A DNA stretch of 64,000 bases, from NCBI GenBank assembly GCA_037447605.1, contig CM074804.1:310001-374000 (forward strand), in the 5' to 3' direction. The translations under genes and the position numbers were made by a program. This DNA comes from Zygnema circumcarinatum SAG 698-1b. Lineage: Eukaryota > Plantae > Zygnematophyceae. Positions within the stretch are counted from its first letter, which is position 1. Every line of letters starts with the position of its first letter. Below are positions 1-64,000 of the stretch, piece by piece. Below the pieces are notes generated by a model. That model was given only the letters and a program-made list of their open reading frames with translations, was not told the DNA's origin and did not search any database.

Positions 1-51
1 AGGGGAGAGAGGGCTAGCAAGGGAGCTTAGCAGTTTCCTGCGCACGTGCAG

Positions 52-3000
52 AGTGCTCCGCTCCAATCCGTTGGGAGGACCCATTCCCGAAAACATCGGC
101 GATTTGAGCAGACTGTTCGTTTTGTAAGGGCCTCGTCCCGAAGCTTGGACTTGAGACACATTGACATTCAAAAATATTACACCCTTAGCCCTCGGAAGCT
201 GTAAGGTTTACCATAAAAAACTGGCTCGAAACGAGTCATGCCCTTAAGAAGAGCAGTTCTCGCATCTTCTGTGGCTCCAACGCATGCTCAGTTTGACAAT
301 TTTTTTGAAGTGGGTTTATTTTTTGGTCTCAGAGACCTCCGAAGTTGCCAATTAAACGGAACTATCCCGAGGAGCTTGGGCAACATATCCGGACTGCTGA
401 CTGTGTAAGCTCTCTCTCTCTCTCTCTCTCCCCCCCTTCCTCTCTCACCCTTTCTCTCTCCCCTCCTCTCTCTTTCTCTCTCTAACTCTCTTTTTCTCGC
501 TTTCTCTCTCTCTCGTGCGCATGAAACACATGGTGCCCGTAAGATGTAAATGCTTGAGATTAGATAGTGACATTTTTAGAGTTTTGAGGGCGTTAAAAGC
601 TCCTTTCAAACCTCCTCTCGAGGGATGCAGAGCTGCTTAGGGCTATCTTTGATTTTGAAGATTCGGATTTTTTTTTTAGTCGTTTCGAGTTCTACTTTTT
701 TGGAGGTGATGATTTCAAATTTTTCATTCTTGATTGCGAATTTTATTCGGGGGTTGAAAATCAGGGAACTTTCAATGAACCAGTTGACGGGAACTATCCC
801 GACGGAGTTCGGGCAGTGCAAGAAACTCGAAAAATTGTATGTGTTATTTATTCCCCGCAATTCTCACTAATTCATTTCACACCTCATTTCTATTGGTTTC
901 CCTTTCTAGAGGGAGAGAGAGTCATCAACATTGAACGCTTCATCCTAACAAAAATTAACTAACAATAACGATAACAAGGGCTGGGGAATGGAAAGTTAAA
1001 CAAGTCAATAGAATCTCAGTGTTTTGTGGAAAAATTCCCACTAATAGTGTGGTTTGGGGTTTGTCCGCGCTCGCAGAAGCATGCACAACAATCAGCTCAC
1101 AGGCGAGATTCCAACGTCGCTCGCAGAACTACCCGAGCTCCTTCGGCTGTACGTCTCTCTCTCTCTCTCTCCATCTCTCTCTCTCTGTCTCCCCCCCCCC
1201 CTCTCTCCATCTCACTCTCTCTCTCTCCCCCTCCCCCTCCCCCTCCCAAGCCATTGGTAGCCATTGACGGTATTGCAGGGACCTCCACTCCAACCAGCTC
1301 CAAGGGAGGCCCCCGTCCAACTTCATCTCCTCCATTTACATCGTGTAAGCAGTTTGGCCTTTAGAACTGGAACTGAATTTGAAGGGAAAACGGAACTGAG
1401 AAAGGAAACGGAAATGAAACTGTACCTGTAAAGGAAAGGACCTGTTGAGTCGGAACTGACGGAAAAGTGACCAACAGATGCAGAAATGTCGGATGAAACG
1501 GAAACTAAAACTGAAACTGCAACAAGGTGGGACCTAAAGCTGACAAGGATCCTGACCCGAACATCAATTGTCTTTTTGTTTTTGTTCTCTTTCTTAAAAA
1601 TGTGGTCCAGAGATGTAGGAGATAACAATCTGACCGGAGAAATAGGGCCCATAACGAAGGGTTACGATTCCTCGCTTCAAATTGTGTGAGTATTCCCTCT
1701 TTTTGCGGGAAAATCCCCAGTCTCGAACTCAAAAATAAGTAAAGAAGTACAATAAAAACTGCTTTTTGCATTGTTTTGAACTCCTTTGGGGTGTAAATAT
1801 TCTTCGCAGAAACTTGAGCAACAACAATTTGCCGGGTCCCATCCCGGACTCCGTCTCCAGTCTGACGAAACAGAGCTCCAACTTTGTGTTGGAGTACGGA
1901 ACTCCTCTCGCCCATACAGTATTGAACTGTTGCTTGCTGGGATGGGAAGGGGGGAGAGAGGGAAGGGAGACGAACGGGAGCAGAATAGCGGGAGAGAGAG
2001 GGAAGCGAGAGGGAGGGAGAGAGGAGAGAGGGGAGAGAGACAGAAGAGAGGGAGGGAAAGGAGACGAGGAGGAGCAGAAAAGTGGAAGAAAAAGCGGGGA
2101 TGGATGATAAAGCGACGAGGAAGTGAGAGGGAGGGAGTGGGGAGAGAGGGGAGCGAGAGAGAAGGGAGACGAGGGGGGGCAGAAAAGCGGGAGGGACAGC
2201 GAAGAGAGATTGGAAAGGGACCGAGGAGGGAGTGGGGAGAGAGTGGCGGACAAGGGGAGAGCGGTAGATCAGAGTGGGAGGAGAGAGCAGTGAGTGTAGA
2301 GGAGTGAAGGATAAGCTATATGACAGATGAGATATGATATGCTCATTATGTGAACCTAAAGCGTGTAAACAACTCATCAGTACTGAATATTTTACCTATT
2401 TCTCACCATTTTCTTGAACTTTTCAAACCCCCAAAACTCCCCTCACCCCAATTGTTGTGTACTTACTTTTTTTTTTTTTTTTCAAAATTTCAAATGTTAG
2501 ACTTGCAGGCAACCCTCTCTGCCTGAACCTCTCCCGCAGTCCGTACTGCCGGTCCATGAACCTGAGCACATCCTATGCAGCCTCTCCCACATGCTCCCCC
2601 ACCCCCCCCTGCTCTGCCAATGAGTATCCCAATCCCTATATTTATAATGTTTCCCAAAATTGCGAGTGTTCTCGGCCTTTAACGGCGAGTGTAGTTCTTT
2701 TCAACCCCCTTCTCGTGATTTTAACTCCGAATATTGTAAAGCAATTCGAATTCGATTTCGCAAATATGCTCAATATGGACCAACACCAGGTATTATCTCC
2801 CCCCTTCACTCCCCTTTTCTTCGTTTGCTTGGGTATGGGGTGTGGGAGGGGAGTACACTTCTTCTCCCCCTCATTCTCTCTCTCTCCCCCTCTCCCCCAC
2901 TCTCTCTCTCCCTCTCACACCTCCCCACCCCTCTCTCTCTCTCTCTCTCTCGCTCTCTCTCCTTTGCCTTCACTTCTCTCTCACAGGTGTGGGTGGATTC

Positions 3001-4327
3001 CTTCTCCTTGGCACCCTCTAACATATGGAAAATATCCCTAAAGATTTTTCCAAATAGTTCGGGTATTTGGAATCCAAGCGGGGTCAGTTTCATCATAAAG
3101 AATGCGCGAAGGAGGCAAGTGAGCAGAATTTTCGGAATGCTCGATGTGCAGACGGAGAACTATGTTTATTCCACATCGGCCCCCCTCCCTCCTCCTCCTC
3201 CTCCTCCCCCTCCAACCCCACAAGGTTACCTGCTTAACTCTTACAGATTTCGATGGATAATGGTTGATTTTTATAATTTCTACAGTTTCGGGCCTTTCAA
3301 AGATTTGGAATGCACAGTATATACGGTTTTGGTTGGGGCTTCTAAAATTTCATTTTCCGTTTTTTCCAGTTTCTGCTCTTTGAAGAGGGCAACAAAAATT
3401 GAAAAAGGCTGACTGGTTTTGACTTTATCCAAAGAGAAGAAGCTCTTTGTTTGTACATTCAACAGATGAAGGCACTGTATTTTATCTCTCATTTTTTTTT
3501 TTTTTTTTTTGTTTGTTTATGCAGACCCGTCCTCCTCCAACATCGCCACATGGCTGCCCGTTGTTTTAGTCATTTGTTTATTAGTTATCGCAGTTTTCAT
3601 AGTCGTAGCTCTACGCAGAAAAGCTTTCCTTGTTGGAAGGTTTGCAAAAGGTGAGGGTCCCATGTTTTTACAGCTTTTTGGAATCACTTATCTATCTCTC
3701 TCTCTTTTCTGTCTCTCTTCCTATCTCTCTCTCCCTCCCTCGCTCTCTCTCTCTCGCTTTCTCTCTCTCTCTTCTTTATTCTGCAGTCATGGTTGCATGA
3801 AATGCCGCCATACCTCATCGCTTCTTGGATCTTTCCCTCTCCCTCCTCTTTTCCTCTCCCTGCTTTTCCTTCTCCCTCTCTCTATTCCTCTCCTCCTCCC
3901 CCTCCCTTTCTTTCACCTATGTCGGATTTTGAAACTTCTAGCATTTAGTCTGTGGTAAAAATCTTTTCAAAGCTTGCATTTTTCACCTTGGTCATTTCAG
4001 TAAAGCTCGTGCTTGCAGAAATTTGAGTATACGTGAAATTTTATCTTATTTTCATGATTCTCTTTTCTATTTTTAACGCAGAATCCATGTGCATGCTTGG
4101 GATGCCTTTGCAGAGCGTGAGTTCAAGACCAAAACCACGCAAAATTTCACAGAATGCTTTTCCTTGACGGAAATCATTGAAGCTACTGAAAATTTCCACC
4201 CCGCCAACAAGTTGGGAGAAGGAGGGTACGGAGTGGTGTACCGCGGGAGGGGCAGGGAGGGGGAGGTGTGGGCCGTCAAAAGGGCCAAAAAGACGAACCA
4301 GAAGAGCTTGCTGGCCTTCCAGAAGGA

Positions 4328-4404
<77 letters not shown>

Positions 4405-4756
4405 GAGAGGATCCGGACTGGTAGGCGTGATATTGAAGGGAGAGCTCTCCCTCTCTCTCTCCCTCTGTCTCGCTGTCTCTCTCTCTCTGGCTCCCTCCCC
4501 TTCTCTCCCTCTCCGCCCTTTTTTCTCTCTCCCCCATTCTTTCCCTCCTCATCTCTCCCTCTCCCTCCCTCTCCCTCCCTCTCCCTCCCTCTCCCTCTCT
4601 CCCTCTCTCTCTCCCGCGAGGGGCGCAGGTGGAGGCCATTTCCCGCATGAGCCACCTCCACCTGCTGCAGCTGCTCGGCTTCTGCGATGAGGGAGGAGAG
4701 CAGATTCTCGTCTACGACTTCATGCCCAACGGCACCCTCCGGAGCCACCTCCGCCA

Positions 4757-4814
<58 letters not shown>

Positions 4815-5488
4815 TCTCTACTACTCTCTCTCTTGCTCTCTCTCCTTCTCCTCCCGCTTCCAGGGCTTTCTCTCGCTCTCTCTATCTACCTGTTTGCTCC
4901 CTCCCCTCTCGCTTTATCTCTCTCGCCCCTCCCTTTCACTTTCACTTGCTCGTGCCCTCCATTTCTGTATTATCTTCCATTCTCCCTCTCCCTTCCCCCT
5001 TTTTAATTCTCCCCTCTCTCTTTCCCCCTCTCCCACAGCCCCACCTCCCCCTCTTCACCGGGTCTGTGCCCCTACCCCCTCCCCTCCGCAGGCAAGTGCG
5101 CGCTGCCCTTCGCGGTGCGCGTGCAGTGCGCTGTGGGCGTAGCGAGCGCGCTGCATTACCTGCACAGCTTCGCGGAGCCGCCCGTTGTGCACCGCGACGT
5201 CAAGTCCGAGAACATTCTCCTCGACGACGACATGCAGGTCTGCCGCCCGCCCCATGCATGCACATGCATGGGAGGGGGAGTCTCCAGCCAACCCTAAGCA
5301 TGAAGGCATCCTCTCGTCGTTGTGAGCAACGGTTGCAAGTGTTTGGCTGCAGGCGAAGCTGGCGGACTTCGGCCTGCTCAAGGACCTTCACGGCGACCAC
5401 GCCATGGCCACCCGCGTGGCAGGCACGCCGGGATACCTCGATCCGGAATACCTTTGCACCTATGAAGTCACTGCGAAAAGCGATGTCT

Positions 5489-5526
<38 letters not shown>

Positions 5527-6295
5527 GAAGGCTGATCAGGACCAGATTTGATTGCTGTTATTAGATTCCGTGTACAAAAATTTCATAAGGCGGATTTGAT
5601 CCGAACGCTTCCGATTGCTGGCTTTAGGTCGTCTTGAAGACGTTTTAGGGTTGGTCTGCTCCTTGCAGCTTCGGAGTGGTGCTGCTCGAGCTTCTGTCGG
5701 GACAGCCCCCGCTGTTGGAGCAGACGGCTTCAGGAGAAGGATTCTTGAGCATAGTTGCATGGGTGAGCCCTAAACCCCCCTCTCTTCTTTCCTCCCTCCT
5801 CTCTCTTCTCCCCCCTTCCCTCTTCTCCTCTCTACTCTCCTCCCCTCCCCCCCCCCCCTCCTCTCTTCTTTTCTCTTCTCCCCCCCTCCCTCTCCCCCGT
5901 TCACCGATCCACTGTCCCTGTGTGATTAACAGGCCAAAAGACCTGAAAATGTGGCCAACGTGGTGGCCCTAATCGACCCGCGACTGACCGAAGAAGTTCC
6001 GCAAGAAGCCGCCGCCGCCCTGGCAGACCTCTCTCGCAAATGTACGGCACCAATCGGAAGGCAGAGACCCGACATGGCGGAGGTTACCGGGAAGCTTCTG
6101 GAAATTCAGAACATGGTCCGGGCGGAGGCGGCCAAGAGGAGGGACTCCATAGAGGCCTCCGGAGCAGTCGCTGCTTCAGATTCCACGGAAACCACGAGCA
6201 TCGATGATGCGCCGAATCCTCCTTCCAGAAGCTGCTTGTCTACGCCAACGCTTGAGTTCAATTGTTGGATCGGAAAGAGTCTGGAAACTTCGTGA
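52..6295 (+). CDS. LRR receptor-like kinase, LRR-VIII-1 (HPCA1/CARD1-like) architecture; 5' part lies outside the window
   Basis: Hand-spliced GT-AG exons: 52-123, 333-404, 765-836, 1077-1148 (each 72 nt, one LRR, e.g. [24 protein letters not shown]), 1611-1685, 1810-1893, 2501-2789 (LAGNPLC...C..C..CEC Cys-rich ectodomain), 2987-3224, 3525-3650 (TM: [21 protein letters not shown]), 4114-4328 ([16 protein letters not shown]), 4629-4761, 5092-5237 ([11 protein letters not shown]), 5353-5492 ([17 protein letters not shown]), 5669-5762, 5933-6295 (stop). Phases are consistent throughout. Confidence 0.93.
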
Positions 6296-9200
6296 GCGAG
6301 TGGACGCTCGCTCACGAAGTTTTTTTATTGTTATATGTCTTTAGATATTTTTAATTACGGATCGATGATGGTGGGGTCTTTGCTCCTCGATAAGTGCTCT
6401 TGATCTTTGATTAGTAATGTTGAGTCTTGAATCCAGGATCGTTGATCTTTGATTGTAGATCATTGATCCTGGATCATCCCTTGTGGATCAGGCAGTTGTA
6501 AGTAGCAACAACTGTGGATCAGCACTGCTCTGACAAGGGGTTGGCCTTTGATAGAGTAGGTCTTAGAGAGGGCCTTTTTTGTCTCAACTTCTTTTCCTGG
6601 TAGACAATGTAGCCCTCACGTCCTATGCGGCAGGCCTTGTTGGGTTCAGAATTAGGGCTTTGTGGGCTCTAGGAGGAAGGAATGGAACTAACTGGCGATT
6701 AAATTTAGAGTGAAAGTTACTTCAAAAAAGAAATGCTTTACAATTCAATAATAAGGGGAAGTCGTTGTTTCTATGATCGATGTATGGCTTCATTCGTTTA
6801 TTTTATTTTATTTACCTTTGATTTCTTTTCAAGTGAATTCGATCACGTTTTCAAAGTTAGTTTCTGGCTCTTTTCCCTCCCGTTCCATGCGGTTCTGCTC
6901 CGTTCCAACCATTCAACTTTATCCCGTTCTGTTCTGTTCTGTTCGCCCTCCGTTCAGTTCTGCGACCGCGGGGGTCGCACCTCCATATTGCGACGTGGTC
7001 CCGCCCTATCCCATAGTGCGACCGTTATGTGACAATTTTGCGACCGTTGTGCGACCGAATCAGCCAGCGATCACGAACCGCAACAATCGTCCATACAATA
7101 CATAGCGTTACAGTACAACATCTCGATACGATATATCGTACTGCAGGAACGTTACTTTATCAGGGGTCAAATTTTTCCAAAGAGGCCGTTCCTATGTGGC
7201 CTAATAACGCCGATAAACTCATTGGATACATTGGAGGCACAGCCCATAACTCAGGCTGCTCTCCCCCTCCGGCCGGCCATGGCGGCCTCAGCGCTCGGCT
7301 GGCAGGGAAGACTGGCAGGAGGGCCTTCCTCGGAGACAGCCACGTGGCAGTACGGAAATGGCTGGGCCACTCAGAGAGCGCCACATGGAAGTCTTAAGAC
7401 GTATACTCTGCGGCATTCTGTAGGCTCAAGGAGGCGTGACTTAAACGAAGTTTCTCTTCTAAGGTTTGAGAAATGCAGGCGCTGCGTAGTAACGCCTTGC
7501 GCAAGTGAAGCGAATGAGATTGCAAGTAAGCGGAGGAAACCAAAAACCCAAAACACGAATCTGAAACTGACACTGAAACTGGAACTGAGAAACTGTTGGA
7601 ATCTCAAAATCTATTACAAAGGATTGGAAGCTTTTTTTTTTTTTAGTCAGGGAGAACTCTTAAGGCTGTTACTTGGGGGGCCAGGAATTGCGTCGGGTGA
7701 CGTGACAATCACTCTGAACCAATTGGAGGCCTTCCTAGAGGAGGATGCGGAGCTTCGAGAGGCTCTAGTGGGGTATGCTCGTCCTTTTATTGCAGGAAAA
7801 ATTATGGTGCACGTGGACGGTATTGAGATTCAAAACAGATTAAAAAAATAAGCTATTTTATCGAAATGTTGCATTCGTGGAAGCTGAAGAAAGTGGCTAC
7901 TGAATCAAGGAGATGGAGGGGGAAGAGCGGGTGTGGTATGGAGGGAGAGGGGAAGAAAAACGGAGAGTGGGGGAGAAGGAGATGGGGAGGGAGAGACAGA
8001 GGGCCCTATTGTGGCATAGTGGTAGCTTTGCCTTTAATGGAAGTCAATGAAATAACCCTAACATAGATCGACGAACATGCTGTGCGAGGGGTGGAAAACC
8101 AGGAAATTACCTGAGGGGGAGGATTCGGTGGCAGTGATTAGGCGTAATCTCTCTCTACTCCCTCCCTCCTTCCTCCCTCCCTCCCTCTCTCACACTTGCT
8201 TTGAGCTGTCGCTCCAAATGTAAAGTTACTATGGAACTTTCTGTTTATTGTTGGGCATAACTGTAAATCCTTCACATCAGAAGTGGCATTGATTTCACAT
8301 CCGTTGCTTTCACGCTGGACCCCACGTTGTCATATCAACTCCCCATCACGTCCTATAACGTCACCTTATGTTGCAGCATGGCATCAGCAATGGAAATAGT
8401 TTCGGAAAAAATTGCTAACCTTTTTTTGTGTGGCTTAAAATGTAAAGTCTGTCTATAAGTATTTGTATTTTGCTGATAGGTTCCTGCTTAGCTCGTAGCT
8501 TATACGGGTGTGGAAGTGCAGGATGGCTCCAACAGCCGGAGATGCGAAATGAGTTGGAGGGAATGTTGTGAGTCTCCTCCCCACCCTCATTCTCGCCCTC
8601 ACCTTCCTCCCTCCAATCGTCACTCCCGCCCCTCCCTAGCTCCCTCTCTCTTTCCCCCCCCTCCATCCCTCGCTCTCTCCCTCCCTCCCACTCTTCCTCC
8701 CTCCCGCCCCCCCTAGCTCCCTCCTCCTTCCCTCCCTCCCTCCCTCGCTCCCTTCCTCCCTCCCTCTCTCTCTCCCCTTGGTTAGCTGAGACCATGTATG
8801 CCCGTGTGGTGCTCTGGTGGGCCTACAGAGAGGACTTTGCCCAAGAAAGAAGAGGGCATCTCGCAGAGTTTGATTCAATTCTCGACACGTTTGAAGTCAG
8901 CTCTTGTGAAGTTACGGCAGTCATTAGTGAGTCGCAGCCGCTTCGCCACAAAAAAGCAAATCTCTATTCTCCCCCCTTCCCCCTTCGTCATTTTCATTCT
9001 CCTAACCAAGCAACCAATTTCCTTTCGTGTAGATTGCCGAAAGGGCAAACCAGAAGATAAAGTTTATGGCCATTAAATCTTCCTGAAGAGTTTAGGCTTT
9101 CTAGAGTTTTTGAGTGGTTTCAACCCCCTTTATCAATTGACCTATTCGGGTACAAATGGGTGCTGGGCGCAGACAATTTGAATGTGACGCAGGAAAAGTT

Positions 9201-10365
9201 GGAGCGACTACTGAAGGGTCCGAACATGTGAACGGGAAACCTGTTCTATGCAGGAATGGTAGAGAGGTAGAGAGTGCCATTTAGCAGTGTACTGCAAATA
9301 AGAGGAGCATTTTAGCATGCACTTTAGTAGAGTACCTTCCTAAGGAAATCTCATTTATGCTTGTTCCCTAAATTTTTTGCCATTTGCGTTGTTTCAAAAT
9401 CGATTTCTATAGTTTTTGACTGACCCAACTGAGAACCAACCCAACTCCCCGTCTCCCCGTCTCCCCGTCTCCCCCTCTCCCCCTCTCCCCCTCTCCNNNN
9501 NNNNNNCTCCCCCCGTTCTCTTTCCTCTCCTTCCGTCTGCCTTTCCCTCTTGCACTCTCTCCTCCTCTCTTCGTCCGCCCCTTCCCTTCCCCCCTCCTTT
9601 CCCACCTACCCATCCCAAATCCCCATCCTCGCTCTCTTCCCTTCGTCTCCCCGACCACCCCCCCCCGGTCTTACAATCTCTCTACTTTCGTCCGGGCCTC
9701 GGCCGCCCCCTGCTCTGACGACATTTCGATTCTGGCTGCAGGGACGGGGTTTCGAACAAAAACATAATAAAGCAATTCATCACTCCCTCTTCAACTGCCC
9801 CTCAACCCACTCAAACTCCCACTGCCCTTCCATTGACTTAACGTCGTGATGGTCCATCCACAAGAATATCGTCAACTAAGTAGGCACCTTTTACGAACAT
9901 GCCACCAGGCCTCGACTTCAGGTAGCTTAGAAGCTCAGCAAATGATCGAGGGGAGCTCATCCCATCAAAAGTGTGCGTCCCTTTCTCAGTGTCATTGGTC
10001 AATGAAAATCTCACCCTCTATACACCACCGCTAAAGGACGAATTAAAAATAAAATTATGATGCAAAAAATCGATGTGTCTAAAGCCGGAAAGACTGTACT
10101 CACAGGTGTAATTATTTTCTTTGAACAATTCGCTTGCCTGAAGAAAATCTACATTTCCAAGCTGGTTATTACATTATAGTAGCATTGTACGCTAAGTAAC
10201 TTTGCACGAGTTTGTACCCACCCCAAAAGAATCCCTTGTATGCTTATGAATATGTGGGCCCTACATCTTAAATCAACCACGCACGATGAGGCCCACCAAT
10301 CGAGAAACCCTCTCTCCCTCGCTGCCTCTCTCTTCACTCCCTCCACAAGTGGCGTTTGAGAGCAT

Positions 10366-12484
10366 TTAGTGTTCATGTTTGTACGCATGCTGCCAAATCA
10401 GTTAACCTTCTTTTCCTGCACTCCACCCAATGAAAAAAAGATAGTGAAAAAAAAAAGAAAATGGAAAGGACTTGTGCCCTTAACTTCATGACTGTGAAAA
10501 AAAGAATGAATGGAAGTGGGAGAAGGGAGGAGAAAGGCGAGCACTCCTTAATACGATACACTTAACTTCGCAAGGGAAATTATTCTCTCCACGACGAAAA
10601 TGGAGAAGCAAACTAGCAAGGAATAAAGGCAGAGAGCGAGATCAGAGGGAAGGAAAATGAGCACCTTGGCCTGCAGACCCTTCTTGAAGCGGAAACCCTG
10701 CAAGACATGGAAGCACAAAATTCGATGCCTTAGTTTGAATGCTGAACGAGAAGGATAAGCACGAGGAGTAGGAGGAGAGAGTGGAAGGGAGAGGGAGAGG
10801 GAGAGAGTGAGAGGGGGAGAGCGGGGGAGACGGACAGGGAGGGGGAGAGGGAAGGGGAAGAAGGGAGGGAAAGAGGGGGAGAGAGAGAGAGAGGGGGGGT
10901 GGAACGGGGAAGGTGGGAAGGTGGAAGGAGAGACGGTGGAGTGTCGGAAGAAACAAAGGTGAGAGCGAGGAAAGGGAAATGAGGCCAAAAGAGAGGAAGT
11001 GAATGTCAGAACTTCAGAAGCGAAAAGGAAAGCACTGCCGGTTTTTGACGTATATTTCTTCAGATTACTAAAGAATGCAAAAAAGAAGGAGAAAAAAAGT
11101 TCTGCCCAGAAAAAAAAGGCCAATCAACTGACCTTATCCGTTCCGTACAGCCAATCACAGTAAGTGAACACTGACGCAAAATTTCCTTTGCTCTGACCGC
11201 CCACAAGGTGATGATAGTCGTGGTACTCCGCACCTCCATAGAATGGTATGAGCTTTGTTGGGCTCCATGGGAAGTCGTACCTGCACGGCCCAACATGGCA
11301 ATATTCATGCAAAGAATGTGGTAACCTTGTATCACTGTAATGAAAACATAGCCATAGTATAACTTCAACCTGTCGATTCACTGATTCTCCTCTTTCAGCC
11401 TACACCGTCCGAGAACCCAACCACCAGAACTCCTAAATTCACACTCATCCTAAACCACCAACTTCTGAATCCCAGATCCCCACCCCCACAACCCAAATCC
11501 CCTGAAACCCCAAAAAATACCCAAAAACCCGACAAACACAACAACCCTAACCTCTCCAGAAGCCTTCTCTCTCCCTCCCTCCCTCAATCCCTCCCTCCCT
11601 CCCTCCCCTCTCCCTCCCTCCCTCTCTCCCTCCCTCCCTCACCCGCTGTGCGTGTCGATGGCCTCCCAGGTGCGCAGCAGAATCCAGGCCCACATGGTGA
11701 TGACGTGGCACTGCACGATGGCGGGCCCCACAAAGGAGGGGATCCCTAACACGAGGACCTCCGCCCAGTGCGCATAGGAGGCTGCCACGCCCATGGGCGT
11801 GCTGAACTCGTGGTGCTTGTAGTGAATGTGGTCGTACAGCCAGCCCACGTGCATCCAGCGGTGCAGCCAGTAGTTGCCGTAGTCCTCCACTAGGAAGAAC
11901 ACCGCCAGCTGGAGGCCCATCACGGGAAGGGACGGCAGGGGGAGCGCGCCCGTGATGCCGGCCAGCTACGGGGGAGAGGGGACCAGGGGGCAGAATTTAG
12001 GGTTTAAAGACAGTCTAGGGGGCATAAGGGTGAAGCTTTAGGGTGCAGAATTGGGCGTTCTGAAAGGGAGAGACGAAAGCAGCTACTTTAAAAGCCCTCG
12101 TTTAATCAAAAAATTTCCTCTGTTTCAAACTCTTTATTTTTCACTCACCTTAAAGAAGGGATACGACAAGAACTGCAGGGGGCCCACGGTGGCGATTATC
12201 GTCATCATGACGTCAGCCAAACACTGCCACGTGGCGGCCGGCGTGTTGTACGCTGCCGTCTGTATGCGGTACTGCTCGAAGAAGGGCAGCCGGAGGCGGT
12301 CCAAGAGGACGTACGGAAGGCTGGCGAGGGGGTAGAAGACGAGCAGCAGCAGCACCGTGAGGCAGTACAGCTGGAAGTCCGACATGCTGCCCGCGAGCGC
12401 GAGCCAGAGCCGCTCCATGCCGCGCAGGGGGATGCCGCCCTGCCCGGCGCTGATGTCGGCCATGGCGGCGGTGACGTTGGCCAT
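10366..12484 (-). CDS. SMO1: Sterol 4-alpha-methyl oxidase (fatty acid hydroxylase superfamily), SMO1 type
   Basis: Exons 12484-12149, 11965-11643, 11280-11133, 10697-10665 and a probable last exon 10389-10366 (HAYKHEH*). His boxes HRWMH, HYKHH and HDYHH; YDFPWSPTKLIPFYGGAEYHDYHH...NFASVFTYCD matches plant SMO1. The last exon is less certain. Confidence 0.92.
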
Positions 12485-13637
12485 GGCGGACGAAAGTTCA
12501 GGCAGAGGGAAAGAGTGCGAGAGAGAGACAGTGATGTGGGGGAAGGAGAGAGAGGAGGAGAGGCAGGCACGCGCGTGCGTGCGCGGAGCAGCGGCCAGAG
12601 GGGAGGGGCCGAACGGTTCTGTGTCCTTCCGTACGGCTGCTGGCCAGACCTGGCGCACGCGACTCCATGAGTCCGACTCGCAGTTCCGTTACGATTGCTG
12701 CCAGCCGCCGGCCAATCTGCGACGCGCCGAACTTGTCACGTGGCGCGCGCAGTGCGTGCCACGATTCCGAATGACAACAGGTCCGTACAAGGGACTTTTG
12801 GAGTTTTATATTTCAGAATTAGAACGTTCTAATATCTAAAGGTTTCAGAAAAGTTTTCAATCCTTTTCAGAATGGTTTTTACGACCGTTGAAATTGAACT
12901 GCACGTCGTAAACAGGGGGTATTGGAGTGAGCGCACTCTGACCGTCCGATCGTGCCGCCGAGTGCATCGAACAGCCCCGAAACGCGCCAAATGCCCAATC
13001 GCCACCGACCGCCCGATTGCCTTCGAACCATTTCCAGCCGTCCGATAGCTCTCAATGGTTCCGTCGAAGAACTCCAAGACATATCGTTTCCATGTTCACA
13101 TTTGTTAAGCGGCGCGCGTGACAGGGCGTAAACCGCCCAAGCGTAGCGTAGCGTGACGTGGCGGGACGTGACCCAGCGTGACGTGGATACTGCGCGCCAG
13201 CCCGTGCATGCATGCGATGAGCTCGACCGGCGGAGGCCCTCACTCCGCGACAACGGCTGTTGGCGCCGTCGTCATTTCAACAGCCTTTTTAACGCAAATG
13301 ATGCATGTGATGCATTGTGGAGGACACGTACGGATAAAAGTTCATTTCATTCAACACAAAAAAGAGAACCGAAAAGACATAACCATGAACGCGACTTTGC
13401 CAACTTGCGGACACGGGCGAACTTCCATTAGAACGAGAATTGACATTTACAAGAGAGAGAGCGAGAAAGAGTCGCCTGCATTCACGTCGTTGTAAACGCA
13501 GCGGCTGCAACGCATGCATGCACATGCAACTCGTTGAACGGACCGTTGAACTTGCCGCCTACCAGAGCCACTACTACCACTACTACTGCTGCTGCTACCC
13601 CATTTCCTTCCCTCCCCCCACCTCCCCCTGCTGCCCT

Positions 13638-14606
13638 TCAAGCCGTGGGGGGCGGGTGCTGCTCCTCTTCCTGCTCCACGTGCTCCTGCTCCTGCTCTTG
13701 CTGCTGCTGTTGCTGATGCTGCTGCTGCTGCCTCCCCTGCAGAACCCCCGAGATCCTATTCATGGCTTCTATGATCTTCTCTCCGCTCTGCAAGGAGGCG
13801 TCCATGTACTTCTCCATCTTCTCCCACGAGGCCCTCGCCAGCTCGATCTGCAGCTTCCTGGACTCCTCCGCCTGAAACTTGATGAGGTCCGCGAGGGCCT
13901 CGTCCAGGCCCCCGTCCTCTTGGACCTGCCACTTCCTCTTCCGCATCGGAGTCTGCACGCCGCCGCCGCCCGGGGGGTGCTCGCCGTCCTCCGGAGGGTT
14001 CCACCGCAGCCCGGGGTCGCGCATGCCCAACGGAAGGTTCCGTTCACATAGAAACTGCTCCATGGCCTCGTAGATCCTTTCGCTGAACTGTCCCGGCAGC
14101 TTCTTATCCTTCCTCACAGCGGCATCCATGGTCCAGTAGTCGTTGTGTCCGTTCGGAGTCCTGTAGTCCTTAATCTTCTTGAAATCCCTCATCAAATTCT
14201 CCCACTTCTGCCGGCACTGCTCCCTCGTCTTCACCACTCCCTGCGAAATCAAAAAGTCCGCCACCGACTGCCACTTGTCACTCGCCGTGACGCTCCTCCC
14301 TCTGTACCCCTGCTCTCTGTACTTCTCATCCTCCACCCGCCTCGCCTCCACGAGCAGGAGGCCCTGATGCTCCGTCCACCTGCTTGTCTGCTGCTCTATC
14401 CACTTCTGAGTCTGCTGGTCGGGGCTCGCCTGCTGGGCCACTACCAACTGTTGCTGCTGCTGGGCGGCTGCAAGCTGCTGCGGGGACATCTGCGACACGG
14501 CGACCAACTGCTGCTGCTGCTGGGCGGCAAGCTGCTGCTGCGCGGCCAACTGGTGGTGCACGATCTGCTGCTGCACCGACAGGGGCTGGGGCCCTCCCGC
14601 AACCAT
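13638..14606 (-). CDS. Trihelix (Myb/SANT-like) transcription factor, SH4/ASR3-like, copy 1; intronless, polyQ at both ends, C-terminal coiled coil
   Basis: ORF 13638..14660, likely start MVAGGPQP at 14606. WTEHQGLLLVEARR...KWQSVADFL...QCRQKWENLMRDFKKIKDY...YWTM...RKDKKLPGQFSERIYEAM shows the three-Trp trihelix pattern plus the extended fourth helix typical of the SH4/ASR3 clade. Confidence 0.88.
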   Translation of the reverse strand: MVAGGPQPLSVQQQIVHHQLAAQQQLAAQQQQQLVAVSQMSPQQLAAAQQQQQLVVAQQASPDQQTQKWIEQQTSRWTEHQGLLLVEARRVEDEKYREQGYRGRSVTASDKWQSVADFLISQGVVKTREQCRQKWENLMRDFKKIKDYRTPNGHNDYWTMDAAVRKDKKLPGQFSERIYEAMEQFLCERNLPLGMRDPGLRWNPPEDGEHPPGGGGVQTPMRKRKWQVQEDGGLDEALADLIKFQAEESRKLQIELARASWEKMEKYMDASLQSGEKIIEAMNRISGVLQGRQQQQHQQQQQQEQEQEHVEQEEEQHPPPTA

Positions 14607-14905
14607 CTGCACTCTCGACCAACCAACCAACCAACCAACCAACCAACCAACCGGACTCAAATGGAGTCAACGAGAGTCAAACAGAGCCGACCAGTGTCGA
14701 ACAGAGTCAACCAGAGAGTCAAACAAAGTCAAACGGAGGTAGCACACAGAGTAAACAAGAGAGGAGATGAGTAAAGACGGCGGTGTTCGAGAACTGCAGT
14801 ATTGAAATTCTCTCTCTCTCTCTGTCTGCCTGTCTCCCTTCCTCTTTATCACACATCGTCGCCCCTCCCTCATCCTGTTGAACGACATACCTCACCTTTA
14901 TCTTC

Positions 14906-16797
14906 CTACAGCTCGGAGTGAGGGGAGTCGTCAGAACTCCCCTTTAAATATTCTAACAAAAAGGGCAATTTCTCCAAAAAGAAGACAGCCACCATTGCCA
15001 GGCACCCCATTATGGCGACGATGGCAATCAGCTTTAGCACCACCCCAAGTGAAAAATCATCTTTCCCCCCTCGGGGAATCTTCCCCCCAGGATAAAGATC
15101 TCTTATGTCCTGCAAAGAGAGAGAGAGAGAGAGAGAGGGAGGCAAGCTTTACTCTCCATCCACAGACCGTCCCAGCTACATGCCCCACTGCGATGCCATA
15201 CCAGACGAGGAGAAGGTCCTCTCGTCTCCCTCCTCCCTCNNNNNNNNNNCTCCCTCCTCCCTCCTCCCTCCTCCCTCCTCCCTCCTCCCTCACTCCCGCC
15301 ATCCCTTCTAACATGGAGGCTCACTCTTCAAGCTCTTTTTGAAGAGAGTTTCCACAATGCAGCGAATTCCCGCTCACAACACCCTGAATGCATGCATGCA
15401 TGCATGCATGCACAAAAACGATCACATTGAACACACGTGCATGCAGTCAACGTCACGATGACGCGCAAATCTTTTTGAGAGTAACCTCACCATGGCATTC
15501 TTGATGTGGTCCGGTTCATCCCTCCCCGCCATCCCTCGATCGTACAGAGTCCTTCCTTCCACTCTGCTCACTGCTAGCAAGAAAACGGAACAAAATGTAA
15601 ATGGCGATGAAAGAAACAAGCATAACACAATACATGAAATATCTCGCCCCCCTCAAACTCACAGATTCCTTTCTTCCCACAACCCCCCTTCCCCCCCCAA
15701 AGAGAACAAAAAAAAAAAGAAACAAACAAACTACTCCCATTCCTTTACTCTATCACGACAATAAGAAACAAGATGACACCTTCCGAAACATGCCCCACCT
15801 GGAGTCACAACTGGAGGAGTTCTGTCCACTGGAGGCCCCATATCCCCTGCATCCATAGAGATAAATAAGCCCCATTAGCCCCATCTTTTAATAACTAATC
15901 ACTCTAAGAACGAATCAAAAATGGATTGTTTCCTGTAAGAAAGGGGGCTAACTTCTCAAAGATTAAAAAAATTAACGGCTTTCAAGATTAGTGCCAAAGT
16001 AAAGGCATTACTGATGGCATTACCAACAAAGCAGAAACCGCACAATAGAATGTGATAAATATTAAACAAAATATAAGAAGCAGTTCAGTATCCATATAAA
16101 TTGAAGTACAAAGGACTGAACCCTTTCCCGCTTTTTTTTGTTTAAAAAAACCATGTCCCCACTCCTCCCTCTCCCTCTCCCTCTCATCCCCTCCCTTGGC
16201 CAACCGAGAGAGACGCAAAGAAGTAACCTTTAGAAATGGAGCGCACTTCTCCCTCCTCCTGCTCACTTCCTCTCCACTTCCCTCTCCCACTTCATTTCAC
16301 CACTTCTCCCTCGCTCCTCTCCCTTCCCTCTCTTACTCTCTATTCCCCTCCTTTTCCCCCTCCCCCCCACTCTTATGTTTGCTCACCACCCCCCCCTTCC
16401 TGCCCCCTTCTCCCTCAAGGGAGCTAGGAAGGGGGAGAGAGCGAGTGAGAGTTGAAGCGAGAGAGAGAGAGAGGGGGAGGGGGCGGGTCGTACCGAGCAG
16501 GCGCACCTCGGCGTGCAGGTGCCACTTCTTGGAGCCGGCGCCCTCGGGCAGGTCGGCGAGCTCCTGCGAGGACTCGAGCGGCTGCGCGCCCTCGAGGCCC
16601 TCGCTGAAGGGCGCGGGCGGCAGCGTGAGCGCGATCCACGGCAGCGCGGTCTGGCCCGGCAGCATGTCGCGCACCTCCGCCAGAAACCGCCGCTTCAGGT
16701 CCGACACCGTCGCGTCGCCCTCCTCCAGCGCCACCGCGATCGCGTCCGACGGGCTCTCCCCGCGCAGGAACACCTTCAGCCACACCTCGCGCGCCAT
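14906..16797 (-). CDS. Unknown ~195-aa protein, copy 1: N-terminal ubiquitin-like-fold candidate plus a C-terminal transmembrane helix
   Basis: Exons 16797-16494 (304 nt), 15570-15491 (80 nt) and 15109-14906 (204 nt) join in phase with GT-AG sites. Exon 1 has very high GC3 coding bias. TM segment LGVVLKLIAIVAIMGCLAMVAVFFL. The same exon structure is kept in copy 2. Confidence 0.7.
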
Positions 16798-18272
16798 CTG
16801 CCTGCTCTCAGCCTCAGCCTCAGCCTCAGCCTGGGCTTTCGAGGTGTGAGGGAGGGAGGGAGGGTGGGGAGAGGGAACGGGGAGGAGAGAAGGCGGGAGG
16901 GGAATGTGAGAGACTGGGGGAAAGGAGAGAGAGGAGTGGGAGACAGAGGGGGAGCTAGGGAAAGAGGGAAAGGAGCCGGGCGCGAGAGCGAGGTGGAGGG
17001 TGTGAGAAAGCGAAAGTGTGGGTGGGACGGAGGGAGGGAGATGACGGGGCGGGCAGGAGGGGGAGTGAGAGCGTAGCGTAGCGCGAGAGGGCGAGCGGCG
17101 AGCAGGGAGAGGCGCGGGGGGAGGGCGAGAGAGCGCGCAACGGAACGGTCTCCGCCGCGACGGAGGCCACGCCTTTGGGGATAGCGGAGCGGGCAGCGGA
17201 AACGTTTCACGGGCAGCAGGCCGAGACCGGGCAGATCAAAACGTTCCGACTCGGTCTAACTGCCAGGGCCTGGCGCTTCCATGTGGGCACGAAACCTTTC
17301 CAGTCTGCCCGAATTCGATTGGCTTCACGAAATATCTTTTGGTTTTGTCTTACCGTAAGATTGAACATATCGACGGCGTAGAATCCATCAAACTTCAAAA
17401 AGTTTGTTGTCTCTTTTAAGGGAGGCTTGAGAATTTTCACAAGAAAAAATAGAAACATAACCAGAAAACGATGGCTGCCCGAAACCATGTTTGTTTTCCT
17501 GCCCGTGGCCCGCCCATTCGCGGGCCGCCGTCCCGTGGCGGCGAACCGCGAGGTGTGCGCATTCGGCGGGCCGTCCGAACGAACGGCCGCCATGGAGCGC
17601 GCGCCCTCCGCCGTCCGATTGCTATCGGACGGTCGAGAGAGGCCCGAGAGGAGTCGATCCATCTCGCCGTGCAACGCTGGCCGCAGCCCCGCCCCTTCGC
17701 ATGCTGTCAGAGGCGCCGCGCGGCAGTTCGCGTGGCAATTCGCTACAGTTCGCTCCAGTTCACGCGGCAGTTCGCGTGAGTTCGCGAGAACCGCGACTGA
17801 GACCGTTGACCCTGTGAGGACCTGGCCGGTAGGAACACAGCCCTAGAGATAGACCCACACGGATAGACAAGTCGTGATCCACCTAGACGGATCCACCCAT
17901 GGACCCAGGAATCAGTGGGCCCCTTCAAAATATCGCGGCTAGGGCTGAGCTGGCGGCCATTGTGCGGCCCCTCTGGCCGCTTTCTCAACAGGACTTGACA
18001 AGTGAGGGTAGTAGTACACGTGGCATCTCACCATTGGCGGTGTCTGTCTTATCCGTACAGTAGACCGCCTTGGACGAACGGGCCCCACCCGCGGCAGGAT
18101 GACTTGGCAGGTGACAGCCAGTCAGGGAATGCCACGTGGGTAGCGTGCTGACGTGGCCGGCTGTTGGGACCTCGTAGAGCACAGCCCTACTCCCTCTGCG
18201 ACCTTCCACTGCTCTCTCGCTCGCCCTCTCGCTCCCCATCTCCCTCTCTCTCTCTCTCGCCTCTTAGTCGCC

Positions 18273-21200
18273 ATGGCTGGGGTTGCAGCTTTGCAGGTAG
18301 CCTCTAAATTGAGAGTTTCCGCCATGGCCGTCAGCCATGGCGGAAGGGAGGGAGTGGTGCCCTCCTCTCGCAGGGTCCAGCTGGCGTGCGACCTACTCGG
18401 TGCGGAAGTCGCGGGGAGGAGTACACGTGGCTGCAGCACGAGGGCGGTGCGGAGGGCGACGCCTGTGATGGCGATGAAGTCCAAAGCGGTGGCGGTGGAG
18501 GCAGAGAGCGCTGTGGAGGGGCTCAACATCGCGGATGATGTCACGCAGGTTAGAAGCCGGGGGAGGAAGAGAGAGAGCGAGAGGGAGAGGAGAGAGTGAT
18601 GGGGGGAGGAGGGGGGAGGGAAACGGAGAGATAGAGAGAGGGAGTGGGGAGAGGAAGAGAGAGTTGGGGAAGGAGGGGAGAGTGGGAGAGAGTGGGAGAG
18701 TGAAGGGAAGGAGAAGAGAGACTGGGGGGGGTAGGGGCGAGAAAGAGAGGAAGAGAGAGGGGGGGAGGGAGGGGAGAGAGGGCGAGGGACGCGTATGGAT
18801 TTCCTGTCCGGACACGATGAAGGATTTCCGATTGCAAAAAACCACGTTTACTAGTGTCGTTGTTCAACCCCCTCTTTCACTACTCTGAATTTTTTTCACA
18901 CACCCTTTTTTAAATTACTTTTATTTCTCTTCTCTTCTTTGTTTACTTTCTGTTACTCTATTGTGTAGCTCGGGCTTTTAGGATTTTTAGGGTACGGAAT
19001 GGGTTGTGAATTGGAATAATTAGGGTTGAGGTGGGGCTTGGTTGATGTGCAGCTGATCGGCAGGACTCCGATGGTGTACCTGAACAAGGTGGTGGAGGGA
19101 TGCAGCGCCATCATTGCTGCTAAGCTCGAAATTATGGAGCCCTGCTGCAGCGTCAAGGACAGGTTACGGCCTGACATAGGGTTCAGGACCTCGCAATTAG
19201 GGTTCAGGACTTCCGAATTAGGGTTCAAAATTAAGGTTAAGGTGACTGCAGCATCAAAGAGTCAAGGCCAGGGTGTCTGCTCTCAGGGTTAAAGTTTGGG
19301 TCGGGGAGTAGAGTAGCATTAAGATAAGTTGCGTTAAGTTGCGTTCCAAGTTAGTGTTAAGGGCAGTTGTGTGTCGGTGCTTGTTAGTGTGTTTAGGGTG
19401 CAGGGTGGAAGATAAGGTCTGTGTTACTGCTTGTTGTCGTGAGTATTGTAGATTTCGTGTTCAGTTCTAGGGTACATATTTGCAGTGGTGCTTCATGACG
19501 ACTCAATTATTTTTATTTTTCGTGTTCTTGCCTTTCGCTGTGGCAGGATAGCGTACAGTATGATTAATGATGCAGAGGAGAAGGGAGCTATTCAGGCTGG
19601 CAAGGTAAAGCAGTTCTATCGCTGTATTGCTCGTTTTTTTATTATCCGCGCTGCTTCTATCATGTTTATACATTCCTATGCTATATTACGTGTCTTACCG
19701 CTGGAAGATTGCTGTCGAAGTCCTCCAAATAACGTCGAACTCTACTTGAGAGGGTGGAACGATGAAAATATTTTGCAGAGCATTTTGGTGGAACCCACGA
19801 GCGGAAACACCGGAATTGGTCTCGCATTTATCGCTGCTGCAAAGGGGTACAAATTGATCCTCACCATGCCCGCTTCTATGAGTCTGGAGCGACGGATTCT
19901 GCTCCGTGCTTTTGGAGCAGAACTGATTCTCACGGATCCGGCGAAGGGCATGAAGGGAGCGGTCATGAAGGCGGAGGAGATTGTGAAAAAAACGCCAAAC
20001 TCGTACATGTTGCAGCAGTTTGAGAACCCTGCAAACCCTAAGGTGGGGCTAGGTGTTGAAATTTTGGAGAGGGAGGGACCAAGGGGAGGAGGGAAGGCGC
20101 AAGGAGGGAGGGAGGGAATGAGGGAAGAAGGGGAGGGAGGGCGGGAGTGAGCCATACACATTAAAACAGTTTATGAGTTATTGAAGTGAATATGGATCTC
20201 CCTCTCTCTCCCTCTCTCTTACTTTCCCACTCACTCTCTCTCCTTCCTCTCCCTACAGGTCCATGCAGAGACAACTGGACCAGAAATTTGGGAGGATACC
20301 GCTGGACAGGTGGACATTTTGGTGGCGGGAATTGGAACCGGAGGGACCGTGACGGGCGCTGGAGGCTTTCTGAAGAGTGTGAAGCCGGGGTTTAAGGTGA
20401 GAGAGAGAGAGAAGGGGGGGGGGGGGGGGAAGCAGAAACCCAGAAGGTTTACGCTGGTGGATTTTAGGGTTTAGAGTCTCGTTTTTAGGGTTCGGTTTTT
20501 AGGTTTTGTGACGTCTTCAACGAATGGTCAAGAACGAGTCGACCTGGGAGTGCTCAGTCAGTCAGAGTTTGATGTTTGTTCATGTGAGCGCGGCATGCAT
20601 GTAAACCAAACCATGACCTGTTTTTGGTGTTCACGTGGGAGCAAACTCTGATTTGGTAACAGGTCATTGGGGTGGAGCCGGCTGAAAGCAACATCCTGTC
20701 AGGGGGCAAGCCAGGTGTCAACACTGCCTTGAAACTCTATGGGAAAGGAGACCGAAGGGAGGAGAGAGAGGAGGGAAGGAGGGAGAGGGGAAGAGGGAAG
20801 TTGAACAGGAGAACAGGACGCTTGAGGAAAAGGAGGAAGGAGAGGGAAGTGGGGAGGGAGAGGGGATGGGGGAGTAAGGGAACGGTGTGAGGGAGGGGGC
20901 TGACCAATGATGAAAAGCTGCAAATATCCTGATTTAATGACTTCTTTTGGGCTGTTTTTGGCTGAGCAGGACCCCACAAGATTCAGGGAATCGGAGCAGG
21001 ATTTGTGCCCGGAATTCTGGATGTGGGTTTGCTGGACGAGGTTATTCAGGTGAACGCCCTGACTTCTAGTCTCAGTGTGAACGCCTTTGAACGGGATTTC
21101 TGAAGCCCATCTTTAGCAGGGATGTAAAAGCAAAGACCTCCTTCGAAACTCTAAAAACTTTAAGAAAACCTGAAATGCCATTTGGAAAGGCCCCTCTTTT

Positions 21201-21913
21201 TGAAACCCGAAAGTCAGTCTTCCCTTTTACTGTTGAGCAGGTGAGTGGAGACGAAGCGGTAGAGATGGCGAAGCAGCTCGCTCTCAAAGAGGGGCTCCTG
21301 GTGAGTTAGCTTTGACAGTTCAAACCCTAATCAATCACCTGATGTAATGAAGTGCTTCTTTACTTGTTGACTTCATCAAAAGTCTTTCAGTCTTGTCGAG
21401 TTAACTTTAAGAAGATCCCTGCAAGCGTACTCTGCAATTTCCCTTCCCTTTCCTGGCTTTTCGCCTTGTGGCGGTCAGGTTTGTTCTGCAAACCTAAAAT
21501 TGTAGTGTTCCTAACAACCTGAAAGACCAAAACATTCAAAAATTTAATAATCTTAATAGCCATAAACTCAAATCTTTTTGGTTTTCTCAGGTGGGTATCT
21601 CTTCGGGAGCTGCTGTTGTGGCTGCAATTCGGGTCGGTAAGAGACCGGAGAACGCCGGAAAGCTCATATCGGTAACTTTCTGTCCTTCAACCTAACTATT
21701 AATCCCTAAATTCGAAACTTTGAATCCTCCTCCAAAACTGATACCAGAAACCCGAAAGCCTAACCGTAATTTCATACGTCTTAAATCTTTGGACCCCTAA
21801 ATTTTGCTATGCAGGTGATTTTGCCTAGCTTTGGCGAGCGTTATTTGTCTTCCGTTCTGTTCCAGTCGATTCGGGAAGAGGCCGAAAACATGAAGCCGGA
21901 GCCCCTGGAATAA
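18273..21913 (+). CDS. OASB: O-acetylserine(thiol)lyase / cysteine synthase, organellar (probably plastid) isoform
   Basis: Ten exons: 18273-18548, 19053-19162, 19547-19604, 19779-20042, 20259-20396, 20663-20714, 20970-21049, 21241-21300, 21591-21671, 21815-21913. Motifs PCCSVKDR (PLP lysine), [36 protein letters not shown]-terminal transit peptide rich in S/A/R. Confidence 0.95.
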
Positions 21914-22479
21914 GTACTTTCAGTGAATTTTTGTAAGCCGAAGAAATGTATGGAGACTTCTCTGGTCATGCTCACTTACTACGCCAGTCGGGTGGTGCCC
22001 TTAATGCTGAGGAGTGCACCTAGTCTTGAGTGGGGGTTGCACTTAAGATAGGGGGTGTTGGGGCCGGTGGTTCTAACGTTTTGTTTGTATTTGTAGCGAC
22101 TACATGAATGGTCCCAGCGGCACCCCGTTTCCATTTGAAATGATGTGGATTGTCGCTTTGAATATGTGCGTCGTAGATCAGGACATGAGCATGACATATA
22201 CACGCACACACAGGAGGGGGAGGGGGGAGGGGGGGAGGAGGGCGAAGGGAGAGATAATTTTGCGCATGAAACATTTTCACTCGTTCGACTAAACTCTAGA
22301 AATCAAATTCAAAATAACACAACGCAATCTATTCACATTCTGTAACCTTGTAAACGAATGAAACAAGTCTACACGCTGCCCTCCCTAAAGCCTATTAGGA
22401 CTAGGTGGTAGGATCACTTGGGAGGAAGAGAGTGAGAGGAGTGCAAGGAGAGTAGGCCAAAAGAGGGTGTGGGAGGATG

Positions 22480-25359
22480 TCACTTTTTAGACAATGCTTG
22501 GCTCAATATATGCGAGACACTAGAACTTTGTACCAACGGAGACCCTCCCCAGCTCCTTCCTTTACAGAGCCTCGTCGGAGGGCTCATTGCCACCCGACTT
22601 GTCCCCAATGTGCTCTCGAATTCAAACTCGCCCAAGATATTTCTAGAACCGGTCCTTCCCTCTTCAAAGGCAGCGAGTTCTTCGCGCTGCTCGAAAGGCA
22701 CCCCCCTTTCAATTTTCTCCTCCTCAACCCTCAAAACCTGCTCTACTTTTAGTAAATCCCAAGCCCTAAAAGAGGGAATTTGACTAACAGTTTTTTCATC
22801 AGACCTGATCTTTTCGACATCTCGTTCGGGATTCAGAACAATACATGTTAAATCTTTCACTACGGTCGGAAGTGATGATGTATAAATCTCAAGGGAGCCA
22901 TTCTCCCCCGCTCTATCTCCCTCACTGCGAATGAATTGAGAGATAGCCGATCCCTCCCACCTATTCAGAAACCCCTGAGGCCTCTCCCTCGGTTCTAACT
23001 CCCTCTCCCTCTCCGTCTCCCTCTCCCTCTCCCTCTCCCCTCCTGCACCTATAGCAGGAATGAGAGAAGGAGAAGCGAGAGAAGCTCCTCCTCTCTCTCT
23101 CTCAAACATGCCTGGTCCGGGAGAGGAAGGTGGCCAAGCAGGCGTTACATTTTGGGCAGTAAAGTTCTGAAATCTCACATCAGTCGTCAACGGTGACTGT
23201 AACGGAGGATATGGAACGCCTCCAACCATGGGAACTGCAGGTCCTAGTTCCGTGGAAAAATTGAATCCGGGTCCCGAGAATGGATCGTACTCATCCCTCT
23301 CCCGCTCTTTCTCCCTCTCTCTCTCCCACTCCTCTCTCTTCTCTCCCTCTACCACCGTCACCTGCTTATTTATTTCTGTTGGAGGGATTTGTGCAGCCAG
23401 CGCAAACCTCCGCTTCCTCTCCTGCGCCTCCTCCTCCACTTTCGTCTTCAGAGCCTCCATCTCCTCGACGGAAAGCGGAGCATGTGAAAACCGACACAGT
23501 TCTCCGTCCAAGCAGCGCTTAAACACATGGAAAAACTTGCATGGAAACGCAGCAAGATCATGAGAGTATTTACACTCCTGTCCCTTAAGGCAAGTGTTAT
23601 TCAAAAAATGGCTGCAGACCCTCTTCTTTGTTATAGGTATCGCATCATGTGAAAATGTACATTCCGACCCTCTTGTACATTTCCCTTCCATCCAAAAAAA
23701 GCATAGTCTCGGAGCTTCTTTTGCGTTCCGTTCAGCGACTCGCATCCCACATCGAACGTGCCCGCCTTCCGCTCTCAATTTCGCAGCTTTAGCTCGATTT
23801 CTTTTGATTTTCCTTGCTATCTTCTGCTCAGGAGTGAGTATTACTCTCTTACTCCTCGTCCTCTCTCCTTCCTCTCCCTCCTCTCCGTCTCCTGCTTCCC
23901 ACCGCCCGACCTCCTCCTCCACTATCGCTGTCAGACCCCCCTTTTTCTTCCGCTTCTCTTCTTTTCCCTCCACTAGTTTCGGAGCAGCCACGGAATTCCC
24001 ATGTGCTTCCCCATTCAAAGCAGGACCCCCCACCCCTGTCCCTCTCTCTCCCTCCTCTCTTTTCTCCTCTCCCACTCGCTCTCCCTCCACCTTACCCTCC
24101 CTTCTCCATGGCTGCGATGCGGCTGTTCTTACCGTTGGACCTCCTTCCCCCATTTTCACTTCGACCCCACTCTCGCCCTCCTCCTTCACCTTTCCTTTCC
24201 TCTCCCTCTCCTCCTCTCCCTCCTTTCTCTTCTTCCCAACCCCTCCCTTCTTTTCTCTCACCCCTCCCTTTCTAAACTGCGCCTTTTTCGCCGTCTCCTC
24301 CTCCCTGCTCTCCTCACTCTCTCTCGCCCTCTTCTCTCCCCTCAATTTCTCCTTCCTCCCTTTCAATTTCTTCACCCGAAAACTGTCCTCCCCGTTCCCC
24401 CAACTCCCACTCCTTTTCCCCCCCTTAGCACACCGATTCGGAACATTCTTAACCCTTGAACCCTCAACAAAAAAATCACTTTCTCCCTCTCCCTTCCGCT
24501 CTCCCTCTACGAATCCCTGGCACCCCCACCCCATTTCTTGCATCCACAACCCACCATTTCCAACCTCCTCCGGAACCCCATTTCCCTGCCCCCGACCCAT
24601 TTCCTTGATCCCCATTGTAACCACAGCCTCTGAAACGTCCCCTGAACTCTTTCCTGAACCCTCTCCCTCTCCAAATACTGCAGCCATCCAAGCAGCCTGT
24701 GCAGTCTGTACGGACGGACTTTTCGACATAATCCTCTGCACGAAATTTCCGCCATGGATTGGAGAAGAGGAGCCCTTCTCTCCAAAAACCCTAACTTCTC
24801 CCTCCTCGTCAGAAACTCTAATTTCCCCCTCCTCTCCGCCAAACCTGGATGCTCTCGCCTCTCCTGAATCCCTCACTTCCCCCTCCCGCTCCCTTTCTCT
24901 CTCCCCCTCCCCCTCCCTCTCCTCCTCCCTCTCTTTCTCCCTGTCTCTCTCCTTCTCCCTCTCCCTCACTCTCTCCCCCTCTCTTTCCATCTCCCACTCG
25001 CTCACCTCAGAGGCCTTCAGAAGTTCAGGCGTGAGGCCATTGGATAACTTTCGGGTTGTAGCATGACCAAGGCGATGCGCTGCACTGCGAAGCCTCCCCA
25101 TGGCGGCGACGCCCATCCCCCGCAAATGCGGAGGCACACGCCAGGGAGGTTCCAAAACATCTGGCGCCGCCACGAGGCTCTCGCGGGCAGAGGAATCCGC
25201 CATGGCAGGAGAGCTTGAAGCCATGGGCAAGCCCATAACTGAAAAAAACTCTCCTCCTGTGACGCTATGGCGGCATTTTGGGGAGGACAGCGGCCATGGC
25301 GAGGGAACAGTCAGCTGCGGCAACCCTAATCCTTTACATACGCGGAGGGGCGACATCAC
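22480..25359 (-). CDS. CCCH-type zinc-finger protein with three tandem C3H fingers (ZC3H4/6-like, plant C3H65-like)
   Basis: Single 959-aa ORF with CFFWMEGKCTRGSECTFSH, CSHFLNNTCLKGQECKYSH and CKFFHVFKRCLDGELCRFSH after a basic ILTPEQKIARKIKRNRAK segment. The true start (25359 or a downstream Met) and any cryptic introns are uncertain. Confidence 0.85.
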   Translation of the reverse strand: MMSPLRVCKGLGLPQLTVPSPWPLSSPKCRHSVTGGEFFSVMGLPMASSSPAMADSSARESLVAAPDVLEPPWRVPPHLRGMGVAAMGRLRSAAHRLGHATTRKLSNGLTPELLKASEVSEWEMEREGERVREREKERDREKEREEEREGEGEREREREGEVRDSGEARASRFGGEEGEIRVSDEEGEVRVFGEKGSSSPIHGGNFVQRIMSKSPSVQTAQAAWMAAVFGEGEGSGKSSGDVSEAVVTMGIKEMGRGQGNGVPEEVGNGGLWMQEMGWGCQGFVEGERKGEGESDFFVEGSRVKNVPNRCAKGGKRSGSWGNGEDSFRVKKLKGRKEKLRGEKRARESEESREEETAKKAQFRKGGVREKKGGVGKKRKEGEEERERKGKVKEEGESGVEVKMGEGGPTVRTAASQPWRREGKVEGERVGEEKREEGERGTGVGGPALNGEAHGNSVAAPKLVEGKEEKRKKKGGLTAIVEEEVGRWEAGDGEEGEEGERTRSKRVILTPEQKIARKIKRNRAKAAKLRAEGGHVRCGMRVAERNAKEAPRLCFFWMEGKCTRGSECTFSHDAIPITKKRVCSHFLNNTCLKGQECKYSHDLAAFPCKFFHVFKRCLDGELCRFSHAPLSVEEMEALKTKVEEEAQERKRRFALAAQIPPTEINKQVTVVEGEKREEWEREREKERERDEYDPFSGPGFNFSTELGPAVPMVGGVPYPPLQSPLTTDVRFQNFTAQNVTPAWPPSSPGPGMFERERGGASLASPSLIPAIGAGGERERERETERERELEPRERPQGFLNRWEGSAISQFIRSEGDRAGENGSLEIYTSSLPTVVKDLTCIVLNPERDVEKIRSDEKTVSQIPSFRAWDLLKVEQVLRVEEEKIERGVPFEQREELAAFEEGRTGSRNILGEFEFESTLGTSRVAMSPPTRLCKGRSWGGSPLVQSSSVSHILSQALSKK

Positions 25360-26094
25360 TCGGCCGCGGCCCTGGCTACATCATCGTACGGCCGTTGATC
25401 CTCAATCTTGGCAGTCCTGTCCGCACAGTGCGAACGGTGCCCGTCGTCGCGGTTCTCCCTCGCGCCGCGAACTGTCGCGAACTGACACGCGAACTGAAGT
25501 GAACTGAAGCGAACTGCCACGCGAACTGCCGCGCGGCGCCTCTGACAGCATGCGAAGGGGCGGGGCTGCGGCCAGCGTTGCACGGCGAGATGGATCGGCT
25601 TCTCTCGGGCCTCTCTGGACCGTCCGATCGCTATCGCACGGCGGAGGGCGCGCGCTCTGTGGCGGCCGTTCGTTCGGACGGCCCGCCGGATGCGCACACC
25701 TCGCGGTTCGCCACCACGGGACGGCGGCCCGCGCCTGGGCGGGCCATGGGCAGGAAAAAACAACATTGTTTCGGGCAGCCATCGTTGTTTGGTTATGTTT
25801 CTACTTTTTCTTGTGAAAATTCTCAATCGTCTCTTAAAACAGAAAACAAACTTTTTGAAGTTTGATGGATTCTACGCCGTCGATATGTTCAATCGTACGG
25901 CGTACCAAAACCAAAAGATACTGTACTTCGTGAAGCAGACGGGAAAGGTTTTTTGCCCTCATGAGAGCGCCCGGCCCTGGCAGTTAGACCGAGTTGGAAC
26001 GTTTAGAGCTGCCCGGTCCCACCCGGCTGCCCTCGAAACGTTTCCGCTGCCCGGCACGCTGCCTATCCCCAAGGCTGTTCCGTTGCGCGCTCTC

Positions 26095-26315
26095 TTCCTC
26101 CCCGCCTCTCCCTGCTCGTCGCTCTCCCTCTCGCGCTACGCTACGCTCTTTCCCTCTCCCCCTCTCCCTGCTTGCCTCTCGCCCTCTCGCGCTACGCTAC
26201 GCTCTCTCCCTCTCCCCCTCTCCCTGCTCGCCTCTCGCCTGTCGCGCTACGCTACGCTCTCCCTCTCCCCCTCTCCCTGCTCGCCGCTCGCCCTCTCGCG
26301 CTACGCTACGCTCTC
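26095..26315. repeat. ~55-bp minisatellite, 4 units, core cgcgctacgctacgctct
   Basis: The core recurs near 26132, 26188, 26243 and 26297. The left arm has one unit (~17070-17090). Confidence 0.8.
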
Positions 26316-26642
26316 ACTCCCCCTCCTGCCCGCCCCGTCATCTCCCTCCCTCCGTCCTCCCTCCGTCCTCCCTCGCCCCCTCCCTCCCTCCCTCCCACAC
26401 ACACTTTCGCTTTCTCACACCCTCCACCTCGCTCTCGCGCCCGGCTCCTTTCCCTCTTTCCCTAGCTCCCCCTCTGTCTCCCACTCCTCTCTCTCCTTTC
26501 CCCCAGTCTCTCACATTCCCCTCCCGCCTTCTCTCCTCCCCGTTCCCTCTCCCCACCCTCCCTCCCTCCCTCCCTCCCTCCCTCCCTCCCTCACACCTCG
26601 AAAGCCCAGGCTGAGGCTGAGGCTGAGGCTGAGAGCAGGCAG

Positions 26643-28261
26643 ATGGCGCGCGAGGTGTGGCTGAAGGTGTTCCTGCGCGGGGAGAGCCCGTCGGACGCGA
26701 TCGCGGTGGCGCTGGAGGAGGGCGACGCGACGGTGTCGGACCTGAAGCGGCGGTTTCTGGCGGAGGTGCGCGACATGCTGCCGGGCCAGACCGCGCTGCC
26801 GTGGATCGCGCTCACGCTGCCGCCCGCGCCCTTCAGCGAGGGCCTCGAGGGCGCGCAGCCGCTCGAGTCCTCGCAGGAGCTCGCCGACCTGCCCGAGGGC
26901 GCCGGCTCCAAGAAGTGGCACCTGCACGCCGAGGTGCGCCTGCTCGGTACGACCCGCCCCCTCCCCCTCTCTCTCTCTCCCCCTCTCTCGCTTCAACTCT
27001 CTCTCGCTCTTTCTCCCTTTCTAGCTCCCTTGAGGGAGAAGGGGGCAGGGAGGGGGGGGTGGTGAGCAAGCATAAGAGTGGGGGGGAGGGGGAAAAGGAG
27101 GGGAATAGAGAGTAGGAGAGGGAAGGGAGAGGAGCGAGGAAGAAGTGGTGAAATGAGGTGGGAGAGGGAAGTGGAGAGGAAGAGAGCAGGAGGGAGAAGT
27201 GCGCTCCATTTCTAAAGGTTTCTCCTTTGCGTCTCTCTCGGTTGGCCAAGGGAGGGGATGAGAGGGAGAGGGCGAGGGAGGAGTGGGAACATGGTTTTTT
27301 TAAACAAAAAAAAGCGGGAAAGGGTTCAGTCCTTTGTTCTTCCATTTATATGGATACTGAATTGCTTCTTGTATTGTTTAATGTTTATTACATTCTATTG
27401 AGCAGTTTCTGCTTGTTTGTTGCTAATGCCATCAGTAATGCCTTTACTTTGGCACTAATCTTAAAAGCCGTTAATTTTTTTAATCTATGAGAAGTTAGCC
27501 CCCTTTCTTACAGGAAACAATCCATTTTTGATTCATTCTTAGAGTGATTAGCTATTAGAAGATGGGGCTAATGGGGCTTATTTATCTCTATGGATGCAGG
27601 GGATATGGGGCCTCCAGTGGACAGAACTCCTCCAGTTGTGACTCCAGGTGGGTCATGTTTGGGAAGGAGTGGTCTTATTTCTTATTGTCGTGTTAGAGTA
27701 AAGGAATGGAGTAGTTTTTTTGTTTTTTTTTTCTGTTTTTTCACTGCTTTTCTTGAAGGAAGAGGGGTTTTGGGAGGCGAGAGAGCAGTGGAGAAAGGAA
27801 TCTGTGAGTTTGAGGGGGGCGAGGTATTTCATGTATTGTGTTATGCTTGTTTCATCGCCATTTACATTTTGTTCCGTTTTCTTGCTAGCAGTGAGCAGGG
27901 TGGAAGGGAGAACTCTGTACGATCGAGGGATGGCGGGGAGGGATGAACCGGACCACATCAAGAATGCCATGGTGAGGTTACTCTCAAAAAGATTTGCGCG
28001 TCATCGTGACGTTGACTGCATGCACGTGTGTTCAATGTGATCGTTTTTGTGCATGCATGCATACATTCAGGGTGTTGTGAGCGGGAATTCGCTGCATTGT
28101 GGAAACTCTCTTCAAAAAGAGCTTGAAGAGTGAGCCTCCATGTTAGAAGGGATGGCGGGAGTGAGGGAGGAGGGAGACGAGAGGACCTTCTCCTCGTCTG
28201 GTATGGCATCGCAGTGGGGCATGTAGCTGGGACGGTCTGTGGATGGAGAGTAAAGCTTGCT

Positions 28262-28292
<31 letters not shown>

Positions 28293-28502
28293 TTGCAGGA
28301 CATAAGAGATCTCTATCCTGGGGGGAAGATTCCCCGAGGGGGGAAAGATGATTTTTCACTTGGGGTGGTGCTTAAGCTGTGTGCCATCTTCGCCATAATG
28401 GGGTGCCTGGCAATGGTGGCTGTCTTCTTTTTGGAGAAATTGCCCTTTTTGTTAGAATATTTAAAGGGGAGTTCTGACGACTCCCCTCACTCCGAGCTGT
28501 AG
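26643..28502 (+). CDS. Unknown ~195-aa Ubl-fold/TM protein, copy 2
   Basis: Exons 26643-26946, 27892-27971 and 28299-28502. Protein identical to copy 1 except two TM residues (LKLCAIF vs LKLIAIV). Confidence 0.7.
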
Positions 28503-28658
28503 GAAGATAAAGGTGAGGTATGTCGTTCAACAGGATGAGGGAGGGGCGACGATGTGTGATAAAGAGGAAGGGAGAGCGAAAGAGAGAGAGAATTTCAATA
28601 CTGCAGTTCTCGAACACTGCCGTCTTTACTCATTCCCTCTCTTGTTAACTACCTCCGT

Positions 28659-28726
28659 TTGACTTTGTTTGACTCTCTAGTTGACTCTGTTCGACAGTGG
28701 TCGGCTCTGTTTGACTCTCATTGACT
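28659..28726 (+). promoter_or_regulatory. Cluster of five W-box motifs (TTGACT) upstream of trihelix copy 2; mirrored at ~14664-14732 for copy 1
   Basis: TTGACT at about 28659, 28669, 28681, 28711 and 28721; AGTCAA five times in the left arm. Function not shown. Confidence 0.45.
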
Positions 28727-28796
28727 CCATTTGAGTCCGGTTGGTTGGGTTGTTGGTTGGTTGCTTGGTTGGTTGGTTGGTTGGTCGAGAGTGCAG

Positions 28797-29768
28797 ATGG
28801 TTGCGGGAGGGCCCCAGCCCCTGTCGGTGCAGCAGCAGATCGTGCACCACCAGTTGGCCGCGCAGCAGCAGCTTGCCGCCGCCCAGCAGCAGCAGCTGGT
28901 CGCCGTGTCGCAGATGTCCCCGCAGCAGCTTGCAGCCGCCCAGCAGCAGCAACAGTTGGTAGTGGCCCAGCAGCCGAGCCCCGACCAGCAGACTCAGAAG
29001 TGGATAGAGCAGCAGACAAGCAGGTGGACGGAGCATCAGGGCCTCCTGCTCGTGGAGGCGAGGCGGGTGGAGGATGAGAAGTACCGAGAGCAGGGGTACA
29101 GAGGGAGGAGCGTCACGGCGAGTGACAAGTGGCAGTCGGTGGCGGACTTTCTGATTTCGCAGGGAGTGGTGAAGACGAGGGAGCAGTGCCGGCAGAAGTG
29201 GGAGAATCTGATGAGGGATTTCAAGAAGATTAAGGACTACAGGACTCCGAACGGACACAACGACTACTGGACCATGGATGCCGCTGTGAGGAAGGATAAG
29301 AAGCTGCCGGGACAGTTCAGCGAAAGGATCTACGAGGCCATGGAACAGTTTCTATGTGAACGGAACCTTCCGTTGGGCATGCGCGACCCCGGGCTGCGGT
29401 GGAACCCTCCGGAGGACGGCGAGCACCCCCCGGGCGGCGGCGGCGTGCAGACTCCGATGCGGAAGAGGAAGTGGCAGGTCCAAGAGGACGGGGGCCTGGA
29501 CGAGGCCCTCGCGGACCTCATCAAGTTTCAGGCGGAGGAGTCCAGGAAGCTGCAGATCGAGCTGGCGAGGGCCTCGTGGGAGAAGATGGAGAAGTACATG
29601 GACGCCTCCTTGCAGAGCGGAGAGAAGATCATAGAAGCCATGAATAGGATCTCGGGGGTTCTGCAGGGGAGGCAGCAGCAGCAGCAGCATCAGCAACAGC
29701 AGCAGCAAGAGCAGGAGCAGGAGCACGTGGAGCAGGAGGAGGAGCAGCACCCGCCCCCCACGGCTTGA
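28797..29768 (+). CDS. Trihelix (Myb/SANT-like) transcription factor, SH4/ASR3-like, copy 2
   Basis: Intact ORF nearly identical to copy 1. Differences: one extra Ala, A/P at QQ[A/P]SPD, one extra Gln, and a few synonymous changes. Confidence 0.88.
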   Translation: MVAGGPQPLSVQQQIVHHQLAAQQQLAAAQQQQLVAVSQMSPQQLAAAQQQQQLVVAQQPSPDQQTQKWIEQQTSRWTEHQGLLLVEARRVEDEKYREQGYRGRSVTASDKWQSVADFLISQGVVKTREQCRQKWENLMRDFKKIKDYRTPNGHNDYWTMDAAVRKDKKLPGQFSERIYEAMEQFLCERNLPLGMRDPGLRWNPPEDGEHPPGGGGVQTPMRKRKWQVQEDGGLDEALADLIKFQAEESRKLQIELARASWEKMEKYMDASLQSGEKIIEAMNRISGVLQGRQQQQQHQQQQQQEQEQEHVEQEEEQHPPPTA

Positions 29769-30559
29769 AGGGCAGGAGGGGGGGGAAGGGAAGGAAGGGG
29801 GGTAGCAGCAGCAGTAGTAGTGGTAGTAGTGGCTCTGGTAGGCGGCTAGTTCAACAGTCCGTTCAACGGGTTGCATGTGCATGCATGCGTTGCGTTACAT
29901 CGACGTGAATGCAGGCGACTCTTTTTCGCGATCTCTCTTGTAAATGTCAATTCTTCGTTCTAATGGTAGTTCGCCCGTGTCCGCGAGTTAGCAGAGTCGC
30001 ATTCATGGATGTTTCGTGTCGATTTTCTCTTTTTTTGTGTTGAATGAGATAAACTTTTATCTGTACGTGTCAATGCAACAATGCACGATGCACAATGCAT
30101 CACATGCATCATTTGCGTTAAAAAGGCTGTTGAAATGACGACGGCGCCAACAGCCGATGTCGCGGAGGAGGGTCTCCGCCGGTCGATGCTCATCGCATGC
30201 ATGCACGCGCTGGCGTGCGGTAGCCGTCACGTCTCGTTACGTAACGCTGGGTCACGTCCCGTCACGTCACGCTACGCGGACGGCGGGCGGTTTACGCCCT
30301 GTCACGCCCGCCGCTTAACAAATGTGAACATGGAAACGATATGTCTTGGAGTTCTTCGACGGAACCATAGAGAGCTATCGGACGGCCGGAAATGGTTCGA
30401 AGGCGATCGGGCGGTCGGTGGCGATTGGGCATTTGGCGCGTTTCCGGGCTGCGATGCACGATGGCGCGATCGGACGGTCGGAGTGTGCTACCGCCCGCCA
30501 AAGTCGGATGCCTACGCCGCGTGTCACCGCCCTGTGCAGGTCAAGGTCAGTCAAGGCCC

Positions 30560-30760
30560 TTTGTCGTTTTGTGCCCACTGCATCATGCGGTGTGCCACGT
30601 GTCTCTCACTCTCTCCCCCTCGCCAGCGTTCCGTACGTCGTCGTGGACCGCCGCGGCACCTTTTTCGGGGATGGATTGGCGGTCACGAAGTCATGTCACG
30701 CCGACTAAAAATGAAGAAAGGGCCCCAATCTGCAGATTTTACAAAATGTAATCCCAACCT
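30560..30760 (+). pseudogene. Decayed fragment of SMO1 exon 1, inverted relative to the intact gene
   Basis: 30615-30652 matches the reverse complement of 12295-12332 at 35/38 nt. It translates PLASVPYVVVDR..FF vs PLASLPYVLLDR..FF in SMO1. Weaker patches continue to ~30760 (gggcccc..ctgcag). Confidence 0.75.
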
Positions 30761-31870
30761 CGCCACTTAAGCCAATGTTATTTTTTCTAACTGTCATGGA
30801 AACCCCCCTCGAAGTTGTGAGAAAATTCTACACATCCCTCGAGGGAGAGGGAGAGGGAGAGGGAGAGAGAGAGAGAGAAGATTTGTTTGTTTTAGTTTTT
30901 CATTTCCTCTTTTCAGTCTTTCAATCGCTGTGTGGTCGCCGAGCGAAGGGGGGAGGTGGAGTTGTCTCTTTTTTTTTCCAGTCGTTTTGAGTGACTTGGT
31001 TTTTGTCCAAAGGGAAGCAGCTGTTCGCTTCGCTGCGTGTTTCACAGTAAAGAATGGCTTTTGTTGAATGTCTTTTGGATTTTTTTTCTTTGAATCCGTG
31101 GAATAAAATATTAAATAAACGTTGTTGTTGACCAAAAACGATGACATAGAGGCAAACATACCGAAAGAAACCAAAATTCTAATCATAGATTTCGACACAT
31201 CAGAAACTTTTCAGCGAGGAAGGGCAATCTGCGGTCGCCCCATCTTGATTTTTCTTCATTGCGACATTTGATGAACCAGAAGGAATTGAACTAGCAGCCA
31301 ACTTTCGTTAACTCAAACAAAAAGAAATAAAGAATACTTCAAGGCTGGGCCTATATGGCGTGAGGCTCCAGGCCCGTCTCGTTGAACGAAGTAGACTCGA
31401 AAAATACCTGCTGAAAAACTTCAAAAGAAAGGAGTCCAGCGCAGAGGGACTCTCTCGCACTCTCTCGCGCTCTCTCCCCCTCGCTCCCTCTCTCTCTCGC
31501 TCTCTCTCTCTCAAATGGGAATGAATGTTTATTAGCATAAAAGTGTTCTGTACAGCACGGAACAGATCAGAATGAATCGAACCAGGCGCGCATAGAACTG
31601 CACAAGCCACGTGTCCTTCCATACCTCCATTTACACAATCTACAAGGAATCCACATAGCGATAACTACACGCGGCCCTCTCCTTCCCCCCACTCCCCTCC
31701 CTCCCCTCCTACTTCCTCTCTCCTCTCCCTTCTCTCCATCCCTCTCCTCCCTTCTCCTCTCCTCTCTCCCTCCCCCCGTTCTCCTCTCTTTCCTCCCTTA
31801 TTCTCCTGTCTCTCCCATCACCTCCGTCCCTCCGTCCCTCCCTCTTTCCCTCTCTCCCTCTCCCTCTACT

Positions 31871-34800
31871 TCACCGCGGAGCCGTCGATTCCTCCGAACT
31901 TGGTTCGGTCGACGAGGAGGCGACATCTGGCACCATGGCTACCGTCACCACCGCGTAGGGCGTGCCAGCTGGCAGACGGTACGGATTCCCCCCTGTTTGC
32001 CCGCCCCCTCCCTCCCCCAAAGCACCCTCCTCGCTGCTCTCTCCCCTCGCCACGCTCCGTTCTATGTGCACAATCTGTCCCACAATAATGGAGGAGGAGG
32101 AGGAGGGGAAGGGGGAGGGGGAGGGCAGCTGCTGTTGGGACTGACTCCACTGACGGAAGAGGGCAACGGACTCGTCCGAGAGAAAATAATTTGGGCAGTT
32201 TTTGTTTATGGCGATGTAGCGCCCTCGGGAGTCTGGAAGGAAAGCGGCGAGCTCGTGCACTTGGAATCGAGTGAAGCAAATTTTTTGGCGACCGAGCTGA
32301 ACCCACAAAGCAAAGCCATCCCTCAAAGCTCAAAAGCAAGCTCTAAAAGTGTAGAAACCTTAAAAAATGAGAAAACGGCCATTCGAAGGGGGTTCGCAGA
32401 CCAAGGGAGGCTTGGAAAAAAGTAGAGTTTTGGGAACAAACCTGAGCTGCGTATTCGGCCCTCTCGTGCTTTGTGACTAGAACTCGGAGAGTTTCTGCAG
32501 CTTTGTTGAGACGGGTTCGAAGGTCTTCTATTTTTGCATCTGCCGCCGCGCACTTTTCCAAAAGGTGCGTCCTCTCTGCGGCGAGGGCGGAGAGGGCGGC
32601 GCTGCGCTCTGCGAGGGTTCGCAATGCATCGCGGATCCACTCTCCGCTCTCTGCTTCTTCTCCGGCTGCTTCACTGCCACTGCCCATACGAAAGGTTTGA
32701 GAGGAAACTGATCAGTGCTACTCAGAAGTTCAAACAGAAAGAGAGTAAGGGGGAGAGGGAAGGGGGGGAGGGGAAANNNNNNNNNNGGGAAAGGGGAAGG
32801 GGGAGGGGGAGGGGGAGAGAGAGAGAGACGACGACGGCAAGGCGGACCTTTCTCTGTCAGGGTGGTCAGGAGAGAAGGGGAAGAGAAGCGAGTGAGAGAG
32901 TAGAGGAAGGGAGGAAGCAGAACAACAACACATCCGTGCAGACATCGAGGCAATTCCACATCCAATTTGGAAGTAAACATCGCCAAAACTGCAGAAAAGT
33001 CCTGGAAAGAGTACCTTGCGAGAGAGGCTGCGAGGGCTCGTAGGGACTCCACTGCTCCTGCTGTGGGAGGTGCCCCTAGGCAGCGGGAGAGACGCTCAAG
33101 GAGGCCCCTCAGCCTCACACTCTCTCCCCTCAGGGAGGAGTACTCTCGACCTCTCCTTTCTGCTGCAGCTCGCTGAGTTCGAGCTTCCTCTCGCGCCTCA
33201 TGCAGCCGATTCTCTATATGGGCACAGTTCATCTGCAGGTTGGGAAGGAGGGTCAGGGAGGAGTAAGTATGGGAGTTAAATAATCAACATATAATAAAAT
33301 GTTGGGTTAGTTGGTTGAGAGGACGGATAAAGAAAACGACAAAAGACACTTTAAACGGCACACATTAAAAAGGTTGTCATGAGCACAAGATTCCCCTTGC
33401 CTGACATTCACTGAGAAGGTCGACATTATGCTTCAGCTGAGCTCCAAGTTCTGCCGCTTCACTCTGAGCCCGGCTATATGCGGCAGTTTGCTGTTTCAGT
33501 AACGCTCCCAGTTCCGCCACCTGTCCCTCCAGCTCAGCAGTGTTCGTCCTCTCTCTCTCTCTCTCGCCCTCTCTCTCTCTCTCGCCCCCTCTCTCCTCCG
33601 TCTCCTGACGGCCAGCAGTCTCCCCATCGTTGGCTTCCATCTTCCTCTGCTCCTCCAACCTTTTCAGGGAGCCCTGCTCTGCTAACTGTCCTACTTTCAC
33701 CCTCTCTCCCTCGGCTATCTCCTCACTTCCGAGAAAAGTCTCCCCTCCTTCTACATCCCCTGAACCCTGCCCAAGCCCTCCTGGTTGTTCCGACCCCTCA
33801 CCTGCCCTTCCCACTCCCTCCAAATCCTCACCATCGATTACTGCCATTTTCTTGTTCCCAAGATTTTTATCGTCTACAGCATTTTCCACCATCACTTCAT
33901 TTTCTCCTCCTTCACTCACCCCAGAAACTTCTGCAGATAAAATATTTTCTGCACTGGACGCCACCCGGACCTCCTGCAGATGTTTTTCCAGTTCTCGAAT
34001 CCGTTTCTCATAGCTTTCTACGGTTCCTTGCTGAGTTTTCAGTTTACTCTCCATCTGCGCCACATGTAGATCCTTAAGCCGCAACGCTTCTTCCGTCCTC
34101 GCTGCCATCTCTCTCAAACTTCCCTCTCCCACCTCTCTCTCTCTACCACTCACTCCCTCTCGCCCTCCCTCACTTCCCACGTCCGATTGGAATGCATACA
34201 AATTCGCCATAGCTGCTGCAAGCTCCGAGCGCAACCATGCGTTTTCCATCTCCATAGTAATCTCCTCCCCTCCCCTCTCTCCCTCTCCCTCTCCTTCTCC
34301 TTCCCCTCCCTCCCTCTCACCTCCACCCTTCCCTCCCCCTCCCCCTACCACTCCCTCTCTCCCTCCTCCACCCGCTACTGCCGGCGATCTTAATTGCAGA
34401 TCTCGAGCGTCAATGTTTAACAACTCAGAATCAAAAGCTGGCACACTCACTTCACAAACACTTGGTAACCCTAAAAGGCCCATCCCCTCTAAAAGGTCTT
34501 TAGGGAGATATCTCGGACTATGCATCTGTACAAATTCCTCTCTCCTTCCTACCTCTACATCCCGAATTTTCGCCATTTTTTCTGCGAGCTGACCAGCCTG
34601 CCCGAAATACAAAGTAACGAAAGCTTTTCTCCTCACAACCTCAGCAAGACACGCTTGATAAGAGCTCGCTACCCTCCGGACAAGGGCCAATTCTGCAAAT
34701 ATTTCATCCTGCCTAGCCATGGCTTCCCGGAACGCCGCTAACTGATTCCGTAAATCTCGAATTCGAGATTGTAAAGCTGCAACTGTCTGCAGTTCATTAT

Positions 34801-36476
34801 GCACACATTTGTTCATTGAAGTTTTGCATTCGTATACATGATCGAAAAGCGCAATAATTTTTCGATCGCAGGTTTCTACACGAGGTAAATGGCTTTTAAT
34901 ATGCACATCATTCATGGGGTCGAGAGCAGCACAAGCATCAAGAGGACGGAGAGAGCTGCTTAGTCGGCCTCCGACACAATCCTCCACCAATTTTTTCACA
35001 GTGCTTAGGTCCTTGCTGCAAGCGGAAACATCAACAGCAATAATGTTTGTGAGTTGAAGGTTAGAAACCGCGTTCGTAGTTTACAACGCAGAAACTTATA
35101 AGCTGAGAGTTTTAGGTTTCTTCTTTTGACATGAATAAGATTTAGACTCAGTTGAGGTGCCCGTAGCTGTTAGACATTATGATGATCTTCGGTGGTATTT
35201 GTCAAAGAAGAGAGGAGGAGAGGTAGAGAGGAGGTAAGAGATAAGGCATCGGAGAAACGAAAGGAGATGGAGGAGAGAAGAGACCGAGAGACAGCGAGGA
35301 GACTGAGAGCAAGAAATTAGGGAGGGGAGGCAATCGAAAAGCAGAAATATAGGAAAATAAAAAGGCGAGAAGAAAGTTAAGGGAGGTGACCTTTCTCAAC
35401 CCAACAGTGTTTAACAGTCACAAACATTGCTCTCGTCCTCCCTCTCATTCTCTAAACTAAAAATTTCTTTCTTACGAAGTGCAGGGTTAGTACTATCTGT
35501 TTACGGTTAAAACCCGAAATACCCAAACATCCCAAACACTTAAGAGAACCCAAGAACCTCACCTGAGTGACTGCAGGATGCTGGTCTGCTCTTCAATATA
35601 GCGGTGGCTCTCGTCGAGCCGTTTGACTAGCTGCGAAACGTCGACATCTGGTGCTCTCCCGAGGAGATCCTCCACACTCCTCTGAAGCTCTGTGAAGAGA
35701 GACTGCAATTCCCCGACTTTACTTGCAAATAAGGCGTGAGAAATTCCGCAGTCATGAGCCCATTTCCGCAAAGCAGGTTCCTTCACGCAGTCGAGAAGCG
35801 TTCGCCTCAAAGGGCTTTGAGTTAGAAGGGAAGGATGTAGCTCGCAGGATTTGAGGCGCTCCATGTCTCTCTCGAAGCAGGAGAGCAGTTCCGAGTGCCG
35901 TGAATGTTGACGATTGAACTGTTCCATGAATTCACGATGGGCGCCACAAATGTGGTTATAATAAAGGCCCATGTTTCCACATGCTGTCTCTAGGGCCCAC
36001 TCCTGCACCTGCTGCTCCTGCACCAGCCTCCTGCATATGTCATATCTCGCCTGACTCGCTCGAATTATCGCTTGCCCCTTCTGAAGATGATATTTGAATT
36101 GCCTTTCATAAGAAGGAAGCGCTCGAAGGAGAGGGTTCGGAGACTCGTCAAGTATATGCCCTGCTGCAGAAAGGCTTGGAGCTTCTGGAATGATGAGCTG
36201 TACAGGCTCTATCTCCTCCTCTGATGAAGGGGTAGGCTCGGCATCCGGGAGGAGGCTGGCTCTGTTGAAGAGAAAGACGCGCTTATCAGAAGCGGGAAGC
36301 TTGTAGGAGCTTAAAGTTCGTGCGGCTTCCAACCGCGTGTCGCCACATATGAGCATTTGGTCGGCTGCAGGAACGTTTGTGAGGGCTGCGAGAGCGCTGT
36401 GAATAAGCTCCACGAGAGTGCTACCCTGACAGTCGAGCTCATACATGCGGCCATTTTGGGCGACGTGGATCAGCAT
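31871..36476 (-). CDS. ATG11: Autophagy-related protein 11 (ATG11/FIP200-like scaffold)
   Basis: Exons 36476-35563 (MLIHVAQNG...DQMLICGD..L...LSSYKLP...VFLFNR), 35015-33401 (SKDLSTVKKLVEDC...VHNELQTVAALQSRIRD), 33232-33015 (MNCAHIENRLHEAREEA), 32679-32442, 32296-31871 (Atg11 C-terminal domain, YIAINKNCPNYFLS, IVGQIVHIER, NPYRLP...VTVAMVPD). Intron 2 needs a GC donor. The extreme 3' end may include another exon. Confidence 0.93.
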
Positions 36477-37807
36477 GGTGGGAGGGATGGGGAGGGAGGG
36501 AGGGAGGGAGGGAGGTGAGAGGTGAGGGAAGGAGGGAGGGAGGGAGGGTGAGAGGGAGGGAGGGGAGGGACTGGGGGAGGAAATGGAGGGAGAGAGAGGG
36601 AGTGTACGGATTAGGGCTCCGAGGTTAGGGTTAGGGCTGGTGCCCAGGGGCAATCCGTACGAGTGCGATGGCAGGGGCAGGCCCTGTCCTCGTTGGGCCG
36701 ACGAGGGGACGATGGGGAAGACGGGACGTGCCAGCCATGGCGGCGTGGCGTGGAGGGATGGAACGTGTGTGGGAGACAGAGAGAGAGAGAGCTTCGAGGC
36801 TTCGAGGAGACAAGAGGGGAGAAGCCAGCTAAATGGGCAGAGTGAAGAAGGCGGAGGGGGCTCTGGGTGGGTTGCTGTGGAGGCACAGAGGTGAGAAGGC
36901 TTACTGTAGCCAGAGAGAAGGGTGGAGGATGGAGCCTTTTGGGTGGGGGGGGGTGTGGGGGGGCTTTGCGAGTGATGCCCATGGGGGGACACATTAGGAA
37001 GAGGCTTGGCAGCTTCAGACGTGCGGCCATGTGGGCTATGAGGGAAAGCTCTTTCATGGCGTTTTGAAGATGCAGAAAAGTGACATTGGGTGAAGGATAG
37101 AGGTCTGACGTTGTAAGAAGGACCAGGTGGGACATCGTGGGAAAGGTTGCGAGTGTTATTGTGAAAAAGAAGTTAGAGAGTGTTTCAGAGGAGAGAGAAC
37201 AGAGAGTGCAAGATTTAGGGACGAGAGAGATTGGTTGATTGGAGGAAATTACCATCAAACATACAACAATAGTCACAATCAAGTCAGATCACATAACATT
37301 TTGCCACGCCATGCCATCTTCATATACACTATCAACAATTCTATGACCACATCATGTAATGAAAAGTCTCGCCACACAAACAACCAACCAACCAGCTTTC
37401 TACAAATAACTGCATGGAATACCAACAAGACAAGATGCACTGTCATTATCGTTTGTCACTTCGAATGAAACACTTCAACCTTACGCCCTAAACCTTACAA
37501 CCCTAACACCTTTAGTCCTAGTCCCGACCACACCTCTCACTCACGAAAAATCTCTCCCTTTGCCTCTTCCCCCCTCTCTCCCTCCCTCTCTATATCTCGC
37601 TCACAAACTCATGGAGGACGCCCTCGGGGAGGCATCCTCCAACTTGGGGAACAGCCGCCGCAGGTCTCATCGTAGACCCCTTCGTTCAAAATGGATTGCA
37701 CATAAATCCGTTAAGCGGAAAACCGTAAAACAAAGAATACTATTCTTCAAAATTGAACTCCGTTGACCGTTGAGGCCACCGCGGAGCTGAGAACAAAAAG
37801 AATCAAC

Positions 37808-40800
37808 TCATCGAACGCCTGCCGAGCTCCGCTTTAAGGAAGAAAAAAATCCCTTTTTCTTGTCTTTCCTCTGTTCAGAATCTCCGTCATCCTCAACCTG
37901 CCCGCCAAACCAATCGGAGCTTTAGGGTTAAAGTTTTGGTTGCGGATTTAGGGTTTGTGGACTTTTGAAGAGGGAAGTTCTGGGGCTTTTCAAACGCCAT
38001 GTCACATCAAGCTGCATTATTGCTTAGTAAAGTGGGTTTGGATCTCTCTCTCCCCTCGCTCTCTCTCTCGTTCTTAGTCTCTCCCCCCCTCCCCTTCCCC
38101 TTCTCCCCTCCCCTCCCTCTCCCTTTCCTCTCCCCTTTCCCCTCCCCCGCCCCTACCTCTGTTCCACTCTCCTTCTCCCTCTCCATCTCCAACTCCACCT
38201 CCCCCTACCTCCGTATCTTCCTCTCCGTCTCCATCCCACCCCGCTTCTCCCCCTCTTCCACTCCCCACCTTCCTCTCCCCCCCTTCCTCACTCTCCATCC
38301 CCCACGCCCTTACCTCTTCCCTTCCCTTACCCTCCACTCCCCTCCCCCTCCCCCTCCCTCCCTCCCCTCCCCCTTTCCTCCCCTTACCCTCCACTCCCCT
38401 CCCCCTCTCCCTCCCTCCCTCCCCTCCCCCCCTCCCTCCCTCTCTCCCCTCCCTCCCACCTCCTTGAGAATCTCCTGCAGCTCCTTGACGATGTCCGCAA
38501 ACTCCGGTCGCTCGGAGGGGTTGGTCCGCCAGCAGCGCTCCATGAGGTCCGCCACCGCCCCGTGCGTGCCCCGCGGGATGGCCGGCCGCAGGCCCTGCAG
38601 GGCAGAAAGAAGGCAAGGGGTTCAGAGGTTAGGGTTGCCAACTTCTTACAGTTTCTATCGGCATTTGGGTCGTAGGGTTCGAGAGTTTAGGGTTTAGGGT
38701 TTCCAAAGGGTTCAAAATCTTTAGGGTTTTAGAGCTTTACCTTTTGCACAACATTGACAGCGGCTTGTAGAGGCGTCAGATCTGCGTAGGGCAGCTGCAT
38801 CCCCCAAACCCCCACACAAAAAAAAATCGTTTTGAAACATTCGACCCAAGACTAATAAAAAACAGCACAGTTTGTAGATATGCGTTTTTCATCGATAGGT
38901 TTTCTGAAATTTCGAAGTTCTTGAGGAACCCATTCTTGGTTTCAAGCATCCCTAGGACCTTCTAGTCCTTTCAGGATTCAGCTCTTTGAATTCAATGCAG
39001 AGGGAGTTCAATTTAAGGTTGTGAAGTGAATTTAGGGTATTGAGTCTACTTGGAGTTCCCACACATACCTTTCCAGTGAGGAGTTCCCACATGACAATGC
39101 CAAAACTGAACACATCCGCCTTGTGAATGTAGGGCCTGTGTTCGATGACCTGCATGAGAGTGAGGGGGAGTACGAGAGGGCAGAGAGAGAGAGAGAGAGA
39201 GAGTGAGATATTTTTCTCGTCAACAGAAGCCCTGTCCGAGCTTTCGTCCCCCACGAGTTCAACCTTCCTCACATAGCCACTCTTTCCTGTTTCCTTTCTC
39301 TCTCTCTCTAGCTTCTGATTTTCCTTTCATATCACCTTTCTCTCTCTATCAGCCCCCAGACAGATAAGCAATGTTCCTATTTTCCATAGTCAGCACATGT
39401 ATCCCCCGTTCTGTTCCGTTACCTCCGGTGCCATCCAACGGTAAGTTCCAGTCTCTGCTGTCATCACTCCGCTGTGGGCTTGAACTCGAGCAACCCCAAA
39501 ATCCGCCACTTTCACCACCTGCACTGCCACTCCTCCCACACGCTTACCACTACATACACATACGATACATTACATACACAACACAATGCAACACATGCAA
39601 TGTATCAACGCATACAAACGTATACAGTGCAGTAAATGCACACATCCTCCTGTAGGTACATGACACATTGCCCGAGCTCGACATATAAACCCCATTCAAG
39701 CCCCATTCCACATCACAGTTTGGAGCGGGCCGGCTGACCTCGTTCTCGTTCATGAGCAAGTTGGCAGCTTTCAAGTCTCTATGGATGATGTTGTTCTTGT
39801 GCAGAAAATCCATTCCCCGTGCAACATCAACGGAAATTTTGAGTAGCATGGGAAGGCGCATAGTCGCCTTCTGCTTGTGCAACCAATCGTAAACGCTCCC
39901 TCCCGACATATATTCTGCGAAGAAACGGAGCATAGAAAGCAACCTCGGTCAGTTCCACGCCGTTCCGTTCCGTCCGCCATGGAAGGGTTCCATGCCATTC
40001 CGTGCAGTGTCAAAAGTTGTTTCATGCCATACATCGCGTTCTCCTCTTATTCCGTTTGTGCCATGCTATGCTGGTTCGTTCCATTTTCATGTAAAGGTGT
40101 ATTCAGTTTAAGAAAAGAGGAGGACGAATTCGCAGGTGGAAAGAACAGAACTGGGAGTAAAATAGTCGTTTTGTGGAAATGGGTATTTCCGATTATTTCA
40201 ACGTAAATCGAGGAAGTTGAAAACAAAAAGAACCATTAAAACTACGGAAAAGGTTAAGAAGCCTAGAAAATTTAAGAGCCGCAATATCCTGAGTATATCC
40301 CATTCCTCCAAAAAACCAAAAACCAGGTACAAGCTGAGATAATAGAACATTCCAGGAAGTCGAGAGACGAAATCTCTGAAACCTTAAAAAGTACGAAAGA
40401 TAGGAAAGAACTCACCAGTCACAATAGAGAGGTTCGGAGGCTTAGTGCACGCCCCGATGAACTGAACCACATTCTTATGCCGAATTTTCCTGTTTCGGAA
40501 AAGCCAAAGAGAAAAATTGGTGCGAGAGAAAGGAGGGGGGGGGAGAGAGAGAGAAAGAGAGTGCGAGAGAGATAACACAAGTTCGCTCGTACTGTTTGAC
40601 CCGTCTTTCCCTTCAACATCAAGGAAAGAAGCCTACCGCATGATAAAAACCTCCTGCGCAAATTCCTGCTGCAGGGAATCGTTCAGCCTCTCCGGTTTCA
40701 AAATTTTGATGGCCACATCCTGACCACAATATGTGCCCCGAAATCTGCAAAATGGCGCAGAGTACCGTGCTCCTCAGGCCTCCCTCACCGCACTGATGCT

Positions 40801-43800
40801 CGCAATTGGAGAGTGAGATAGAGGGGGAGGGGGAGGGGGAGGGTTAAGGGGAGGAGGGGGGGGGGGGAAAGGGAAGGTAAGGGGGAGGGGGAGGGGAAAG
40901 GGGAGTGGGAAGCGGAGGGGGAGGAAAAGGAGGAGAGAGAGAGGGAGAAGGAGGGAGAGGGAGAGGGAGAAGGAGAGGGATAGAGCGAGGAGAGAGAGCT
41001 CACAGGTCTCCGAATGAGCCAGACGCGATCTTGTGGTGCAGAACAAGCTGAGAGCTGTCGATCTCCCAGTCGTCTTGCCCATCGCTGGGGATGCGAATGT
41101 GCCCTTGGTCCACGAGGGAGGCGCCCTTCTCTCCCTCTCCCACAGCGAGAGAGGGAGGGGGAGGGGGAGCGGTAGCTACTCCACGGCTGCGGGACCAGGC
41201 AGGGTCCTGCATGCGAAGGAGAGGGAGAGGAGAGAGGGAGAGAGCGATAGAGGTACGGGTAGAGGTAGGTTTCGAGTTAGGGCTAGGCTTGGGGCTAGAG
41301 TTAGGACGAGGAATAGAGCTAGGGTTAGGATAAAGATTAGAGTTAGGGCCAGGCTTAGGGTTAGAAATAGTGTGAGGGTTAAGAGTTCGGGTCAAGGTAA
41401 GAATAGAAGTTTGGAATAAAAGATTTGAAGTTAAAGGCTTGAAGGTTCAAGTTTTGGGGTTGAAAGTTTTGAGTTTAGGGTTTGAAGGTTCAGCGTTCAG
41501 GATTTTCCTTAAGGCAGCCCATGAACAAGCATATGCTCAAATTGCGGAGGAAAGTGAGAGAGGGGCTGACCTCCATGCCATGTAACGCCGTCTGCAGATT
41601 TGCGACAAGGTCTTCAGTGTCCTGCACGTACACACAGAATGGGCGGAATTAGTGAAAAATGTGCAGGAGAGGCGATCAATAACATGGAACAGCGGCATCC
41701 TGCTCCTCATAAGATGAGGTTGACCTACTGTGAACAGGAAGAAAGAGCGGAAGGGGGAGGAGGGCTGGAGAGCAGAGGCAAAGAGAGGGAGAGGGTGTGG
41801 GAAATGCAGTGTGAGCTGGATTCTAGTGAGTGCGGGGTGGGCGGGAAGGAGGAGCCTATTGAAGGAGACATGAGGGTGGAGAGAGAGGGGGGGGGGAGGG
41901 AGAGAGAGAGAGCGACCTCCGTTGGCCAGCCGTCCACCACGAACACGTCGAGGGAGTAGCCGTCCGCAGAGGAAAAGACATGCGCTTCGCGTATGTTAAG
42001 ACCCACGTCTGCCAACACAGCCGACAGCTGCGGCCCAATCCTTGACGCTTCAGTTTCGTTCAGTTCAGTTCAGTTCAGTTAAAGTCAGGTAGTCAGTTCA
42101 GGCCAGTTCAGTTCAGTATACTTCAGTTCCCTTAGATCAGTTCAGTACAATTCAGTTCAGTTCACTTCAATCCATTACGGTTCAGTTCCGTTAGTTCAGT
42201 TCAGTTCGCTCGAGAACAGTTCAGTTCCACTTCTTTCGTTCAGTTCAGTAGAATCCCACCATCCACACTATATCACAAAAACATGGAACTAAAAGGAAGG
42301 ACAGGGGTAGGAGCAACACCGAGTCGGGATAGGGGGGAGGATGGGAGTGAGGGGGAGAAAGAATGAGAGGGAAAGAGGAGAAAGGAGGAAGGGAAAGCGG
42401 GGAGGAAGAGAGTGAGGGAGGGGATGGTAGTGGGGGGTCAGGAGAAGGCCCGACTGATGAGGAAGCCTATAGAGGGTCGACAGACAGATGGAGAGAAATA
42501 GGGGAGGAGAAGTGAGAGGGTCCACATGCTTTTAGAAACATACCTGACTGAGCAGCTTTGGCTTATCTTGTGTCGAAAAAGTCACCTCATGCATGGGCAT
42601 ATGGGGATACTTTGGGCTGCCCAAAACCAAGAAACCAAAAGTCAGCAAGCAGACGAACATAAAACTTTACATGTTATATTTTTTTTAAGATAAAGAGCTT
42701 CAGACAATGACAAAGGTAGCCCATCTTTTCACCTTGACATGGTATCACTAGTGGCGGTGTTCTCCTCCTCGACAGATGTCGGCTTCGACATTTCGAGAGC
42801 CAAATTTTCCAGATTTGGAGATGACCCGAACGCAGGGGGGAAAATGCTGGGAGTAAAAACGACAGGCGAAAAAGAGTAAAAATACGAAGGAGCGCACGTA
42901 TGTGGGGGAATCCAACAATTTACATACTTAGCCCTGCCTTAGCACAGAGAAGTGGGATTATTAGCAGAATAAAAAGAAACATGTACATAGACAATTTTTT
43001 TTATGATTTACAGGTATAACTCAAGGTCAAAACAAGAAATAGTAGTACCTTGTTCTTGGCTTTGATGACTGAGCACCTCCCTCTTCAGCTTGGGAGGGAA
43101 ATTCTTCCGTCGGAGTTCTTTCTTCTTCTCCCAGAGATATAAGCTGCACATACATAATAGCCCAAAAAGGAAATTAGGGAGCGAGGGAGTGTGAGAGGAG
43201 AGGGGGGCGAGGCGAGGGAAAGGGGACGAGAAAGGGTAGGCCGAGGAAGGAGAAATATGAGGAAAAAGGAGGCAACGATGACGGGAGGAGTGTAGAGACA
43301 CGGGAAGGAGAGTGGGAGAGCGAGAGAAGTAGGGTGCAAGAAAAGGAACATGTGAATAGAGGGATGGAGAGGGAAGGCAGCGGAGAGAGGGAGGGAGAGA
43401 GGCGGGGAGAGATGAAAAGGGTGGAGAAACAGGTCCGGGGTGAGAGAGACGCTGAGGAGAAAAACTAAAAGAGCGAGGAAAGAAGGAAAGGGAAAAAAAG
43501 CGAGGAGGAAAAGGGGGAACATGGGACAGGAGCAAAGAAGGGGAGGAAGGTGGAGAGGAGAGAGGTGAGATCAATAAAGATGGTGAGCGGGGAGACGAAA
43601 GCAAAGTGGAGACAGGAGAGGTGAGAAAAGGACGACAGGGGGAGAAGGTAGCCGTGAAAGTGGAGGGTAAAGTAGTGAGTGCGACGAGAGAGAGAGAGAG
43701 AGACACAGAGGGAGGGAGGGAGAGAGGAGGGAGAAAGAGGGGACGAGGGGGCGAAGGGGAGTGGGGCAGGTGGAGAGAGAGAGAGCTAGGTTTTAGAATC

Positions 43801-44782
43801 TTCAATATTGGCCAAAGGAATCCTCACTCAAGACTTTGGAATTTAAGGTTTCCAGTTCCGTACATGCACGGGTCGCACGTGGAACGCAAGGCCATTCTCA
43901 GGCGACGACGCTTCCTCCAGCAGCCGCTTGTGCATCAGCACGTCTTCTGCTCTCTCCGTATTTACATCCAGAGCATATCTGAACACAAGAAACCAAACTT
44001 AGATGATTGAGAAGCGAGAGAGAAAGTGCGGGACGAAGGGAGAGAGTGAGAGAGAGAGAGGGAGAGGAGAAAGCATGTAATTCTCTGTGAGAAACATACA
44101 TAATTGTACATGTTGACGTGCCGAATAGCACTTTGCTGCACAGTTCTCTCTCCTCTCTTTCTCTTTTTTCCTTAACTTATCTTCACACTCGCTTCTATCT
44201 CTACCTCTACTCTTACTTTTTCTCCGTCAACACCCCCGCTCCACCTCTCGCTTCCCTCTGCCCTGACACTCTCCCCTCTAGTCTCCTTCCCCACTTCATT
44301 CTCCTCTCTCCCTCCAGGCAGTCTCTCCCCTCAGTCTTCTCTTCCCCGCCTCCCACCTCCTCCCCCCCTCCCTCTCTCCCCTCCCAGACCACTCCCGTCT
44401 CCAACCAGTACTTTCTACGGTCTCTTTCGCCTCGCACTCATTTCCCTTCACCTCCTCCTTCTACTTCTCACATGTTTCTGCCTGCAAAGCCGAAACTTCT
44501 TCAAGACTGAAAAACTTAAGCCTAACAGTCTCTGAACCCTAACATTCTTGAAAGCCTCATCGACCTTGTGGGCAGGCGGTTGAAGTGCGCATGAAGCTCC
44601 TCGAGGAACTGCGGGCTGTCGGCCGCCTGGTGGCCCGTCTCTCGCAGCCTCTCCGCCACCTTCGCGCACACTTCGTGCTTCACGCGCTGCCGCTGCTGAG
44701 TGGGAGAGGCGCTACCGCTCTCCATGGAGGCTCCTCCGCGCTCGCTCTTCACCTTCACTGCCAGTGCCTCCTGCCCCTCCAT
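37808..44782 (-). CDS. ACT-domain Ser/Thr/Tyr protein kinase (STY8/17/46 family, Raf-like C2)
   Basis: 16 exons: 44782-44565, 43978-43864 ([20 protein letters not shown]), 43143-43049, 42846-42733 ([11 protein letters not shown]), 42616-42544 and 42027-41917 (ACT: [35 protein letters not shown]), 41621-41571, 41206-41004, 40744-40637, 40489-40416, 39914-39739 ([12 protein letters not shown]), 39518-39423 (DFGVAR...[11 protein letters not shown]), 39149-39069, 38794-38741, 38594-38460, 37897-37808. Confidence 0.94.
42050..42250. repeat. Degenerate (CAGTT)n pentanucleotide array in an STY kinase intron
   Basis: Many direct ttcag/cagtt units over about 200 bp. Confidence 0.85.
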
Positions 44783-44987
44783 CTCTCCCTCCCTATCCTC
44801 TCCCTCTCCTCTTCCCTCTATCCTCCCTCTCTCTCTCTCCTCCCTCTTCCTCTTCCCCCTTTCTCGGGTTCTTGGAGAGAGCAGCTGTTGCAAGAAACCC
44901 TAACCCTAAATCCCGGGCCTCCCGTGCAGGCGGGGCTCTGGCCTTCGGTTTACGTTATGTGAGCTGAGGTCACTATGTGGCGCCATG

Positions 44988-45072
44988 GCCATGCATGCAT
45001 GCATACATGCATGCATGCATGCATACATGCATGCATGCATACATACATGCATGCATGCATACATGCATGCAC
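44988..45072. repeat. (CATG/CATA)n self-complementary array upstream of the STY kinase start
   Basis: catgcatgcatgcatacatgcatg... A similar array lies at ~59385-59490 in an Obg intron, with short versions at ~15388 and ~28050. Confidence 0.8.
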
Positions 45073-45717
45073 GCAAAGGCCCTGTACGAACGACAATCCC
45101 GTTACAGTACTGTACAGTACTGTATGCGCGCCGTACAGTGACCGTACGGCGCTCGCTCACCAGCCGCGGCACGCAGCTTGGGAGCAGAACCCGGGCTGGA
45201 CTGGAAATGTTTCAGTCTGACCAGAGACGTCAGTCGTGAGTTTTGAGCCGTCGATTTTAGAATCTCTGTAATCGAATGATGTAAAAAGCGGTTTCTGCTT
45301 TTTTTTCAAATAATTTTTCTTTTAAGGAGCGGTTGCTTTGGCGGGGGACAATAATGGACGAATCTCGCGACTAATCGGGCGACCAGGCTGGCGAAGTCAA
45401 GCGAGGTCGGCCAATCAGCGAGTCCCAAATCAGGAATATGTGTTGACGTGGCAAACTGTGATTGGGTCGAACCTTCAAAACGGTGATGGCCTTGCCATCG
45501 TGAGTTCAATCAAACCTCCCTTCTACCTTCAAATGGAGACAACCGTCAATAGTTACGATGACAAATAGAATAATGTAAATTAGATAATAGCAAATAAGGA
45601 GTCGCCACGTCACAGAAAAAGCTCGTTTCATTGGGCCAACCGATTCACAGAAATCAAAGCTAACCGTTTCGAAAAAATGCGATGTGGCATATTTTTTCTT
45701 TTTTCGATGTGGCATTA

Positions 45718-45874
45718 GGGGGTGTCAGACTTAACAAAATCTTACGAAAAGCGTTACGAAAAAAAAGGTTACGAAAGTACTCCGCCGCAGCAGGATCGCG
45801 ATAATACTGGAGTACTCGTTCTGATGTCAAACTTACGAACACGCGTACTGAAATTTTTTAAGTCTGACACCCCC
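45718..45874. mobile_element. 157-bp MITE, family A, with 17-bp perfect TIR GGGGGTGTCAGACTTAA
   Basis: ta|gggggtgtcagacttaa ... ttaagtctgacaccccc|ta. The flanks read as a TA TSD, or as ATT if the TIR is one base longer. No coding capacity. Confidence 0.75.
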
Positions 45875-46316
45875 TATTGATTTCAAACGTACATGACCAA
45901 ACTCGGCATTGGGAACCACGAGAAGCGGCTCTAGCCGTTTCCGTTTGATCATGACATCATGACGCTTCGATTCCACTTCGAGTTACAGTAATGACGTCAC
46001 TCACTTCAGAACCGACAAATATTCGCTGACGCTCATCCGAAAGAATCTGGTGATTTGTACGGCTTCAAGGGAGACAAAATTCACCTGATTTCCGGCCATG
46101 TATGATTTTTGCGAGGCTCTGATTGGTAGAGATGCCGAATACGGACAAGGATCGGATCTTTTCTGAATGTTCCCTCTTAAACGGTTATGTTGGGAAAAGG
46201 ACAAGCGGCTCGTGCGGCGTAAATCCGGCAAGTGCGGACACGCCTAGGGAACCAGAAACACGACACCGTAGCCTGCCGCGGCAGCATAGGCTGTACGAAT
46301 TTTGTCGCACACGATA

Positions 46317-46859
46317 CAGTAGGGGGTCCTCATATTTTCCACCCTGGTTCCGGCCAAAATGAGGCGAAAATATTAATTTTGCATATATAAGGTTCGTGTT
46401 ACGAATAGACGGGCGGTATTATGTTAGAGTTCATGTTGGACCGTACGTATCGTACCGTAACATATCGTACCGTATCGTACTGTATCATTTAGCATTGTAT
46501 CGTATCGTGACATATCGTGTCGCATAAGCGTAGTTTTTAGGACTGTTGTTCGTCTCATTGATGTTGCCGTACTACGGATAGTACCGTATCGGGGAGTTTC
46601 TTATCGTATCGACCATATCGTATCGTAGTGTATCGTGTCGTATCGAAATCAAGAAGACGGGGAGAAGAGCGAGCGCCTCTTACGGCGGCACGAGCGGGGA
46701 GATTAGGTGAGTTTTGCGTAAGCCCGTAACGGCTAGTACGAACAGTACGGACAGTACGGCTAACACAAGTTCCCGTACAAAAAGGTGGTTTCGGCAAAAT
46801 CGGGGCGAAAATATTGAGGACGCACTCCTTAGGGTGGTAAATACGAGGACCCCCCACTG
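46317..46859. mobile_element. 543-bp Tc1/mariner-pogo-like MITE, family B, with ~28-bp imperfect TIRs and TA TSD
   Basis: ta|CAGTAGGGGGTCCTCATATTTTCCACCC ... GGGTGGTAAATACGAGGACCCCCCACTG|ta. The interior is rich in (tcgta)n pentamers. Confidence 0.8.
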
Positions 46860-46907
46860 TAGGTGCAGTGGTTGCGTTCGTACCGTACGGTATCCTTCGT
46901 TACAGTA

Positions 46908-46950
46908 CAGTGGGGGGTCCTCGTATTTACCACCCCAAGGAGTGCGTTGT
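46908..46950. mobile_element. Isolated family-B TIR, inverted relative to 46820-46859
   Basis: ta|cagtggggggtcctcgtatttaccaccccaaggagtgcgt is the reverse complement of 46820-46859 with 1 mismatch. Confidence 0.65.
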
Positions 46951-47502
46951 AGCGTAACGGAGCTGCGTTCGACGGATTTGCGTCTGTTCGATTGTACTTG
47001 TCGTATGCATCTTCCGTGTCACGGATCAACGGAATTCAGGAGCTGCCAACGGAGACTGAGAGAAGGCGGCGCCATGCGTTGGCGGCCCACGGAACAGCAC
47101 ACCATCCAGCAAGGCGCACCCGGGAACACCGCCAGAGGCCGCCGATTATCATTCGTTGACCTATCCGAAGGCTCCACGTAGTCAGTCAGGCCTCTCAGTG
47201 GGCAGTTGGCCAATCAGAGGCTGTCACTGCTAGGACTCAAGATCTATTGTCAGTGTTAAGTAGATGGGATGTCAGTGATGCTGTTTTGTCTTTTAGTGCT
47301 GGGCTTAGTATTTGTATTTGCTGTGTGGTTTGTCTTCTTGTTCTTCTTTCTTCTTTTCCTTCCTCTTCAGTTACAGCAACAGATGCTAAGTAAGAGATAG
47401 AGAGAGAGAGAGTTCCATGCCATAGATAGAGAGAGAGAGAGAGAAAGACTCTTCTTGCTGATAGCATTTAGACGTCCCATTCAGCCCAGCTANNNNNNNN
47501 NN

Positions 47503-48883
47503 CGAGGCTCTGATTGGTAGAGATGCCGAATACGGACAAGGATCGGATCTTTTCTGAATGTTCCCTCTTAAACGGTTATGTTGGGAAAAGGACAAGCGGC
47601 TCGTGCGGCGTAAATCCGGCAAGTGCGGACACGCCTAGGGAACCAGAAACACGACACCGTAGCCTGCCGCGGCAGCATAGGCTGTACGAATTTTGTCGCA
47701 CACGATACAGTAGGGGGTCCTCATATTTTCCACCCTGGTTCCGGCCAAAATGAGGCGAAAATATTAATTTTGCATATATAAGGTTCGTGTTACGAATAGA
47801 CGGGCGGTATTATGTTAGAGTTCATGTTGGACCGTACGTATCGTACCGTAACATATCGTACCGTATCGTACTGTATCATTTAGCATTGTATCGTATCGTG
47901 ACATATCGTGTCGCATAAGCGTAGTTTTTAGGACTGTTGTTCGTCTCATTGATGTTGCCGTACTACGGATAGTACCGTATCGGGGAGTTTCTTATCGTAT
48001 CGACCATATCGTATCGTAGTGTATCGTGTCGTATCGAAATCAAGAAGACGGGGAGAAGAGCGAGCGCCTCTTACGGCGGCACGAGCGGGGAGATTAGGTG
48101 AGTTTTGCGTAAGCCCGTAACGGCTAGTACGAACAGTACGGACAGTACGGCTAACACAAGTTCCCGTACAAAAAGGTGGTTTCGGCAAAATCGGGGCGAA
48201 AATATTGAGGACGCACTCCTTAGGGTGGTAAATACGAGGACCCCCCACTGTAGGTGCAGTGGTTGCGTTCGTACCGTACGGTATCCTTCGTTACAGTACA
48301 GTGGGGGGTCCTCGTATTTACCACCCCAAGGAGTGCGTTGTAGCGTAACGGAGCTGCGTTCGACGGATTTGCGTCTGTTCGATTGTACTTGTCGTATGCA
48401 TCTTCCGTGTCACGGATCAACGGAATTCAGGAGCTGCCAACGGAGACTGAGAGAAGGCGGCGCCATGCGTTGGCGGCCCACGGAACAGCACACCATCCAG
48501 CAAGGCGCACCCGGGAACACCGCCAGAGGCCGCCGATTATCATTCGTTGACCTATCCGAAGGCTCCACGTAGTCAGTCAGGCCTCTCAGTGGGCAGTTGG
48601 CCAATCAGAGGCTGTCACTGCTAGGACTCAAGATCTATTGTCAGTGTTAAGTAGATGGGATGTCAGTGATGCTGTTTTGTCTTTTAGTGCTGGGCTTAGT
48701 ATTTGTATTTGCTGTGTGGTTTGTCTTCTTGTTCTTCTTTCTTCTTTTCCTTCCTCTTCAGTTACAGCAACAGATGCTAAGTAAGAGATAGAGAGAGAGA
48801 GAGTTCCATGCCATAGATAGAGAGAGAGAGAGAGAAAGACTCTTCTTGCTGATAGCATTTAGACGTCCCATTCAGCCCAGCTA
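47503..48883. repeat. Exact tandem copy of 46112-47492 (includes MITE B at 47708-48250); probably an assembly artefact
   Basis: Offset 1391. Identical ORF translations. The copies are joined by a 10-N gap at 47493-47502. Confidence 0.85.
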
Positions 48884-48923
48884 GACAAAGATTTCAGTGA
48901 GAAGACGATTTCANNNNNNNNNN

Positions 48924-49367
48924 GACGCCGACTGGAGTCAGACAGGCTTTGGGGCAGTGGCCAGCCAAGCATTCTCAGATGGGGAACACCCGGTCAGTTT
49001 TGCAAGCAGGGTCTGTTCAGAAACCGAGACCAAGTATAGCCCTACTAAGGGAGAGGCCGCGGCTATCCTCTGGGCACTCGAGAAGTTCAAGCTCTTCACG
49101 GCCTACCAGCCCGTTATCATCCGGACTGACCACATGCCCCTCACTTGGCTGCACATCATGGCTACCCTACAACCTAAGTTTGCACGATGGGTGATGAAGT
49201 TGGAGGAGTACAATGTACTCAAAGTCACTCACCGTCCCGGCCGTAGTCACGGAAATGCTGATGGCCTCAGTCGCAATCCCTCGGCTCCCCTCCTCTGCCA
49301 CGATCCGGCCGTCCCTGAGCCCATCCCTCCACCCACCCTCTTGAACCCTGAGCATCTTCCCATTGAG
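48924..49367 (+). mobile_element. Ty3/gypsy LTR-retrotransposon pol fragment (RT connection/RNase H)
   Basis: DADWSQTGFGAV...HPVSFASR...ETKYSPTKGEAAAILWALEKFKLF...IIRTDHMPL.WL...KFARWVMKLEEY...VTHRPGRSHGNADGLSR is the canonical gypsy RNase H pattern. Bounded by N gaps on both sides. Confidence 0.88.
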
Positions 49368-49377
49368 NNNNNNNNNN

Positions 49378-49801
49378 GCCGTACTGTTCGTACTACCCGT
49401 ACTATCTGTACTAGCCGTTACGGGCTTACGCAAAACGCACCTAATCTCCCCGCTCGTGCCGCCGTAAGAGGCGCTCGCTCTTCTCCCCGTCTTGTGTTGA
49501 CTTCGATACGATATGATACGATACGATGCGATATGGTCAATACGATACGAAACTCCCCGATGGTTGGATGACGACAGTATGTACGACAGTATATGCGTCA
49601 CGATATGTCACGATACGATACGATGCTAAATGATACAGTACGATACGGTACGATATGGTACGGTACAATACGTACGGTTTAACATGAACTCTAACATAAT
49701 ACCGCCCGTCTATTCGTAACACGAACCTTATATATGCAAATTTAATATTTTCGCCTCATTTTGCCCCGAACCAGGGTGGAAAATATGAGGACCCCCTACT
49801 G
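49378..49801 (-). mobile_element. Diverged, inverted partial copy of MITE family B; the other end is lost in the N gap
   Basis: Reverse complement of ~46317-46765 with substitutions. Ends ...aatatgaggaccccctactg|ta. Confidence 0.8.
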
Positions 49802-49923
49802 TACAGTACAGTATGCGGATCCGGCGGCATCTATGCCGTACGGCACCTTGTTGTTGTTCCGGCCGTGAAAATACGGAAAACTGGTTTCCAGGTTTTTTCA
49901 GCTTCTTGACAAACTTGCGTTTT

Positions 49924-50075
49924 CAGACTTAAAAAATCGTCAGTATGTCCACTCGTATGTTTTACACCAAAATAAGTACCCCGATGAAATAACGATCTGG
50001 CAGCAGCGGAATACGTTTGTACCTTTTCTTTTTCAAAATGCTTTGCGTAACTTTTTGCTTAGTCTGACAACCCCT
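49924..50075. mobile_element. Degenerate second copy of MITE family A
   Basis: Contains cagacttaaaaaat..cagta at the left and tagtctgacaacccct|att at the right, matching the ends of 45718-45874. Confidence 0.55.
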
Positions 50076-50164
50076 ATTACGGTATGGATACACTGCGAGG
50101 TGTCGAAACATCAACACAAACATAAGCGCGCCGGATAACAGGTCAGGTCGAAACCATTTTTAGC

Positions 50165-50805
50165 AAAACGCCAACCATTGCTTACTGTCTGGCCAATGGT
50201 TGCAACCACTGGCAAGGATTGTCAGCCATTAAATCGACATTGAATCCAACGGTTGACTGGGATACATCATTTACTGGCCATTGGTTATGGTTTTCAATTT
50301 ATTGGATCCAATAGTTGTCAACCAAAGTGATCAATCAATGCCTCCCAAATATTGCCAATGGTTGGATTGGATTTGGGGTCGGGAGTTGTCAAGCGTCCGT
50401 CGAAAGGCGTAGCCTGCTGGATGAAGGCATGCGGTACGGCATTCTTTGTGTCTGGCCAAAGCAACGGTTTACCTATAGCTTCCTCTGCACAAACATCCCG
50501 CCAACCAATGGTTCCAGCGATTGCCAAGGCTGGAATCACCCAGCCTTGTTCTTTTTGGGCACTGTTATGTAAAATTAGTTTGAGGCTTCAGGAGGGTTTG
50601 CAACTACTCGCAATGGTTGGCGGGTCCACCATTCGATGGCTACATCTATTGCCAGCACTGCCAACCATTGCCAATGTTTGGCTAGGTCCGCCAACCAATG
50701 TTTCACAACCATCAACCATTCGCAATGGTTGACTGGGTCCGCTAGCCAACAGCTGTAACCAGTCGCCGTCAACCATTGGCAATGTTTGTCAACCGTTGAA
50801 TCCAA
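50165..50805. repeat. Array of short near-palindromic CAACCATTG/CAATGGTTG motifs; related array at ~60590-60775
   Basis: Roughly 15-20 variants in both orientations, counted by eye, e.g. caaccattcgcaatggttg at ~50714. Confidence 0.65.
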
Positions 50806-51091
50806 TACTTGGCCCGCCCTTTCTCCTTTTGCCAACTTTTGTCGAGCACCTTCCAATGACGTTTTGCCACGTATGCACTAATTGCTAGCGTGGCGGGTTC
50901 CTATTGGCTGATGCTCCAACATGGCTCGCAATGGTGGGCCCTTCTGCAAGGGTTGGCAGCAGCGTAGGAAGGAGCCGCTACTGACTACCACGAGCACTAT
51001 TCTGCGCCATTTTCCCCTCTATTTTCACTGAAACTATCGCTTTCTTGGCCTTATTTCGTTCCGAATATCTTCTTTTCGGCTATCCTGAGCA

Positions 51092-55226
<4,135 letters not shown>

Positions 55227-55994
55227 AGGGGTGGGGGGCTCTGTTTCTATGTGTGGAACGGAGCTCTAACTGAGCGGCTGCAGCTTCACAGTTTCCATGT
55301 TTTCATATTCAGAGATGTATATTTCCCTTTTTTTCCCTTCACAATGCTTGTATGTTGATGTATAGCGGATTTCAGCATGGCATGGCATGGTGTGGGATGT
55401 GTATGGCGTGGTCATTTGGCCACCATAAGGCTGGTCTAGGTTTAGGTTTTGGTCTATCTCTCTCTCCTCTCAACCTCTTTGTATTCTCCCTTGTCCCTTT
55501 CGTTCACCTTTCATTACCCCCTCTCTTCCCTCCCCTTCTTCTATTGATACTAGTAACTTGACACGTGCGAAGGAGCGGGAGAGGGACGAGGAAAGGGGGA
55601 GGGGTAAGGGAGAGGGAGAGGGAGAAGGAGGAGATGGAGAGAGAGAGGGAGAGGGAGTGGCGGCGGGTTTGAAGAAGAAACGACGAAGAATCTCCGATGG
55701 CAAAAGCCGGTTACCATTAGCCTGCAGGTTTACAAACAAGTACTAGCAAAATTATAATCCTTGAAAGATAAACATCCTCGAATGTAAAACCTGAGTCGCC
55801 TCACCGCCTCTGCGCCAACAGCTCCCTCAACCCCTCCCTCAACTCCTCTACCCCCTCTCCCAACACCGCGCAGACTGGAAAGACCCGAAACCTCGCTCCC
55901 ACCTCTCTCTCCAGCTCCCTCAGGTTCCCCTCGGCTTCTTTCTCGTCCATCTTGTTAGCGACCACTACTGCAGGCCTCCCTGCCNNNNNNNNNN

Positions 55995-57265
55995 CCCCCC
56001 CCCCCCCCCCATAGTGCTCGCGTTCCACAACCAGCTGATCCTTTGTCCCAAAACGCGTCCAGATTCATTCAAGAAAGATGAATGTGAACCCCGATGTTAA
56101 CTTTGAGGAGCTGGCGCGTTCTACGGATGACTTTAACGGAGCTCAGTTGAAGGCGGTCTGTGTAGAGGCAGGCATGCTGGCTCTCCGCAGAGACGCCACG
56201 GAGGTACATCTCTCTCTCCCTCTCTCTGTTCCCCCCCCCTCAACATATCTCTCTCTCTCTCCCCCCCCACTCTCTAAAATCCACAAGGAATATGGCCAGT
56301 TTCAGGCCCTGTAAAGCTTGTGTTCTTTGGCTGTTAGGATTTACAGTTTTTCTGTGTGTACTGGCAGTCTTTCTCTGCGGGAAGTTTCTGTTTTTGTCAC
56401 TCACTGTTTTACGGATTTTGGTGTAACAGGTGACACATGAAGACTTCAATGAGGGCATAGTGCAGGTGCAGGCCAAGAAGAAGGCGAGCCTCAATTACTA
56501 CGCTTAGAGGGGTGGGGGGCTCTGTTTCTATGTGTGGAACGGAGCTCTAACTGAGCGGCTGCAGCTTCACAGTTTCCATGTTTTCATATTCAGAGATGTA
56601 TATTTCCCTTTTTTTCCCTTCACAATGCTTGTATGTTGATGTATAGCGGATTTCAGCATGGCATGGCATGGTGTGGGATGTGTATGGCGTGGTCATTTGG
56701 CCACCATAAGGCTGGTCTAGGTTTAGGTTTTGGTCTATCTCTCTCTCCTCTCAACCTCTTTGTATTCTCCCTTGTCCCTTTCGTTCACCTTTCATTACCC
56801 CCTCTCTTCCCTCCCCTTCTTCTATTGATACTAGTAACTTGACACGTGCGAAGGAGCGGGAGAGGGACGAGGAAAGGGGGAGGGGTAAGGGAGAGGGAGA
56901 GGGAGAAGGAGGAGATGGAGAGAGAGAGGGAGAGGGAGTGGCGGCGGGTTTGAAGAAGAAACGACGAAGAATCTCCGATGGCAAAAGCCGGTTACCATTA
57001 GCCTGCAGGTTTACAAACAAGTACTAGCAAAATTATAATCCTTGAAAGATAAACATCCTCGAATGTAAAACCTGAGTCGCCTCACCGCCTCTGCGCCAAC
57101 AGCTCCCTCAACCCCTCCCTCAACTCCTCTACCCCCTCTCCCAACACCGCGCAGACTGGAAAGACCCGAAACCTCGCTCCCACCTCTCTCTCCAGCTCCC
57201 TCAGGTTCCCCTCGGCTTCTTTCTCGTCCATCTTGTTAGCGACCACTACTGCAGGCCTCCCTGCC
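55995..57265. repeat. Exact tandem copy of ~54714-55984 (RPT5 last two exons plus the Obg 3' end); probably an assembly artefact
   Basis: Offset 1281. Identical ORFs. Each copy starts at a 10-N gap inside a poly-C run (54695-54704, 55985-55994). Confidence 0.85.
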
Positions 57266-58487
57266 ATTCCCTTTTGGTACATTTCCAGTTCAAATTCCAA
57301 CCCCTTTAGGCGTTCACACGGGCCCATTTCCCCCACCGGAGGCGCCATATCCAGTACATATGCGAACGCCCTCGTTCTCTCGATATGCCTCAAAAAGTCA
57401 AATCCTAATCCCCTATTCACATGTGCGCCCTCAATAAGGCCTGGAATATCCGCAACAGACAGCGCATAGAAATCGGGATAGGTCACTGTTCCGAGCTGGG
57501 GTGTTAGGGTAGTGAAGGCGTAGCTCCCGACTCGGGGTTCAGCATTTGAAAGGGCAGACAAGAGAGTGGATTTTCCGGCATTTGGGGCTCCAACGAGGCC
57601 TATGTCTGCAATTACTTTGAGCTCTAATTGGAGGACGGCGCTTGTTCCGGAATTCCCTGGTTCGTGGTCTCTGCTTGGGAGGAGCTTTCCTTTTGAGAGC
57701 TTCTTTCGATTGAAAGAGACGTTCCCTCTCCCTCCCTCTCCTCCCACAGCCACAGTGAGGGTCTGGCCTTCCTCCGCCAGGTCTGCAATTACTATATCAT
57801 TTTGGAGGCGCTTGGATCCGTTCCTTTCATCGCTCTCACTCGCAATGAACCTATTGTGATTGTTCTCCTCCTCTCCCTCTCCCTCTCCCTCTTCCTCTCC
57901 CTCTCTCTCCTTCTCCTTCCACTCCTTGTCCTCGTCCTCCTCCCTCTTCTCCTCTCTCTCATCTTCATCCCCCTCCTCCCTCTCCCCCTCATCTCCTTCA
58001 GTCTTCCCATCACCAAATCGCGCCTCCTTAAGATTCCAAGAGCCTTTGGAGCTTTCTTCCTTTTCAGGGTCTTCGAAAATAGAACTTTCAAACTTGTCGG
58101 AATATTGGGAGCTGTTAACAACTTTAGGGTTTTGAGATACCCCTCCTACCTCTTCCTCTCCTTCACTCTCCCACCTCCCTCCCTCTATTCCCTCCGTCAA
58201 TACCACCACCTCCTCTCCCTCCGCCTCTCTCACACAGCCCTCCCTCAGCTCTCCATTTCCTTGAAGATGAAACTTTCCCGTCAACCCCAAAACTTCATCA
58301 GAAGCTCCTCCCAGCGACGCTCCTTGCGAGACATTTCCTTTCCGTTCAGCTTGCTGGAAATCCACTGTTTGCGAAATTTGGGAAACGCTTGGAATTTCCC
58401 CACCAAGAAGCCGAACCACAGTTCCAATAGGTACCGCCACAATCTGAAGTACAAAAACACATGTAAATATGCTTACATATGTTTTGC

Positions 58488-58518
<31 letters not shown>

Positions 58519-59632
58519 GGCATGTTTTTAAAAAGAATATATACTATATAACTAAAATAAGTGAAGCAAAGTGTTCTTTCTTAACACTAAAGTAGTGAAT
58601 AGTAAAGCATTGACTTTGGACACCTTAAAAAAACATAAGATGAAACCTAGCTGAGAAAAAGCTACTTGAAAAGGGCCGAGAAATGAAGAAATTCCTTCAG
58701 ACCCTTTCTGAATTTCTCTTACAGAACTTAATAGAAGTTGAGAATCTCACCTTATCAGCCCCTCTTGACCCGAGTTTCCACTTTGAGCTGCCATTCCCTC
58801 CACGCTCTCCCCTCTGCTCCCAAAACACCTTTTGGAAATTTCAGTACCACATCACATTTTTATTTTAGAACTTCAAATAAATTCTAGCATCCTTCTGTAT
58901 TTTATTCATTATTAGTAGTATTCTTCAATCTTTTCCCATCGGGAGCCCAATGTTGCTGTCTTGATGTTTCTGCTCCTTTCTTTTTATTCCATGATAGAGT
59001 TCCATTACTTTACAGGGTGGTGGGTATAAGGCAGCCTGCCTGGTGTTGAGTCACACCTGCCAGGTGGCGCATTGAGGCGGTCGCTTTTAAAATTACATCC
59101 CCGCCCCGACCCCCATTTCCTCCTGGACCATAAAAAATAAAAGAATGAGGGAAAGACAAGTAAGTTGTTGCAACTTTTCCGCCCACTTTCGTTGATCGCA
59201 AGGAAGAATTTAGAAATATAGCGTTTACCGTCTGCATGCCTCTGTGACGAATGCCGGCTTTTACGGAAACTGGAACAGCCGGAGCCGCCATCTCCTCCGC
59301 TCACAAAGAGACGCAAACGGTCAATGAACGGCCGGTCCTGCATTCATCCCCAGTTCATGCACCCATTTTCTTTCATGCCCGCATCATGCACATGCACATG
59401 TTCCCGACATGCACATCCGCATGCATGCACATACATGCATGCATACATGCATGGATGGATGCATGCATGCATGCATGCGCATACATACATGCGATGGAGG
59501 AGTTTTTTTTCGTCTTCTCTGCGGCTGCGCTGCCTCCCCATCTACGCCCATCGCTCGCCCGCACGTGTGAAGACCGCTCCGCCCCCATGCGCCTCTTTGA
59601 AGCTGCAGCAGTCGGCAGAGGCCGCCCTGCAC
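57082..59632 (-). CDS. Obg-family GTPase, mitochondrial OBGM/GTPBP5-like; true start not resolved
   Basis: Exons ~59629-59489, 59337-59229 (FIDRLRLFVSGGDGGSGCSSFR), 59122-59040 (GGNGGRGGDVIL; GC donor), 58813-58751 (RGERGGNGSSKWKLGSRGADK), 58443-57082 (VPIGTVV; acidic insert; GGEGGRGN; ELKVIADIGLVGAPNAGKSTLL; YAFTTLTP; DIPGLIEGAH; ANKMD). No ATG was found in the most 5' exon identified. Confidence 0.9.
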
Positions 59633-60839
59633 ACCCCAAAGAAAAAAAAAAAAAAAAAGACAAAAGGAAATGGATAAATAGTAAAAAAAATAAAAACTGT
59701 AATTCCTGCTGGTTTATGCATTGGATTAGATTTTTTAGACTACTGAAATTAGGGTTAGAATTAAGTGTAGAAAAAAGTGGAATTCAACTTCAAGTTTTTT
59801 GCAGCAAACACGGCAAGGTGATCCGGTAGAAAAAGTGGGTCTTTTCGGGGTCAATCAATCAAGGTGGATGGAATTGCGCTGACCTTTGTTGAACCAAAAG
59901 TAGAACCGAACATGATGAACCGATTGTCCAAGTTTAACCCACAAAAAACGCAGACTTTAACGGCTAATCAGGGCAATTTCAGGACCAGGACTAACAATTT
60001 AGGGTTCAGGGCACCCTTAAAATGTCCATGGGTTCCGGGAACAGGTTTCCATGCCTTCCTGTGTTGTGAAATTTTTAGGGTTTAAAATTTTTATTGAAGA
60101 AAGTCAGCAGCCTCGAAGGTCCCTCCCGAAATACAATACGAGTTTTAGAAGGCTGCGTTTTTATTTTATTTTAAAGAAATTAGTTTCAGAATTTCAAGAG
60201 AAATGCAGCAGGGGAAACGGGGGGGACTAGGGCTTCTATGTGACAGCTGCTCCGTGCGCGTTGTTTCACGGGCTGTGCAGTTGACCGTGCAACTGGAAGC
60301 AGTTGGCTCAAGCCCAACTGTTCCAGCTGCATGTACCCTCAAACGCCAATCAGAGCTTCGCACGTAACTCTGATTGACTTTGACACGTTGCAATGTCTGA
60401 TTGGCTCCATGTAACGCGGAACCTACGGCCACGGAGTCACCTCTCATCTATGCCACCCAAAATTATGGACAGTTGTAGTTATTGTTCAGTAAATATATCT
60501 GAACGGAAATATCCACATGTGCTACATGTGCATGTGAGCGCTGTGCAGTTTAGAGCCAAACTGACATGTAGCCAACAGTAGCTGGTTACTGTTTGACTGG
60601 TTGAAAACCAGTGCCAATCATTGGTCATTCGCTCCAACCATTGCATTTTGTGACCGGAAACCACTTCGAATGGCTATTACCGTAGCTCTTCCAATTCCAA
60701 TGGTTGTTGCTAACCATTGGCTGGCCAACGAGTGGCAAAACAACCAATCTGCCAATGGTTGCCGACTGGTCAGACCTATGTTGTTGTTCCTTGTTCAGTT
60801 CGCACGGACTACGGGTGCGATACATGGAGCCGTACGGCA

Positions 60840-61530
60840 TGCGGCATGCAAGCTCACCCATTGGTTCACGTGTTGCCCTTCCCTGCGTCTGCCACGTGGG
60901 GCGCATGTGACCTCTGGCCCACTGCGTTCGTTTGTTTCACCGAGCGCGCGATCGGCAGCCACAAAATATTTTGGTCGTCCGGATTCGCGCTGCTCCTCTG
61001 CCCTGGCGCCGCCACGTGACAGCACGTACGCAAGTCCAAGGGAAGCCCAATCAGAAGACGAAACGTGGGCTGACCACGTCGGATGACACGTGCGTGATTC
61101 TGGCCACAAGCATTAAGCGAGACCTCATCCACCTCAAAAATTGTGGGCCCCACCAAGGAGGATTTTTGTCCTGCCACGTAGGATGGCGCTGGCCAATCAG
61201 ATCAACCGAAACCGAACAAATTTTTAGCAAATAATAATTGTGGCATGTGCCTCTATCTTTTGTCGCCTGATGGAAACTTTTTGTGCCACGTGGATGTTTG
61301 AGCCAATCAGATGCACGAGAAAATTTCAAACATTAGAGTACGGCCTAGGCGTACGGTACTAATATGTACGGTAATGTACGGAAAGACTTGAAATTTGATA
61401 TTTGGATATGGAATTTGGAAAATTGAATGATGCATAATTCAGGAATCGCTGGTCCGGTTCAGAAAAGTGGCTGACTAATCACGATTTGCCACGTGGAAAG
61501 GGTTCATACGTGGTATACTCTGATTGGATG
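60840..61530. promoter_or_regulatory. Cluster of G-box (CCACGTG) and CCAATCA motifs in a probable divergent promoter
   Basis: gccacgtg at ~60893, 61013, 61286, 61489, plus ccacgt variants. ccaatca/tgattgg at ~61048, 61192, 61303, 61521. Lies between the Obg 5' end (-) and the next + strand gene. Confidence 0.35.
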
Positions 61531-63297
61531 TGCGTGGCAGGGTACCTTCAAGGAGGAGAGCCCTCTTGAAGCTTGTAAGGTGTTTCATCCTTTTAGGGTT
61601 ACAGAATATACTGGACAGCAGGTGCTCCCTGCAAGGTAAGATCAAGATCACCTGATGAAATGTTTAATGTTATGCAGGCTGGCGTGAGTGAATTCTTCAT
61701 GCTTAAGGTGGTGTAAGGAAGGAAGAAAGTTTAGCTGTCACTCGTCGATTAGTTTCCTCGATCTTGGATGACAGCTTGCAGGAAGTTTAAACAAAGGTTA
61801 CTTCTTTGATTGTTATAACTCACAACCTCGGTGAGTTGCATTGCAAAAGATAGCGTTTTTGCTTTGTTGTGCCCGTTGTTTGAATCGTTGCGACGCGCTT
61901 GATCCATCTTTTGGACGCACGTTTCGATGTTTGCGATGAACCCAGCAGTGATCTTGTCACGAATTCTACAGTGTTCACTTGCATGGCTTCCTCCATGTCA
62001 TTGTTCTCTTCAGCGTTGGCAGCAGAAGTGGTACCAGCAGTACAGCAGTATTAGCAATTCATGTACTTAGCAACAATGCAAACAGAATCACTAGTGTCAA
62101 GAATGTACTATTGCTAAAACTAGCAGCAAGCTTTGCAGAAGAATTCAAGCAGCAATAATTCAAGTAGTAAGTTTCTTACTGCACTTTTCAGGCAGTAATA
62201 ATGTAGAAGCAGCAAGTGCCAAGGAGTGCTGGCAGTATTACTGATTGCAATATCGGCGACTGAACAGTCAGCGGCAATGTTAGCATCGGCATTCGCAGCA
62301 GCGTTGGTCTTCCTTCCTGCGAGAGAAAAGAGGGAGAGGGTAGGAGGGAGAGCCGTGCTTCTTTATGCAGCTTGTCCTTTGCAGGAGCTTTTTTTACGAA
62401 ATCTCTAAAGACATTAAGAAAAATGAGCACTCCTAGGAGAAATTAACATGGTTATTAGTTCCTTCGTACAAATCTCCCCCTAATGAGTGCAAAGTTGGTC
62501 TCAGTGTTGAAGCTTTTTTTACAAAATGTTTCCAATTTGACGTCTTCTACCGTCTACTCTACCGTCTACTCTACCGTCTTCGTCCTGTTTGCAAAAGTCT
62601 TGCCTGACGTTTTTATTGCCTTGCGCCTGTATCAAGTGTCTCCAGCCTCTCTGTCCCCCCCTCTGCCTCCCTCCTAGACGGCGTCGTATTTGAATTGCAG
62701 ATGGATTAAATTGAATTGCTCAAAATGCGTTATGGCAGTATGATAAATTTGAGCCAGTTGGCATGCATACTGAATGCCCGTAAATTTAAGCGAAAAGTTC
62801 TCTCAAGTTGACTACGTTGAAGTCTGAATTGAAATAGGATGCAGGCGTTGTTGTTTGATGTCAGACCTCTATGTAGGCATGCTCAATGCTGCCCCTGAAA
62901 GCTGAGCATATATGTCAGAACTATTCATGATCTCACTTCAGAAATACTCAATAACCAATTCCATCAACGGGTTTCAGACTTTTTAGAAAGAAAATGATAT
63001 GGCATTTGTTTTTGGAGGAAGTACTTCGTTTGCTGTTACAATCTACTTCGGGGAGAAGCGTGTGCTGATTTTGAATTCTGGAATTGTGACCTTTTCTAAG
63101 TCTGAACCCCCATAATCGTGGCTTTGTACTTCCTAAATGCCCTAAAGAACTCTGAAAGGCCTTCATGTGGGGCAACTTTTCAATACATATCTACGATCCT
63201 GAATATCAGCTACTCTATACCTTGACCAGCGTTTCTTTAACTTGATCTCCTTGTTTTTATTCATGCAGATTCTACGTGAGATTTTCACCTTATCACC

Positions 63298-63966
63298 ATG
63301 TCAGCAGCCATGGCAACACAAGCCCTCTCCCTGAATGCGCCGGTTTTGGCTCTTGACTCCAATGGCTCCTTGTACTCTGCGGGATCCGTCGGGGCTCTTG
63401 GTGCCCTACCTCCTAGGGTCGGTCTGGGATCAAGTTTTACCTCCTCTTTTAAAGGTTAGGATTTCAACAAAATCGTTTGAAATCCCTTTCTCCATGATGT
63501 TTATGAAGCTGCATATTTGTCCTGTCTGCCAGGCTTCGTATAGTAAGAGGAGTGGAGAAGACAGAGGGGTTCGGGGTTTAAGTGTCGCTGGGAGTGTTGA
63601 AGCTTACTCAAATTTTGCTTCTTTTCTGTCAATTTATTGATTGAGATAGCGTGTGAAATGAGAGCAGGGAATCCTTTGCTGAGTGAAGTCAGATGTAACA
63701 TTGCGAGAGACAAACAGGAGTCAGTTGCAGATATGTACCGTTTTCGCAGATAAGGAGCTGGTAGAGGCAATGAGTTTTCTGCAGAGCAATATGCTGAAGT
63801 GAACGAGCATTTCTATCTCAGGAGCCGTCGATCATTTGAAGTTCCTCATGGGGTTAAGTCTTCTCTTCGTTGCAGACCTTTCTGCTGATACATCTGGAGA
63901 TACACAGCAGATTAAGGATGGGCGATTTGTTCTTGTCATTAAGGCCACAGCTGCAAACCATGGAAG
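63298..63966 (+). CDS. Probable 5' start of a plastid-targeted protein gene continuing beyond the window
   Basis: Exon 63298-63454 (MSAAMATQALSLNAPVLALDSNGSLYSAGSVGALGALPPRVGLGSSFTSSFK, rich in S/A/G and low in acidic residues, ending aaag|gttagg) joins in phase to 63876-63966 (DLSADTSGDTQQIKDGRFVLVIKATAANHG, ending ag|gtcagt). No mature domain is visible. Confidence 0.4.
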
Positions 63967-64000
63967 GTCAGTTCAAATAATCGTATTGCTGATTTATTTA

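What the first reader, a model, noticed from the sequence alone, without database searches (positions are those of the whole stretch)
12930..30489. ~5-kb inverted duplication of a two-gene cassette enclosing a 7.6-kb spacer (cysteine synthase + CCCH gene)
Seen in sequence: 12930-17797 and 25446-30489 are reverse complements. Each holds an intact trihelix gene and an intact Ubl-TM gene pointing outward. The spacer genes point inward, tail to tail. Non-coding parts differ by many substitutions and indels, so this is not a simple contig overlap. Established: long inverted repeats allow intramolecular recombination that flips the spacer, as in plastid small single-copy flip-flop and sex-chromosome palindromes. 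Inference: the spacer may exist in both orientations, swapping which arm promoter faces OASB and which faces the CCCH gene.
Basis: partly seen in the sequence, partly recalled or inferred. Interest (0 to 1): 0.75.

Follow-up and report, generated by a model that had tools for sequence, protein, structure and literature searches.

The report
Gene-converted inverted duplication of two genes
Two diverged copies of a 5-kb, two-gene segment do sit in opposite orientation around a 7.6-kb stretch with two other genes in this streptophyte-alga-like genome; the copies have exchanged sequence, but this is an ordinary kind of inverted duplication and nothing here shows that the middle flips.

Summary
Arms at 12930-~17825 and ~25425-30489 are reverse complements: 4743 aligned columns, 95.2% identity, 33 indel events. 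Both genes point outward. The spacer holds a cysteine-synthase gene (+) and a CCCH zinc-finger gene (-), tail to tail.

The N gap at 15240-15249 lies in a (CTCCCTC)n microsatellite inside an intron. Both of its sides are colinear with the other arm.

Divergence is a mosaic. Three tracts at 0.15-1% (one of 666 columns with a single substitution, covering non-coding DNA) alternate with blocks at 5-15%. Non-coding blocks alone are heterogeneous (p = 8e-19). This points to arm-to-arm gene conversion on an older duplication.

A scar of SMO1 exon 1 beyond the right arm shows the copied segment was at least 5.5 kb. No transposon ends were found.

Spacer inversion by recombination between the arms is possible, and it is a known process. 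It could not be tested here. The proposed promoter swap is geometrically unlikely: 96-100% of usable identity lies where a crossover carries each inner promoter region along with its spacer gene.

The scan noted similar gene-converted inverted pairs elsewhere in this genome.

The parts
12930..17825 (-). Left arm of the inverted duplication (genes on the - strand, pointing outward)
25425..30489 (+). Right arm of the inverted duplication (genes on the + strand, pointing outward)
13638..14606 (-). Trihelix (Myb/SANT-like) gene, left copy, single ORF of 322 aa from the first ATG
   Evidence: Pfam PF13837 at 4e-12. Compared with the right copy: pS 0.031, pN 0.0056
28797..29768 (+). Trihelix gene, right copy, 323 aa. 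It differs from the left copy by 2 residues and one extra Q after the start
14906..16797 (-). Left copy of the gene called Ubl-TM. Exons 16797-16494, 15846-15799, 15570-15491 and 15109-14906, all introns GT-AG, about 211 aa with a C-terminal hydrophobic helix
   Evidence: no Pfam match
26643..28502 (+). Right copy of the Ubl-TM gene. Exons 26643-26946, 27600-27647, 27892-27971 and 28299-28502. It differs from the left copy at 8 nt and 2 aa (I/C and V/F in the hydrophobic helix)
15240..15249 (.). Assembly gap inside a (CTCCCTC)n microsatellite in intron 3 of the left Ubl-TM copy. Its flanks are colinear with the right arm
13631..14506 (.). Low-divergence tract 1 (6 substitutions in 876 columns), in the trihelix coding sequence
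   Evidence: two-state HMM segmentation
14833..15550 (.). Low-divergence tract 2 (7 substitutions in 658 columns). It covers the last exon, intron 3 (2 in 321) and part of exon 3 of Ubl-TM
16447..17112 (.). Low-divergence tract 3 (1 substitution in 666 columns). It covers Ubl-TM exon 1 (GC3 99%) and 315 bp of non-coding DNA upstream of it. Best candidate for a recent gene-conversion tract
17113..17825 (.). Inner edge of the left arm, the most diverged block (103 substitutions in 703 columns, many indels). The right-arm counterpart carries a 56-bp minisatellite expanded to 4.1 copies at 26088-26315
17826..25424 (.). Unique spacer of 7.6 kb
   Evidence: no other copy in the window
18270..22000 (+). 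Cysteine synthase / O-acetylserine (thiol) lyase gene with several exons; ends approximate
   Evidence: Pfam PALP at 4.6e-21 on 19485-20150; ORFs
22480..25359 (-). CCCH zinc-finger gene (open frame of 959 codons). Its 5' end lies only about 66 bp from the inner edge of the right arm
   Evidence: Pfam zf-CCCH_9 at 2e-13 and zf_CCCH_4 at 7e-13
30577..30667 (+). Scar of SMO1 exon 1 (codons about 40-69), outside the right arm and in inverted orientation. It matches 12366-12277 of the intact left-flank gene
   Evidence: blastn: 90% over 42 nt, 76% over 95 nt, E 3e-10 in the flank-to-flank search
12134..12484 (-). Coding part of exon 1 of the intact sterol-methyl-oxidase-like (SMO/fatty-acid hydroxylase) gene flanking the left arm
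   Evidence: ORFs with histidine-box motifs. The family name rests on my reading of those motifs, since Pfam gave no hit on exon 1

Best explanation
This is an old inverted segmental duplication in a nuclear genome. The composition and gene content look like a streptophyte alga. The label itself comes from earlier notes of this scan and was not tested here.

A segment of at least 5.5 kb was copied in reverse orientation 7.6 kb away. It ran from the middle of SMO1 exon 1 through the trihelix gene and the Ubl-TM gene to that gene's upstream region. The cysteine-synthase and CCCH genes lie between the two copies.

The useless SMO1 fragment of the right copy decayed to a scar. Both copies of the two complete genes were kept under purifying selection.

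Since then the two arms have repeatedly copied sequence onto each other (non-allelic gene conversion). This left three tracts at 0.15-1% divergence among blocks at 5-15%.

Shown here: the structure, the intactness of the genes, the mosaic and the scar. Inferred: conversion as the cause of the mosaic, and the age of the duplication.

Whether the spacer has ever inverted is open. If it does invert, the local effect on the four genes should be close to nil.
For: Structure and identity.

One contig spans the inner left arm, the spacer and the right arm (N runs).

Intact genes. For the trihelix gene, pN 0.0056 against pS 0.031. For Ubl-TM, 5 synonymous and 3 non-synonymous nucleotide differences.

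Mosaic in non-coding DNA only: intron 3 has 2/321 and the 223 bp upstream of Ubl-TM have 0/223. Against this, intron 2 has 23/223, the outer flank 54/687 and the inner edge 104/795. Chi-square p = 8e-19. The longest substitution-free non-coding run is 270 columns, against a maximum of 228 in 5000 shuffles.

Synonymous divergence of both genes (about 3%) lies below that of the arm edges (Fisher p = 3e-6).

The HMM tracts are stable over three parameter sets, except that tracts 1 and 2 merge in one of them.

The SMO1 scar lies in the expected order and orientation beyond the right arm.

There are no terminal inverted repeats or target-site duplications at any arm end.

Low-divergence windows tend to be GC-rich (Spearman rho -0.42, p = 0.019), and Ubl-TM exon 1 has GC3 of 99% against 33-65% in exons 2-4. 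This fits GC-biased conversion but does not prove it.
Against: There are only two sequences and no outgroup, so conversion cannot be told from unusually strong constraint tract by tract. Intron 3 and the proximal upstream region could hold conserved elements.

Part of the high divergence at the inner edge is alignment noise in low-complexity and minisatellite DNA. Transitions and transversions are about equal (121:119), and substitutions are clustered.

A 5' to 3' GC gradient is common in plant-lineage genes, so the GC footprint may have nothing to do with the arms.

The join across the gap at 15240-15249 comes from scaffolding, not from read sequence.

The assembly does contain artefactual duplications elsewhere.
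Confidence: 0.75

Rival explanations
1. Active flip-flop. The spacer exists in both orientations, in a population or in somatic cells, through crossing-over between the arms. This changes how the cysteine-synthase and CCCH genes are driven.
For: The inverted arms have identical tracts of 387 and 341 bp. They show signs of recombinational exchange. Recombination within a palindrome is known to invert spacers (PMC8327919).
Against: There is no data on orientation. The arms are about 5% diverged overall, which lowers crossover rates (established knowledge on homology dependence, not tested here). Crossovers at 96-100% of usable positions carry each inner promoter region along with its spacer gene, so no promoter swap results. 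A polymorphic but functionally silent inversion remains possible.
Confidence: 0.12
2. Assembly artefact. The two arms are one locus written twice (uncollapsed haplotype, strain mixture or mis-join).
For: The window has eight 10-N gaps. Two gaps are flanked by 100% identical direct copies of 1381 and 1271 bp, which look like scaffolding artefacts. One gap lies in the left arm.
Against: Those artefacts are direct, identical and abut the gap. Here the copies are inverted, 7.6 kb apart, differ at 230 sites and 33 indels, and have sharp ends in unique DNA. The inner left arm, spacer and right arm are on one gap-free piece. The decayed SMO1 scar needs evolutionary time.
Confidence: 0.05
3. Selection alone. 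The mosaic reflects coding and regulatory constraint on two independently evolving copies, with no exchange between the arms.
For: Two of the three low tracts are centred on coding sequence. Both genes show fewer replacement than silent changes.
Against: Silent sites are also depleted: pS is about 3% against 8-13% at the edges. Exon 1 of Ubl-TM has 0 of 304 sites changed, including about 75 silent sites. An intron holding a length-variable microsatellite has 2/321, and 223-315 bp upstream have 0-1 changes. Meanwhile exon 3 (3/80) and exon 4 (5/206) of the same gene are more diverged than that intron.
Confidence: 0.08
4. Origin sub-hypotheses; these do not compete with the main reading.
(a) The duplication arose together with an inversion of the spacer through staggered breaks. 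In that case CCCH next to Ubl-TM is the ancestral neighbourhood.
(b) A replication template switch or repair synthesis added the right copy without inverting the spacer.
For: (a) Inverted duplications of non-repetitive, gene-bearing sequence at both ends of a segment, without transposons, are the signature described for Drosophila inversions (PMC1885836). The start of CCCH lies about 66 bp from the arm edge, so its promoter must lie in the arm. That is easier to explain if this junction is ancestral.
(b) It gives the same final structure with two new junctions, both at the right arm.
Against: (a) The Drosophila duplications did not exceed about 1.9 kb; this one is at least 5.5 kb.
(b) It would have cut CCCH off from its former upstream DNA.
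Neither can be decided without an outgroup gene order.
Confidence: 0.4

Closest known systems
Gene-bearing palindromes of primate X and Y chromosomes
   Same: Inverted arms carry intact genes around a unique spacer. There is arm-to-arm gene conversion. Recombination between arms can invert the spacer (PMC8327919 and PMC8981503).
   Different: Those arms are longer than 8 kb and more than 99% identical along their length. Here the arms are about 5 kb and 95% identical, with conversion confined to three tracts of 0.7-0.9 kb. No inversion evidence is available here. The genome is of an alga-like organism, not a sex chromosome.
Inverted duplications at inversion breakpoints (staggered-break model, Drosophila melanogaster group)
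   Same: Non-repetitive, gene-containing sequence is duplicated in inverted orientation at the two ends of a segment. One truncated gene copy is decaying. There are no transposon ends (PMC1885836).
   Different: In Drosophila the median duplication was 321 bp and the maximum about 1.9 kb, with mean identity 88%, and the inversion was shown against outgroups. Here the duplication is at least 5.5 kb, the segment is only 7.6 kb, and no outgroup was available.
Plastid inverted-repeat flip-flop
   Same: Two inverted copies flank a single-copy segment that can invert by recombination.
   Different: Plastid arms are kept identical and both isomers are equimolar in a multicopy genome (established knowledge). 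This is a nuclear locus with diverged arms, nuclear-type spliced genes and no evidence of isomers.
Other gene-converted inverted gene pairs noted in this same genome by the scan
   Same: A mosaic of homogenised, GC-rich tracts and diverged tracts between inverted paralogues (notes s1-363527, s1-390404, s1-406448; AI notes).
   Different: Most of those are head-to-head pairs with short spacers. Here two genes per arm point outward around a spacer with two unrelated genes.

Membership tests
Palindrome / inverted segmental duplication with arm-to-arm gene conversion | Two copies in inverted orientation, colinear over their whole length | tested here: met
Palindrome / inverted segmental duplication with arm-to-arm gene conversion | Unique spacer between the arms | tested here: met
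   17826-25424 has no second copy in the window
Palindrome / inverted segmental duplication with arm-to-arm gene conversion | Arm identity of 99% or more along the arms (the criterion used for primate sex-chromosome palindromes) | tested here: not met
   95.2% over aligned columns; only three tracts reach 99% or more
Palindrome / inverted segmental duplication with arm-to-arm gene conversion | Signature of sequence exchange between the arms | tested here: met
   Heterogeneity among non-coding blocks, p = 8e-19, and the run test. With two sequences only, this is a signature and not proof
Palindrome / inverted segmental duplication with arm-to-arm gene conversion | Spacer found in both orientations among individuals or species | not testable with these tools
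The metagenome scan was blank
Inversion-coupled inverted duplication (staggered breaks) | Inverted copies of non-repetitive sequence at both ends of the segment, with no transposon at the junctions | tested here: met
Inversion-coupled inverted duplication (staggered breaks) | The enclosed segment is inverted relative to the ancestral gene order | not testable with these tools
   No eukaryotic outgroup genome is on hand
Transposon-borne gene capture (Pack-MULE, Helitron and the like) | Terminal inverted repeats or other element ends, plus a target-site duplication around the copy | tested here: not met
   No matches of 8 nt or more (TIR) or 6 nt or more (TSD) at the arm ends or at the scar-extended ends
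Trihelix transcription factors | Myb/SANT-like trihelix DNA-binding domain | tested here: met
   PF13837 at 4e-12 and 46.8 bits, above the cut-off of 27, in both copies
Ubiquitin-like (beta-grasp) domain proteins | Recognisable Ubl domain by profile or by fold | tested here: inconclusive
   No Pfam hit even at E 10 and no PDB hit. The Atlas lead is to clusters with the Crinkler N-terminal domain at 0.89-0.90. The single-sequence AlphaFold model has pLDDT 47.6, with strand-strand-helix-...-strand order only
Cysteine synthase (OASTL), PLP-dependent beta family | PALP domain | tested here: met
   PF00291 at 4.6e-21 on one exon-bearing ORF. The plastid 'B' isoform assignment was not tested

The most novel reading that the evidence does not exclude
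The 7.6-kb spacer toggles between two orientations in natural populations or clonal cultures of this alga through crossovers in the 340-390-bp identical tracts. That would make it a small nuclear 'inversion toggling' locus in the plant lineage, and one of many if the other quasi-palindromes noted in this genome behave alike.
Probability: 0.1. Interest if true: 0.5.

Novelty: new member of a known kind. Interest (0 to 1): 0.25.

Why it matters
This is a clean, small example of how a duplicated gene pair is kept alike by copying between inverted copies. The decayed SMO1 scar marks the original extent of the duplication. If the many similar structures noted in this genome are real, inverted segmental duplication with conversion may be a major route of gene-family growth in this lineage. 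Each such locus is also a candidate site of cryptic inversion polymorphism. On its own, this locus does not change what is known.

Tried and rejected

- Exact look-up of both trihelix proteins and the CCCH ORF found none in the collection. My start choices may differ from the called genes.
- A metagenome scan with the trihelix protein found no relative.
- Pfam, even at E 10, gave nothing for Ubl-TM exon 1 or the last exon. PDB sequence search gave only chance-level hits.
- The single-sequence AlphaFold model of exon 1 was too poor (pLDDT 47.6) to search by fold, so no fold search was run.
- Rfam and tRNA scans of 12000-31500 found nothing in the arms. A known embedded RNA therefore does not explain the conserved intron 3.
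- The search for transposon ends and target duplications at the arm ends found none.

- The joined (spliced) Ubl-TM protein was not searched or folded, because it has no reference. Exons were handled one by one by reference.
- The large protein searches were not used. The identity of the Ubl-TM protein does not bear on the verdict, and a 101-aa exon query would not see full-length relatives of about 211 aa in the word search.

**Readings rejected**
- Uncollapsed haplotype, plastid-like flip-flop and transposon capture (reasons under rivals and membership tests).
Full report
**1. The observation**

The inverted repeat is real. The repeat finder lists 53 colinear inverted pairs between 12972-17786 and 25466-30451, the longest 1005 nt at 97%. 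blastn of the window against itself gives three colinear inverted blocks:
- 12930-15239 with 30489-28163 (93.2% counting gaps)
- 15278-17064 with 28176-26355 (93.0%)
- 17068-17786 with 26149-25466 (85.6%)

There is no other long inverted match in the 64 kb. A global alignment has 4743 aligned columns, 230 substitutions (95.2% identity) and 33 indel events covering 412 columns.

The outer boundary is sharp at 12930/30489.

**2. The gap**

The N run at 15240-15249 is embedded in a (CTCCCTC)n microsatellite. The 46 bases before it and the bases after it align without a break to 28177-28222 and to 28176 downward on the right arm. The right arm has a shorter version of the same repeat, so the left arm carries at least 52 more bases of it.

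The scaffold join therefore agrees with the other arm. The true repeat length is unknown. In the gene model below the gap is intronic, so no reading frame crosses it.

The N runs of the window show that 15250-32776 is one uninterrupted piece. It holds the inner 2.5 kb of the left arm, the spacer and the complete right arm. The outer left arm sits on 9507-15239 together with its unique flank.

**3. Genes**

*Trihelix gene.* Each arm has a single open frame with a Myb/SANT-like trihelix domain (PF13837, 4e-12). The coordinates are 13638-14606 (-) and 28797-29768 (+). From the first ATG the two proteins differ by two residues and one extra glutamine; pS is 0.031 and pN 0.0056.

*Ubl-TM gene.* I derived a four-exon model from the sequence and checked it exon by exon in both arms.
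- Left arm: 16797-16494, 15846-15799, 15570-15491, 15109-14906.
- Right arm: 26643-26946, 27600-27647, 27892-27971, 28299-28502.
- All introns are GT-AG, the phases fit and there is no internal stop. The copies differ at eight nucleotides and two residues, both in the C-terminal hydrophobic helix.

I did not search or fold the joined protein, because it has no reference.

'Ubl' remains a label, not a finding:
- no Pfam hit even at E 10
- no PDB hit
- an Atlas lead at 0.89-0.90 to clusters with the Crinkler N-terminal domain
- a poor single-sequence model (pLDDT 47.6)

*Spacer.* It holds a PALP-domain cysteine-synthase gene on + and a CCCH zinc-finger gene on - (959-codon frame, 22480-25359).

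*Flanks.* On the left is a sterol-methyl-oxidase-like gene on -, identified from histidine boxes in the ORFs (my reading). On the right is an ATG11/ATG17-like gene on -.

**4. Mosaic divergence**

Divergence by feature:

| Feature | Substitutions / aligned columns |
|---|---|
| outer flank | 54/687 |
| trihelix CDS | 10/969 |
| intergenic | 11/282 |
| Ubl-TM exon 4 | 5/206 |
| intron 3 | 2/319 |
| exon 3 | 3/80 |
| intron 2 | 23/223 |
| exon 2 | 0/48 |
| intron 1 | 28/642 |
| exon 1 | 0/304 |
| next 223 bp upstream | 0/223 |
| inner edge | 94/756 |

The pattern does not follow coding against non-coding. One intron and a stretch of upstream DNA are less diverged than two exons of the same gene.

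Using non-coding columns only, the blocks are heterogeneous (chi-square 97.6, 6 df, p = 8e-19). The longest substitution-free run is 270 columns, against a maximum of 228 in 5000 shuffles. Silent sites of both genes (about 3%) are less diverged than the arm edges (Fisher p = 3e-6).

A two-state HMM gives three low tracts:
- 13631-14506 (0.7%)
- 14833-15550 (1.1%)
- 16447-17112 (0.15%)

They lie between blocks at 5-15%. With one parameter set the first two tracts merge.

I read this as non-allelic gene conversion between the arms, laid over an older duplication whose neutral divergence is nearer to 8-14%. Three caveats apply. There are only two sequences and no outgroup. Part of the edge divergence is alignment noise in low-complexity DNA (transitions and transversions about equal; clustered differences and a 56-bp minisatellite expanded in the right arm). 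Constraint cannot be ruled out tract by tract.

Low-divergence windows tend to be GC-rich (rho -0.42, p = 0.019). Ubl-TM exon 1 has GC3 of 99% against 33-65% in the other exons. This fits GC-biased conversion. It also fits the usual 5' GC gradient of plant-lineage genes.

**5. Original extent and origin**

Beyond the right arm, 30577-30667 matches 12366-12277 in inverted orientation (90% over 42 nt, 76% over 95 nt). That stretch is codons about 40-69 of exon 1 of the intact left-flank SMO gene.

The copied segment therefore reached at least 12277, making it at least 5.5 kb. The right copy has since lost or replaced the 563 bp that hold the SMO promoter and start, leaving 87 bp.

No terminal inverted repeats or target-site duplications are present at the arm ends or at the scar-extended ends, so transposon capture is not supported.

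Two origins give the same final structure:
- *Inversion coupled to duplication by staggered breaks*, as described for Drosophila (PMC1885836). There the duplications did not exceed about 1.9 kb.
- *A template switch or repair-synthesis copy*, without inversion of the spacer.

The start of the CCCH frame lies only about 66 bp from the arm edge, so the CCCH promoter must lie in the arm. Only an outgroup gene order can decide.

**6. The flip idea**

Recombination between palindrome arms within a chromatid inverts the spacer. This is established for primate sex-chromosome palindromes (PMC8327919). The arms here have identical tracts of 387, 341, 186 and 173 bp and appear to have exchanged sequence. 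An inversion is therefore mechanistically possible, and it may be polymorphic. One assembly cannot show it.

The proposed consequence does not follow. A crossover at position x inverts everything between x and its partner. The arm sequence between x and the spacer therefore moves with the adjacent spacer gene.

I counted possible exchange positions for identity requirements of 30, 50, 100 and 200 bp. Only 3.6%, 2.3%, 0% and 0% of them lie in the diverged inner 0.7 kb, where a crossover could change what faces the spacer genes. Between 0% and 13% lie anywhere inside of the Ubl-TM start codon, and those fall in DNA that is identical in both arms. Crossovers in the gene bodies rebuild near-identical genes. 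A flip would thus be locally silent, not a promoter switch.

**7. Artefact rival**

The assembly does contain artefacts. Two direct, 100% identical duplications abut 10-N gaps: 46112-47492 = 47503-48883 and 54714-55984 = 55995-57265.

The present structure is of another kind. It is inverted, 7.6 kb apart and differs at 230 sites and 33 indels. It has sharp ends in unique DNA and a decayed scar, and it is largely contained in one gap-free piece.

**8. Comparison and novelty**

The locus works like a small, partly homogenised palindrome. It does not meet the 99% arm-identity criterion of the sex-chromosome palindromes. It could not be tested for membership in the inversion-coupled class.

The scan's own notes list many inverted gene pairs with conversion mosaics in this same genome. 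Some have been followed up and judged ordinary. These are unchecked AI notes and I did not re-test them.

I class this as a new member of a known kind, of modest interest.

**9. Tools that gave nothing**

- The exact protein look-up was blank.
- The metagenome scan was blank.
- Rfam and tRNA scans found nothing in the arms.

Noticed in passing
window 46112-48883 and 54714-57265: Two direct tandem duplications, 100% identical (1381 bp and 1271 bp), each split exactly by a 10-N gap (47493-47502 and 55985-55994). They look like scaffolding or gap-closing artefacts, so any gene there is written twice.
   Followed up: partly
window 30577-30667 (matches 12366-12277): Decayed fragment of SMO1 exon 1 just outside the right arm, in inverted orientation. 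It shows the duplication was once at least 5.5 kb. The 563 bp with the SMO1 promoter and start are replaced by 87 bp in the right copy.
   Followed up: yes
window 16494-16797 against 14906-15846: Extreme GC3 contrast within one gene. Ubl-TM exon 1 has GC3 of 99%, while exons 2-4 have 33-65%. The GC-rich exon coincides with the substitution-free tract.
   Followed up: partly
window 26088-26315 against 17068-17137: A 56-bp minisatellite has 4.1 copies in the right arm and about one copy in the left arm, in the region upstream of the Ubl-TM gene.
   Followed up: no
window 20080-20270: A purine-rich (GGGAGG)n run is followed by a pyrimidine-rich (CTCTCC)n run inside the cysteine-synthase gene. It folds into a long hairpin (-83.5 kcal/mol, z -3.0) and gives sub-threshold MIR2118 hits on both strands (38.6 bits against a gathering score of 85). 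It is probably a low-complexity hairpin and not a miRNA gene.
   Followed up: partly
window 14607-14905 and 28503-28796: Only about 300 bp separate the stop of the Ubl-TM gene from the ATG of the trihelix gene, in both arms. This was not tested here.
   Followed up: no
window 25359-25425: The CCCH frame starts about 66 bp from the inner edge of the right arm, so its promoter must lie in duplicated DNA. The homologous left-arm sequence sits about 450 bp upstream of the cysteine-synthase gene.
   Followed up: partly
window 32500-36992: An ATG11/ATG17-like autophagy gene lies on the - strand in the right flank (PF04108, 1e-14 and 7.5e-11). Another 10-N gap (32777-32786) lies in an ORF near its 3' end.
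   Followed up: no
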